In this document: positions 1 to 64,000 of the stretch, piece after piece
Layout of the letters: each line of letters opens with the position of its first letter
Numbering within the stretch: the stretch's first letter is position 1
Source of the DNA: Gekko japonicus
Taxonomy: Eukaryota
NCBI RefSeq assembly: GCF_001447785.1
Contig: NW_015167083.1
Span: 536,873-600,872 of the forward strand
Reading direction: 5' to 3'
Length of the DNA: 64,000 bases
Position numbers and translations under genes: made by a program
Notes under the pieces: generated by a model
What the model was told of the DNA's origin: nothing
Databases searched by the model: none
Seen by the model: the letters and a program-made list of their open reading frames with translations, nothing else

Positions 1-479
1 CTCCTAGAACCATTTGGACACCTACTCTCAGACAAGTGCCTGTGGGATAAAGGGCCTGTTAAGTCTCCAGAAATGCCTCTTAAACATTCAGTGTTGGGAA
101 ATGCAGTACATTATTTGCCCCCACCTGAGGCAGTGCCAGACCCTTATGCCCATGGAGCAAACTGCAGCCTCTGTTTGTAAAATGGTGGTCCCCGTGATCG
201 GAACGACAAAATTCTATTAGTAAGATAATAGGCTAGAAAAGGCAGGACAGACAAGGGAAGGGAAGAGTGAGGAAAAGAGGAGGGAGAGCAAAGTGACATA
301 ATTTATATATAAGGTGTATAAAAGACCAGGCTGTTCTTTCTTTGGTGACAGTGGAGCAACTATCCTACATGCCCTGTTTTTTACACAAAAAATATTACAT
401 GGTGGAGTGGATTCAACCATCTTCCAAAGAGCCTTCCTACAGTCTAAGGAGGCTTCTTCTAGTTAAAGTGGCCCTTCTT

Positions 480-690
480 CCGGTGGAAGAGCCACTTAGG
501 TTGAAAGAGAGCTCCTTGAGTAAGAGGAAGGCTTCAGTCTTTGCTCAGAGGAGTGATAGGGTAGGGGTACAATCCACTCTGATGTCTGTTTTAGGTCTTA
601 ATTAAAGGTGTAACATGGCTTCTCTCTGTTGTGAACCGCCCTGAGCCCATCATGAGACAGGGCAGGATATAAGTGCAATAAATAACTGAA
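480..690 (+). mobile_element. L2-type LINE 3' end fragment
   Basis: Ends tgtgaaccgccctgagcc...gggcaggatataagtgcaataaataa, the squamate L2 tail. Confidence 0.6.
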
Positions 691-1506
691 TAAGTAGCCC
701 TTTTTCTTCTGTGTGGTGCCAGAGTCCAGAGTGACCTTTCCTTTTCTATTTTCAGAGCAACCGTGAGTTGGAGCTGGTTCTTTATGGCAGGCAGGGTCAG
801 AGAAAGTAGTCCCTACCACTGGTTCCTTGGGTGGTGGAGGTGGGTCTTCTCTGCCTTTCCTGCCCCTCAGGTGCCCCCTGAGATTCCTGAAGAGGCATTG
901 CAGATCACTTTGCTCCCTGTTCCATCAGTGGAACATTGAACATTCACAACTTTTGACCAAGTATCACCATCTACAGCTCCTTGGAGGAAGTAATGGCAAT
1001 TTAATCTTTTCCCAAACCAGTTCATTGTGTAGATATGCCCTTAACCCTCAAAATTTGCAAAGTATTGTGGCAGATGGTTGTGCATGATGGCTTTTATAGG
1101 AAAGACAATCATATAGCAGTAAGAAAGGGCCCGCACATGACAATATTACTAATATTAATAATTATTCCAAATTGACTATTTCCTGAAAGGACTAGATTTT
1201 TCCTCTGATATTCCACGTTGACCTACATTCATGTAAATGCTGAAGACTGCTAGGAAAATGCAGCAATTTTTTAAAAAAGTGCTACAGAGTTAGATACAGA
1301 GACTTGAATATTTTATAACAGCCTGTATAATATGTCTTACATTATCCCAGTGACATATACTTGGCTTCCATCTATGTTCCATCACAAGGGAGTACTACGT
1401 TTTCAGCAACAATATGCTGTGCAGCTTGCAAGCTGAACTGTGCAGTAGCAGGATGTTCCAGGGCTGCATTTTCTACCTAAAGATAGGATGATCAGAAATA
1501 TTGTCA

Positions 1507-1850
1507 TTATTTATTTATTTATGTAATTCGAATTGTATCCCACCCTACCCGCTGAGGCAGGCTCAGGGCAGCTGTCATTAAAAAGTTAAAATGCATTAAA
1601 ACGCAATACATCATCATAAAAGCTCATAAACATAAACAAATCACGAATACAACTATAGTGCTGTTAAAGTGCTGATGGCGATAGAATCCCACTAGACCAT
1701 GATAGAATGATAACAAGTATGGCCACAGTCAGTGTCCAATGTATCACTGGCTGTTGGCGTTGATATAAAGGGCCTTAGTTGTTATTGGTAGCGGCTCCTA
1801 TTCGAAGGCCTGGTGGAAGAGCTCCGTTTTGCAGGCCCTGCGGACTTTTA
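1507..1850 (-). mobile_element. L2-type LINE 3' end fragment
   Basis: (ttta)n tail, cccaccctacccgc...ggctcagggc, and aggcctggtggaagagctccgttttgcaggccctg, which matches the ORF end of the L2 at 45681-47455. Confidence 0.75.
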
Positions 1851-2465
1851 CAAGACTATCAAGATGGGGACAGTTATATCTATGTGATTTACAGTGCAAT
1901 GATAATTCAATGGGCTCAGAATGGCGCTGTCACTCATTTTAAAGTTGCAACACACTGTTCATTTGTTTATCAAATTTCTACCTTTTCCTCCCAGCCAGAT
2001 CTGGCCCTTTGTTGCAGTCTTTGCAGGGTCCTGCCTTAGAACAATAAAAAAACAACAACAAACACATCTACATTATTTATGGATGACAAGGAAATGTAGT
2101 CTGAATTGCCCTAGAGAAGCAATAATTATTTTGTATTTCAGACACCTTTAATGATTCCAACATGTTTTTACAATGTTATGCTTAATTTTTTTGCATGGTG
2201 TTTCATAAATTATTCAGTTTCCCATGCTTCAAAGTGTCATTTCTGTAATTCCTCAATATTTCTTGCAACAAATGTATGTAACAGTAGCATACTGTTTTTT
2301 ATAATAGAAAAACTATTGTAGGTGAATGGACTGGGAATTGAGAAGAAATGGGGAGGGAGGGCATTGAACTCCCTACTGCAGATTGTCCCACAGTGACTTT
2401 TCTCTCCCAAGTGTTTGGCTTCCAGCTTATCCGAGCTGGGTAAGGCATCCAACAGCAATGCAGCG

Positions 2466-2877
2466 TTGCTGGCGCAGGGCTTAGTAAGGAGAGGTCCTGC
2501 TGAGATCCAAAATAAACACACCACACAACAATTTTGGAATAAAGAACAGGCCACAGCTTTTATTGAACAAGGAAAATTGGCGAAGCATGGGGGTGGATCC
2601 TGGAAAATCGAGCAACCCAACTGCCGCCTGATAACCACGTCCCTCAGCCCGCCTGCTGAGGGAAAACCCAGGAGTGACAAATACTACTGGTATCACAAGG
2701 GCGGCTGCCTCTGCGTGGTACCAATTTGACACCTGGGGTGAGCCTGGCACAGCCCTCGAGATGGGCCTACTGCGTATTGGCTCAAACCCCCAGACCCCTT
2801 AAGGGGGTACCCAAAAAGGGGGAGGTGGACACGCAGGGCCGTCTCCCCGAAAAGGATCCACCCCAGATGCGCAAAAA
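2466..2877 (-). repeat. Ngaro terminal repeat B2, unique poly(A)-signal segment, and C2
   Basis: Copy of B1/C1 with an extra ~120 bp (2501-2620) that carries a minus-strand AATAAA at ~2563 and a GT-rich tract downstream. Confidence 0.85.
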
Positions 2878-2937
2878 CTGCCAACTGTGATAATAACAAA
2901 CTTAGAGAAACTTTTAAACCCAGGGAGGGTGGGTGGG

Positions 2938-3135
2938 GATCCGATGAAAACCGCACTGCCATGCTTCACTGGCAGTGTTGCTTAAATCTCCCAGGCAGGC
3001 TCTACGTCATCACTACGTAGAGCCCGCCAAATTCAAGACCAATCAGCTTCCCCCCCCCAGCTGGCGTGGAGCCAGCCAACGCGGTTGTCCCAGTGTCACG
3101 CCTCTGCTGGCCATTAGACCAAAAAAAGGGGGGGG
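2938..3135 (-). repeat. Ngaro split direct repeat A2
   Basis: gatccgatgaaaaccgcactgcc...ccattagacc-aaaa-gggg matches 7230-7425. Confidence 0.9.
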
Positions 3136-3201
3136 AAGACCTCCTCCAGTCCTCCTTTGCTCACGCAGCAATCCGGCCTTTCAGGTAAGTCTCGGCCGTG
3201 T

Positions 3202-3497
3202 TTGCTGGCGCAGGGCTTAGTAAGGAGAGGTCCTGCCCGCCTGCCACCCGATAACCACGTCCCTCAGCCCGCCTGCTGAGGGAAAACCCAGGAGTGACAA
3301 ATACTACTGGTTTCACAAGGGCGGCTGGCTCTGTGTGGTACCAATTTGACACCTGAGGTGAGCCTGGCACAGCCCCCGAAATGGGCCTACTGCGTATTGG
3401 CTCAACCCCCCAGATCCCTTAAGGGGGTACCCAAAAAGGGGAAGGTGGACATGCAGGGCCGTCTCTCTGAAAAGGATCCACCCCAGATGCGCAAAAA
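3202..3497 (-). repeat. Ngaro internal repeat B1 plus C1
   Basis: 3241-3497 matches 2621-2877 (offset 620). 3202-3236 is identical to 2466-2500 (35 bp). Confidence 0.9.
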
Positions 3498-3548
3498 CCA
3501 CCACTGAGCAAAGGGAGGGAACCCCCCCCTTTGCTCCCGCCAAAGCTC

Positions 3549-4106
3549 CTAAGCCTGAAGCCAACGAAGCAGGGCATCTTGAATGCTGAACAACCATGTG
3601 TCCATTCCCCATTCTGATAGGTGAATCCCATCCCCCCTGTACAGAAACTCATGCCTAAAAGAAGGATGACAGATCCTCCTAAAGCCACGGCAATGCTTCC
3701 TGCATACTTGCTAACGTTTCGTTTTGCTAGGTCCACTCTCTCTGGGTTGATAGCTGCTCTCCAATCTTGACGTTCCAAGAGCTCTGACCAGAATAACCGG
3801 GTGTGAGGAAAGCGTGCAGATAGGATCTCAAGATCTGCTGCAATTGCATGATGTAATTCAGAACCCTTTTTGGCTGGAAATAATTCTCTCCAAGCTGGAT
3901 AATTAGGGCATCGGGTGGGCCGTGCACAAAAACCTGCTGAGCTACCACTTCCAAGAGGGAAGCCCAATGCATTCCCCTCTGGCCCACCCATGTAATTCGC
4001 AGGTGTTTTCCAAGGCCCACTGATTCCCCCCAGCCAGAGACAGCAGTGTACCAACCAGCCCAGTAGACAATACTGTGCCCTACAATCCAGACCTTTCTGA
4101 GCGGAC
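3549..4106 (-). pseudogene. SGNH/GDSL-type hydrolase ORF of the Ngaro element (two frameshifts)
   Basis: Block I VWIVGHSIVYWA, block II G (QRGMHW), block III LIIQLGEN, middle segment RFPHTRLFWSELL (ORF 3419-4054 frame). Block V LYRGDGIHLSEWG read manually at ~3645-3605, ending in TAG at 3551-3549. Confidence 0.85.
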
Positions 4107-4132
4107 CTGCATAGATGAATACAAGCAAAACA

Positions 4133-4597
4133 TTAAGCCAAATGTGGACGAATGTATGATCGAAAGGTAGCTGAGCGCCAGCGACCGATAGCCTGAATTT
4201 TGGAGGCCGGTAGGCCCAAGGTAGATACAGTGGTAGTGGCACCAGTCCGAAAGGAGTGAGTGCCATATTCTAAAGATGGCAGCCCCAGGTGCTCCAAGCA
4301 TTTTCGCAACACACTTGCAAACTGATATCTAGATAGGCAGCACCTGTTGGAATGAATGAAAAATGCACCCACGATAGGTGGCTGGATGGACATGTAATGG
4401 CGAACGCTTTTTACTGGGCAGGGGACCCCAGGAGGACCTTGAGCCAGAGTGATTAAGGTACCTTTGCCTTGCTGGTCAGTTTTGGAATGGCGTAGCACAA
4501 TGTGGAGTTTTTCCTTGCTGACCTTTATGTCTTTAAGTGAAAGCTGCAGATTGTCAGAACTGTGCCGGGAGGAAGCACAGATTTCCCACACAGCGCT
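4133..4597 (-). pseudogene. Tyrosine recombinase catalytic domain, N-terminally deleted
   Basis: SKTDQ (K), CPV, HSFRTGA (H-x-x-R), IGRWRS (W) and SYIR (Y): DIRS/Ngaro YR signature. Confidence 0.93.
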
Positions 4598-5451
4598 GAG
4601 GTGCCCCAATAGGGATTGCATCTCCCTCAGCATGCATTTTGTAGATGCCAGCATTTTCTGCAGGAATTTGCGAAGGGAAGAAAGTTTATCCTCAGGAAGT
4701 CTAGACATGCCCAATTCCGAATCTAGTAATATGCCCAAATATGTCAGCTGTGTTGTAGGACCCTCAGTTTTATCCTTTGCAAGGGGAATTCCTAATTAAT
4801 CTGCCAATGACTGAAAGGTAGCCAGGTAAAAGGCACACTCTGGGGAACCAGATGGACCAATAAACAGGAAATCATCTAAATAATGTGGGGTATTTGCTCT
4901 TCCTTTTGCTACAAATTCCAAAAAAGAACTAAAGGCCTCAAAAGTAGCAACGGCTACAGAGCATCCCATGGGCATGGCTTTATCCACGTACCATAGGCCA
5001 TCCAGCTTGAAACCCAGCAGGCAGAAATCAGCTGGGTGAACAGGTAATAAGCAGAAACCTGATTGGATGTCACATTTTGCAATGAGGGCACCAGGGCCAC
5101 AGGACTGGACTAAACAAACAGCCTGATCAAAAGATGCATACTTAACTGAACAGAGTTCTGGTGGAATAAAATCATTAACTGATGAAAGAGTATGAAAGAT
5201 TATGTATAAGGCGGAATTCCCCTGGGGCCTTCTTGAACCACCCCCAGTGATGAAACCCTGAGATTAATGAATGGAGGGGCTGAAAAAGGTCCTGCAATCC
5301 TGCCCTCGGCACATTCCTTTGCCACCTTCTTTCTGACCACCTCTGGTTGATCCCTCGCTGATTTAAGATTCCCACATACTGTGGTCAAATGTGGACCATC
5401 ATATTGGATCCTAAAACCTGACATGAAACTATCCTTCAAAAAGACTGCCAT
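4598..5451 (-). pseudogene. Ngaro reverse transcriptase; frameshifted, RNase H deleted
   Basis: Motifs GRIAGPF, FRLIHNLS, AKCDIQSGF.LLPVHP, DKAMPMGCS, HYLDDFLFIG, then thumb GILLDS...LREMQSLLGHL. Confidence 0.92.
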
Positions 5452-5545
5452 TTTTTAATTTGCATACAATGCAAGCAAAGGTTCCAGAGCCTGAAAGCGA
5501 ATTGGGGTGCGTGCCAAGGAAACAAGTGCATCCTTGTTAACTGTA

Positions 5546-6533
5546 TTATTTTGAACTGTTTGTAGTGTTGGAATTACCCAATCCTGCTTCCTTTTTCCCA
5601 CCGGCATTGGAAGAGGACCGGAATCCTCGAAAGGGCTGAGAACCACTGCGAGAGCATGACAGCCTGGGATGTGGGCCGAAACACGCATCACAATTATGAT
5701 CAAATTTGCATTTTGTGCGGCTACATTTTCCCTGATCGTACTCCCAGCACACTCTGCGGGGGCTTCCCATCTGAAACCAATCTTAGGCCTTGAATAAGCA
5801 GGCCTTGACTTTGCATGTGGACCCACTTTAACCAGCCAGATTTTATCATTAATGAGGTACCACCTGGCCACAGCGCTATAAGAGGCCCGTTTTTGAAAAG
5901 CCTCATCATATTCCATTGCTGTGGACTCATTGGCCATTGTGCGAGCCTTCAAAACATTTGCCATGTGATTGACCAAATGCCAGCCACGCTCAGGATATGA
6001 TGAAATCACCACCTCCATAAAGGCTGCATAGCCAGACATCCAATTTACGAAATTACGCTCCACTGCCATTTTAGAATTATTTTTTTCCCTGACAAATGAA
6101 TGCCCGGAGGGGGGTATTCTGCATTGCTAAAGGCCAGAGTAGCTCTGCTAGCATCTTGCAGTTCCGATCCCCATACCGCACCAGGACCTGCTCCCTCCCC
6201 TCTATGCTTCCAGGCCCAAGGTGGTAAACTAGGAACGTGTGCTCCTTTCCCCCAATAATCCCCCTTCGCATGTGTGGAATCCTCATCAGAGGCAGACTCA
6301 CCTGATGAGTCATTGCTGGCTTCTCCATGCTCCCGAGCTGACCATGACTTGCCCTTCCTGGAGGACATCTGTTTACGCTTTGGATGATTTTGGACATCCT
6401 CCTTGTCACTGGATGAGATGGACTCCACTGGAGAACGAGGCCTCTTAGGTCTGCTCTTACACCCTGGTGCGGTCTGCGTTGACTGTCCTTCCATCTTATC
6501 AAAACACTCAGAAAGGCACTCCAGTCTGCACAA
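5546..6533 (-). pseudogene. Ngaro ORF1 gag-like protein, frameshifted
   Basis: Successive ORFs 6045-6533, 5455-6069 and 5546-5770. C-terminal Cys/His finger CWEYDQGKCSRTKCKFDHNCDACFGPHPRLSC is typical of YR-retroelement gag. Lies immediately upstream of RT. Confidence 0.8.
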
Positions 6534-6594
6534 TGCCCATCAGAACAGTGGAACTATCGACTGCTGGTGTAGCAGCAGAAGCATAGCCCGGTGT

Positions 6595-6750
6595 CTTAGC
6601 CTCCAGCTCACCCGTCTCAGCTCAGGAAGGATTGCAGCAGAGCAAACCAATCCTTTCAGTAGCCAAATCGCTCAACCACAACCCTTTTACCAGTAGCTCA
6701 CCAAGTAGAATCTTTTTCTTACAAGACTCCACGGCTTAGAGGGAGCACTG
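6595..6750. mobile_element. Truncated hAT MITE fragment inside the Ngaro leader
   Basis: Homologous to the right part of 22558-22764, ending in the TIR gcttagagggagcactg. Confidence 0.75.
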
Positions 6751-7229
6751 ATTTCAGCTACCTTAAAATGATTAACAAAAGATAATTCCACCAATGAAAC
6801 ATAACAAGAAACCCTGACTCACCCCCAATGGAAATGCCTCAATGGTTTTTGCCAGCAGTTTCTGTGCACAGCCCCCCCTCTCGATGATCTCCCTTCCCAG
6901 CTCAGACCCGGCTGAGCTTCCCACTCCATGCAAACCCAGCAAAAAAGCTGCAGGAAAAATATGCTCAAACCAAAAACGGCCCCAGCCTGCGTTGCAAAGC
7001 CAGTCAACCAGCCAAAAAAGCCCCACTTCGCTGTGATAAAAGCGAAGGGGATCTACTTACCCTTGCACGAGGGCCACCAAAAGTTTTCCTGTGCTGCTGA
7101 TGCCTCAGAATGCTGAGCCAATCTGCTGCAGACCTCCGAGAGACCAGGAAGAGGAGGAGCAGCCGAGTCACACTGAGAGCAGCTGAATAGAAACTGAAAG
7201 CAAGCAGACGATCAGGAAGGGAAGTGATC

Positions 7230-7425
7230 GATCCAACGAAAACTGCACTGCCACGTTTCATTGGCAGCGCTGCTTAAATCTCCTGGGCAGGCTCTACATC
7301 ATCACTACATAGAGCCCACCCAAATTCAAGACCAATCAGCTCCCCCCCCCAAGCTGGCATAGAGCCAGCCAATGCGGTTGTCCCAGTTTCGCGCCTCTGC
7401 TGGCCATTAGACAAAAGGGGGGGGG
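7230..7425 (-). repeat. Ngaro split direct repeat A1 (promoter-like)
   Basis: Aligns by eye to 2938-3135. Contains CCAAT boxes and a ggctctac...gtagagcc-type palindrome. Confidence 0.9.
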
Positions 7426-7833
7426 CAAAGTAAAACAGCATCTTTTACAAAACTAGAAGTTTTAATTTAGACTAAAAAAAAGCTTTATAAAAGTCAATAA
7501 AAATATTTTGATGGATCAAGATGAAGAATAACAGGTAGATTCAATGTATCTACAAAAGCTTTATTCCATAGGCTACTTTGTAACATTAGAAAGTGCATAT
7601 AAAGAGTTTAATTTTTAAAATAGTGCTATAATTTTGTATTTTTCTATAATTCAATGCATCCTTTATATATTTTAGTAGAAATAACCCATAAAATGGCATT
7701 AAGAATGCTGTTATACAAGAATGCTGTTATATATACGTATCAATAAAAAGGAACCATATTTGTAACAGAACCGATAGATTTTACACTAAAAATGAACTCA
7801 GCCCCTTTGTGTGTAAAAGTTCATTCAAAGGTA

Positions 7834-7916
7834 AAGAAGAAGAAGAAGAAGAAGAAGAAGAAGAAGAAGAAGAAGAAGAAGAGGAGGAGGAGGAGGAGGA
7901 AGAGGAGGAGGAGGAG
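7834..7916. repeat. (GAA)n(GAG)n microsatellite, expanded SINE tail
   Basis: Direct trinucleotide run abutting the 3' end of a minus-strand SINE. Confidence 0.95.
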
Positions 7917-8155
7917 ATTGGATTTATACCCCGCCCTTCACTTGGAGTCTCAGAGCGGCTTACAAACTCCTTTCCCTTCCCCTCCCCACAACAGACACCC
8001 TGTGAGGTGGGTGGGGCTGAGAGAACTCTGACACAAACGGCTCTTTTTCAAGGACAGCTGTGCCAGAGCTTGTGACTGACCCAAGGTCACATCAGCAGGT
8101 GCAAGTGGTTCTCCCAGATTAGAGTTCGCACACTTAACCACTACACCAAACTGGC
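7916..8155 (-). mobile_element. Squam3-like (MIR/Ther1-derived, tRNA head, L2 tail) SINE
   Basis: Reverse complement of gccagtttggtgtagtggttaag...gggcggggtataaatccaatc; same family as 22201 and 49487. Confidence 0.85.
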
Positions 8156-8551
8156 AAGTTTGGGAGAGCGACCAAAGATGCATACATCCAAGATGGTTTG
8201 GGAGAGCGACCAAAGATGCATACATCATTTTTAATGAGATGAACACCTGCCTTGTAAGGCTGAAATACAGCCTCTTGTTTGTCAAACACTTGATAAATGA
8301 TTGTTCAAAGAAAGAAAACCAAACTGACCATGTACAGATGATGTCAACAATGATGTAAAGTTGGGAGGAGCAAGAAAAGCATATAAGCAAGATCCCTGCT
8401 GTTACTCACTGGACATCTGAGCTGAATCTTTGGCTGTAAGTTATCCCTTATTCGAATAAAACTTTCCCCCCTACCCTTTACTGTCTGGAATTGTCTGCTT
8501 CACTGTGTGGTTTATTGACTAGCCGCACAAGTCAAAGAAACTTAGCGCCCG

Positions 8552-8728
8552 TAGGGTGTTGCCTTCAAGACTACAGAGAACAATTCCCCTGGAGTGAATG
8601 AAAGCTTTGGAGAGTGGACTTTATGGCATCACTTCCCCACTGAGTGTCCTCCCATCCTCAAACTCTGCCCTCCCCAGGCACCAACCCCTAATCTCCAGGA
8701 ATTTCCAAAGTTGGTGATGGCAACCCTT
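8552..8728. mobile_element. Short MITE, hAT-Blackjack-like (agggttgcc...ggcaaccct termini)
   Basis: Family recurs at 14195-14342, 25240-25470, 44652-44841, 45020-45545 and 49070-49259. Confidence 0.6.
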
Positions 8729-11700
8729 CTCAAGGACTAGTGAGGCTGATGTATTCTGCTGGTTTACAGTTGGCCTGTATTTATCTGACTCAGCTGGTGA
8801 TTCTACCGAAGCTCTTGTGCAGAACAGGGAAAATGCTTGGGCACTTGACACTTCTCATAGGTATTGCCTCCCTCTTGCATGAGCTTAAATATCTCCTAGA
8901 AATGTGAAGTGTTTTTGTTTTCAGTTTTTGTTTTTTTTCTGCTTTTCATACTGTATTCATTTTTTATTGTATTGATTATTAATCCATTGGCTTCCCTATT
9001 ACTAGGGGAAAGAAGAGGGGCATTATTTCACTGGAATTATTGTGTGGACCACTTTCATTGAGATTATCACCTGTGCAGTTAAATCAGCAAGTAGTAAAGG
9101 TAGGATCAAAACCTAGGAGAAAATGGTATATCCTTATTACAATCAACACACACACCCTTTGAAATAGACAGGCTAGTTTCTCTTTTGGAACTTTCCAATC
9201 AAATGTGCATGGCGTTCTCTTTTTTTAATCTGCCTTTGACTCTGCTCATTAAGAAAGGAAATAGATAATGATTTTTTTGATGCAGAGAGAAGAAATGTTT
9301 CTTCTCTTTGCAAATTAATTCTTACTAGCATCATTTAAGCCAACTATAAAATGTGGTGGCTTGACTATTCATTAAAAAAGACAAGAACACAAGCCTCCTG
9401 GAAACCCGGCCAAGCACCATTTGCTGAAACACTACTGGGAACCTCACATATATTTCTAGTGATTCTCAGAAGGAATGTACCAGGCAAAGTCCAGCTGAAT
9501 TTTGTAAAAAGGAAGCAAGAGAAAGAATTAGTAAAATAAGATAAATGTACTGCCTAATCCTACATCTTATTTAACTGGTAAACGTGCTTAGGATAAGGGC
9601 ACAATGATATTATTATTTTTTTGCCAGTACAACTGGGGGCAGGTGTCATGTTGGCACTGAATACTAGTGCAGGACACCATGACAGCACAACAGTGGGAAT
9701 TTCTGTTGCTGTGGGAACAGCTACCGACACCAAGTATGCTGTAAAAGTACAGGATAAAACCTGAGATCAAGGCAGGCAAATGAGGAGAGGGGGCTTGATT
9801 TGGTGTGTCCTAAAAAACAGTTTGGCCATTAAGGAACCGGATACCTTGATGCAACCCTGATGGATTGGGATAGCAGGATAGGCTTCTCATGTTTGGGTGC
9901 AGTTTAAACTACGCCGATATACCCATAGCGTGCATTCTTGAAGATGTTTGCATCAGTCTAGCTAAGGGTGTACATATGTGGAAGCAGCCATGGTAGTCAT
10001 CTGTAAGCTGTGTGGAGCACAGTCAGATAACCCATGTTTTCAAATTCCAGTAGAGGAGCAGGAGGCTAGGTTTAGCATTCCTGTATTAGTGTTTCCACTT
10101 CATTGGTGTAATTGTTGATTACCAATCCTGGCTACTACCTTTCAGGCCTACAGAGCCAGATAAGTCAAGTGATTTGTTGTCATATTACATTTGAGTTGGG
10201 CAGAGTGAGAGTGGGTCAAAGTGAGCCTTTGTCTCTGAGCTCCCATGGTGGCTCTTGGCAGACCTAACTGGAGTTGTTGACGAACAAGCCAGTAGTTATG
10301 ATGTGATAAACCTTGTATACAACAGCAGTAATGCTGGTGAATGCCATTGAATTAATACTCCAAGTGTTTTATGTTTCAAGTTCGGGGAAATAGCCATCTA
10401 TTTATATCATATTACTTTATTCTTTTTGCTGTTGTACAGCTGAAAGGAAAGGGGGGAGGGACACTTGTCACAGAGCTGCTCTAAAATTTTCAAATCGCTG
10501 ACTTCCAACTGTGACAAGCTTAGCACAGCTATTAGTCCGGCTGGTGGAAGGTTCTCTTTTTGACTTACTTACTAAACCTGCTTTCAATACTCCCCATGGG
10601 TTCTAGTTCAAGGACTGGCTGAGTGAACAAACAGCAAGTTCAGTTACCAGATTTAATCTGTCAGGCGCAAACAGCTGTCAGATCCATCTGTGGGACATTC
10701 TCAAGGGGTGCAGACATCAAAAGCCCCAAGATTCCTCGTGAAACTCTCTTGTATTTCCCAAAATGCGTGAGGACTGCAGCATAAAGGAAGGTGACTGGCA
10801 ATATGGAGGAATGTTTGCATCTCAAAATAAATAGAGACTTTCGGTTTGTACAAATGCAAATGAAAACGTCAGCCGCGTCTGGTGTCACTAGGGTTGTAAC
10901 ATACCTTCCACAAGGACATTTGTTGTCACTCTTTCTTTGATCATCCCCGACGTTTCAGTAACAGAGACAGCCAAGTTGTCACTGAGTTAGTCTTTACATG
11001 GTGCAGGAATGAAAATTTATTCGCTGTGTCGTTTCCCACAGATCCTTCAACTGCTTGCTGAACTTTGAAAACCCTCTCCCTGGTGCTTCTGCCGCATGAC
11101 TGAGTTTCCTCTTTTTAAGTTTTACAACATATGTATTTGTACACATTAACAATGATTTAGAAAATTGAATTCAAATGAACAAATATTTACTTAACCCCTG
11201 TGTCTTCAAATACCAAAAGGTTTAAGAGAATTTGCTAATCTGTGCCACTAACATTTTCTTCTGTGGCCTGAAAGTAACACAAAAGCTATAAACAAAGAAA
11301 GGATGTATCTAAACTGTAAGGGATGATCCAATGGCCTGATGCTATTCCTATGTGCTCATTATGCTATGGACAAATAGGAGCTGTCCCACTCATTTCAGTG
11401 TCAGTGACTGATTGAGGATTTTTCACTGAAGTTTCTGTAGAGCACTGTATGGTTGTAACATTGCCCTGGTTGCACATTGGAGCTTTGGGCTTCCATTCTC
11501 AACTTGTTTTCTCTGGAATAATTCATATGTCATTTATACAAATTAATTTGCCTAGCTAGAATACTTAGTTATGGGATTATGGTTATAACAAGTGGTGGTA
11601 TTGCAGACAGTCTACAATGACTTTTATCTACAGACAAAAGGAGTCACAATGGGATGTGCAGCTGCACCATCAATTGCAAATTTGTATATGGCAGAACTTG

Positions 11701-12914
11701 AGGAAACCTTTATATTACAACCTGAACAAAATAATTTTTCTTTAATATAGAAAAGTACTATCACTTTTTGGATGATATTTTCATCATATATAAGGACAAA
11801 ACCTCAGTGGAACAATTTTGTACTTGGTCTAATAACGTGGATGCTAATATTAAGCTCACTTGGAATTATAGCATCCAACAGGTTGAGTTCCTGGATGTGA
11901 CTGTCTTTAAAACCTCTTCTTTATTTTTGGCCACTAGGACTTTCAAAAAACCAACTGATAGAAATACATTAGTCAGCTTCAGTTCTTTCCACCCGGCACA
12001 TTTGAGACATAATATTCCCTTTTCACAATTGTTAAGAATAAAGAGAAATTCAACCAGGGAAAGTGATTATTTACAGGATTCTGAACAACTTCTCTATGCC
12101 TTTAGGAATAGGGGCTATCCCTCAAATGTACTATTTAGAGCTAAGGAAAGGGTGGAACTACATGAAATAAAATCCTTATTTGAGAAACCAGTTGTTTCCC
12201 CCCCATCATCAGGTGTTACATGGGCAATGGATTATACTCCTCTTTCCTTCTCTATCGAAAGGATTATTACCAAATATAAGGGAGGATATACAGGTTAGGA
12301 CTCAGTCTGTAGGACATAGACGTTGTTTGAAATGTAAAGCCTGCAAGGTAATGTGGGAAAGTGACAATTTCATCTTAAATGGCATAACTGTGTATAGTAA
12401 TGCAAGTTCTACTTGTGAAAGTGCCTTTGTTGTGTATTTTATCCAGTGTGATTGTTTAAAGCTATACATTGGAAGTATCACCAGATCATTGCATGTAAGA
12501 ATTATGGAACACATTACAAGAAATAAACAAGGGAGGCACCACTTACAGAGCATTTTGCCTCTCAAAACCACAAAGCAGATCAGTTTAGATGTGGTGTGCT
12601 CTTTGTTGCAGACTCAAAATGCCCATTGGCTATGAAGGAATTACTTCGCCAGGAACACAGGTGGATCTTTAAATTAAACACCTTGGTCCCTAATGGTTTA
12701 AAAAGTGATTTTGATTTAAGTTGTTTCTTATAAAATTCTGTAAACAAGTAGGTTATTTCAGGTCAGTTTTCCTTCCTTTGGTTTACCCACCAGTTTATTA
12801 GAAACTTCATTCTTAGAAATATAAAAATATAAAATAGTACTGATGTAAGTTGTGTCAGAATATTGTGGCTCCAGATTGTCAGTACATACTTAATGGCATA
12901 TGTTGTGTGTTAAT

Positions 12915-12969
12915 CACCACCACTATGGCAGAAGCCTAATCGGCAGAAAGAGAACCTATCAGTGGAGTG
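12915..12969 (+). ncRNA. Second, more degenerate hammerhead-like motif
   Basis: ccact / agtgg stem I; atggcaga in place of CTGANGA; gcc-taatc-ggc stem II; GAAA; TC before stem I'. Confidence 0.4.
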
Positions 12970-13881
12970 AATGGAAAACTAGTGAAGGAGAATTCTTGAA
13001 ACTCTATTTCAGTGAGTATGTATGTACTGACAACTGGGGATAACAGTTAATATGTTGTAATATAGTAAATANNNNNNNNNNNNNNNNNNNNNNNNNNNNN
13101 NNNNNNNNNNNNNNNNNNNNNNNNNNNNNNNNNNNNNNNNNNNNNNNNNNNNNNNNNNNNNNNNNNNNNNNNNNNNNNNNNNNNNNNNNNNNNNNNNNNN
13201 NNNNNNNNNNNNNNNNNNNNNNNNNNNNNNNNNNNNNNNNNNNNNNNNNNNNNNNNNNNNNNNNNNNNNNNNNNNNNNNNNNNNNNNNNNNNNNNNNNNN
13301 NNNNNNNNNNNNNNNNNNNNNNNNNNNNNNNNNNNNNNNNNNNNNNNNNNNNNNNNNNNNNNNNNNNNNNNNNNNNNNNNNNNNNNNNNNNNNNNNNNNN
13401 NNNNNNNNNNNNNNNNNNNNNNNNNNNNNNNNNNNNNNNNNNNNNNNNNNNNNNNNNNNNNNNNNNNNNNNNNNNNNNNNNNNNNNNNNNNNNNNNNNNN
13501 NNNNNNNNNNNNNNNNNNNNNNNNNNNNNNNNNNNNNNNNNNNNNNNNNNNNNNNNNNNNNNNNNNNNNNNNNNNNNNNNNNNNNNNNNNNNNNNNNNNN
13601 NNNNNNNNNNNNNNNNNNNNNNNNNNNNNNNNNNNNNNNNNNNNNNNNNNNNNNNNNNNNNNNNNNNNNNNNNNNNNNNNNNNNNNNNNNNNNNNNNNNN
13701 NNNNNNNNNNNNNNNNNNNNNNNNNNNNNNNNNNNNNNNNNNNNNNNNNNNNNNNNNNNNNNNNNNNNNNNNNNNNNNNNNNNNNNNNNNNNNNNNNNNN
13801 NNNNNNNNNNNNNNNNNNNNNNNNNNNNNNNNNNNNNNNNNNNNNNNNNNNNNNNNNNNNNNNNNNNNGTTCACAGCTAAA

Positions 13882-13949
13882 GAGTACCAGCTATCTGAAG
13901 AAGCGTAACGTGAACGCGGCAGTGAAGCCAGCCATGTATAGCTGTACTC
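13882..13949 (+). ncRNA. Type I hammerhead ribozyme motif (decayed) in the Penelope 3' region
   Basis: Stem I gagta-c-cagcta / tagctg-tactc; core CTGAAGA (13895-13901); stem II gcg-taa-cgt; GAA(A); stem III acgcggc / gccatgt (consistent with CpG decay); cleavage triplet GTA. Confidence 0.7.
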
Positions 13950-14892
13950 ACATATGACGTGGAACTATTGCACTTCTGAAGTTTTTTATACAAAGGAATT
14001 GTGGACTCTAATTGTATTCTCCCTTTGTATCAAGTACTTTTTATTCCTAGCTCTGTTATATATAAGGTTCTTTGACAAAGATTTCAAATTGTTTGAATTG
14101 TTTCATACAATATAATTTTTCTGCTTTTGTTCTTAATTCATTCACGGAGTGTCTTTATATTTATACAATCTCCTCCCGTGAGCTCTCATTTTTGATATAC
14201 AACCCCTGGAGAAAATGGCTGCTTTGAAGGGTGAACTCTATAGCACTGTACCATGATGAGGCCCCTCCCCAAACCCCACCCTCTCCTTGATCCACCCCCA
14301 AAGTCTCCAGGTATTTTCCAACCCAGACCTGGCAGCCCTTAGGAACAAACTTCAATGGATTGCAATAAATATGCAATTAACTTCTTTTTATCCTCTCCCT
14401 TTTATATTGGGGAGCTCAGAACCATTGCTTCTGTTCCCAAACAGCTTGAGAGGTGGAAGGGCGATCTCTTTCTCCTCTCCCTTTTGCAATGTAGAGATCA
14501 AAAGCAGAGCTTCTCTCCCTGCCTGCTTGAAGTGGAGGGAGGGTAAACAAGGTCTTTCTTCTCTTGGTTTTGTAACTTCACTTCATTCTGAGGGGATTAG
14601 ATTAGAATCCAGCTCCTAGCTGATCTCTTGATCAGCTGTGAGATGGCTTCTGACCAACAGGCAGCTAGTTTTTCCATGCAATCCAAATATATTCTTGATA
14701 GACCTCATTGTCTGATTGTGTGTGAAACGGGGTAAATCTGATTGCCAAACAAGTTGCTGAAAAATTTATGACACCCCTATTTATAACTAATCGATTGTAG
14801 CAGATAGTCCTTCCATATAACTTTACATAAGATGGCTACTTTTCATTCTGTTCATACAGAAGGATGCCCCAATGATAGAGCACAAGAACAAA

Positions 14893-15048
14893 CATAAGAA
14901 CATAAGAGAAGCCAATGCTAGATCAGGCCAATGGCCCATCTAGTCCAACACTCTGTCACACACTGGCCAAAAATACCAGGTGCCATCAGGAGGTCCACCA
15001 GTGGGGCCAGGTCACTAGAAGCCCTCCCACTGTTACACCTCCCAGTAC
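14893..15048 (-). mobile_element. CR1 LINE 3' end fragment
   Basis: aacataagaacataagagaagcc...gatcaggccaatggcccatctagtcc is the reverse complement of the reptile CR1 tail (ttcttatg)n. Confidence 0.75.
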
Positions 15049-15068
15049 CATAGAGAGTTGCCTGTACA

Positions 15069-15227
15069 GGAGGAGAACTGGTTAAGAAATATGCAGGAGG
15101 TTGTAGCACTGTTGGAAGCCAGGTAGGGGGGGGAAGGGAGGTGGGTAGGATGTAATGGGCATAAATGTAAAATTAATGTTGGTTATGATTGATTATATCC
15201 TGAATAAAAAAAGTTTGTTAAAAAAAG
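15069..15227 (+). mobile_element. 5'-truncated L1-type retroinsertion (3' UTR plus poly(A))
   Basis: Perfect 17-bp TSD agagagttgcctgtaca at 15052-15068 and 15228-15244. G-rich tract, AATAAA and A-tail. Confidence 0.8.
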
Positions 15228-15371
15228 AGAGAGTTGCCTGTACAAATGTATAGTCTTATAAACATGCAGTGGGACTTCTACAGATATTTATGTACTAGAG
15301 ATCTCAGCACCACATTGTAGGAGGCTTCAAGAAAGTTGTAAAATTCTGTAATGATGCAATAATAAAGGAGC

Positions 15372-15575
15372 ATTTATACTCCATCTTTCTCCCCAGTGGT
15401 GACCCAAAGCAGCTTAGCATTGTTCTCTCGCCCATTTTATCCTCACAACAACCCTGTGAGGTAAATTAGGCTGAGGGTGTGTGATTGACCCAAGGTCACC
15501 CAGCAAGCTTTCATTGCAGAGTGGGGATTTGAACCTGAATCTAGTACTCTAGCTAATACACTATGCTTCCTCTCA
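15372..15575 (-). mobile_element. Older MIR/Squam3-like SINE
   Basis: cattttatcctcacaacaaccctgtgaggt...cccaaggtcacccagcaagct...ggggatttgaacc CORE sequence. Confidence 0.75.
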
Positions 15576-15764
15576 GTTAATTAATAGCAGTTAAGAAAAA
15601 GCTTGAAGAGTGCAGCTCTGTCGATGTCATGTGGAAGTATATGCCACTGATATCAGTGGAACAATTTAAGTAATATACCAGAGAATAGATATGTACAAAT
15701 AACTTTGCAAATGCAGTCCTCACTCACATAGAATCTTATCAGAGAAAGTTCTGGAAAATTAAAA

Positions 15765-15942
15765 AGGAGACTTGTGTCACCTTTAATAGATTTTTTTGAG
15801 TGCATAGGCTTTTATACATTAGAGCCCTGCTCAGTTACCTATCCAAAAGTTCATGGCACAATAGATACATTAATCTTAAGGTATCCCTAAATTCTGTGTT
15901 GATGTTTTTCTGAAAGAGATTAATATGGCTATGCTTCTGGAA
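15765..15942. mobile_element. Decayed Penelope (Neptune) pseudo-LTR remnant
   Basis: aaaagttcatggcacaatag...taatcttaaggt...gattaatatggcta..tctggaa resembles reptile Neptune pLTR ends, preceded by an inverted partial copy. Confidence 0.4.
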
Positions 15943-18471
15943 TTTGTCATCATGGAAAACTGCAGCAGCTATTTTTATAAGTAGGGTGTATTGGAAACCA
16001 GAAATCCCTTTTCATGAAGGGGGGGGGGACCTTGCAGCAATTTTTTACACATACTATGCATAGTTTTTGTTATGCAGCTCATGCAAGTAGATCACTCACT
16101 CACGTATCACCCAGTTGAGATAATACATTTTATTAACCATCTCTAAGTAGGAGCATGACACCAATTAATTTAGCTAAGTAATGAATTGTTTGGTATCAAA
16201 ATTTTCACTAACTATGGAGCCGGTTCTGCCATTTGACCTACTTAATAACCAAAATGTAATTCTGTCCTATTTCCGTAGCTCTGCAAAATTGCAAGTGCTT
16301 TAACTAGTTGGAATAATTTACTGAGTAACCAGGTAGTGAGTCCAATGCTGAAAAAGACAATCATGTCTAAGTCAAAAGGCACTGAATGTGATTACAGAGA
16401 GTCTTGTATCGCCAAATGGATTTCTGATCTGGTCTTGTTAAACAGCATGTTAACCAAACATTAGATCATCCATACATTCTCCATTTGTTTGCATTTTGGT
16501 TACAGACTTGAAAGCCAATGACAGCACTATTCAAGCAAGAACATTGCTGCTCGTTATTTTTGGCTCACTTTGCAAGATTTCATTCCCCTTCTCTCATCTG
16601 TCTTTAACCAACACAAATAAAAAGACACGCTAATATTTATGTTCCACAATACCTCCCCCCAATACTGACCAAACTGAAAAAAAAGCCCAACTGCCCCCAT
16701 GTAGACAATTTATAGAGCTCAACAGATGTCCAAAACAGCTGACAGGACGTGAACAGTTTTAACAGTAACAAAGTAACAACAAGTGGAGCAAAAATTTTCC
16801 CTGCCGCTGTCTGTGCTCCGCCAGTGAGTTCAGGGAGTTAACAGCAAAACTGCCGCATATATTTAAACTTTGCGCTGAGGGTCATGTAAACATTCCTTTC
16901 CCAGACACTCTGCTAAGAATGTAGAATCTTCCTGACCCTGCTATGTCTTCCCTATAAGGTTTACCATAATGCTGTGACATAGCTACACTTTGTATCTGTC
17001 AAAGACAGGAAAAAATATGAGCAGAGATGCCACCTTGCCATTTAAGGAAACCAGCCTGCTTTTATCAGTGAAATCACCCCTTATCTGGAAAGCTTTTTCT
17101 TTTCATTATGTCAGCTATCCTTTTAATAAGTCACATATCCTTGTTTTTGAAAATTCCAAGCTATTTTTTTAAAATCCCCATATTTAAATATGAGGATTGT
17201 CATGAGAGTTACGTGGGAGCAGAAATGTCTCATAAGGATAGTAAGGAACATTCTGGGAAAACCAGTAAATTCAGCAGTAGCTTTGCATTGTCTGAACACG
17301 CCAAAGGCATTTGTTTTTTGGGTTTTTTTGTTTGTTTGTTTTGTTTCTTTGAGATTGGGAATAAGGGAAAGAAAATGAAATGGAAATTATGGTTTAAAAT
17401 TCCAGTCATTGTTTTGTTCCTGAAAAGATATGTCATTGTCGGGCACTTCATCCGTCAAGCTGTAGCCTCGCTGTAGAAGGCAATGGGCCTCTGGGAGATT
17501 TCATCCTGTAGGGGTGGGGGGGATTGTTTGGTTTTTTTCCCTCCTCACCCTTTCCAGGGTGCAGCAGGTGTGAAGTCATCACAACTCTACCATAGCAATA
17601 AAGACATACTATTGTCATCCAATTGCATGTTATTGGGGAAGTCACTGGTTTCAAGCTTTGTCCTTTCCCCAGGCAGGCTGCATGTCCCTGCCAGGTCTCT
17701 TTTAGAACAGACCACCAAAAAAAAGAAGAAGAAGAAGACATCAAACACTCAGCTGGATTCCAACCACATTCCACTCCTCTGTCCTCCCAGACTGGACCTG
17801 AAAAGCAAGTCCTCTCTTATTTCAGTTCTGACAAATGCTGAACAATGGGGTGGCTGTTGTCAAAGCCCTTTTCTTCCCCCCTTTTAAGAGCCATATGCAT
17901 TATCTCGGGAATCTCCATTCATATTAAGATAATGCACACTCACTCTTTCCTTGTTTAGATTACAGCTCAGTCTATCCCCAACCGCCTCTCATTTTCTTTT
18001 CTTGCCTGATAATCCGAGGCTTTACCTACTGAGCTACCCCAGAACTAAACAGGCGAAACAGAAAGATAATTGCAGTAAAATGAAGTACGGCAAAGCCCTA
18101 GGCCCAGATGCCTCGCCTTTTTCTTCCTGATGCTAAGCTACACATTTCGGTGGAAGGACCTTTACTGAATGCATCTTTGAATATAACCCTGGATCCAGGA
18201 AGATTTTGTTGTTGTTAAATAAAAGCTTCATCAAGATTATATTATTCCCATTCTAGAAGAGAAGACTGCCAACAATCAGCCTCTTTTTTTAAAAAAAAAC
18301 ACACCTATCTGCTTCATAAATTCTTATAGACTATCTTGCTTAGGAAGGATTCAGACAACTGTTTAGTTTTGATTGTGCAAACAATAGGAATCTCAGGGGG
18401 TTCCCAAGGAAAATATAGAGGTGACTAGTGAATTTTGGAGTTGGCTTAACTATAGTGAGGAGGAGGAGGAG

Positions 18472-18726
18472 GATTTATACCCCGCCCTTCACTTGGAGTC
18501 TCAGAGCGGCTTACAAACTCCTTTCCCTTCCCCTTCCCACAACAGACACCCTGTGAGGTAGGTGGGGCTGAGAGAACTCTGACAGAAATGGCTCTTTTTC
18601 AAGGACAGCTGTGCCAGAGCTCGTGACTGACCCAAGGTCACATCAGCAGGGGCAAGTGGAGGAGTGGGGAATCAAACCTGGTTCTCCCAGATTAGAGTCT
18701 GCACACTTAACCACTACACCAAACTG
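18472..18726 (-). mobile_element. Squam3-like SINE
   Basis: Near-identical to 7916-8155, with a (gga)n tail. Confidence 0.88.
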
Positions 18727-18876
18727 AGGGATATATGAGTCTTATTTATACAGAGAGTGCATGCTGCTGCAGCACATTTGTACTTTGTTCTTGTCTGTAT
18801 GTACATACATAGATGCTGAAAGTGGAATTGGCTGTCTGAGTCCATCCTGAGTGTGAACTAAAATTAGAGAAACTCA

Positions 18877-19402
18877 GGCCCTGGTCACACGGAGAATTTG
18901 CCGCGCAAAAGGCACGAATGTCGGGCAGATTTTTGGGGCGCGATCACACCGCAACATCTGGGAGGCGTAGCGCACCCGTGGCCAACCTGTGGCGTCCCGC
19001 CAAAGATGCGGAGTTAAAAAGTACTGAGGAAAGTGCACTAGTATCCGGAAAACATGTGGCACAGCTGGACGTCTGATCACAGGAGCACTAGTATCCCATG
19101 GCATCCAGCGCCCGTCCACGTCCTGTCACAAACCGGATGTTTTTCATAAGCGCATGCGCACAAACACAAAACTGAAAGCAGTGCTGCTCCACAGAACTGC
19201 GCATGCGCACAAACACAAAATGCTTGTGTGATCACGCTGCACCACTTCTTTGCAACACTGCAGCATTGCCGTGTGATCACCAGCTAACAGCCGAAGCACG
19301 AAGACTTGGAGGACCGTGTGATTGGGCTACCATGCTTTATTTTGCTCCGGGGCGAACAGCCACGCCTCCCTCCCGCGTTATTTGACCCGTGTGACTCGAG
19401 CC
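18877..19402. mobile_element. PIF/Harbinger-like MITE, CpG-rich, copy 1
   Basis: TIR ggccctggtcacacgg / ccgtgtgactcgagcc; 3-bp TSD tca on both sides; ~526 bp. Confidence 0.8.
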
Positions 19403-19589
19403 TCAGTTTAATACCCTTGAAAATCAAGCACCAAGTGACCATAACAATAGCATCTTTAACCATGGTGTTCCATTTTAGTTTGGGGTTTACATGCTCCCAA
19501 CAGGATTTTGTGTTTAACAATTATATACCAAGGAGACCTGGGATATATCATTGTACTGATATCTTCTAAAATGGTGAAAAGGTATTCCA

Positions 19590-20122
19590 GGCCCCGGTCA
19601 CACGGGCAGGAAACCGCAGAGGAGAAGCGTGGCTGTTTGCCCTGGGGCAAACTACTGCGCAGTTACGTGATCAGACCTCCTGTGGAGGTCCTGTGGAGGT
19701 ACCGTGGAGGTTCCATGGCAAGGGAGAGGTGCCGATCACAGGACAAGCCGGCGCACAACGAAGAAGCGTGCGCCACGGCAAACTGTTTTTTATTTTTGTG
19801 TACATGACAAAAGCGCATGCTCCGTTGGGTGCGCATGCGCATCCACAGAGACTTGGACAAAAAAACACCACCTTATTTGCAAGGGGACATGGGCGGGCGC
19901 CGGATGCCACCGGAAACACGATCAGACGCCCGCCCTTGCCCCACAGTTTCCGGAAACTAGTACCTCCAAGGTACTAGTTTTTTGCCATGCAGTTTCGGCT
20001 GGAAGCCTCGGTTGAGCCACGGGAGTGCTACGCTTCCCAGATGTGCTGGTGAGATCGCGCCCAGAAACTCCGGCTGTTTTCTGTCTCACTTGTGTGGCTT
20101 CTGTTACGTGTGACCGCAAGCC
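19590..20122. mobile_element. PIF/Harbinger-like MITE, copy 2, inverted relative to copy 1
   Basis: TIR ggccccggtcacacgg / cgtgtgaccgcaagcc. Carries the reverse complement of the subterminal gggcgcgatc..acatctggga.gcgtagc block. Confidence 0.75.
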
Positions 20123-20534
20123 CCTGAATGGTATCTTAGGTCAATTCTCAGAATGACTAAGTTTCTTACTGCTTTTGTCAACCTGCAGCCTTCCATACAG
20201 GATCATAACCAGGGTTAGTCCACTTGGTTTACTGTCCTGCCTGGAGAACTGATTCCCCTTGCCTACGAATTTTTCAAATTCATGACCTTTTAACTGAATA
20301 GCAAAGATTTTTTGTTTCCAAAAAAAACAGTGATGAGTGGCTCCACTCAAGGGTTATGGTTTCAGACTTCATTCCCCTGACTTACCCTGCTTTGCCCAGC
20401 CACAAGTCCTGCTGCCTCCGGGCAGGGTGGATTTTTCAAGAATACCATTATTAGTACCATGCTTAAGCAATCTTGGGGTGTGTGTGTTGATCTCTCTTTA
20501 ATTATTTTGACCGGGTACATAGAGGGGATAACTT

Positions 20535-20626
20535 ACAGTGCAATCCTAAACCAGTCTACTCAGAATGCTAGTGAAGTGTACTCAGTGGGGCTTACTCCCA
20601 AGAAAGTATTCTTAGGATTGCACTGT
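20535..20626. mobile_element. Short palindromic MITE
   Basis: TIR acagtgcaatcctaa / ttaggattgcactgt. Confidence 0.65.
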
Positions 20627-21879
20627 CAAGGACGTTATTATTTATTATGATAAATAGTTCATAAATAAGTAAGCTTCTGAACCTAAAAATAAGTTCATGT
20701 TCCACTTACATGTTCCTGGCACTAACCGTTCATTGACTCTGTAGCACATAGAGCCTACCGGGTGTGGTGGCAAAGTTAGCTAAGTTTTCCTTGGATAAGT
20801 TTTCCTGAGTTTACATTGTTTCTCTGAAGCACCTCCTGGAAATATGGCATCCTCACCAGGAAAGGAAGTCCAATTGTAGCCCTCCCTCTATATCACACTG
20901 ATGCAGACTTTTAACATTAGGGATGTTTCTTGCAAATGTAGTTCCTGTATGGGTGTGGGGGTGGGACGGAGCTGGTTATACAGGTATCTCCAGTCAAATC
21001 TCAGAGTCAGAATTAATATTTTTACAATATTAATTTGTTAATAATTTGTTATGGCTTAGAAGCATATTTTAGGCAGCAACAAAGGCAGAAAGTAACTTTT
21101 CTTACATTTGCCAGGGCATTAACAATTGCCACTCCTAAATATATTAACAAGATAGATGTATTTATTTGTTATGTTCTGAATTAAAATCTAATAAAATATT
21201 ATGGTCAAAAAAATCATTTTAAGTCTATATGTATAATCCATTTCATGTTGAAATAAAGAATCAATAGACCTGAAATGCAACGTTAGAAAATGATTCAGCA
21301 GCACCTTGGTTGTGTTTAAGCCATATTAATTGCAATGGGATTTAGACGCAGGTAATTATACATTTGATTGTATCATAGAATTGATATGGTGTAGATCTAA
21401 TTTTACCCTAAAAAACAAAAATATACATATTTTAATAACAAATTGCAAATAGAAATTCTTGGTTGTAATATGAGCAGAGGGGGGAAATGAATAGATCACT
21501 AACAGGAATGTACTGTAAATCATTGCCCAGATAATGCAGGAGGAAGAATGCAGGGCACTTCAATGTCTGATGTGATTAGTAAATAACTTCAGCAGAGTTT
21601 ATCTGATGCAGTTTTCCATCATTTACCTAATTACAAGCATATGGGCTGCAGCTGTAGACCTTTGCTTCTCTTATAACTTCCCCTGAAAGTCAACCAGCCA
21701 GTGACAGTAAAGCTCTCAGGTGGATTCAAGGCTGCTGCAAGTCATCACTTCTGGCATTTATATGTAACACATGAAAGGCAAACAAGTATTACAAATTATT
21801 AGTCATATTATTTGGTTTATCCCTGCACATCATGGACACCTGTCTGTGCAATACGGAAGAGAAATTATTTACTTCACTC

Positions 21880-22084
21880 CATTTATACCCTGCCAGTGGG
21901 GACCCAAAGCAGCTGACATCGTTCTTCTCGCCTGCACTTTGTCCTCACAACAAACAGGTTAGGCTGAGAGTGTGTGACTGGTTCAAGGTCACCCAGCAAG
22001 CTTCCATGGCAGAGTGGGGATTTGAACCTGGGTTGCCTAGACTTTAGTCTGCCACAGAAACCACTACACCAAACTGGCTCTCTC
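21880..22084 (-). mobile_element. Older MIR/Squam3-like SINE
   Basis: Same family as 15372-15575; ends accactacaccaaactggctctc. Confidence 0.8.
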
Positions 22085-22200
22085 TGTTGGATATAGAAAA
22101 GTTAGATGTAGACATATAACTTTTGGGGGGACATGACTATGCACAGGCTTGCAGTCACTGCCAAGCAATAATATTGGTTGTTTGAACATAACTTCATTGG

Positions 22201-22480
22201 GGAGCCAGTTTGGTGTAGTGGTTAGGAGCACAGACTCTTATCTGGGAGAACCAGGTTTGATTCCCCACTCCTCCATGTGCAGCTGCTGGTGGGACCTTGG
22301 GTCAGTCACAAGTTATTTCAGAGCTGTTCTCTCAAGGGCAGTCCTTGAAAGAGCTCTCTTAGCACCACCTACCTCACAGGCAGTCTGTTGTGTGGAGGGG
22401 AAGGGAAAAGAACTGTAAGCCACTCTGAGACTTCTTCAGGTAGTGAAGGGTGGGGTATAAATCCAATCTCTTTTTCTTGT
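22201..22480 (+). mobile_element. Squam3-like SINE, full length
   Basis: A box tggtgtagtggttagg, B box ggtttgattccc, CORE, L2-type tail gggtggggtataaatccaatctc. Confidence 0.88.
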
Positions 22481-22557
22481 TTTTCATTGTCAATGGAAAA
22501 TTCACACACACACACACGTAGTTGGATCATACATACACACATGCACGCACACACAAC

Positions 22558-22764
22558 CAGTGTTCCCTCTAAGCTGAGTTAGTGTGAGCTAGCTCACAGT
22601 TTTTTTAGCCTCCAGCACATACATTTTTGTCTCAGCTCAGGAAGGGTGGCTCCAGAGCAAACTAATTTATGCAGTAGCCAAATCCCTCGCTCACAACTTT
22701 AATGCCAGTAGCTCACAAAGTAGAATTTTTGCTCACAAGACTCCGCAGCTTAGAGGGAGCATTG
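22558..22764. mobile_element. hAT MITE
   Basis: TIR cagtgttccctctaagctg / cagcttagagggagcattg; perfect 8-bp TSD cacacaac. Confidence 0.9.
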
Positions 22765-22903
22765 CACACAACACATCATTCTAATTTTTAAGAAGATTTT
22801 TTAAAAATAGTATGGGGTATGCAACCACAAAAAGGTGGGTCCAGAACCGGGCCCTTGTTATGCACTTATTTGGACATGTCAGAGTTCTGACATCTGCAGA
22901 TGG

Positions 22904-23081
22904 CTGGCCCGTAGCTAACATGGGGCCCACGGGGCCTGGCCTCCTCATGTTTCTTCTGGGGCCCCTCCCTCCCGGGCTGCCCCCAAAGTGCTCCAACTTA
23001 CTACATGCATTGTACTTTCATTTAATTAGCTGGTGGGCCCCCTGACGCCCCCTCCCCCAAAATTCCCTAGCTACGGGGCTG
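22904..23081. mobile_element. hAT (Tip100-like) MITE
   Basis: TIR ctggcccgtagcta / tagctacggggctg; perfect 8-bp TSD gcagatgg. Confidence 0.85.
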
Positions 23082-25105
23082 GCAGATGGCCTTCAGTAAA
23101 AAAAGACATCCCTGTGTTTTCTTCCCCATTTTTGTGCAGAAAGATCTGCTGCTCCTAATGAAGTGTCTGGAAATGCTGTGGATTGCTCTGTGTGCATTAG
23201 AGGTTCAGTAACGAGAATGGGTAGTTAGACTGCAATGATTGTATAGAATCATTAGCAACCTCTATTTCAGCTATATATGAAGTATGTTTCATAGCATGAA
23301 AACCCTTTGCACCCAAGGTGCCAGTCTGAGTGCAGGATAACTGAAGGACATCTTCCTTTCATGTGGACCTGCTTATTCACTGAAATCTTTCCCAGAGGCT
23401 CTAGGGTGTCCACATAATCAACCTACTGCAGTGATGAGTGTGACAGCCAGGCACAGGAGATTTTCAGTTGCACCTTGGGTGGAATATACATCCTCGAGAA
23501 GTCCACCTGGCATCTTAACTGTTGGTATTTAGATGAATCTGGGGGCCCTTATGAATATGCAGCACCCAGTGATCTGAGTGGAGCTCAGACCTACACCAGC
23601 TCTAACGTTCAAAATTCCAAGGGGGGGTCAAGTGGTAGGCAGAAATTCATGTAGTGGTTTTGGTACTAATCCAAGAGATCCAGAAGTAGAGCACATGGAG
23701 CAAGACTGAGAATTACAAGTACCCAGGGTACCCAGTAAAAGCCGATCTGAGCATGGGTTGAAAGGCTGAGGAACCACTCTTATTATGGGGGTCAGGGATA
23801 ATAGAGATAAAAGTATGGTTTTGAGGAAGGAGACAGGAACATCTGAAGTAATCATCTGTATTGGCTTGGAAGGGAGAAGAGGGAAGGACTCAGGTAGAGA
23901 GGAGGTGTGTTCAAGGCAGATTTTCAAAACAGATGTCTAAAGAAATAAGGAGATTCAAAACAAGAAAGAGTTGGCTCAGCATCAGGTGTCATCTCCTTTA
24001 TTTACAGATTCAGATCACCTCAAGTCTATTTTGTGTGTGTGGTTAGGATAGATAAGGACCAGACAACTTTGATTGGATGAAAATGTTTTAGACAAATAGC
24101 CATATAGCCAAGCTGTACCTGACAGACTCATCTCTCTGGGGTGTCCTTTCGAACCAAGGGTGCATCTTTCTGTGGCCATCATATTCCATGATTAACATTC
24201 AGTCATGCAAATATGGTTCACCTGTTTTTCTCACAGCCAATCTAATGTACATTGACTTGTGTATGTATCTGCCAGCTGAGGCAAAGCCAGGAATGACCCC
24301 GTCCTTTCTAAGATGGCAGAACAGGTGGACTGGTCCCAAACGCAAGAGCCACAAAATGGAAACAGAACAGTCATGACAACATTTGGTTAAAAGGACCAAG
24401 AAGCTTGAGAATTAAAATAAACCAATTAGAATAAGCATTTGAATTATTTTCAAACACTTTGATTTACCCATTATAATTAGACAATTATAGGGTTTTAGGT
24501 GAAGAATCTTATAGAAGCAATTTAGTTCCATCTTGCCTAAACATTGTAGTTTACCTTGTAATACATGGGAAATAATTAGCCTTGCAGAGTAGCATATTTT
24601 AGTAATGAACATTGAATGGGAGAACATTATACTGATAACATCTGCTTTTAATTCCACACCAAGGGCAATTGCACCCAGACATTCTTACTCTCTAAGTCAT
24701 CTGATTCTTCACCATGGTCAGGGGGGAAAACATGGGAGAAGAAAGAAAGGACTGACAGGATGTTTTGTTCCTTAAACCAAATGTATATGTCAGTTGCAAA
24801 TAGTATAACTCAGGTTTGCCACGCAAATTGTTCAAGTGGCTTTGCTAATGATTTTAGAATTGATTTTGAGGGTACATGAAATGCCAAGGATGTATTGTCA
24901 AACAGAAAAAAAGAATAGTTGTTCTGGGATTGTCGGGCATTGCTGTTCAAATCCAGGAGGCAAAAGTAGAGTTGTGATGAGGTATGTAATGTCTGGGGCA
25001 ATCCTTTACACTGAGTATGTCTATGTAAAGGTGATGAAACTTCTTAGACTAGTATATGGGTTGGCCTCATTGACAAATGACATAAATAATGTACATTATA
25101 TTAAA

Positions 25106-26039
25106 CTAGGAAAAAGGCCCGTTGTGGAAATAAATACAACGGCCTCTAGAAAGAGGCTCTGGGCAGGTGCCCCGGCCTTGGACACTCAGTGTCAATTTGC
25201 TGTGGCGACCTCAGCAGGGTATAATGACACTGAGTCCACCATTTTCTCCAGAGGAACTGATCTCTGCTACCTAAAGAACAGTAATTTTGAGTGATCTCCA
25301 GCCCTCACTTGGAGATTGGCAACGATGGTTCCCCAGAAGGGAATAGTTGGTTTGGAGGGTGGAGTCTATGGCTTTGTACCTGTCCGAGGTCCCACGCCTC
25401 CTGAAACCTCACCCTCTCCAGGCTCCATCCCTCACATCTCCAGGAATTTCCCACCTGGAGTTGGCAACTCTATCTCCTTCCCAGCCAACCATCAACCTAC
25501 CTTTATTTCCCCCTCACTCTTCAGCTTTCCACCCCCACACACCTGCAGCCTCTCCCATGCTCTGAAGCCCTGACTGCTACGTCATATTGGCTGTCATATG
25601 GGGGCCACCTCAGCCGCATATAAGGATACAGAGCCCACCATTTTCTCCAGGGGAACTGATCTCTGCCATCTGGAAAGCAGTTGTAATTCGGAGTGATCTC
25701 CATCCCTCACCTGGAGATTGGACACATTTTACCTCAGAAGAGCAAACTGTTTAGAATGTTAGAGGCAAAAGCCAATCAAGTCGCATATGCAAATGACCTC
25801 TGTGTTCCGAGGCAAAGGCCAATGAGGCTGCATATGCAAATAACCTCTGTGTTCTGACTGGCTGTGGGGGGGGGAGAGGAAGAGCAAACTGTTTAGAATG
25901 TTGGAGGCAGGACTCAGGCAAAGCAGCCAGTGGATAGGGAGACCCTCTGAATGACAGATCAGAGAGCGAACTGATTTTGGAGCGTGTGGAATGTTCTAGA
26001 GAAGTGCCACCACCATTCGGCTATTATTTATAAGGGAGA
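25106..26039 (-). mobile_element. Non-autonomous Helitron H1
   Basis: Minus strand A|TC 5' end at 26039; subterminal hairpin ggcccgttgt...acaacggcc (25116-25144); 3' CTAG|T at 25106; no TSD. Confidence 0.85.
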
Positions 26040-27474
26040 TAGTGAGCATAGGACTGATTAATGCCAGTGCTGGCTTCTCTGAGCTTGACAGTATCTTTTA
26101 TGTCATATTTTAGTTCCCTGTGAGATAACTTTTTGCCTTAGAAGAGTGTATCTCCAGCTCCCACACCATGAATTGGGAATTTGATGGGGAAGCAAACGGA
26201 TGTTTTAACAGTAAATTGTGACAGAAACACAGTAAACTTTTGACCCTGGTATTTCTTATCACAGGCAAGTAGAAAAGGTGTTTTATTGTTATAGTTGCAA
26301 GTAAGTTATCTGTGATCTCAGTGGTGCTGGAAAGGGAAATGGTTACTAAAATTCTTTCGAATTTTTACTAGCCGTGATTCTCTGTCACTATGTATAAGAT
26401 ATCATTTGAATTTGTAAAAATAAAATACTGAAAAACTGAGTCCAAAACTACATGCTGAAGTCAACATGTGGCTGCTACAGAAACCTTCAGGACTACATAT
26501 TTTCCTCCTCTTCTTTGTAATATGTAGTACACAAAATGTGTTATCACAATGCAAATTTTCCTACCCTACAACTGCGCTGGTTGCTGCAGTGATATCATTT
26601 CCCACATTTTTTAAAAAATCAAACATGAGAAAAGGAGATGATCTTCAGTCAGCTGCCATACATTGATCGGAAAGTCTGGTTGTGAACTAGTACCATGTAT
26701 ATTCTATGTGATATGAATTTTATATTGAGAAAATGTTTTTGCCTGCCTAAAAATATAACATTTCAAAAATCAGTGAAAATTATTTAACAAACAAGCACCA
26801 GCTTATTCTGTTGCCTCCAAAAACCCTGGGCGCCCAAAGTTCACCCTTAATTCAGTCAGGCCTCAGACTAGGGGTCCTAGACCCTTTTTTAATGGATCTT
26901 CAGCTCTCCCCTTTGCTTTCTTCCTTGGTCCCTAGTTACTCAACTGCTGGTTTCCTTTACTAGTTTGTGGTGCTCCCTGATCCTTCACCAGCATTCTTTC
27001 TTCACACCAGCATGCCTTCCTCCCAGCTGCCACGTCACTACCAGGTAAGTGCTGCAGGGCTATACGCCCCTACGTTCCCTGTTAGCCTCTTTATCCTTGT
27101 CTGGGTGCTGCTGAGGCCTGACTGGCTTCTGGAGGCCTTGAGCCGCCTCTGTCCAGGCTGCACTCTCTCAATTTTGCTGGTCCATCTACCCCTTTTGAGC
27201 CAGCGAACTGCAGCACTGAGCCCTTCCCACCTGTCAGTACCTCTGCACCATGTTGGTGCAGAAACAAGAAGAGCCACATAGTATGAATCAATGCATAAAC
27301 AGTTCCAGGGACGATGCAAACATCTCACAAGTAATGCGGCTCTGGGCTCTATATGCAGCTGTGGAATCAATTATACGCATCTGTCATCATATTATCAGAG
27401 GTGACCTTGTTTCGAGATCTTTATCCATCCTGATGAACAGAAACATTAATAAAACTATAATGTATGAATGCTAA

Positions 27475-28617
27475 TCTCTCTATATAATAATTGTGTTTTG
27501 ATCATGGACTCTCCTGAACATTCTTCAAGCTTCCAAATCAGTTGGCTCCCTGATCTGTCACTCAGAAGCTGTCCCTATCCACTGGCTGTGTTGCCTGAGT
27601 CTTGCCTCCAATATTCTAAACAGTTTGCTGTTCCTCTCCCCCAATAGCCAGTCAGAACACAGAGGTTATTTGCATATGTGGCCTGATTGGCCTTTGCCTC
27701 TAACATTCTAAATAGTTTGCTGTTGCTGTTGGGAGTCAATGAGTGTGTCCTGAGGTAAAATACATATCCCAATTNNNNNNNNNNNNNNNNNNNNNNNNNN
27801 NNNNNNNNNNNNNNNNNNNNNNNNNNNNNNNNNNNNNNNNNNNNNNNNNNNNNNNNNNNNNNNNNNNNNNNNNNNNNNNNNNNNNNNNNNNNNNNNNNNN
27901 NNNNNNNNNNNNNNNNNNNNNNNNNNNNNNNNNNNNNNNNNNNNNNNNNNNNNNNNNNNNNNNNNNNNNNNNNNNNNNNNNNNNNNNNNNNNNNNNNNNN
28001 NNNNNNNNNNNNNNNNNNNNNNNNNNNNNNNNNNNNNNNNNNNNNNNNNNNNNNNNNNNNNNNNNNNNNNNNNNNNNNNNNNNNNNNNNNNNNNNNNNNN
28101 NNNNNNNNNNNNNNNNNNNNNNNNNNNNNNNNNNNNNNNNNNNNNNNNNNNNNNNNNNNNNNNNNNNNNNNNNNNNNNNNNNNNNNNNNNNNNNNNNNNN
28201 NNNNNNNNNNNNNNNNNNNNNNNNNNNNNNNNNNNNNNNNNNNNNNNNNNNNNNNNNNNNNNNNNNNNNNNNNNNNNNNNNNNNNNNNNNNNNNNNNNNN
28301 NNNNNNNNNNNNNNNNNNNNNNNNNNNNNNNNNNNTTCTACCTTAGCTGCCACTGCATAACCCCAAATCAACATAAGTCAGGGGTGGAGGGAACCATACC
28401 TGTTACCATGAGGATGTCCTCCCATACTACCCACTTGAGGCAGCAAAATGACTTGAGACAGCCTTGCCTTATAGCTAAGCAGAAGAAAAGAAACATGGCT
28501 TACCTCCCTCTATTTTCCCCTTCCCTCTGCCGCCACACCAGCCACAGTCGGGACACTCACCTGGAGCTTCCTTCTAGAGCTCGTTGTATTTCTTCCCACA
28601 ACGGGCCATACCCCTAG
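27475..28617 (+). mobile_element. Non-autonomous Helitron H2 (spans an N-gap)
   Basis: A|TCTCTCTATATAATAA 5' end; 27505-27774 is the reverse complement of H1 25720-26010; 3' gctcgttgt...acaacgggc hairpin then CTAG|T at 28617. Confidence 0.8.
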
Positions 28618-30031
28618 TATAATATAAACAATAAATTGTACAATAGCAAAGCTCACGTGTCTGTTGTATCAGTCAATATACCATTTCACAAAAAGGACAA
28701 TTTCACATAATATCAGACCTAATAACAACAATGAAAGCATCATGTAATCATCCATAATAAAACAATTTATAAATAATATACTTGTGCAAATCACTCACCC
28801 ATAAAGGGTTCACAATCTGGTGTATGACAATCCATGTAAATGGGATTGTATTATTTATATTATGTTTTGCGTTATAGTTGCAGAACATTTCAATGATAGC
28901 AAATGGAAGAGTATCTATGAATGAAGAAGCTGACCCAGTCAATAGAGCTGTACATTTCCATTCATATTGTATTTGTGTGGCATTTTCGACTGCTAAGAGC
29001 AAAAGTCCTAATGGGGAGTGGGGGTGGAATTGTAAGACATCAACCCAGAAAGTCTAGACTTTCACTGACATGTTTGATGTGCATTTTCACATGACCTTTC
29101 GTAAGAACAGGTCCCCAACTTAAGCTGTTTTACAAACACAGAGGAATAAAAGAGGTATGTAAAAGACCAAAGCTAAAGAGTAAACAGAGGGTGCAGAAGG
29201 GGCAAAGGTATTTGAATCTGAATATCTAGTTAATGATTCAATTAGTTTTGCACTTTGATAAACTAGGGTAATCCTTCTTTACTACCTCCCCATATTGAAG
29301 GCAGTTGAATGGGAGATGTAAAAGGACTGCAAGGAAGACAATTCTCTAAAAATAAAATCTTTTGTGAATCATTACAGCATCCTAACAAAATGCTGCATTT
29401 TGAGATAGAGAGAGGCAGAGAGACAAATAGAATATGGAAGCGGGAGAGAAAGAGACTTCTCTGGTTCTTAACAGACAAACTTTAACATTTTCCAGTATAC
29501 AGTATTAATCATCTAATGTATGAACACAGGTACGTCTTAAATTAGGAGAGGAAGGAACCAGTGCTGTTACTGTTCAAAGCCTACCAAGAACCTAGAACTG
29601 CTGTTCTCAGCCATTTCCTACCAGGGTTTACATAATAATATCTTCACTCGTTCCTCTGTCATTTGGTCAGTTCTAGGCTCATCCTGAAAATATGGGGAAC
29701 AGGCTAAAAGCACATCTTAGTATGATAGGTTTCTCAGGGGAAGCCTGCAAAGGAATTTCCAACAGAGGCCCGATCATTCCTTGGTATGCCGTGTGGATTT
29801 CAGGAAACTAAGGCTGCAGTACATGTTCAGTTGCTATGTGGCTTGAGTGGAACTCAGTCCAACAATCTAATCAAATATTCCAACAAATTTGCTCATTCTG
29901 GAAGGGATGTCTCAGACACTGTCTGAGCTGACAGGACCATGGCTCAGCGGTAGAACATCTGGTTTTCATGTAGAAGATCCCAGTTTCAATCCCTGGCATG
30001 TCCAGTTCTAAAAGGATCAGGTAGTAAGTGA

Positions 30032-30505
30032 TTTATTTTATTTTACTTCATTCATAGCCCACCTTTCTCACTGAAACTCAAGGCAGTTAACAAAATATAG
30101 GAAACCATTTAATCAGACAGCATGAGATATCCAATAAACAAACAGCAACAACAAACTATTTAAGACACGACGCATTGTAATGCAGAAAGTGGGTTACAAT
30201 GGTAGAAGACATTGCAAAGCAAGGTGCTATATGCAATAAACATTGCAATAGGCTACCATCTTATTCCGTTATAAAAGTGACTTCCTGAGTTATTCCATCT
30301 TGCTACAATTCATTTAACAATTCCTCCTGAACATTTCTGTTTTCTAACGTATGAAATGAAGCAAGTTTGGGAGCTTTCCTGGCCATTCCACAAAGTGTTA
30401 GCCACTACAGAAAAAGTTTGTGAATGGGCAAGTACTTCATCTGTTTGCAGGGTAGCACCTTCAGAAGGCTTTGCTTAGGTGAAAGAAGCTGTTGTGGTAG
30501 AGCAT
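30032..30505 (-). mobile_element. Old LINE (L2-like) 3' fragment inserted in the SINE
   Basis: (ttta)n tail, gcccacctttctc...caaggcag; flanked by repeated agtgat. Confidence 0.55.
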
Positions 30506-30591
30506 AGTGATGTGATATCAAGTGATTTCCACCTGAGACCTGCAGAGCCTCTACCAGTCAGAGTAGACAATATTGACCTTGAGAGACCAAT

Positions 30592-32706
30592 GGATTTTTT
30601 GGATGGCATTTCCATTTTAGACCCTTTCCAGTCCAGCTTTTGCCCGGGCCACGGGACAGAGACAGCACCGGTCGCCCTCACAGACGATCTCCAGATGCAT
30701 CTGGATCATGGTGGATCAGCAGTGCTGTTGTTGTTGGACCTGTCGGCAGTGTTTGACACAGTCAACCATCATCTACTGATCCACCACCTCACCAACACTA
30801 GAATCCAGGAGCCTGCCTTGCAATGGCTTGCCTCCTTCCTCCAAGGTTGGGGGGGAAAGGGTGGCACTGGGTGAACAGCTATCCCAAAGGCACCCACTGG
30901 ATTGTGGTGTGCCTCAAGGGGCGGTGCTGTCCCTGATGTTATTTAACATATACATGTGCCTCCTTGCCCAGATTGCATGGAGACATGGGCTGGGATGTCA
31001 CCAGTATGCAGATGACACCTAGCTCTATTTGCTGTTGGGCAGCTGGTCTGACTCTAAAGTGGAAGATCCGACCAGGTGTTACAAGATGTGGCTGGATGGC
31101 TTAGGCTGAGCTGACTGAAATTGAATCCGATGAAGATGGAGGTCCTGTGCCTGAGTCAGGGCAGACGGAGGGTAGGGATCCCACTCCCGACCTTCGTTGG
31201 GGCTCTGTTGGTGCCAATGCTGGATGTTAGGAGCTTGGGAGTGCTCTTGGATGCCTCCTTAACAATGGAGGCCCAGGTAGCAGCCACTGCTAAGTCTGCC
31301 TTTTACCATCTTTGGCTGATCAGGCAGTTGGTTCCCTTCCTTGAATGCAATGACTTGGCAACAATGATCCACACAATGGTCACCTTGAGATTGGACTACT
31401 GTAATGCTCTCTATATGGGGCTGCCCTTGTTGCAAATCTGGAAGCTACAGCTAGTGGAAAATGTGGCAGTCAGGCTTTTAATGGGCCTCCCAATGCTGAA
31501 GGCATTGCACTGGCTACCGATAGCATATCGAATTCGCTTCAAGGTGCTGGTTCTTACCTTTAAAGCCCTTTACGGTCAGGGACCTATATACCTGAGGGAC
31601 TTTCTCCACATGTTTCCCAGAGAGCACTGTGATCAGGGTCCCAACACTGATTGGCCTTCCCTGGACCCAAGGATGCCAGGCTGGCTATAACCAGGGCCAG
31701 GGCTTTCTCGGTGGCAGCTCCTCTCTGGTGGAATGAGCTCCCAGAAGAGATTAGGGCCCTGCAGGATCTCATGCAGTTCTGCAGGGCCTGCAAGATGGAG
31801 ATCTTCCACCAGGCCTTCAATTAGGAGCCACCCCCGATATAGAACCCTGTTCCCTGAAGCCACCAGAACAGCTTGTGCCGGCTGCACAAAGGTTAGATCT
31901 ATGGGCTGACCACTAGGATGGAATACTGAAGGTCGACCACCATCATTAATAACCTATTAGTGTCATTACTGTTAGCACCTTTTAATGTTGGAATGTTTTA
32001 TATGATTTTAGGGCTATTTAATTGCTTACTTGTGTGTTTTTTATTGTGCTGGCTCATCTGGTTACCATGGTTACCCACACACTGGAAGCTGGAAACGCAG
32101 TCCAGATTCAGGTTAAACAACAGGGCCAAAGGTCGGATAGCCAGGGAATCAGTCCAAGGTTGCAGGAGTCAGGAACAAGGAACGGTTGCTACACACCAGA
32201 AGCAGATCTGAGCATGCAGAGTTGCTACTGCGCTGAGGCAGGTGTGTGGAGTGTTTATAAGCAGGTCCTTCCTTCCCTGGGGTTGAGTCTGCAAAGGCTT
32301 ACAGCTCTTCCCTCTGCCGGAGCTGGAGTCTGGCACTCCTTCTTCACTCCTGCATAGTCAGCCTCTGGCGCGCCCTACGTCTGGGGCACTCAGGAGAACT
32401 AGGCGGGGAGTCTGGCCTTGGGGTGTCTTCAACTGGGGGTGCTGGGCCAGGCTCAGGATCGGCTTCTCCTTCTGGCTGCACCTCCTATGCAGCTGCTGGG
32501 GACTCTTCCTCCTTAGGTGCTGTTGAGGGTTCTTCTTCTGGGCTGACTCCAGAGGAGGCTGGGCTGCTCCCTGCCTCTTCCTCATCTGAGGAGTAGTCAG
32601 CCTCAGCAGAGCCAGTACCCATGACATTTATTCTTTTATGTAAGCCACCCTGAGCTGGCCTCGGCTGGGAGGGCGGGGTATAAATCTGATAATTAATAAA
32701 ATAAAA
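30592..32706 (+). mobile_element. L2 LINE, 5'-truncated, RT pseudogene
   Basis: LDPFQS.F.PGHGTETA, LLDLSAVFDTV, GVPQGAVLS, HQYADDT, LDYCNAL, LHWLPI..RIRFKVL; tail gggcggggtataaat...aataaaataaaa. Confidence 0.93.
32045..32626 (-). mobile_element. Solo LTR (Gypsy-like) nested in the L2 3' UTR
   Basis: TG...CA termini; 5-bp TSD tttat (32040-32044 and 32627-32631); minus-strand TATA (cttataaa). Confidence 0.8.
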
Positions 32707-34918
32707 GTATAAGGCAGCTTCACATATTCATGTATGAATGAAAGGGCAAATTGTGCTTCAGTTTTGAAGTTGAGTCGAAGGGAAGTACCCTGGTTTGTTA
32801 GAGCTGTATGGGGATTCTATAGAGGAAATATCCTTGGATTCCAAGTTGTCCTGTTCCAATCCAACTTTTCTGATGTCACCACCAACGGAGGGTTATTTTC
32901 AAATAGGGCCATCCAAGCTGATGTTGGGAATAGAGCTGTTAAGAGAAATTCTCTTAATTCCTCTTTACCCAATTTCTCCCTGAAACCCAGCAAGCAGTTT
33001 CTTCTCTTTTTTAGGAATTTGGACTCAGTTTCAAATCAGTTCCATTTTGAATGAAGGGAAATTCAAAGAGAGGATGAACAGGAAGGGAGATTCTGGAAAA
33101 TTTCAGAATTTTGCTCTAAAGGTGATCAGAGGCAGGAAATATGTTCCCCTCCTGCTAGAGCACCACCCTGTTGTGTGTAACATAACACAATTGCAAGGGC
33201 TGAAGTTACAAAAGGGTGCACTGACTTCTTGTCAAAGAGAAATAAGAGAGAAAGAGAAAAGAGAAGAATCAATGGCTACATCTTAAAAGGGGAATTTGGA
33301 AAAAAGAAACTCCCCTCCCCATAACAATGCTTGTTGGAACAACAACAACAACAACAATAATAATAAATATTTCAGCCTGTTCAGGGAAAGTATCCATTTT
33401 CAGATGTTACTTCCTTGGCTCTGTGACAGTGTCCTTGGGACAAATGTGCTACCTGTGATCCTACTGAAATTCATATTACCCTTTTGTCTTTTGATAGCCA
33501 TTTCTTCAGATTAATCTGTGATTGCATGTTTGTTCTGAAGCTGGAATATATGCATTCTGCCCCTTTCACCACCACAACAACAAAACTGCTGCACGTATTG
33601 AGAATCATGTGCAACACATTTGTCCTTTATGTACACTCAGATGTAACAACCAAACAGGCCAAAAACAACATGGCTTTTCCTGGCTGTGATGAAGAGTTAA
33701 GGACTATGGGGCCAGGAAGAAAGCTCAGGACATCTTAAATAACTGGCAGAGACTGACTTTTTATACAAGGATACGGTGACTGCTAAGCTGAGATTTAACA
33801 TAGCTCATTAAAATAATTACTAAATGATGACACTTAGTAATTTAGTAATTGATGAGCTGAAGCTAATGAATAAGTATATGCAATAAAATAACTTGCTTTC
33901 ATTAACTGATTACAAGAATATATACCTTTAAAAATAATTTGATTAGTTTTCATGTCTTGTATTGGCAGTATTTCTTTGCTTTACAGTCATATCACTCCAA
34001 GACTTGCCAGTGCTATCATGGCAGAATACATTTCAGCAATAAACTGGTATGGTTAGTCTAGTCGCCATGTTTGATCAGGGTAACCTGCTGGATGGATGGC
34101 ATTTAGTACAACTTCCTTATTTTGATCTGCATGCTCAGTGCAAATGACATTAGACATTTGGGAGCTTGTTAGAGAAAACAATTGCCAGAATGTAATTAGT
34201 AATGGTAAAACTTTCAGCAGTGTTTAATTGATGAGAAGTGTTGCCACAAACAACTCTGACAACTCTGCTTTCAATTAAACCCCCTTCTACAAATGCCTGA
34301 TTAAGTGTTTCATGAATCACTTTGGAAAGAACTTGAGAGGAAATTCTAAAAGAAATAAGAGTAAAGAAAGGCCTTACTTCTCACAGTCTCATCCTGTTAA
34401 GGTATGGAAAGAAGGCAACAATGTAAGAATTAACATTTCAAATCTGATTTTGCCAAGGCTTGGTAAGCCATGATGGTAAAACAATAGCCCTAAATGATGT
34501 TCACTTCATAATTTTAATAAATCAGTAGGGGAAGTTAGAGGTAATTACTGTTCTACAACTGTTAGTCAAGTATGCTTCACCTTGGATTTTAAATACTGTG
34601 TTTTGAATTCAGATGTACCTTCCTAAGGGGTCAGTTGAGAAATTAAAACAACCTGTGAGTAAAAAGCATCATAGTGGTCCATATGTACAAACAAGTTCCT
34701 TTGGGCCACTGGCAACACAACCCTGTGAGTAAAAAGCATCATAGTGGTCCTCTGGGCCACTGGCAACACATCAGGTGCTGCTGTGCTCAGGCCCAGATGG
34801 TGGTAACCATGATGATGATAGGTGGTGGTTCAGCTGTTGCCTCTTCACAGTTTCCCAATAGTGATGGCTTAACTTTTAGCAGACTAAGTCCAAGTTCCAG
34901 CCATACTGGTCTAACAGT

Positions 34919-35446
34919 GGGTGTGATCACACAAGCAGTTTGGCCTGACATAGCCACCTCTCCCCTGTGGATTAAATGGGCACAGTCACACAGCCACATC
35001 AGTCAGGCATTCCCCAGGCATACTCACCCCATAGTAGGATGACTTGGAGCTGAATGAAAAAAGCACCAGAAGTGGTGTTCTTGCTTTCCCGCACATTCAT
35101 CGTGTGTGACCGGATGTCTGAACGCGGGGGAGCCCATGCAAAACGGATTGGCAGTCTGAACCTACAGATCCACTTCCACCATTGGGGTCATTTTTTTGTG
35201 GAGTTTTTGCCTATATGCACATGTGCGTACATGTGCACATATGCGTCCACCTGCATTTAAAAAAATAACTGGGCAGCATGCTCTGTGACTGAAGCACTAC
35301 AGTAATGTGGATGCTTGACCAGGGGAACACCACGTGGGTAGCCCACAGCAGGGTGTGCTGTCTGGATGATATGCCCCGCAACATTTTACACTGGTACAAT
35401 TAGAGGTGATGCCATATTATGCCAAGCTGCCAGTGTGATCACACCC
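34919..35446. mobile_element. Harbinger-like MITE, older relative
   Basis: TIR gggtgtgatcacac / gtgtgatcacaccc; ~528 bp, similar in size to the 18877 family. Confidence 0.6.
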
Positions 35447-35575
35447 AATGTCTATGCTGCAGCAGCCATTTGGCTCAGACCTACACACTTTCCTTTTGCT
35501 ATATCCCATTCTGATGCCAGAGCATTGCACAGTGCACCCCATTCAGTGTGCATGGAATCCTTCTTTTAAAGAAAT

Positions 35576-37417
35576 TAGGGATGGGCACGAACCAGCTGAT
35601 AAACTAAAGTTCGTCATGAATTTTGGCCTGTTCGGGAATCGCGAACCTAAATTCGTGAACTGAAGAACTGGGATGAACTACCATGAATGCTGGGCACAAT
35701 TTGTGGTGGCTCATGACAGTTCATGAAGAGCAGAAACTGCTTTTCAGGAGAAACAGCAGAGCAGCCAGGAGCTCCCTGCTGCTCAGCTGTTTGGTTTAAA
35801 TGGCTCAGAACCATGGCTCTGAGCCATTTAAACCCTGCTTTCAGCTCCCCATGGTTTTTTATGGGGAGCAGAAAGTAGGGCTTAAATGGAAAGGGTGAAG
35901 TCCCTTCCTGGGAGATCTTCCCTCACACCTTTATGCTGGTGGCGGGGAGCTGCTGCTAGCAGAATGGAAGTGTTGCATTAAGGGAAAAGCCTGGCAATCT
36001 CAATCTACCTGGGGTTTCCAAGATACACAAATACGACAGCAAGTAAAGCAAGATACAGGAGCAAGGTCTATAAACCAGTCCAGAGTCAGAGATCAAAAGG
36101 TCCAGTCCAGGGATCAGAGGAAGGAGGGTCCAGGACTCGGGAAACCAGTGCAACATACAAGTTCTGGGTCTCAAGCTGTAGGAGCAAGCAAGGTTAACAA
36201 AGACGGAGTACAAGGCAGCAAATCAGAGTAGAGCTCTGTTCACTAAGCAGGTAAGCTCACAGAGGGGTGTGGCAAGCAAAGTTGCTTACATGCTGTGCCT
36301 TGCTTAGCATTTTATTTTTATCTGCCTCCTTTTGCTGATTCATCCCCTGAGGCCCAGGTGTCACTTCTTACCACTGTATTCATTGTCCTCCAGGTGCAAC
36401 TTTTTACTGCTTCCCTATCAGCCTGTCAATCCTAGTCCTGTAAAGGCTCCATTCCAGGAATTAAGCCTGACCACTGCTGGATGATCAGGCAGGAGCTTTG
36501 TCTTGTCTCTAGAACTGTCAAGTGCTCTCTCCCCCTTCTACGCTCTGCTGGTTCAGGAGACACTGGTGGTGACTGAGGCCCTAGTCTCCATGTCATCTCT
36601 TTTTTCTTCTGCCAGAATGAGCAGCCTGGCTATGACTGGAAAGTGTTCTTATTTCCCAATTCTTCTCCCATTGGGTCTGCTTCTCAACCCAGCTGTTCAG
36701 GTGGGTATTCCACTGGTGCATGGCCCAACTCTTCCAATTCCTCTGGCCCATGACATAAGGGGGGGGGAGATCTAAAATCTTCCCTCCCTCCTTTTTGCTG
36801 GCAGATACTCCCTGTGGCCAGCAAAAAGGAGGAGGGGGGGAAAGATCTGAGATCTTCCCTCCCTCCTTTCTTCTGGCAGTGGTTCCCCATGGCCAGCAGA
36901 AAAGAGGGGGGGGAGATCTCCTGGGAAGATCTTCCCCCTTTCTGCTGGCTACTGTTTTTCAGGCTGTCTTGTGCAGTCCTTTTAAAGTTTAAAGGGACTG
37001 AACAAAGCACAAAACAGTTGCATGGTGGGGAGCACCTCCCTGCCCCACAGGGTGGTTTTTTTTGGCTGTCTTCTGCTGTCCCTTTAAACTTTAAAGGGCC
37101 TGCACTTTAAAGGGGCTGCACAAGACAGCCTGAAACAGCTGAGCAGTGGGGAGCAAGCTGCTCCCTACCATTCAGCTGTTTTTCCAGCTTTCTGCAAACA
37201 CCATTTAAAAGGACTACAGTCCCTTTCAATGGGGTTTGCAGGGCCACGAACTGAACAAACAGTTTGTTAACAAGCCTTCCAGCTGGGTTTGGTTCAGGGC
37301 TTGGTCTGTGTGCTGTCATGGACCTCTAACCACATTTTCCTGGTCCATTTTGGTTCAGGGCTTGGTCTGTGTGCTGTTATGGACCTCAAACCACATTTTC
37401 CTGGTTGACCATCCCTA
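35576..37417. mobile_element. hAT (Ac-like) non-autonomous element with nested LTR(s)
   Basis: TIR tagggatgggc / gaccatcccta; 8-bp TSD aaagaaat / aaggaaat (7 of 8); subterminal gaac/gttc repeats. Confidence 0.8.
35971..36637 (-). mobile_element. Solo LTR nested in the hAT element
   Basis: TG start, tatgact end (CA mutated); flanks ggaag / ggaaa; composition like 32045-32626. Confidence 0.55.
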
Positions 37418-37691
37418 AAGGAAATTATTGGGATGGTCTAACCCTCTTGTCCTTGATTGTGCTGCTTGTCACTTAGGGAACAAGTCATTTTTGATATCTG
37501 CTTCTTTCCACCCATCTTGCTTTCAGAAGACAGCGTCACTTATCTGTTCTGCAGCTGTGGGCATGCACCACATAGAAGTATCTCTTAATTGAGGCTTAAA
37601 TGTGTTTTGGGATAGCTGAACTTTATTAGTAGCCAAGTCTTATAAAATACAAAGCTGAGAGAAAAGGTGATAGGAAACAACCACTGTGGAA

Positions 37692-37880
37692 AGGGCTATG
37701 CTTCAATGTTAAATAATCTGCTTTGCATCAGTGTTCCAGGTTTGATCCCTGGCATCTCTTGTTAAAAGGATCAGGTAGTAGGTGATGTCTCTACTGAGAC
37801 CCTGGAGAGCTGCCACCAGTCAATTGACAATACTGACAGAGCGATGGTCTCATTCCATATAAAGAAGCTTCATGTATTCA
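37692..37880 (+). mobile_element. Squam2-like tRNA SINE
   Basis: Degenerate A box, B box ggtttgatccc, body tgagaccctggagagctgccaccagtc, tail ataaagaagcttcatg. Confidence 0.75.
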
Positions 37881-38131
37881 ACATTAGGGACATCTAGTAG
37901 CTCAATGGTGCTTGGCTAGGATAAATGCTTGATTTTTAGTAGGTGAGAAGTAGTAACCCTATAGCCTCTTTAGGGACATTTTGGAGAACATGAATCTGAG
38001 GGTTCAGAGCTATGCACACTTACTTGGGGATAAAGTTAATTTAACTCAGTGAGATTTAGTTTTGAGTAAACATGTATACGATCAGGTTCCATGATTGCAA
38101 CCCTAAACCCATATGCAGTGCAATCCTAGCA

Positions 38132-38935
38132 TGTTGAAATATACTGGGTTCAGACGTGTTGAGTGATTAACTCATAGTTTATTAGTGGTTTCAGCTCAAA
38201 CTAAAGACAACTCTAGAAGGGCCAGAGCCCTGCTTATAAGCACACCCATCACACACCCACTCCCAACAATAGGCTATTTACAGAGGCACTCCTGGATCCT
38301 AGCAGTCTATTGTTCTGTGTCCCCAAGCTGGGGTTGACGAGATTAGGCTCAGTACACAACACCCCTCCCCTCAAGGTTCAGAACACCCTAGCACACATAG
38401 TCCCTTAGGTAAGTCGGCCTGCGTCACTAGCAGTTCGAGCGACGTGGTTCCGTCGGTGGTGTTGGGGCTACTTGCTCTGGTTCAGGTGCAACAGCCACAG
38501 GACTCGGGGGCAGCGGTGGTGTTGGCACAACCTCGGACCCATCCGTTATTTTATTCATTTTTATGTTATTTTATTTCATTTATATCTCGCCCTCCCCGCT
38601 CGCCTGTTCCGGCATTGCACTCACTGGTCCATCGAGGGTTTCGCTGGCTGTGGGCTGTTCGCTGGGTGCTGGTACCCCTCGCTCGGTCTCTGGCTCCAGC
38701 AGCTCTGGCAACTCTGCGTCGTCTTCATCCGGGGTCATTGAGGGCAGGCCCAGCTTGGCAGGGAGGAGACGGTGGCAGAGTTGGTCGATGTGTCTCCTCA
38801 GTACCTGTCCGCCATCAGTGGATACTTTGTAAGAGAGGGGGCCGATGACTTGTATGACTTTGGCTGGAATTCAGGTGGGGCCACTGGAGAAGTTCCAGGC
38901 ATAGACCGGGGCACCCTTGGGGTGCCGCTTGATAC
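38132..38935 (-). mobile_element. Gypsy LTR retrotransposon 3' remnant (integrase C-terminus, PPT, 3' LTR)
   Basis: GAPVYAWNFSSGPT..PAKV..VIGPLSYKV....GQVLRRHIDQL and RRPTYLRDYVC*. PPT gaggggagggg (38362-38372). LTR TG(38361)...CA(38132) with AATAAA. Confidence 0.88.
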
Positions 38936-38939
38936 TCAG

Positions 38940-39487
38940 GGGGGGCATGAACTGGCTCGCGAAACTTTGTTCATGAGTTTTGGCTGTTTCATGATCCATG
39001 AACTGAAGTTTGTGAACTGCAGCCTGATAATGAACCTCCATGAACTTTAAAGGCAGTTCATGGAGGTTTGTGGGTTCATGGGAAGCCAAAAGCAGGGGTT
39101 TAAACCCCTTCTCCTTCCCAACAAAATCCGCCAGGTTGCTTCACATGGCTCATCTGTTTAAAGAGGCTTTCATGGGTTCTGCTCTGAGCCATTTAAAGTA
39201 AACATCTGAGCAGTGCTCCATGGCTGGGAGCAATTTAAACCACTTCTTTCTGATCTTTGTTGCTTTCTGACACTCAGCTGTATGGTTTGGCTTAGAGCTA
39301 TTTAAACCCCTGCTTTCTTCTCCTCATGAAAAGCAATGGGGAGCAGAAGGTAGGGGTCATGAACCCATATGTACTGGTTCAGTTTGCAACCTGACTTCCG
39401 AGTTCATATAAGTTCATGGTTTGGTCCGTGGTTTAGCCATGAACCATAAACCAAACCACAAAAAATGCAGATCATGCCCATCCTTAT
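38940..39487. mobile_element. hAT (Ac-like) MITE, same family as 35576
   Basis: gggcatgaac...catgcccatcctta termini; shares internal ctctgagccatttaaa blocks. Confidence 0.7.
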
Positions 39488-41493
39488 CCAGCACCCATGA
39501 AGACGTTAAAAATGTCCCACTTTTTTAAGTTTAAAAATTATTTGGAATGACTCCACTAATTAAATTATTCTGTGTCATAAAATGCCTGCCATGCTCTGAT
39601 GGAGTAACTGAAAGGTCTAATACTCTTAACTATTATTAAGTAAAATACCTAAAATGGCAAACAAGACCTGTATGGGAAAACACCAACTACTTGTCTCTGA
39701 TTGCTGCCTGGATCTGCATTTTTCAGCCTAATTTAACAACACCCAAGTGAGCATCTCACAAAACAAAGTCTCTTCAAGCTGCAATTGTCTGATATTCAGG
39801 ACAGTAATGTTTTACATGCAAATGGTGGTTTCCTAATGCTGGAAAATACAACTAAATTCTTCTGACCCATTTTTAAATGCCTTTTGGTGCAGTGCAGCAT
39901 AGATAATTTAGACTCGAGCTGTTCTAAGCACATACAATTAGATTTGATTTAGGTCAACCACACTACCATAACTCAATGAAATTTTTTCCACTTTAAATCA
40001 AAACAAGAATATACATGGGTGCCAAGGCTGTCATCATCTTGTGGATGTGCTGTAATCCCTTTGTTTGTGATACAGCAGCAAAGATTTGGATCTATCAATC
40101 CCGGAGCAATTGTCTGGATCCCGTATTTTCCTCCTTTATTTACTGCCGAATTGGTTCTATGATTAGGTTCTTCTTGTCCCCTATAATCTTTCAGTTATAT
40201 CCTCGGGATCCTTGTCACTACTAAACTGGATTAAGGCCTTGATTCCTGATAAGATAAAGACTAAGAAGCTTGAGGATATAAAGATAAACGTGTATTGTGT
40301 GTGTGTGTGTGTGTGTTCAGAAGGTGAAAAGTATGAAGCTTAAGCATGCAGAGAAGTGGTACAAATATAGCTTGGCAGCTGTGTTAAGCCTGTGAAGACT
40401 GACAGAATCCAGTGAAGGAAGGAAGCCTTTTAACTAATAGTATGGAGCATTTAAATAGCACTGGATAATTTTTTTTAAAAAGAAAAAATCTTTCCTGTGC
40501 TTTAGGGATAACAACCTTGGTTCATGGAAAGAAAGCAACACAGCTTTTTGAAATTCCTTTGATAAAGTGACAGAATAGTTAAGACGAGCAGAAAGCAAAT
40601 AGACACAAACTATAGCCCAAAAGGACAAAAATCACCTACCCACTCCATATTCATAAGCTGCTTTCGCTATCCCTTTGGCCAGCATGTTTGCACATACATG
40701 ACAACAGAGTCTGATCATTATATAAGACTCAAAGGAGACTTCAGCCTGTCTCCGTGAAGCACAAAACAGAATGAATCCAAAAACATTCTATATATGTTGT
40801 AAATGAGATTTAGATATTTAAAATTAATATGGCATTTCCTGGACTGAAAGCATTGCATTGCAATGTTTATATAAGAACTTCTTCTGGACTCTACTTTGCT
40901 AGCCAAAGCAGGCGCGGGAGAGGCACTGGTAGTTACAGCAAATCTATTTACACAATCAACATCCAGAGGAATTGTCCAAGATAAATTAACCTGAGGTGAG
41001 AATCCCACACTATACAATGAGAAAACACTAAGGTATTTTAAAGTCTCCTTCTGACCATATATCTGACAGTATAGTCATGACCTACTTTACAAAAGAAGCA
41101 AAACATTTTTCCCCCTCTGTGTGTAATTCATCCCAGCTCTTACCATTGTATTACATATTGTATGCAGGGATGAAACATGAATCATGTCATCCCATTTCCC
41201 CCCTCCTCCACTCTTTCAGAGCTTGGACATTTCATCATTAGTTTTCTAAATTAAGTTGCAGAAGCACCATTTTGAAGGAGTACCATAAGCACCCAGAAGG
41301 CTAGATGTTTCAGATGGTTTAGAATCAGAACTCAATTTGAGGATGGTGGGGAAAATGCAGACACTGAGAATGAGCTAAAACGATCATGTGAAATCAGCAT
41401 GGAATTGGGGAATCAGGTTCCTGAGGTAGCAATCAATCAATCAATCAATCCAATATACCACATGCATGTGGTAACCGTTATAAACCCTCATAA

Positions 41494-41706
41494 ATAAGAA
41501 GAGGAGAAGAAGAGATTGGATTTATACCCTGTCCTTCACTACCCAAAGGAGTCTCAGAGTGGCTTACAATCCCTTTCCCTCCCCACCACAGACCACAGGT
41601 GAGGTAGGTGGGGCTGAGAGAACTCTCTTGAGAACTGCCCTTGAGAAAACAGCTCTGAAGAACTTATGACTGACCCAAGGTCACACCAGCAGCTGCATGT
41701 GGAGGA
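41494..41706 (-). mobile_element. Squam3-like SINE, 5'-truncated
   Basis: gattggatttataccc...gtctcagagtggcttac...cccaaggtcaca. Confidence 0.85.
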
Positions 41707-42873
41707 TAACCAATACATTGTGTGAAAACAGAACTCTCCCTATAGTAAGTAGATTCTCTAGAACAGGCTTCAGTGACTTTCAGAAGAATACATGAACTAC
41801 TTTATTTGGACAATATGGTGTTTGAGATAATGTGGAATGATATGACAATTCAGTCACAAGTATTAGATTTGTGCTTCAGAGATTGTGCTTCGCTAAAGAT
41901 TGCCATATGGCCTGGTTGCCTGGGTTTTGTTCAAATTTGGTTATCATGTCTGAATCATTAAATAGTATCTAGAGGAGATGTAGTTTTGGTTACTTGAAGC
42001 AGGGGATTTGGAGGGGGGGGCGTGATGGGCATGTTTCTCTAGAACCAGTCTCGTCATACTTCAAACAGGATAAGATGTTCTCTGCTTTAATTAATTTGTT
42101 GACTACTGGAGTCTGAAAAAAACCAAAAGGAACAAACACAGTGAATAACAGATTAAAAGTTGTTTTGAAAAGCAACTAATTAGTAGAACCCCACTGACAG
42201 GAAAGCAGGAGGTTGGTGAAGGTTCTAATGTCTTAACTGGCTTAAATTCAAGTACATCAGCTTCACTAGACTGTGGAGCAGGTTTTCAGTGCTACATTTC
42301 CTGCTCTTTTTCAAGTGGAGCACTTGTAATTTGTTCTCTTTTAATTTGTTTATTAGTATTTTCTTATCATACTCTTTTCTCTGTTTTAAAACACTCAGAT
42401 GTTAATCCCACAATTTATGTCCCCAAATTAGGCATGCTCGAGCCGATTGGATCTTAGCATGGTTCTAACCGTGTTAGACTGTAGCTTCAAAGAGGTGCAG
42501 AGCAGTTTTCTAATTTTTATAAAAGTGTACCTGCTTGTAGAATTCAAGATCTTATGCCTCATTGTAATTGTGTAAGAGGAATATCCACCTGGAGGAGATT
42601 TCTACCATTTTTCCAGTTCTGCTTCAGACTCCCTGAAACCCCCACATTGTTCCCAAATGTTTTGCAGAGGGTGGAAACATTCCTAGGCAGGGGATGTTCC
42701 TGTAGGAGATGCTTGTGAATGATCACTTCTGAATTTCTTTCTCCATCCCAAACTGGAATCTTTGTACAGTAGTATTCCCCCTAAATGGAGGGGGTGCAAA
42801 CTGCAATGTCTCCTTTCAAGTCTCCACTTTGTTACTGCCAGTGGTCTGTCTCTTTGTTTGAGGAAATTAGCTG

Positions 42874-43442
42874 TGTGGCATGAGAGACCAGAGGGGTACA
42901 AGGGACCGCTCACCAGATCATACCAAGGTCTGGTACAGTAGGAAGACTCCAGATTTGAAGAGTAAGTTAAATAGTTTTTATTTAAAAGTTTCCCTAATTA
43001 CAAGCACATTAAGCATTCAAAAAGAGCAAGCAATAGAGAACTAAGAAAGTCGAGGAGATTGATAGTGAATAGAGAATTCAGTTATGGGGTTATACAATCT
43101 GTCCAGAATGTGCAAGGATCCATGGAGATGGGATTATGGCCCAAACGTAAGTTTGGGGGTAGACTGCCAGTTGGCATCAGGGCAGAGGCACACAAAATCT
43201 GAGGCCTTGTGCTCAGATGGATATAGACATTAGAGAACAATGCTGAACAATAGGAGACCTTGAGGGGCTTGCCCCAGGTAAAGACAAAAGATTATTTCTG
43301 TGATCTCATGTAAGACAACTGGATTCCATAATGAAATTCTTCTCAAAGAATTCTTCCATCATACATCCTTAGTTTTAGATTACTTCAGTACAGAGAATAG
43401 ATGGCCCTACTTTTTGCTCTGGGAGTATCAAAGTTCTTAACA
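42874..43442 (-). mobile_element. Possible solo LTR (ERV-like)
   Basis: TG...CA boundaries and a minus-strand AATAAA near 42980; no convincing TSD. Confidence 0.3.
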
Positions 43443-44298
43443 TTGAAAAGTAAAGAAAGGTCATATCAACTTGTGAAACAGGTTATAAAGTGGTTTTAGA
43501 GATTAGCCTGTAGGTATCCTTTCCCTTACAAGAATTTAAGTGGCTAATTGTTAATTATAAAATATTATTTTGTGCACATTAAAAATAGTGTGTGATTTAT
43601 AGTATTGTACTATTGGCATAGGACCAAAAAGCCATAAACCTGCAAGAACATTTCAATATACCAGATTCAAAGTTAAAGGCATATTTTGTGGTGGATGGAA
43701 ACTTTTAACCATTCACTGCAGTCAGCAGAATAAAAGTTGGTATCCATTGAAAGGGAAATAGAAAGACAGAAATTATCTTACATTTTTTCCCTTGTAAAAA
43801 GTAATGTCTAATTTATTCCTCAAAAGGCAGCTTTATCCACAAACCAAGTTTTAGCCTAGTATTCAGTGAATTGTATCCAATGGTTTCCATGTGCTGTGAG
43901 ATAAAGTGGGATCCAACCCATTAATTTTGTTACATTTCCCCATCAGGGTACTGAAAAGTTCAAAGTGCTAATTTAGCCACACTTTTAATCCTTGGTCCTG
44001 TGAAGAAGGAGAATTCTATGGTTGAATGGGAAGGATACATATGAAGTTAGAATGTGTATGCATGGAGGAGGACAGAGGGTGGTTGCACAGTTTCCTTCAA
44101 CTTGGTATTGGATCTAAACCTTCAGCTTCGTACTAGATCTGAAACACTTGAAGCATGTGCAATAAGGTAATGGTTGCTCAGATGTAAGTTAAATTAATTA
44201 ATTAATTTCATAGTTCACCTTTCTTGCTGTGACTAAGGGTGGATCACACGGTATATTCCTTTATTTGTTATATGGCAGAGTTACACACAGGAAGTATA

Positions 44299-47200
44299 TC
44301 CTATACACATAATTCCCTTACATATTGGCCATTTCCAGCTCTCCCATTGGCTATGCAGTATGCTTCATCAGCCATTGGCCCATCAACCACCACTCAAGAG
44401 TACTCATGTGTCATTGGCTGGGTGCTGGGTCCACTCTCCCCTGCCCACTGCCAGCCTGGACACTCACAGAATTAACTATCAAAACGGCTGTCTCTCCTGA
44501 CGAAGATACTTCTCCTGCTTGGCTCCTGTGGGACTAACTTTTCCCTCAGTGGCTGTTGCTAGGCAACCAAGCTTGGTTCTGTCAGTAAAAAGGCAAAGGA
44601 AGAAAACCCTTTCCAGGTCTTTGTAGGGAATTCATTGGGGCCAGTCCTGACTAGGGTTACCAGCTCCAGGTTGGGAAATTCCTGGATATTTTGTAATGAA
44701 GTCTACAGAAGCCAGAGTTTGGGGAGGGGAGAGGCCTCAGCTGAATAGAGCTCACTCCCCAAAGCAGTTATTTTCTCCAGGGTTCAGTTCAATTGTGATA
44801 CCCGGTGATCTTCAGGCTCCACCTGGAGGTTGGCTACCCTAGGCAGTTAGCACTTCAGAGCAGGGTTTGCTAGACCCAGGTTCTTGCTGTGGAAGTTAAG
44901 TGGGTGATTTTGGACCAGTCACAGACTTTCAGCCTAACATACCTCACAGGGTTGTTGTGCAGATCAAAAAGGGGAGAGGAGAATGATGTAAGCTGCTTTG
45001 GTCTCCACTGTTCCTCCTGGGGAACCATTGCTGCCAATCTCCAGGTGAGGGCTGGAGATCACTCAGAATTAAAACTACTCTCCAGATGGTAGAGATCAGT
45101 TTCCCTGGAGAAAACAGCTGCTTTGCAGGGTGGACTCTGAGTCATTATACCCTGCTAAGGTCACCTCCCTCCTGCTTGGGTCCCCACTGTGGAGAAAGAC
45201 TAGTTTTCCCACAGAGAGGCTGCAGTTATGGGAGGGGGGGGGGAGAGATGGAAAGCTGAAGTCAGAGGGGCAGATAAAGTTAGGTTAATGGTTGGCTGAG
45301 AAGGAGATACGGTTGCGACCTCCAGGTTGGGGAATTCATGGAGATTTGAGGGATGGAGCCTGGAGATGTTGGGGCTTGTGAAGGGGTGGGACCTCAGACA
45401 GGTACAATGTCATAGAGTCCACCCTCCAAACCAGCCATTTCCTTCTGGGGAACCATTGTTGCCAGTCTCCAGAGGAGGGCTGGAGATCACTCAGAATTAC
45501 AACTGCTATTCATATGGCAGAGATCAGTTTCCCTGGAGAAAATGGTAAGCTCTGTGTCATTATACCCTGCTGAGGTTGCCACAGCAAATTGACGCTGAGT
45601 GCCCAAAGCCACNNNNNNNNNNNNNNNNNNNNNNNNNNNNNNNNNNNNNNNNNNNNNNNNNNNNNNNNNNNNNNNNNNNNTTATTTATATCTTGCCCTCC
45701 CTGCCAGGCAGGTTCAGGGTGGCTTACAACATATATATAAATATATTAAAACACTGAGATACATTAAAACAGTAATCAAGTTAAAACAACCCATGTGCAA
45801 ACATGTGCTAGCAAACGTAATACTAATAAATGGTGGCAGTGTTGTCTCAGCATCTAGATAGTCAGATTACCACCCCAGTCTGAGTTCTTGCCAGGCTATA
45901 AGGTATTGAGTTGGCACTGATGTTAGGGAGCTGATGTTAGGGGGGCAGGGCCTCGATGTTAAGAGGGGGCCCCTAATCAAAGGCCTGGTGGAAGAGCTCT
46001 ATTTTACAGGCCCTGTGGAACTGTAAGAGGTCCCGCAGGGCCCTGATGTCACTCGGGAGCTCATTCCACCAGTAAGGTGGCACCACAGAAAAGGCCTTGG
46101 CCCTCGTCACTGCTACCTGGCTTCGTTAGGTCCTGGGAGGGCCAGACAATTTTGGGACCCGATCTTAGTGCTCTCTGGGGAACATGTGGGGAGAGGTGGT
46201 CCCTTAGGTAAGTAGGTCCCTGACCATATAGGGCTTTAAAGCTAAAAAACAGCACCTTGAACCGAATCCAGTATGCTATAGGCAGCCAGTGCAGTGCTTT
46301 TAGTGTGGGCTGGATGTTTTCTGCACAGGAAGACACAACAACAGCCTCGCTGCTGTATTCTGCACCACCTGCAGCGTCTTGATTTGGTACAAGGGTAGCC
46401 CCGTGTAGAGAGCATTGCAGTAATCCAGTCTCAAGGTGACCATTGCGTGGATCACTGTTTCCAGGTCATTGCATTCAAGGAAGGGAACCAACTGCTTAAT
46501 CAGCCGCAGATGGTAAAAGGCAGATTTCGCAGTGGCTGCTACCTGGGCCTCCATCGTTAAAGAGGCATCTAGGAGCACTCCTAACCTCCGACACAGGCAT
46601 GAATGGTTCCCGATCAAAGGTCAGGAGAGGGATCCCTAACCTTGGTCCACTCCGACTCAGGCATAGGACCTCTGTCTTCATTGGATTCAATTTCAGTCGA
46701 CTCAGTTTAAGCAAACCAGCCACAGCTTTCAACGCCAGGTCCAGATCTCCTGGACTAGAGTCTGACTGGCTGTCCAACAACAGATAGAGCTGTGTGTCAT
46801 CCACATATTGGTGACAACCCAGTCCATGCCTCTGTGCAAGGGGGCACATGTAGAATAGCATCGGGGAAAGCACTGCTCCTTGGGGCACTCCACAAATTAG
46901 TGGGTGCCTTCCAGATAGCTGCTCCCCCACTGCCACCCTTTGTCCCTGACCCTGAAGGAACGAGGAGAGCCATTGCAAGGCAAACCACTGAATCCCGGTG
47001 CCGGCAAGGCAGTGAATCAGTAGTTGATGGTCGACCACTTTGAACGCTGCCGACAGGTCTAACAATAACAACACTGCCATACTACCTTGATCCAGGTGCC
47101 TCTGGAGGCTGTCTGTGAGGGCGACCAGGACCATCTCTGTCCCATGGCCTGGTCAGAAACTGGACTGGAAGGGATCTAATATGGAGGTGTCATCAAAAAA

Positions 47201-47482
47201 CCCTGCAACTGAATCATCACTGCTCTCTCGATCAGTTTCCCCAAATTGGGAAAATTGGATACTGGCTGGTAGTTAGCTAATTCAGCTAGATCCAGGGATG
47301 TTTTTTTTTTTAGGAGAGGGTGGACCACTGCCTCCTTTAGTGCACTAGAGGACAGTCCCACCATGAGGAATTTATTGATGATCTCCCTTAGTGCACCTCG
47401 CAACCCATTATGACCTGCTTTAATTATCCATGATGGGCACAGATCAAGGCCCATTTATTTCCACAATGGGCCTTATTCCTAG
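44299..47482 (+). mobile_element. Non-autonomous Helitron H3 with captured MITE/SINE fragments, interrupted by L2
   Basis: A|TC at 44299; 45240-45612 is the reverse complement of H1 25175-25545; 3' hairpin and CTAG|T at 47482. Confidence 0.7.
45681..47455 (-). mobile_element. L2 LINE, 5'-truncated, RT pseudogene
   Basis: LDLCPSW, LKEAVVHPLLKK, NYQPVSN, GVPQGAVLSP, HQYVDDTQLY, LDYCNAL, LHWLPI; tail next to the gap. Confidence 0.93.
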
Positions 47483-49486
47483 TAATAATATAAAATACAT
47501 AACCAACACAGTGTAATAGTGAGAGAGATCTAATAAGTAATTCCATAGGACTAGGATTACAAAAATTAGAAATACTACAAAAATATTAGACAAGATATAT
47601 CAAGCCATGCAGAAAATGGAACTACAAAAGCAGAAAACAATGCAGTAAGAGCAGGATAACACACACATCAAGGAGATAGTATACAGCACACACAGTGGCA
47701 TAGACTGTAGTCCTTTTCAGCCTTTCAGTTTTACAGTGCAATTCAATGAAGAATTATTCCATTCCAGACGTATTTATTCCAATTAACTTGGGCTGGACTA
47801 ACTCTGAATAAGATTGCACCTAAGCATAGTTATACCCTTTTATACCCCTTGAAGTGAATGCTTTGGATGGCACTCTTTGTTTACTAATTTTTACTAATGT
47901 TCCAAGACTGAATTATTCCTTTCCTCATATCTTTCTGTGTGCAACAAAGCACACTTTTTTCTGTTTAAGTTCTTCAATATAGTTTCTTGAGTCCAATATT
48001 TCTAAATTGCCATGAAAAACCTTTTAAGATAGTGCTTGGGAATTTAGCCTTTCTTTTGGAAAATATAATATCAAGGGTTTTGTTTGTTTGTTTGTTTTTA
48101 AAAAATGAGTATTAACACCAAGAGTGCTTATTAATGTTATGTTCCCGTTTCTAACAGACCTTTTCTCAGTTGGAATCCTTCCCTGGTACTAGTCCCAGCC
48201 ACAGTATAACAAACTATTAAAACAAAAGATGAAATTCAGAGCTATTGAAACCAACAATAGGCTTGCCACTGATGTTAATGACACATGTCTGGCACTTAAA
48301 GTGCTCATAAATTAATTACATCCACTCATGTTTCTGTCTTATATTATCCAAACAAATTACTTTGGCATATTTGGTGTAAATCCGTGGTGTACATATTTAA
48401 AATGTATATGCTACCACCACTGAACTAATTACTGTGAGCAGATTATTAGAGCATACTGAGTAAGCTGTGAACTGAGAGGTTCCTGATTCAACAGTGACTT
48501 CTGTTACATAGTGACAACATAGCCTAAGGCAAGATACTGTTTCTTAGCTCCCCATGTGCATCATGGAGAAAACAGAGGCACAGTCCTACCTTACAGGATA
48601 CAAGATAATGTATGTGAAACATTTTGAATAATAAAGCACTATATAAATGCAAAGTGTTGTTATTATCCTTGAAAGTGAGGGATTGTTTCTAGATCTATAC
48701 AGTGTTTAGTGTTAACTGAATACATTACAACATATTTTGCTTTTTGGAAATAAATTGCATTTTTAAAAAGTTTTAGTGATGTTGATGGGAAGTTCCATAT
48801 TAATTATAATCTTACCTAACATGCTTATGTAGACCAGGTAGTTTAGGAGTTACCAATAACTTGCTGGCTCACTGAAGAGTAGCTCATTCATCCTCTAAAG
48901 GACCCAGGAAGTGTCACCCCCCAAAAAAAATCTGTTCTAGGTTTTTATTTTGTTTTTAAAAAACCTTTATGTCATAGGATTTATTTATTTATTTTTTTGG
49001 CTGCATAGCTTATAGCTTCATTTCTGGTGCTCTTCCTAGTTCATGTTCCATTTCTGGGATCCAACAAAATTGGTACATGCTGGGGGGGGGCAGATTTGGG
49101 GGTGGATCCTGGGGAGGGTGGAAATGGGAAGAACATCAGAAAGGTGTAATGCCCATCCTCCAAAACTGACATTTCCTCAGGGAAACTGATCTCAGTGGTC
49201 TGGAGATCAGCTGTATTTCTGGGAGATCTCAAGGCCCGACCTGAAGGTTGGCAACCTTACCTTCGGACAATTGTGGTCTCTCAGGTTGACCCATCTGTGA
49301 AGATAGGAAAGAAAGAAGTCCAAGTTTCCTGCACTAAGTAGTGAATTGACCTCTAGAATAATCATATGCAGTCTGAACTTGTATTCTTGTTTTTCTCGTC
49401 ATGCAGACAGAAAAGTATAATGACTAGGAACTCTATCCTGCAAACCTGGAAACAGAAAGCTGATCTTTCCCACTCCCCCCTCTACA

Positions 49487-49770
49487 CCAGTCTGGTGTAG
49501 TGGTTAAGTGCGCAAACTCTAATCTGGGAGAACCGGGTTTGATTCCCCACTCCTCCACTCGCAGCTGCTGGATGACCTTGGGCAAGCCATAACTCTGGCA
49601 CAGCTGTTCTTGAAAAAGAGCAGTTTCTGTCAAGAGTTCTCTCAGCCCCACCTACCCCACAGGGTGTCAGTTGTGGGGAGGGGAAGGGAAAGGAGTTTGT
49701 AAGCCGCTCTGAGACACCTTTGGGTAGTGAAGGGCAGGGCATAAATCCAATCTCTTCTTCTTCTTCTTCT
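49487..49770 (+). mobile_element. Squam3-like SINE, full length
   Basis: A/B boxes, CORE, L2 tail, (ctt)n end. Confidence 0.88.
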
Positions 49771-52736
49771 CCATGCTATCAACTGACTCAGGACCTACCT
49801 GCTAAATTGTTTCAGTGCAGGTTGAAGAGATATGCACAGTGTGCTCCATGCAGCTGCAGTGTTCTGGATCCAATGAAAGTGGAGGCCGTTATGTTATACA
49901 TAATTTAATAAGTTTCGCACTATGTTGATTTTTAATAAATTTGTGACATTGTTTTAGTTTTTAGTTCTTAACAGTCCTGCAAGAAGAAATGAATCGGCAG
50001 AGAGACAATTAAGCAACTGGTATGAACGATAAGTACTGTACATCCTCTGGAAAGATTACTCCCACTCATTAGGGTTTCCCCCCCCCCATTAAGTGATACA
50101 ATCAGAGTCCCTTGTTCCACTCCCCTCTTCTTGTTTTATACGAGAATATCTGCTTATGGCTTGAATTCTATGTGTAATTTTACAGAGCTCCTGCATACAC
50201 TACTGCTGCTGTTCCTCGTCCTCTTCTTCTTTTTCTTCTTCTTGAAAAGTGTGTGACAAATGTGGTTTAAAAAACAAAAATCAAAAAAGAGTGTGGCTTC
50301 ATCATTCAGGTGCTATAGGACAGACTATATTTTTAACAGCAAAATGTGCAAGTACTACCGATAAAATGAAATTAAGGACATATCTTTAAAACACATTCTA
50401 CAACATGAGGAAACATTTGAGGCTTCCCAACCTGCCCTGAAATAGGTCTGAACAACATCACTTCCCGCTTTGTTTATCCTAGCCTACACAGCAATTCTAA
50501 GCTTAGAAGAGCTATGCCTACCCCCCCCCCCATGCCATGCAGCAATTAAGGATTCTGCTAATGGTGCAGAGATGAACCAGCCCACAATGGTGTATACAAA
50601 CCAATGTGGCAGTGGCTTGGAAATATTTCCCCTACATCATTAGGCACTTGCCAGTTACTGCAAACAACCCATACTTTCCCTGTCATTTTGTCAAGGCCTG
50701 CATTGTTTGGTCCTAAACCATCCCTGGAGACCAGGTCTAATAAATATGAAGACACCCAAATCCCTGACAACACTATCAAGCAGGCAAAAAAGGTCCCATT
50801 ACAAAGGAATTCCAAAAATGTCTTGCTCAGTTCCAAACAGAGACTTGATCATCCTGTGTTGTTTCTCAAGTTTGAGACAGTGGGGGCAGTAGCTGTAGCT
50901 TGTCAACTTGCCATTGGTCCAGCTCTGTCCTAGTGAGCTCCCCTTCCTCTGACAGGTAGGGACCAAACTTATTATAGAGTAACTAAATACAGTGCAGTAG
51001 GGAACCATATATAGTGTTTAATATTATGTGATCTGGGGTCAGCACTCACTTTTTGTTATGAGTAGGATGAGGAACCAGCTCACGAACTAAAGTTTGTGAC
51101 GTATTTTGGCCAGTCTGTGGTTTGTGAACTGAAGTTCACAGCAGATCAACCAGCACAAACTTTCCACGGACTTTCAAATGGTTCATGGTGGTTTGTGAAT
51201 GGATATATTTCCAGATGGACTGTCTCCACTCAATCAAAATTTTAACCAAGCTTCAAAGCAATGGGTTTTTGCTGTTGTTGGTGGTGGTTTTTTGCAATTC
51301 TCCAGTCTTGGAAACACCAAAGCTTAACAGGAACTGATGGCTGCCAATAATATGATTCCCATTCTGCTCTATGGGATCAGAATGCTATATATTCCCTCAG
51401 CTCAGTTTTGCACTCTCTGTTGGGTGTCGGCAGTTAAACAGAGAGGCAGGGAACTTGTTAAAAGCAGAGCACATTCAATTTTTTAAATTCCTGACTGTGA
51501 ACACCTCTCACCTAGTGGAGTTTTGGTTTTAGGTAAACTCAGGGCTCTGAGCCATCCCATCTCTTTACTCATGCCGAGAAGAGGAGCTTAGCTACTGGGT
51601 GACTTGGCTGAGGATCCACATTTTATACCCTCCCAACCCTCCTGATTGTGAACACCTTTCTCTTGGTGGGGTTTGGGTGTTAGGTAGAATCAGGGCACTA
51701 AGCAACCCTGTTTCTCTACTCATCCTGAGCAGAGAGGCTTAGCTACTGGGTGCCTTGGCTGAGGGTCCACATTTATACCCTCCCATCCCCTTTGTTGTGA
51801 ACCCCTCTGTGTGCCATGAGGGTTTCACCTTAGGCACTCGGGTGGGAGGATGGCTGCCTCTGCCAGGTGGTGGTTGGCTTGCCCCCCCCCCAACCTTTTC
51901 TCACTGAAATACCCTGGGTCAACCTCCTCTAGACTTCATGGCAAGAGACAGATAGCTGGATAGTCATTCCCACACTGACTTTCCTGTGTTTTCTCTCCTG
52001 TACCTCACTATCCCTTTGATTTGTAGAATGGAGATCTCAGGGAAAAATACTTCCTTGCTTCCTTTCACCTGTCCCACACCTGCCTCCTCCATTAGCTAGT
52101 ACTCCTTTATCCTATCTCTCATCTTTCCTATCCACATTGTAGTTCTCACAATAAAGAGATGTGTATTAGTCTGTTAAACTTAAAACATGGCTCTGTGTAC
52201 CTTTTTGGCCCTCCAAGCCTACCTACCTGGGTTGGATCCTCCCCAGCTACTTCCTCCCTTCCAAGCCACTGAACTCAGTGCTATTGTGGGACATGATGCC
52301 AGCTCTACAAGACTGAGTATCCCCTTTACCCCTTGTCAAGTAGTCCCAAGAAGGATTGCTTGTCTTGTCAATGGTCCACTGGGCAGTGTGGATGGGCGAT
52401 CCCAGGATTGCCTACCTGAGGGATGTTCTAACTCTTTAGCGTGACCCAGGGTGCACCACGGGGAGGCGAGCTAGAGTTGCACCCCCCAAAAAAGACTCAA
52501 AATCTGGGTAGTGGTAGTTTGTGAGACTGCTGCCCAGTCAGTCCACAAGCATACCCTTACCCATGAGTCAAGCCAGGGAAGGAAGGCCTCAGAAAGAGAG
52601 AGGGAGGGGTGTTGCTGTTTGTTCACCCTGATCCTCCTCTCTCTGCAGCAACGCACCAGCTGTCATTGTCCCATTTGAGGAACCTTAGCCTAGGTGTGGC
52701 TGCCCCTCTCATCATGGGCCCTCCCCCACCCACCAC

Positions 52737-52954
52737 CACTGTTCCCTCTAAGCTTAGCTGAGTTGGTGTGAGCTAGCTCACAGGTTCTTAGCCTCTGGCT
52801 CACACATTTTTGTCTTAGCTCAGGAATGATGGTTCCAGAGAAAACCAATTAATGCAGTAGCCAAATCACCTGCCTGCACACAACAACGTTAATGCCTGTA
52901 GCTCACAAAGTACAATTCTTACTCACAGGACTGCATAGCTTAGAGGGAGTATTG
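52737..52954. mobile_element. hAT MITE, same family as 22558
   Basis: cactgttccctctaagct / agcttagagggagtattg termini; body aligns with 22558-22764. Confidence 0.8.
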
Positions 52955-54171
52955 TCCAATGCCCACCCACCCCTGCAAAAACAATTGTCAATTTCTGTGG
53001 CACTCCTGTCCTGTGGGTTTTTCTGGTTTTTGAATTGTATATTCTACTAGCTTGAGTGAAAACTGTTTTTGCAGCATTCAGTGTTTTGTGGGGGATGGAT
53101 GGTACAACTTGGCAGTTTGGGTAATTATTAATATGGGCACTAGAACTTTTGGCAGCATTCTCTTCTGTATTCATCCAGAGGTCTGGGAGTAATATTTTAA
53201 AAACCTGTTCACTACTCTGAGTGAACTTCTTACTTCTGAGATACTTGAACCTGACAGCCCTCTTCTTTACTGGCCTGAGGCGACTCCTTCTCAAGTTGAT
53301 CTACTGCTTTCATTCAGGGAAGGCCCCTGGAGCAGACCTTATCCCAACGAATTATTCAACTTAAATCCATCTTGGTGGGCAGAGATCCTAGGTCGGCTGT
53401 TTTTGCAAATAAACAAGTCTTTGGAGGTGTACAATAATAGTTCTGATCTTCAAGAAGGGTCAATGCTCGGGCTCAAGCTACTATCAAACTATACTCTTTG
53501 TATTTGCTGGATGCCTTGATTGGCTTGAACAGGGTGATATTCTGGGCCGGGAGCATATAGGATTCAGGAGGAGTAGTTCAGCCTTGGACCATTGTCTACT
53601 TCTATATACTGATAGAAAAATACACTAGTTTTCCAAAAGGCACCCTTTACATAGGATTTATTGATCTGAAAGGGGCTTTTGATACCATCCCTAGAACAAA
53701 ACTCTGGGAAAAGCTGCAACATACTACAATTGATAAAAAGGCTGCTATGGCTCATGCAGCAGCTTCATGCAGACCTTACAGCTCAGTCCCGCTGTGGCTA
53801 TGATGGTGAGCTGACTGAGCCATTTATAACCTCAATAAAGGGGTTAGGTAGAGCTGCCTTTTGCCCCTTTTTTGGTTCAACCTGTATATGAATGATCTTT
53901 TGACATTCTTTAATGAGTTTTGTCATCCACCCCATTTCGCCAACTGCAATATTTCAGTTCTACTTTACGCTTGATGACACTGCTCTGCTGTCTCAGACAA
54001 GAGTTGGTTTGCAGAGATCACTAATTTTTTTCTTGGAATATTGTATTAAGGATGGACTGAAAACAAATAACCAGAAAACTAAAGTAGTTGTTTTCTCCAA
54101 AAAAGGAATTCTTCAGTGTTCATATGGACTCCGAATGGGGAAGAACTTCAGCAAATGAAAAAGTTTTCATA

Positions 54172-54703
54172 GGCCCCGGTCACACGGGAGGTTTTGCCCC
54201 GGAAGAGTGACGGGTCAGGGGTGCATCAAACGGGCGCAATCACACCGCAACATCTGAGAAGCGGAGCACACCCGTCCCCGATCTGTCCTTTCCGGGGGGA
54301 AACGCGCATTAAAAAACACCAAGAAAAGAGTACTATCTACCTGAAGCTCCGAAGCAAGGGCGGCCGTGGGATCACTGGCACACCCATCTTCCACAGCATT
54401 TGAGGCTCCCGGCCAATCTGCACATGCACAGCTGGCTACCTCGCTCTCCGTCCCGTGGCTCCCCTCCCGGCATCTGATCATGCTGGGGCGTCCGGATCAA
54501 TCCAGGCTCCCCGCCGATCTGCACATGCGCAGCTGGCTACCTCGCTCTCCGTCCCGTGGCTTCCCCGCCCCTGGTGATCATGCCGGGGAGCAACTGGGCA
54601 GTGCTCAGGGGATCTGTCTGATCCCGCTGCCGTGTGTCTCTTTCAGTGTGAATCTAAAAAGTCGCACTTTGGCCGCGTCAATTTCCCCCGTGTGACCAGG
54701 GCC
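54172..54703. mobile_element. PIF/Harbinger-like MITE, copy 3
   Basis: TIR ggccccggtcacacggg / cccgtgtgaccagggcc; shares gcgcaatcacaccgcaacatctg with copy 1; internal ~98-bp tandem duplication. Confidence 0.8.
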
Positions 54704-54766
54704 TTGGTTTCTTTATGCAAAACTGGACCTTTTGCTTTGTTGTGAAGATAAAATGGAGAAGGGGAG

Positions 54767-54895
54767 AAGAGCCAGTTTGGTGTAGTGGTCAAGTGCACGG
54801 ACTCTAATCTGGGAGAACCAGGTTTGATTCCCCACTCCTCCACTTGCACCTGGCTGGATGACCTTGGGCAAGCCATAGTTCTGATAAGGCCATAA
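54767..54895 (+). mobile_element. Squam3-like SINE 5' half
   Basis: agagccagtttggtgtagtggtcaag...ggtttgattcccc. Confidence 0.8.
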
Positions 54896-56849
54896 GGATT
54901 GTCGTTGTAAATGAAAACATTAACCATGTTCTTTTATATTTCCAGCTAAAATTATTAAACATTCCTCACTGTGCAGCCGGTGTGGCTCTCCATTCAGAAC
55001 TGGGCCAACCTTCCATTGAGGCAAGGACTTGATTACAAGTGTTTAGACTGTTCATCAAGTCATACTTGAGAAGCAAGGGTTACCTAGCACTCCTGAAAGA
55101 GGTCTCTTATAGGTCAATGTAGTTTAAGATTATCTTTGAGAAATTGCTGGCTCTTGATGTTAACCTAGACACTATCCAGGCCCTGGCCTTTCATGCAGCA
55201 TTTCCTTTGGTGAGAAACTGGTGGCAAGGTAAGATTCCCTGTGTGTTTGGTGTGTGTAGCTTGGAGGAGATCCATTCTATACACTTTTGAACGTGTGCCT
55301 GACATTTCCCCCAAAAGCACTTTTATGGGACATCTTCTTTCGGGTGCCATAGCTTGGACCCCCTAAATCCAAACTGCACATAACTTGGAGGGTGTAGAGA
55401 GGAGCATCAGTGAGAGGTTCTCTGCATGGGTGATATCCCTAGCTTGGACAGGATCCATTCTATACTCTCCTGAACCTGCACCTGTCATTTCCTCAGAAAG
55501 CACTTTCCTGAGGTCACCTTCTTTGGAGGGGATTGTAACCCCGTAAATCCAGTCCCCACTGAACCTGGAGGGCAGGTAGAGGAGAGTCATCTGGAGATCC
55601 ACTGCAAGTTTGGTGTTTCTAGCATGCCAAGTTTGTGCCCATCCCTAATTATCACATGCTGATGTTTTTCTTCTCTGAAATGTTTCTACTTTGAAAATAG
55701 TGTTTCAGAAACCTCAAAACTTGTTTTATCAGAGATGATAGTGGGACTTGTACTGAACACTGCTGTCATTTACTTCTTGAGCCTTGAGAGGGTTGATGCC
55801 ATATTGTCATAGGAATTAGCCACATGTGGTCCAAGATTTTTCATGTTACCCTACCAGCAGTGATCTGATGTGGCTTCCATGCTGCTGTAGTACCTATTCC
55901 TAGTGGAGTCTGGGAAACAGAATATCTTGGAGTTTTGATAAGGTGACTGTGTTGCGATGAACTGATTCTTCAGAGATTAGTTTTGTATTTCTTCTGCCAC
56001 AATTACTGAGGACCAAACTAGACACAACATTGTGAATGGTTTTCAGGTGATTATGGCTTGGGGAAAGGTATTTAAACTTTTTGCCACAAAATTTTCTTGA
56101 GCTCAATCCCTCCCCCCCATGCTTTTATCTATTCTGTGGGTGTCTTATGGCTCCTCATGGATGAAATCAGAGCTCTGGAGCAGCAACTGAGATTCAGAAA
56201 TATGTCTCCTCCTATTTATGCTTTAAAAATCCACAGGAGATCTAATTTGACCCTCAGTACAGGAAGTCCTTGAGATCAGAAATATGTTACACATAACTAT
56301 TTATTATTCTACATTTTATTCACCCATGCTTGCACATCCAGTATCTGTTCCATCACTTGTTCTTTTCTCTGGTTATGCTCTATGCTATTTGTAGTAGAAC
56401 TCATAGAAGCAAATCCTGTTGCTAGGTCTCTAGAGCGTTCTGTTTCTTTTCAGGATGTTTCTTTCCAGCAGATTGCATGAGAGTACAAAGATAATACAAC
56501 TGGAGGTGAAATTACTCTTTTTATTAGACTTTCTGGGTAGTGTTTTTGGAACTATTTTGGGTTACAGAAACATTTTTGTTGTGCAGCTGCTCTTTGTTTC
56601 CTGTACACAGATATTTTGAGGCTTCACTGATCCACTGGAAAACTGTTTGTAGAACTTATCTGAACATCTGCTGAGAAATGAATTAAGTAGCCTTTTGACC
56701 TATTTGGTAGCCTTATTTCTGTGTCCTTAAAATTATAGTTGGGCCAAAGGCCAAGGAGAACAGGTCTCCTGTATCTTAAACAGTTAGGTAGAAGAGGCCA
56801 TTTTGGACAGAGCTGTCATGCAGACAGTTGAGAGAGTGATACATCTCCT

Positions 56850-57243
56850 CAGGGGCCATTTCCTGCAGGAGCGCACAGGAACGGAGCTCCAGCAGTAAAG
56901 AGCCCAGGGGGCGGGCACTTGGAACAAGCCCCACCCCCTGCTCCCAGCAGCCCTCAGAGCAAGAAGCAGCCAGGTAAGTTGCAGAGCCCCCCCCCGGCCC
57001 CCCAATCCAAAACAGTCCAGTGGCACCTTTAAGACCAAGTGTTATTCAGGTACAAGCTTTCCCTCCTTTGCGAGGACAGATCTGCACGTTCCCCCCCCCC
57101 AATAGCTAGCAATCCAAAACAGTCCAGTGGAGCCTTCTGACACACTTCTGGTGATGTCAGGGTGTGTGGCATATGCAAATAAGTTATGCTAATGAGTTAT
57201 GCTAATGAGCCCCTGCACCTTGTTTTCTATGAAATGACCCCTG
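56850..57243. mobile_element. hAT MITE
   Basis: TIR caggggccatttc / gaaatgacccctg; perfect 8-bp TSD catctcct. Confidence 0.88.
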
Positions 57244-57288
57244 CATCTCCTGCACCTTTTAATAACAATTTTAGTACATAATGTCTAT

Positions 57289-57747
57289 TAAGGATAGGCA
57301 CAGAGCAGGAAAGCCCAGTTCGGGGCTTGAACTGAACCCCTGAGCAAAAAACATACCCAAACTGAACTGGTTTGGGTGGCATTGGGCCCTCACCTCTGGT
57401 GCACCTACATAATCTGGAAGTGGCATGAGCATGTTGCCCCCAACATGGTTGCATCACTTCTGGGTAGCATTAGGTCCTGCCACTGGTGCACCTACATCAC
57501 CTGGAAGTGACATGAGTGTGTTGGGCAGCATGCTTGTGTCACTTGCAGGTGATGTGGGTACACTGGGGCAGGGGCCTGACGCCACCCAGAAGTGACACAA
57601 CCACATTGGAGAGCTGAACCCCAAACCGAGCAGAAGCTTAGTGAGTATTCAGGGGAAGGTGCTGTTCATGAACCAAGGTTCACAAGCCTAAACTGGGGAA
57701 AGTTCAGTCTGGACTTTAGCTTAGGTTCGGATCTGTGCCCATCCCTA
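57289..57747. mobile_element. hAT (Ac-like) MITE
   Basis: TIR taaggataggcacaga / tctgtgcccatcccta; perfect 8-bp TSD atgtctat. Confidence 0.88.
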
Positions 57748-58139
57748 ATGTCTATTTTTCTTTGCCTCTGGCTATTCTAAATGCAACGTATACACAATTA
57801 TTTGGACTTCTTAATGTGTGTTTGCAATAATTTTTTAAAAAAGAATCATTCCAGTTTTGCAGCTAAACAGTGGGAAATGCAAAGCAGAAGCAGGAGAAAA
57901 GAGAAGTCTATTTGCACACACAGGTTGTGACCAGAGAACACTTGGATGAATTCTATGAAGTTTTATGCGATCTGAAGAGAATCAGCGCGAACTTTATCCC
58001 GCTCCAGCGTCAAAGATAGGCAGACAGAAACGCAAGTGGAAGGGAAAAGGTCCATCAGTGGCTGTCAGCCATAATGATGAAAAGGAATACCTATGGGTAA
58101 GCATCAGAAAGGGCTTGCCCTGTATGTCCTGTTTGCTGT

Positions 58140-58245
58140 TTTTCAAGGACACCTGGCTGGCCTACTGTGTGAAACAAGTTGCCAGACTAGATGGACCACT
58201 GGTATGATCCAACAGGTCTCTTCTGTTGTACTTACTTTCTTAATG
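58140..58245 (+). mobile_element. CR1 LINE 3' end fragment
   Basis: cactgtgtgaaac-like block, gactagatggaccactggt.tgatcca.cagg. Confidence 0.65.
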
Positions 58246-59611
58246 CTTTCAGTGTTCTGAATGTAAGTCAGTATCATTATTTGCATACTCCAGATTGGGG
58301 GCAATGGTAATAAAACATGTAGCATATGTGGGATTTGAACAGATCTTTCTGATTACAATCAATTTACTTGGTAATTTCATTATGCATTTATAACAGTATC
58401 CTCTGCTTCTGTATTCTATGTATTTTGAAAGGATGATGTTAGTCATATGGACACCAGTCAGCTTCAAATAACCAGCTAAGGTAACATTTAGCATTTGTCA
58501 AACAGACAACAATTACCTCTCCCTTAGGGATGCTGCAAACATCACACTTAACATGTTCAAAAGGTAAACATAGGAAGTTTCACAATTTTAATTACTCATC
58601 AGCCAAACCTCTGATCCCTTTGCCTGTCCATTGTCCACCTCAAATGACTGTCAGAGTGCTTTGCAGCTTTGCAATAACTATGGCAGTGGACTAACACTTC
58701 CTTATGGTAGTAGTTTATTTATTTATTTTATTCAATTTATGCCCTGCCCTCCCCGCAATGCGGGCTCAGGGCGGCTTACATGGAGGCAAACGCCAATACA
58801 AAACATATAAAACCATTTAAAATCACAAATATACAAAAACATTTTAAACAAATTATAGACTAAAGTGCTCTAGGTGTTCAACGTGATATTTCATAGATGG
58901 CGTAGTTTTATTTCCTTATCTTGTGGTGGTCTTTGCATCTGTTCAGGAGATGAGATGATTCTACACAGGATGATCCAGTTATGTAATTGAATAACATGAG
59001 GGAAGAAAGTATGCCTCCCATAGGGCTTAATGAAAATATGCATGTCTGAAAGAGCACATATAACACAGATTTGAACAACCAATGGTAAGATTTTTTTTAA
59101 AATACAGTGTTTATAATCAATGGCTGGCTGATTTGCTCTCTGTCTTTTTCTTATCCAATTGGCTGCCAGGCAACAAGCAAGAAAACCTGGAGCAGGGAGT
59201 CTATCATGGTATGTTAGTATGTCAGTATTTGAAACACTGCCAGTTGCACAGTACTGTACTGTTTGAATGTCTGAAAAAAATATTTGACTAGAACTGCTCA
59301 TGAACAGCCAAACTGATGAACAAAAAAAATCACTTGCTATTTGCAACCAGTAGCATTCTTACTTCTCTGTGCTTTTCCTAACAACTTTTAATTAAGATCA
59401 TGGTCAATTTAAAAGGCCTGCAACAAACTGTCAATGTGGAACACTGTTATCTTTCCATCGGTTCCTTTCCCAAAATCTGCATTCAATTGCTCTGTCAAAG
59501 TTTCAAATGTTTCATTTTTTTACATTGTAATTTTTAGTGTTAAAATATCTCTCTGATGGACTGTACATACCTCCTCATGTGCCTACTGTGTAAACTATTT
59601 AACAATTAATG

Positions 59612-61024
59612 AAACTCCATCAATTCTACTTATCCATGGTTCCAAATGATAAAGGTATCATCTACATACCGGAACCAGACTGTTGGTTTGTGTGGTGCAG
59701 ATTCTAAAGCTGTTTTTTCAAAATGCTCCATGTAAAAGTTTGCTATAACTGGGCTGAGAGGGCTTCCCATGGCAACGCCATCTACCTGTTCATAGAATTC
59801 ATTATCCCATTGGAAGTAACTGGTTGTCAAACAATGGTGGAATAAAGCTGTTATGTCATCTGGAAAAAATTGATTAACAAGCATGAGTGTGTCTTTTACC
59901 AGAAACTTGGTAAAAAGAGATACCACATCAAAACTGATGAGTATGTCCTGTGGGTTGAGTTTCAGAGAACTGATATTGTTGATGAAATGTGTTGAATCTT
60001 TGATGTATGTTGTGGTTTTTCCTATGTGGTAGGTAGATGATACCTTTATCATTTGGAACCATGGAGATGTAGAATTGATGGAGTTTTTAGACCACCTCAA
60101 CAACATCCACCCTAACATACAATTCACCATGGAAAAAGAAGTCAAGGGTAAACTCCCATTTCTAGATATCATGGTCATCAGCAAAACTAACCTTCAATTA
60201 GGTCACAAGGTCTACAGAAAACCAACTCACATGGACCACTATTTGCATAAAAACTACAATCACCACCCTTGGCAAAAAAGAGGCATAATCAAAACATTAG
60301 TAGACCGTGCAAGATAGATATGTGAACTGCACTTTCTCAATGATGAACTAAGTCATCTAAACCATGCTCTTCAAGCAAATGGCTATTCCAAGAATGAAAT
60401 CAGAAGAGTGAGTAAACTAAAGGTAAAACAAACAACTGAGGAATAACAGTGTCCCACAGGAAAAGTGTTTTTGCCATATATCAAAGGAATCACTGATCAG
60501 ATGGGAAAACTTATGAAAAAACACAACCCAGAAACAGTATTCAGACCCACCAGAAAAATGCAACAGATGCTACGATTGGCAAAAGACAGAAGAGACCCCT
60601 TCACTTCTGCAGGAGTATACCACATACCATGCAGTTGTAGACAAGTTTACATCGGGACCACACAGCATAGCATTCGGACAAGAATAAAATAACATGAAAA
60701 ACACTGCAGACTTGGCCACCCTGAAAAATCAGCAGTGGCTGAACATAGCCTAACTCAAACAGGACANNNNNNNNNNNNNNNNNNNNNNNNNNNNNNNNNN
60801 NNNNNNNNNNNNNNNNNNNNNNNNNNNNNNNNNNNNNNNNNNNNNNNNNNNNNNNNNNNNNNNNNNNNNNNNNNNNNNNNNNNNNNNNNNNNNNNNNNNN
60901 NNNNNNNNNNNNNNNNNNNNNNNNNNNNNNNNNTCAGGTTCTACAATGCCAAAACCATGGCCACACATCCCAGAAAATCTACAGCAACTAATGAACTCTG
61001 GCCATGAAAGCCTTCGACAACATA
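59612..61024 (+). mobile_element. Penelope-like element, Poseidon type, with inverted 5' segment
   Basis: Minus-strand 59612-60028: SFDVVSLFT, GVAMGSPLSP..AN.YME, WFRYVDDTF. Plus-strand 60029-60766: HPNIQFTME, LPFLD, VYRKPTH, LPYIKG, GVYHIPCSC.QVYIGTT (GIY-YIG). After the gap, terminus ggccatgaaagccttcgacaa as in lizard Penelope pLTRs. Confidence 0.92.
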
Positions 61025-61117
61025 TTGACTAGTAAATGATTTTCTGTAAATCCAGTATTGCCAAACTATGGAATGTAGCCTGAAACATGTATGTGTGTAT
61101 GTGTGTATGTGTGGGTG

Positions 61118-61362
61118 TGTATGTATCTACATAATTTGTATGCTGCCTCACAAGAGCCACCAAGATACCTGACAGTTTTAAAACATACATAAAATCACAT
61201 TTTAAAACTATTAAAATCAACCCCCCACAGACACAAATATGTATGTATGTATCTACAAAATTTGTATGCTGCCTCACAAGAGCCACCAAGATACCTGACA
61301 GTTTAAAACATACATAAAATCACATTTTAAAACTATTAAAATCAACCCCCACAGACACAAAT
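61118..61362. repeat. Tandem duplication (~125 bp x2) at the tail of a minus-strand L2-like fragment extending to ~61700
   Basis: tatgtatctaca..atttgtatgctgcctcacaagagccacc...cagacacaaat occurs twice. Confidence 0.85.
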
Positions 61363-61699
61363 CATTGAACCAATTAAAAACAGTGTTAAAATATATACAA
61401 GACATAACAGCAGCAGTTTAAATATTAGTTAGGAAGGAGGGGTCACTGAGGTAATGACAAATGAAACAAAAAAGTCTTCACTCACTGGCTGAAGCCAGCA
61501 ATAGAAAGGGACATATGAATCTCTCTGGGAAGAAAGTTCTACAGCTCTGGTGCCAAGACCATAAAAGCCCTTTCCTCGGTTGCCACCCGCCTAATCTCAG
61601 AAGGCAGGGGCACCTGAAGCAGGGCCTCCAGAAAGGACCATAGTCAGTGGTCAGGCAGGTTCATTAAGGAGTAGGTGGTGCTTCAGGTACAATGATCCC

Positions 61700-64000
61700 A
61701 ACCTGCATTTTTTTCAACTACAATACCCTTCTGCTATGGTAGGAAAGATGATTGGAAAAGCCAGAATGATACCCATGGACAGCTTGCTACAAGACAAGCC
61801 CAAGGAAAATAATAACAGAACACCACTGGTGATCACCTACAACTCACAACACAAGCCAGTTCAATGCATTATTAATGGCCTGCAACCCATGCTGGATAGT
61901 GACACTTCCCTTACACAGGAACTGGGGGAGGAATGAGCTTTTCTTGCTTACAGACAGCCTGCTTACCTAAAACAACTTCTCACCCACAATGACAAACTAC
62001 TTAACAGTAACATGGACTCTGGTACCAAGGACTGCCACAAACCAAGATGCCAACTTTGCTCTCATATAGACCCTAAAAACTCCATCAGTGGACCCAGCAT
62101 AGGGTTGCCAGACTCTCAGTCTGGGTGGGGTTCCCCCAATTTTCAAGGCTTCAACCCATGGCTGACCAGCTGGCTAGTGAGGGAAGCCCCGCCTCCAAGA
62201 ATGACCACCTGTGGCCACCACTCTCCTTGTTCTCCTGAGAAATTTAAAGGGCCCTCCAGCTGATCGGGGGAGCACGTGGCCTGCCAATCGGCAGGAGGGC
62301 CCTTTAAATCTTGCAGGAGGGGAGGGAGAGGGGCGGTCACTGGCCACACTCCTGAAATCCAAGTGGTGGTTTGCTGCTTGAAATTCAGGCGCGTGCGGCC
62401 CTGCTGGCCAGAAGCATTTAAAGGGTCCCTTTAAATGAATCTGGCCAGCGAGGGCCGGGCCTTGCATGCCTGATCTCCAAGCAGCATGGCTGGCATGCCG
62501 CCCCTCCCCCACCCCTCCTGCAAGATTTAAAGGCTCCTCCAAGCGGCTGGCCTGTTAAATATCACAGGAGGTGAGGGAGAGGGGTGTCCATGTTGGGTCA
62601 CTGCCCACGAGACAACAACACAGTCCAGAGTGGGTACAAAGAAAATTATTGACGGCATCTGAGATTATGTAATTGATTTATAGATTTTATTAATCTTCAC
62701 ATTGTTTTAACTGTCGTACATCGCCCAGAGCCTTGTGTGTGCAGGGACTGGGCAATTCACAAACCTAAAGTAATAAATAAAATGTAAGAAAGGCACCTGT
62801 AGCTTCACTTGTGAAAACACTCACAGTTTCCCCCTAAATAAGTACCTGGAAGAGGGTCTGGTTCTGGCTGTGCTATGCTTTGTACTGAATAAAGATCCTT
62901 CTTATTGCTAAATTGTATCTGACGCTGTAACTTGGATTCCAAGTCTAAGTCTTGTGCCTAATGCTCACCGCATACACTACCATGGGAGGGTAAAAAGCGT
63001 GCATCTCTGGATTGAGTTGCTAATGTGTTCTGTCCCAGATGCCAACTAAGGGTTTGGAATCTCTTCCCTTAGGAAAAGAAGGCACTAGTGAAAAGAGGTT
63101 CTGGTGGCAAATTGTCTGGAAACCAGAGAGGGTATAGACCACCTTGTGGTTTGTTGTTTAATGTACTGAAAAGTACAGGATTCCCTCTCATCCCTGGACT
63201 GGCCTGGGTGAGCTAATCCTGTACAAGAACTCTTTAAATCTTGCAGGAGTGGAGGGAGAGGGGTGGCCCCTGGTTGCATGCCTGAAACCGATTCGCTCCT
63301 TGGAATTCAGGCACATGCAGCCGTGCTGGCCAGAAGCATTTAAAGGATCCCTTTAAATGCTTCTGGCACTAGGGTATGGGCCTCACACGCCTGAATTCCA
63401 AGTGGCATTGCTGCTTGGAGTTCAGGAACATGGCTGGTGGCCACTCCTCTCATTCCCCTCCTGCAAGATTTAAAAAGCCCTCCAGCTGATCGGTGGGCCC
63501 TTTAAATCTCACAGGAGGGGAGGGATAGGGGTGCCTGTGTCTGGTCATTGTTGGGGGTGTGGCTTGGGGGCAGGGTATCCCCAAAATGATGTCATAATAT
63601 TGGGGATGCCCTGCCCCCAACAATAACCACCAAAGTCGCCCACTAGGAATGAGGCCAGATTTGGCAACCCTAACCCAGCAATGTCAGCTGTACCATCTCA
63701 GGTTCATATTCCTGCTCATCATCTAATGTTATTTATGCTATCACATGTCAACAATGCCCTTCCACCCTCTACATTGGACAAATAGTCCAGTCCCTTCGAC
63801 AAAGAATTAATGGACACAAATCTGACATTAGGAACCACAATATTCAAAAACTAGTAGGGGAACATTTTAACCTTCCAGGAAATTCAGTTGCTGACCTAAA
63901 AGCAGCAGTTATCTTACAAAGGAATTTCAAAGGGAGATTAGGAATAAAGACTGCTGAATTGCAACTGATAATGAAGCTAAAAGCAATGCATTCCCCTGGA
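61700..64000 (+). mobile_element. Penelope-like element, Neptune type, interrupted by a hAT insertion; runs off the window
   Basis: RTPLVITYN, AYRQP..LKQLL, CHKPRCQLC before 62099. Resumes at 63673 with SCSSSNVIYAITCQQCP..LYIGQ..QSLRQRINGHKSDI...VGEHFNLP...ELQLI (GIY-YIG). Confidence 0.92.
62100..63672. mobile_element. hAT (Blackjack-like) non-autonomous element with palindromic internal modules
   Basis: TIR tagggttgcca / tggcaacccta; perfect 8-bp TSD acccagca (62092-62099 and 63673-63680). Confidence 0.9.

What the first reader, a model, noticed from the sequence alone, without database searches (positions are those of the whole stretch)
2466..7425. Ngaro YR-retrotransposon carrying an SGNH hydrolase in a squamate (gecko-like) genome
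Seen: split direct repeats, gag zinc finger, RT, YR, and a fourth ORF with SGNH blocks GHS, G, GEN and DGIH reconstructed across two frameshifts. Established: Ngaro elements have split direct repeats, and some animal Ngaro elements (fish, amphibian) encode an accessory SGNH hydrolase of unknown function; related esterases occur in ORF1 of some CR1/L2/RTE-X LINEs. Inference: this is a hydrolase-bearing Ngaro lineage in lizards. The catalytic Ser and the D-x-x-H residues are retained, which suggests the active family encoded a working lipid/acyl esterase, possibly for membrane or RNP targeting. I cannot tell whether this lineage has already been catalogued.
Basis: partly seen in the sequence, partly recalled or inferred. 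Interest (0 to 1): 0.75.

Follow-up and report, generated by a model that had tools for sequence, protein, structure and literature searches.

The report
Dead lizard Ngaro retrotransposon with esterase
This is a broken copy of a known type of jumping gene, already described in frogs, whose extra fat-cleaving enzyme appears to be made by splicing it onto the front of the element's structural protein.

Summary
Window 2466-7424 (minus strand) is an Ngaro-type retrotransposon: split direct repeats A1/B1/A2/B2, gag with a Cys-His cluster, RT, tyrosine recombinase (YR) and a fourth SGNH ORF running through three frames. The copy is dead. Named relatives are from lizards (Sphaerodactylus, Podarcis, Zootoca). 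The pol relatives end just after RNase H, with no methyltransferase, so Ngaro fits better than PAT or DIRS. SGNH-bearing Ngaro is published for Xenopus, so the kind is known.

What I add is inferred, not shown with RNA. The element's only perfect sense-strand splice donor (in gag, 6302) and an acceptor just after the YR stop (4107) are in phase. They would give a basic Gag-N-terminus/esterase fusion, and homologous gene models have the same join. The closest solved sequence is the ZfL2-1 LINE esterase, and 96 of 117 homologues keep all five catalytic residues. Gecko host and novelty against Dfam/Repbase were not testable.

The parts
7213..7424 (-). Split direct repeat A1 (5' end of element)
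   Evidence: K2P to A2 0.114 over the local alignment, 0.10 without CpG columns
6302..6494 (-). Gag N-terminal region from ATG 6494: 64 codons, 13 Lys/Arg, 14 Ser; inferred exon ending at a phase-1 donor
6296..6304 (-). Consensus splice donor CAG|GTGAGT (exon ends 6302); the only perfect MAG|GTRAGT on the element's sense strand
   Evidence: 1 found, shuffle mean 0.097; one is also present on the antisense strand
5782..6075 (-). Conserved gag core (frameshifted from the N-terminal part near 6085)
   Evidence: BLASTP to gag-pol P0017, pairwise E 1e-6, 23%; P0023 E 0.004
5654..5749 (-). Gag Cys-His cluster C-x7-C-x4-C-x3-H-x-C-x2-C-x3-H-x4-C
   Evidence: read directly; weak Pfam zf-CCCH
4598..5553 (-). 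Reverse transcriptase, broken (stops at about 5455 and 4796, frameshifts at about 5190-5236), truncated by deletion
4595..4598 (-). Deletion junction joining RT in frame to mid-YR; RT tail, RNase H and YR N-terminus missing (at least 654 nt)
   Evidence: 218 pol residues follow this point in P0002 and P0004
4133..4594 (-). C-terminal catalytic part of tyrosine recombinase (H-x-x-R, GRW, Tyr kept; box I Arg not recognisable at the junction)
4107..4132 (-). Pyrimidine-rich splice acceptor ending CAG at 4107, just after the YR stop, in phase with donor 6302
   Evidence: 14 of 19 pyrimidines, among the top 17 of 178 YAG sites by a crude count
3549..4106 (-). SGNH hydrolase ORF with two frameshifts; S, G, N, D, H all present
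3507..3540 (-). Stem-loop with a purine run just before B1; 11 nt are complementary to the start of A1/A2
   Evidence: -29.3 kcal/mol for 3500-3555; no shuffle control
3202..3506 (-). Split direct repeat B1 (3237-3506) plus 35-nt end piece
   Evidence: K2P to B2 0.063, about 0.05 without CpG
3136..3201 (-). 66-nt spacer between B1 and A2, with no copy elsewhere in the window
2921..3135 (-). Split direct repeat A2
2466..2887 (-). Split direct repeat B2, with 116 nt (2501-2616) absent from B1 that hold the only sense-strand AATAAA (2564) and a GT-rich tract

Best explanation
A dead, internally deleted copy of a squamate Ngaro-like YR retrotransposon of the hydrolase-bearing type known from Xenopus. 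SHOWN: anatomy, domain identities, lesions, MT-less relatives, SGNH fold of an intact homologue. ESTABLISHED MODEL for the group (not tested here): transcription from A1 into B2, reverse transcription, end repair through the internal repeats, and YR integration of a circle without target duplication. INFERRED (about 0.75): the hydrolase is made from a spliced RNA joining the phase-1 donor in gag (6302) to the acceptor after YR (4107), giving a short basic Gag N-terminus fused to the esterase. INFERRED BY ANALOGY (about 0.5): as in ZfL2-1 ORF1p, the basic part binds RNA or Gag and the slow esterase tethers the particle to anionic membranes and releases it by acyl hydrolysis; an accessory function, probably not essential for transposition.
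For: Repeats and ORFs. No MT: in 19 of 25 pol relatives the RNase H end motif was found and the protein stops 28-80 aa later (30 aa in four of the five closest); no Dam hit in the 17 of 25 scanned. RT tree: window groups 100/100 with Podarcis, Zootoca and two unnamed proteins. Splicing: single perfect sense donor, in phase with the acceptor; N-termini of SGNH proteins P0040 and P0041 align with residues 1-257 of the Zootoca gag-pol model P0006 (E 2e-11, 6e-14) and stop exactly where the esterase starts; 10 of 25 clade members with enough upstream sequence have 8 or more Lys/Arg just before the join, against 11 of 320 pol windows; Gly at -14..-9 from the Ser in 70 of 107 proteins against 37 of 107 ten residues further up. 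Enzyme: 96 of 117 gap-free single-domain homologues keep S-G-N-D-H; block V D+H, which the query lacked, is kept in 102 of 118; best PDB sequence hit is 4C1B (E 6e-12, next 9e-5); the Ser228 equivalent is S in 119 of 138 and the His191 equivalent is H in 93, Q in 43.
Against: No RNA data. The homologous fusions are database gene models and may be ab initio. Only 2 of 90 long N-termini matched a gag-pol protein in my small set of 25, and 60 of 150 hits have under 60 aa upstream. The acceptor is not outstanding (13 others score as well or better on the same criteria), a perfect donor also occurs antisense, and the window's own exon has 7 Lys/Arg, just under my cut-off of 8. The SGNH frame is open 54 codons upstream to an ATG at 4266. 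The window has Gln at the His191 position. In fold searches 4C1B ranked 48th (it is domain-swapped) and cellular SGNH enzymes ranked first. ZfL2-1 ORF1p is dispensable in HeLa cells and binds liposomes without its active site. No labelled reference tree.
Confidence: 0.72

Rival explanations
1. Same Ngaro element, but the hydrolase is a free-standing ORF4 translated from its own ATG (4266, overlapping YR) or by read-through or frameshift from YR; the splice sites are incidental.
For: Frame open from 4269 with an ATG at 4266. The Xenopus paper says all ORFs overlap and never mentions splicing. Eight homologue models carry YR-like sequence upstream of SGNH.
Against: The 54 upstream codons are not conserved: most tblastn hits start at 4092-4146. 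Models with different upstream parts (gag-like, YR-like, host-like) join at about the same point, as expected of a strong acceptor. Donor phase and position match P0040/P0041.
Confidence: 0.15
2. The hydrolase acts on the host rather than on the particle, for example deacylating a restriction factor, lipid signal or palmitoylated protein, or it is a non-catalytic binding module like Oskar's OSK domain.
For: SGNH enzymes are promiscuous, and Schneider et al. list these options. Oskar OSK matches the model at Z 17.3. All 25 gap-free domains of the multi-domain homologues lack the full catalytic set, so the fold can persist without catalysis.
Against: Catalytic residues are kept in 96 of 117 single-domain homologues, which argues against a purely non-catalytic role. 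Fusion to a basic Gag piece suggests association with the particle (inference).
Confidence: 0.25
3. The element is PAT-like or DIRS-like rather than Ngaro.
For: PAT and VIPER also have split direct repeats. The region where an MT would lie is deleted in this copy. No labelled tree was made.
Against: DIRS has inverted repeats plus an ICR and none was found. DIRS and PAT encode an MT, whereas the closest pol relatives end 30 aa after RNase H. The hydrolase ORF is reported for Ngaro.
Confidence: 0.04
4. The SGNH ORF is a host gene piece captured by this one copy or family and evolving neutrally.
For: Host-gene-like proteins with the same domain exist among the hits.
Against: The window domain groups with single-domain, element-like proteins (19-row group, SH-aLRT 92, with Sphaerodactylus), not with the two host-like clades. 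YR- and RT-linked SGNH occurs in several parts of the tree. The same arrangement is published for Xenopus.
Confidence: 0.03

Closest known systems
Xenopus tropicalis Ngaro-like DIRS-53_XT and DIRS-54_XT (10.1101/2021.08.05.455354; parts 1-3 of 4 read)
   Same: A1-ORFs-B1-A2-B2 repeats (DIRS-53_XT); gag, RT/RH, YR, then an SGNH ORF; no MT.
   Different: Squamate host; longer B repeat (about 305/420 nt against 152); spacers between B1/A2 and A2/B2; this copy is dead. The paper does not mention splicing. No sequence comparison with these families was possible.
ZfL2-1 ORF1p esterase (PDB 4C1B; PMC3905857, passages read)
   Same: Best solved-structure hit by sequence (E 6e-12); S-G-N-D-H; Ser228 equivalent kept; basic motif upstream of the esterase.
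   Different: A LINE, where the esterase is part of unspliced ORF1 with a coiled coil. Here it lies after YR and would be joined to Gag by splicing. His191 is Gln in the window and in 43 of 138 homologues.
Bdelloid Vesta LTR-retrotransposon GDSL ORF3 (PMC5408684, passages read)
   Same: Esterase in a 3', env-like position; the authors note that ORF3s are typically expressed from spliced messages.
   Different: Integrase-based LTR elements; the paper treats the LINE esterases as independently captured from these; I did not compare sequences.
Sphaerodactylus townsendi LOC125437778; Podarcis LOC144325210/LOC144325502; Zootoca LOC132591759 (uncharacterised gene models)
   Same: Nearest named SGNH (60% over 72 aa) and pol (52-53% over about 230 aa) relatives.
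   Different: Different families (40-48% divergent); annotated as uncharacterised host genes.

Membership tests
Ngaro-like (order DIRS) | Split direct repeats A1-[ORFs]-B1-A2-B2 | tested here: met
   with spacers and a 116-nt B1/B2 difference
Ngaro-like (order DIRS) | Tyrosine recombinase instead of DDE integrase | tested here: met
   (C-terminal part only)
Ngaro-like (order DIRS) | gag and RT ORFs upstream of YR, same strand | tested here: met
Ngaro-like (order DIRS) | RNase H after RT | tested here: inconclusive
   Deleted in this copy; present in closest relatives
Ngaro-like (order DIRS) | No methyltransferase domain | tested here: met
   Met on relatives only: pol ends 28-80 aa after the RH motif in 19 of 25, motif not found in 6; no Dam hit in 17 scanned. 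The region is deleted in the copy itself.
Ngaro-like (order DIRS) | RT/RH and YR group with reference Ngaro elements | not testable with these tools
   No labelled DIRS/PAT/Ngaro/VIPER sequences were available; the tree has only search hits
Hydrolase-bearing Ngaro (Xenopus type) | SGNH ORF after YR and before B1 | tested here: met
DIRS-like | Inverted terminal repeats with ICR | tested here: not met
   Only short inverted matches (21-26 nt, 73-83%) were found
PAT-like | Split direct repeats plus MT domain | tested here: not met
   Repeats yes; MT absent from closest relatives
SGNH hydrolase | Blocks I, II, III, V with S, G, N, D-x-x-H | tested here: met
   Window motifs and homologue tallies
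SGNH hydrolase | SGNH alpha/beta fold | tested here: met
   On intact homologue P0029, not the window: pLDDT 95.9; best Z 20.0, rmsd 2.3, 172 aligned
SGNH hydrolase | Ester hydrolysis | not testable with these tools
   Needs an assay
Transposon-encoded esterases (ZfL2-1 type) | Transposon-specific His191 and Ser228 | tested here: inconclusive
   Ser kept (window; 119 of 138); His in 93 of 138, Gln in 43 and in the window

The most novel reading that the evidence does not exclude
Animal Ngaro elements express their esterase as a spliced Gag-N/esterase fusion, arriving at the basic-motif-plus-esterase layout of LINE ORF1p by a different route and from the same transposon esterase lineage. The strong acceptor in front of the domain has let host genes capture it at least twice: a matrin/ZNF638-like family with tandem catalytically dead repeats, and a cold-shock-domain family that often keeps the active site. 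I found none of this in the papers searched.
Probability: 0.35. Interest if true: 0.65.

Novelty: new member of a known kind. Interest (0 to 1): 0.4.

Why it matters
The role of the Ngaro hydrolase is stated to be unknown in the papers read. A defined splice junction says which protein to express and test, and links it to the one transposon esterase with biochemistry (ZfL2-1). It would make directly testable whether unrelated retroelements (LINE, LTR, YR) recruit the same enzyme for membrane targeting. The locus itself is an ordinary decayed insertion; extending the host range to lizards is a modest gain.

Tried and rejected
Pfam on the three window SGNH pieces: no hit at E<=10. Word-index search with the Sphaerodactylus protein found only itself; the HMMER search found 1545 proteins at E<=0.001, of which I could use the best 150. 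Cluster look-ups for organism names could not be made, so the hosts of P0027-P0175 are unnamed and my 'element-like' and 'host-like' labels rest on domain content. Alignment A1 misplaced the third piece and was dropped. The Atlas gave mostly unnamed clusters for block I-III, with one GDSL cluster at 0.90 (17% of members). Fold searches confirm the fold but do not single out the LINE esterase. No second copy of the element in the window, so no dN/dS or copy comparison. No target-site duplication or shared junction seen at the ends (by eye). Rfam: 0 matches in the window. No host gene found: 53 of 55 flanking ORFs of 100 aa or more were scanned (two simple-repeat ORFs left out), giving three RT hits and one GIY-YIG; short exons would be missed. 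I did not convert repeat divergence into an age, for lack of a sourced rate (one search gave none). Literature: Ngaro+SGNH gave 1 paper, Ngaro+gecko 0, Ngaro+lizard 14 listed, none about squamate Ngaro by title or abstract start, Ngaro/spliced/esterase nothing relevant among 25 listed of 1,439, domestication terms nothing relevant among 7. [quoted passage not shown] Supplements were not read (closed for the bioRxiv paper, whose ORF table could bear on the ATG question).
Full report
1. Observation. The element lies on the minus strand from 7424 to 2466. A1 (7213-7424) matches A2 (2921-3135) and B1 (3237-3506) matches B2 (2617-2887); a 35-nt end piece is identical after B1 and at the 3' end. This is the A1-[ORFs]-B1-A2-B2 order given for Ngaro in 10.1101/2021.08.05.455354, PMC3783388 and PMC8547959. 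Divergence is K2P 0.114 for A and 0.063 for B, mostly transitions, so the copy is not recent. There are no long inverted repeats.

2. Coding parts. Gag starts at ATG 6494; its core resembles gag-pol P0017 (pairwise E 1e-6), and a Cys-His cluster lies at 5654-5749. RT is supported by Pfam (E 9e-5) and by tblastn of 25 relatives. At about 4597 RT is joined in frame to the middle of YR. In P0002 and P0004, 218 more pol residues follow that point, so at least 654 nt plus the YR N-terminus are gone. The YR remnant is 41% identical to P0074 over 145 aa. Gag, RT and the hydrolase all carry stops or frameshifts. The copy cannot move on its own.

3. The fourth ORF. The window pieces alone hit no Pfam family. 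Block I-III found one protein, Sphaerodactylus townsendi LOC125437778 (E 8e-17). A profile of it and two window pieces found 1545 proteins at E<=0.001; the best 150 were returned. These align to the window in frames -2, -1, -3, confirming two frameshifts. Of 60 chosen for alignment A3, 49 hit Lipase_GDSL_2. A model of intact homologue P0029 (pLDDT 95.9) has the SGNH fold (best Z 20.0, rmsd 2.3, 172 aligned). By sequence the best PDB hit is the ZfL2-1 LINE esterase 4C1B (E 6e-12; next 9e-5); by fold it ranks 48th, behind cellular enzymes, which its domain-swapped crystal form may explain. Of 138 single-domain homologues, 117 had no gap at the five catalytic columns and 96 of those keep S-G-N-D-H. 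Block V, which the query did not carry intact, keeps D and H in 102 of 118. PMC3905857 names His191 and Ser228 as specific to transposon esterases: the Ser is kept in 119 of 138; the His column is H in 93 and Q in 43, including the window.

4. Family. Published criteria (passages): DIRS has inverted repeats and an MT, PAT has split repeats and an MT, Ngaro has split repeats, no MT and sometimes a hydrolase. The MT region is deleted here, so I tested relatives. In 19 of 25 the RNase H end motif was found and the protein ends 28-80 aa later; in 6 it was not found. None of 17 scanned hit Dam. An RT tree of 24 rows (P0016 and P0021 left out as partial) groups the window 100/100 with Podarcis, Zootoca and two unnamed proteins. 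It has no labelled references, so phylogenetic membership is untested. A squamate host is likely from these neighbours; gecko is plausible but rests on one hit and on my recall that the SINE at 7899-8155 is gecko-like.

5. How the hydrolase is probably expressed (inference). The sense strand of the element holds one perfect MAG|GTRAGT donor, at 6302 in gag, after a 64-codon basic, Ser-rich stretch (shuffle mean 0.097; one also occurs antisense). A pyrimidine-rich acceptor ends at 4107, just after the YR stop. Both are phase 1, so splicing gives Gag-N, a junction Gly, then the hydrolase in frame. Gene models of relatives show the same layout: the N-termini of P0040 and P0041 align with residues 1-257 of the Zootoca gag-pol model P0006 and stop where the esterase begins. 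In the clade around the window, 25 of 41 proteins have 25 or more upstream residues and 10 of these are strongly basic there, against 11 of 320 pol windows; two of the ten are YR- or host-derived. Gly, the residue expected at a phase-1 join, lies 9-14 residues before the Ser in 70 of 107 proteins, against 37 of 107 ten residues further up. Against this: no RNA evidence; the models may be ab initio; only 2 of 90 long N-termini matched my small gag-pol set; the acceptor is only among the top 17 of 178 YAG sites; the window's exon falls just under my basic cut-off; and the frame is open back to an ATG at 4266. These tests were chosen after seeing the data. I put the spliced fusion at about 0.75.

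6. What it does (analogy). ZfL2-1 ORF1p has an arginine-rich motif before a slow esterase that binds anionic phospholipids; its authors favour membrane targeting with regulated release, but the protein is dispensable in HeLa cells. A spliced Gag-N/esterase would have the same layout. Bdelloid LTR elements carry GDSL ORF3s in a similar 3' position. I give the membrane-targeting role about 0.5; action on a host substrate is the main rival.

7. Side result. Twelve of the 150 hits have 2-6 SGNH domains, and none of their 25 gap-free domains keeps all five residues. In a quick tree of 174 of 176 domains, 22 form a clade (SH-aLRT 100) sorted by repeat position, in proteins with a Zn finger and RS-rich N-terminus that I recall as matrin/ZNF638-like; 23 rows form a second clade (100) in or with cold-shock-domain proteins, several with intact active sites. 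Both look like host genes that share this domain. The tree is unrooted, so direction of transfer is not shown, and their organisms could not be looked up.

8. Prior knowledge. SGNH-bearing Ngaro is published for Xenopus (parts 1-3 of 4 read; no mention of splicing). Searches for Ngaro with gecko (0 papers) or lizard (14 listed) showed no description of a squamate family, and none of splicing or domestication. The original Ngaro papers, Dfam and Repbase were not seen. Other papers were read as passages only: PMC6681497, PMC4350176, PMC9004415, PMC7192593, PMC3783388, PMC3905857, PMC5408684, PMC8547959, PMC6050309, PMC3266345.

9. Verdict. A real, dead member of a known kind in a host group where I found no published description. 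The spliced fusion and the possible domestications are the leads worth following. Interest 0.4.

Noticed in passing
window 6594-6750: One end of a dispersed non-coding repeat (72-79% identical to 22605-22764 and 52786-52949) sits inside the element between A1 and gag; it looks like a truncated non-autonomous DNA transposon (recalled, not tested).
   Followed up: partly
window 2501-2616 and 3136-3201: B2 has 116 nt with the only sense AATAAA that B1 lacks, and a unique 66-nt spacer separates B1 from A2. Simple end-repair models do not explain either; may be copy-specific deletion/insertion or a family trait.
   Followed up: partly
window 3507-3540: Strong hairpin with a purine run directly before B1, complementary to the first 11 nt of A1/A2; could be a priming tract or an end-pairing signal (speculation).
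   Followed up: partly
window 7055-7063: A second donor-like site (AGG|GTAAGT, seen, not matched by my strict pattern) in the 5' untranslated part; a possible 5' intron ending just before gag ATG 6494.
   Followed up: no
P0027, P0028, P0030, P0031, P0064, P0091, P0094: Large proteins with 2-6 tandem, catalytically dead Ngaro-type SGNH domains; those inspected (P0027, P0064) have a Zn-finger/RS-rich N-terminus recalled as matrin/ZNF638-like. Possible domesticated gene family.
   Followed up: partly
P0146, P0147, P0149, P0151, P0159, P0034, P0038: Cold-shock-domain (CSDE1-like) proteins and relatives carrying an Ngaro-type SGNH domain, intact in P0146, P0147, P0149 and P0159; Atlas clusters of 78 and 51 members. 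Possible second domestication.
   Followed up: partly
P0033, P0057, P0058: Host-like N-termini joined to a single element-like SGNH domain at the usual join point; may be gene models or transcripts splicing into an inserted copy.
   Followed up: no
window 7899-8155, 18457-18726, 22204-22485, 41496-41706, 49487-49769, 54769-54883: At least six copies of a 270-nt SINE-like repeat (74-88% identical), one just upstream of the element; recalled as gecko-type.
   Followed up: no
window 30596-31832 / 45965-47200, 59633-60193, 63674-64000: Other retroelement remains: two related RT-bearing fragments (76% over 1.2 kb), a third RT, and a GIY-YIG ORF (Penelope-like by inference).
   Followed up: no
window 13072-13868, 27775-28335, 45613-45680, 60767-60933: Four assembly gaps (1,593 N); none touches the element.
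   Followed up: yes

What the first reader, a model, noticed from the sequence alone, without database searches (positions are those of the whole stretch)
3549..7060. Ngaro hydrolase has no ATG and sits behind a 3' splice site; the leader also has canonical splice sites
Seen, minus strand: directly after the YR stop the sequence reads gcTTAAt-gttttgcttgtattcatctatgcAG|GTCCGCTCAGAAAGGTCTGGATTGTAGGGCAC. This is a branch-like motif overlapping the YR stop, a pyrimidine-rich tract and AG at 4108-4107 (phase 1), with no in-frame ATG between the YR stop and block I. The leader has donor AAGG|GTAAGT at 7060 with acceptor atttttcctgcAG at 6948 (113 nt), and donor GG|GTGAGT at 6822 with acceptor ttttaAG at 6762 (61 nt). 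Inference: the hydrolase is made from a spliced, env-like subgenomic mRNA, possibly as a fusion to a leader or gag exon. I could not find a phase-matched donor in this decayed copy.
Basis: partly seen in the sequence, partly recalled or inferred. Interest (0 to 1): 0.7.

Follow-up and report, generated by a model that had tools for sequence, protein, structure and literature searches.

The report
Ngaro hydrolase spliced onto gag start
A decayed jumping gene of a reptile-like genome carries splice signals suggesting that elements of its family make their lipid-esterase-like protein, and probably their recombinase, by splicing the front part of gag onto each downstream gene, which offers an answer to how these extra genes are read.

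Summary
All motifs are at the stated coordinates. The element is a decayed Ngaro retrotransposon with an SGNH hydrolase after YR. It joins a 64-codon basic gag start in frame to the hydrolase. Relatives support this. One gecko RefSeq locus has three isoforms sharing 305 residues that diverge at the homologous S-S-G|E-S site into gag, YR or hydrolase. Similar fusions are modelled in lizards, amphibians and molluscs. A phase-1 YAG precedes the hydrolase in 4 of 6 distinct DNA sequences (background 2-6%; rule set after looking), including all 3 with YR upstream. Corrections: an in-frame ATG exists at 4266, overlapping YR; the leader introns are unsupported and neither leader donor yields the hydrolase; a MITE sits at 6546-6750. 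RNA reads did not cover the acceptor, so no junction was seen directly, and the evidence rests on gene models. The scan noted spliced Ngaro expression before in two other genomes. I found no paper describing it, though introns in such elements are mentioned in 2004 (recalled).

The parts
7213..7425 (-). Split direct repeat A1 (5' end)
   Evidence: 80-89% identical to 2921-3132; 87% over 199 columns
6948..7060 (-). Candidate leader intron 1 (G|GTAAGT ... CAG), pairing unproven
   Evidence: motifs read directly; no junction read; no ATG upstream within the element
6762..6822 (-). Candidate leader intron 2 (G|GTGAGT ... AAG), weak acceptor, pairing unproven
   Evidence: ends 11 nt before the MITE
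6546..6750 (.). Inserted MITE-like repeat with short terminal inverted repeats; not part of the Ngaro element
   Evidence: two more copies at about 22605-22764 and 52786-52949; DNA depth about 2,700-6,800 vs mostly 2-11 in the element body
6302..6494 (-). Predicted shared first coding exon: ATG 6494, 64 codons + 1 nt, low-complexity, 20% Arg/Lys
   Evidence: start codon inferred, a longer N-terminus may have been disrupted by the MITE
6296..6304 (-).
   Evidence: only [AC]AGGTRAGT on the sense strand of the element; S-S-G-E-S invariant in window, P0159 and P0160; isoform branch point in P0151/P0158/P0159
5546..6301 (-). Gag-like core and CCCH-type finger, broken by frameshifts and a deletion
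   Evidence: 43% to P0159 over 100 aa; weak zf-CCCH hits
4640..5545 (-). Reverse transcriptase, broken; RNase H and the YR N-terminus are deleted in this copy
   Evidence: RVT_1 E 9e-5; one frame runs from RT into YR
4133..4585 (-). Tyrosine recombinase C-terminal part, stop at 4135-4133
   Evidence: Phage_integrase E 1e-5; 39% to P0158 481-627
4264..4266 (-). In-frame ATG of the hydrolase frame, formed by the Tyr-Gly codons of YR
4107..4137 (-). Branch-like motif overlapping the YR stop, pyrimidine tract (14/20) and phase-1 CAG acceptor
3549..4106 (-). SGNH hydrolase exon (blocks GHS, GMxW, GEN, DGxH); broken by frameshifts near 3870 and 3660
   Evidence: 333 homologues; family profile hits 4C1B at E 3.5e-10; frames
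3202..3503 (-). Split direct repeat B1
   Evidence: 93% to 2616-2883, plus 35 nt identical to 2466-2500
2921..3132 (-). Split direct repeat A2
2466..2883 (-). Split direct repeat B2 (interrupted near its 3' end)

Best explanation
This is a dead copy of a hydrolase-bearing Ngaro retrotransposon. In this group a phase-1 donor inside gag acts as a hub. Unspliced RNA gives full Gag and serves as genome. Splicing from that donor to an acceptor just after the YR stop gives a protein made of the basic, low-complexity gag N-terminus plus the SGNH hydrolase. Splicing to an acceptor before YR gives the same N-terminus plus recombinase. Shown: the signals and their phase match in the window, conservation of the donor's position in gag, recurrence of the acceptor, and matching gene models in relatives. 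Inferred: that the splices occur in active elements, and that the shared N-terminus supplies the start codon and RNA/particle targeting, making the fusion resemble the esterase ORF1p of ZfL2-1, which binds membranes.
For: Phase match 6302|6301 to 4107|4106. Paroedura picta LOC143819120: isoforms X1, X2, X3 share residues 1-305 and continue into YR, gag core and hydrolase. The branch point aligns with the window donor, S-S-G-E-S being invariant in 3 of 3 gag sequences (26% and 52% identity to the first). Mytilus LOC134685303: the same S-S-G joins the hydrolase (X2) or the first 12 residues of the YR ORF (X1). Gag-N-to-YR joins also in Eublepharis, Hemicordylus and Bombina models. 12 of 15 listed members of a 35-member Bombina cluster carry one identical junction. 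38 of 60 rows with long N-termini lacking YR/RH/gag-core matches are low-complexity (6 rows are slicing artefacts, none among the 38). Same-family pairs with unrelated upstream sequence converge at one Gly in a Podarcis-type and a Pleurodeles-type family. DNA: phase-1 YAG in 4 of 6 distinct sequences, 3 of 3 with YR upstream, background 2-6%. Read-through proteins end their hydrophobic tract in [STPA][GDE] in 12 of 21 vs 33 of 165 (p 6e-4). L006 has no in-frame ATG after the last stop, and L002 none before block I.
Against: No junction read was seen: three RNA runs had zero depth over 4016-4745 and the MITE swamped the joint table. The isoforms are gene models whose RNA support I could not inspect; Gnomon mixes alignments with ab initio prediction (PMC12605758). 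16 of 150 hits join YR, RH or gag-core pieces to the hydrolase, and some join host genes, so models attach many upstream partners. P0118 breaks the Gly rule (N before the exon) and Bombina uses a donor four codons earlier for YR. 2 of 5 distinct metagenome loci lack the acceptor and have an ATG instead (neither shows YR upstream). Donor conservation rests on three gag sequences in a Ser-rich region. Both acceptor rules were set after looking.
Confidence: 0.72

Rival explanations
1. The splice sites are cryptic or incidental: annotation pipelines, or leaky splicing of silenced copies, join whatever lies upstream to a usable AG, and the element does not depend on a gag-hydrolase fusion.
For: Many different upstream partners in models (16 of 150 with YR/RH/gag-core pieces; host fusions); ab initio share unknown; no junction reads.
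Against: One donor feeds both YR and hydrolase in frame in a gecko and a mussel; donor position conserved across distant gags; acceptor phase constant in DNA loci.
Confidence: 0.13
2. The hydrolase is a separate overlapping ORF translated from its own ATG (here 4266) by leaky scanning, reinitiation or an internal promoter, as the published four-ORF map implies.
For: Frame open from 4269 with ATG at 4266; P0129 is an 86-residue read-through of the same overlap; Xenopus Ngaro ORFs all overlap (PMC9210276); L005 has in-frame ATGs.
Against: The ATG is a by-product of YR Tyr-Gly codons; L006 has in-frame stops and no ATG before the domain, L002 none before block I; upstream extensions are not conserved among hits and end in tract-like hydrophobic runs.
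Confidence: 0.09
3. Env-like scheme: a leader donor (7060 or 6822) splices straight to the hydrolase acceptor, bypassing gag.
For: Strong donors in the leader; two transcripts encode the same X2 protein in Paroedura, so untranslated variants exist.
Against: No ATG before 7060 within the element; ATG 6929 to donor 6822 is 107 nt, phase 2 (and direct reading); homologous models carry long gag-like N-termini.
Confidence: 0.04
4. Stop-start coupling at TAATG (4135-4131) reinitiates translation on the hydrolase.
For: TAATG overlaps the YR stop; such coupling is known in SART1 and some RNA viruses (recalled).
Against: That ATG is out of the hydrolase frame and ends at 4080; L005 and L006 have a spacer after YR and no such in-frame overlap.
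Confidence: 0.02

Closest known systems
Hydrolase-bearing Ngaro elements, e.g. Xenopus DIRS-53_XT and DIRS-54_XT (PMC9210276 and its preprint, passages read)
   Same: A1-[gag, RT/RH, YR, SGNH]-B1-A2-B2 layout; hydrolase after YR
   Different: Described as four overlapping ORFs with a hydrolase of no proven function; 'intron' occurs 0 times in either version and 'splic' 0 times in the preprint. Here the hydrolase, and probably YR, are read as spliced gag-N fusions.
ZfL2-1 ORF1p esterase, PDB 4C1B (PMC3905857, passages read)
   Same: Best solved match of the family profile (E 3.5e-10); SGNH domain behind an N-terminal region with arginine-rich motif; binds anionic lipids
   Different: There the esterase is a fixed part of one ORF in a non-LTR element; here the fusion would be made by splicing in a YR element, beside a full Gag. 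Activity untested here.
Spliced retroviral and LTR-element RNAs: env mRNAs, foamy virus pol and Bet, copia gag RNA (all recalled, no call)
   Same: Downstream genes expressed from subgenomic spliced RNA while unspliced RNA is genome
   Different: No envelope or membrane anchor; donor lies tens to hundreds of codons inside gag and serves both the integrating enzyme and the accessory enzyme

Membership tests
Ngaro (DIRS order) | Split direct repeats A1 ... B1 A2 B2 | tested here: met
Ngaro (DIRS order) | gag-like ORF, RT, then tyrosine recombinase | tested here: met
   all broken in this copy
Ngaro (DIRS order) | RNase H present and methyltransferase absent | tested here: inconclusive
   this region is deleted in the copy
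Ngaro (DIRS order) | RT tree groups with Ngaro, not PAT or DIRS | not tested
   no tree built
Hydrolase-bearing Ngaro | SGNH domain after YR | tested here: met
   (Lipase_GDSL_2 below cut-off in 4 of 10 proteins scanned); the window piece itself had no Pfam hit
SGNH esterase, active | Ser, Gly, Asn and Asp-x-x-His blocks in one intact frame with activity | tested here: not met
   motifs present but split over three frames in this copy; activity not testable
Retroviral env-type subgenomic mRNA | Leader donor spliced to the last ORF, which has its own start or only a few gag codons | tested here: not met
   leader donors give no start or the wrong phase; matched donor lies 64 codons into gag
Spliced expression | Junction reads at the predicted donor and acceptor | tested here: inconclusive
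   no RNA depth at the acceptor

The most novel reading that the evidence does not exclude
Animal Ngaro elements from molluscs to lizards share an undescribed expression plan: one gag-internal donor yields Gag, gagN-recombinase and gagN-esterase, so the recombinase and a membrane-binding esterase are delivered to the element's particle by a common basic N-terminus, and splice choice sets their ratio to genomic RNA. The portable hydrolase exon has also been trapped by host genes.
Probability: 0.5. Interest if true: 0.76.

Novelty: new variant of a known kind. Interest (0 to 1): 0.63.

Why it matters
The papers I read describe YR retrotransposons as overlapping ORFs and give the Ngaro hydrolase no proven function; none of the passages says how the downstream ORFs are translated. 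A named donor and acceptors make this testable with existing RNA-seq. It also changes what the real proteins are: hydrolase and recombinase would carry a gag N-terminus, which matters for any biochemistry, and it links Ngaro to esterase-bearing LINE ORF1 proteins with a proposed membrane role. It would also explain many 'uncharacterized' reptile, amphibian and mollusc gene models.

Tried and rejected
No host genome is held, so copies could not be compared. Run search: no RNA holder listed. Read lay: three RNA runs and one DNA run; RNA depth 0 over 4016-4745 and at most about 2 elsewhere inside; the 15 listed joints all lie in the MITE and 10 were not shown; inconclusive. DNA depth in the leader 6790-7227 was under 1 against mostly 2-11 in the body, so leader-site conservation could not be read. 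Word-index search with the window hydrolase found nothing. Viral contigs: one 17-residue match, L001, with no tblastn support, dropped; none with the alignment. The gag search returned only two Paroedura proteins, which limits the donor test. Rejected: TAATG coupling (out of frame), direct leader-to-hydrolase splicing (no start or wrong phase), AG at 7031 as partner of 7060 (30 nt, too short). No structure or complex prediction was run. Literature: searches gave no paper describing this scheme; Goodwin and Poulter 2004 is not held, Poulter and Butler 2015 was not read, and the Xenopus supplementary tables, which may list ORF starts, were not read.

Full report
What the element is. The minus strand from about 7425 to 2466 holds split direct repeats in the order A1 ... 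B1 A2 B2, a gag-like region (43% to a gecko gag over 100 aa), reverse transcriptase and the C-terminal part of a tyrosine recombinase (Pfam E 9e-5 and 1e-5, both below cut-off), and a last ORF with 333 homologues. A profile of 30 of these hits the ZfL2-1 ORF1 esterase, 4C1B, best among solved structures (E 3.5e-10). This is the layout of hydrolase-bearing Ngaro elements (PMC9210276, passages). The copy is dead: RNase H and the YR N-terminus are deleted, and gag, RT and hydrolase are frameshifted. A 205-nt MITE sits at 6546-6750, with two more copies in the window.

The observation. Two statements fail. The hydrolase frame is open from 4269 and has an ATG at 4266, made by the Tyr-Gly codons of YR. 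And a phase-matched donor does exist: CAG|GTGAGT at 6302|6301, the only site of that consensus on the element's sense strand. It lies 193 nt after ATG 6494, which is phase 1, the phase of the acceptor at 4107. Taken alone the acceptor is weak evidence: 25 other AGs on the sense strand have tracts of 13 or more pyrimidines in 18 nt. The three donors cluster in the 5' 964 nt (3 against 0.15 expected; none in the next 2750 nt; region chosen after looking).

The donor in relatives. RefSeq locus LOC143819120 of Paroedura picta has three isoforms identical over residues 1-305. After S-S-G, X2 continues E-S into the gag core, X1 continues into YR and X3 into the hydrolase. Aligned with X2 and a second gag 52% identical to it, the window's gag keeps S-S-G-E-S at the same place, just before a shared W-P-P-W pattern. 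S-G-E-S is what the donor reads as when unspliced. In Mytilus LOC134685303 one S-S-G joins the hydrolase in X2 and the first 12 residues of the YR ORF in X1. Gag-N-to-YR joins also appear in Eublepharis, Hemicordylus and Bombina models, the last at a site four codons earlier than its hydrolase join. In Bombina, 12 of 15 listed members of a 35-member cluster share one junction. Only three gag sequences were available for the donor test.

The acceptor in relatives. A metagenome scan gave 7 loci, 5 distinct. With the window, 4 of 6 have a phase-1 YAG 11-29 nt before the block I Gly codon, with a pyrimidine tract and no AG upstream; the background rate is 2-6% (rule set after looking). All three with YR directly upstream (window, L005, L006) have it. 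The two without it (L003, L007) show no YR and have an in-frame ATG. L006 has no ATG after its last in-frame stop. Among the 150 listed hits, block I was located in 124; 21 have a hydrophobic run just upstream, as a translated pyrimidine tract would give, and 12 of these end in [STPA][GDE], the shadow of a phase-1 CAG, against 33 of 165 control runs (p 6e-4). Podarcis proteins P0005 and P0161 share the hydrolase and part exactly at that Gly, one running into a tract, the other into a gag-like N-terminus. A Pleurodeles-type family does the same across unrelated upstream partners. P0118 is an exception.

What was not shown. Three RNA runs had no depth over 4016-4745, and the MITE filled the joint table, so neither the main junction nor the leader introns were tested. 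The isoforms are models. Gnomon uses alignments where strong and intrinsic signals elsewhere (PMC12605758, passages), and I could not see their support. Sixteen of 150 hits join YR, RH or gag-core pieces to the hydrolase, and some join host genes. This shows the acceptor is used in models but weakens the case for one partner. The leader introns have no support beyond motifs. Donor 7060 has no ATG before it, and ATG 6929 to donor 6822 is phase 2, so neither can give the hydrolase.

Mechanism. Most likely (about 0.72): unspliced RNA gives Gag and genome; the gag donor splices to an acceptor before YR or to the one after the YR stop; each product begins with the basic low-complexity gag N-terminus (20% Arg/Lys in the window exon). 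The YR acceptor cannot be checked here because that region is deleted. By analogy with ZfL2-1 ORF1p, where an esterase behind an arginine-rich motif and a coiled coil binds anionic lipids and is proposed to target particles to membranes (PMC3905857, passages), the fusion would tether an esterase to the element's particle. That function is inference. Rivals: incidental splicing or model artefact (0.13), own ATG in the overlap (0.09), leader-to-hydrolase splice (0.04), TAATG coupling (0.02).

Novelty. Seven searches and passages of PMC9210276 and its preprint, PMC7192593, PMC6681497, PMC3783388, PMC9341512 and PMC4495291 showed overlapping ORFs and a hydrolase of unknown function, but no spliced expression of the elements' own genes. 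I recall that the 2004 paper naming Ngaro mentions spliceosomal introns in some YR elements; it is not held, and the 2015 review was not read. Two earlier notes of this scan propose spliced Ngaro expression in other genomes; I found them after forming this reading and did not test them. Verdict: a new variant of a known kind, interest 0.63.

Noticed in passing
proteins P0001, P0002, P0006, P0012, P0064: Large proteins with 2 to 6 tandem Ngaro-type SGNH domains; P0001 (Sphaerodactylus LOC125439779, five isoforms) and P0002 share a long non-hydrolase N-terminus that is also related to the single-domain P0014 and P0044. Possibly a domesticated, expanded hydrolase exon; several copies have lost the block I Ser (G-D-A, G-H-A).
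   Followed up: partly
proteins P0119, P0070: Gene models in which host genes (PUB/B-box; FAM69 kinase domain) are joined to the hydrolase exon: exon trapping or model artefact.
   Followed up: no
window 6546-6750, 22605-22764, 52786-52949: Very high-copy MITE-like repeat (hundreds of times the element's DNA depth), inserted into the Ngaro 5' region.
   Followed up: partly
window about 5540-5560, minus strand: Two CAGs flanking the gag stop (5548-5546) are both phase 1 to the frame that enters RT; tracts are A-rich and weak. A possible RT acceptor, read by eye only.
   Followed up: no
window 2501-2615: About 115 nt present inside B2 but not in B1, containing an AATAAA and a GT-rich run: possible 3' processing signal or a deletion in B1.
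   Followed up: no
L002, L003/L004, L007/L008: Hydrolase homologues with no YR detected upstream; L002 keeps the phase-1 acceptor, the others have an ATG instead.
   Followed up: partly
window 11569-12298, + strand: RT-like and downstream frames resembling a Penelope-type element (by eye).
   Followed up: no
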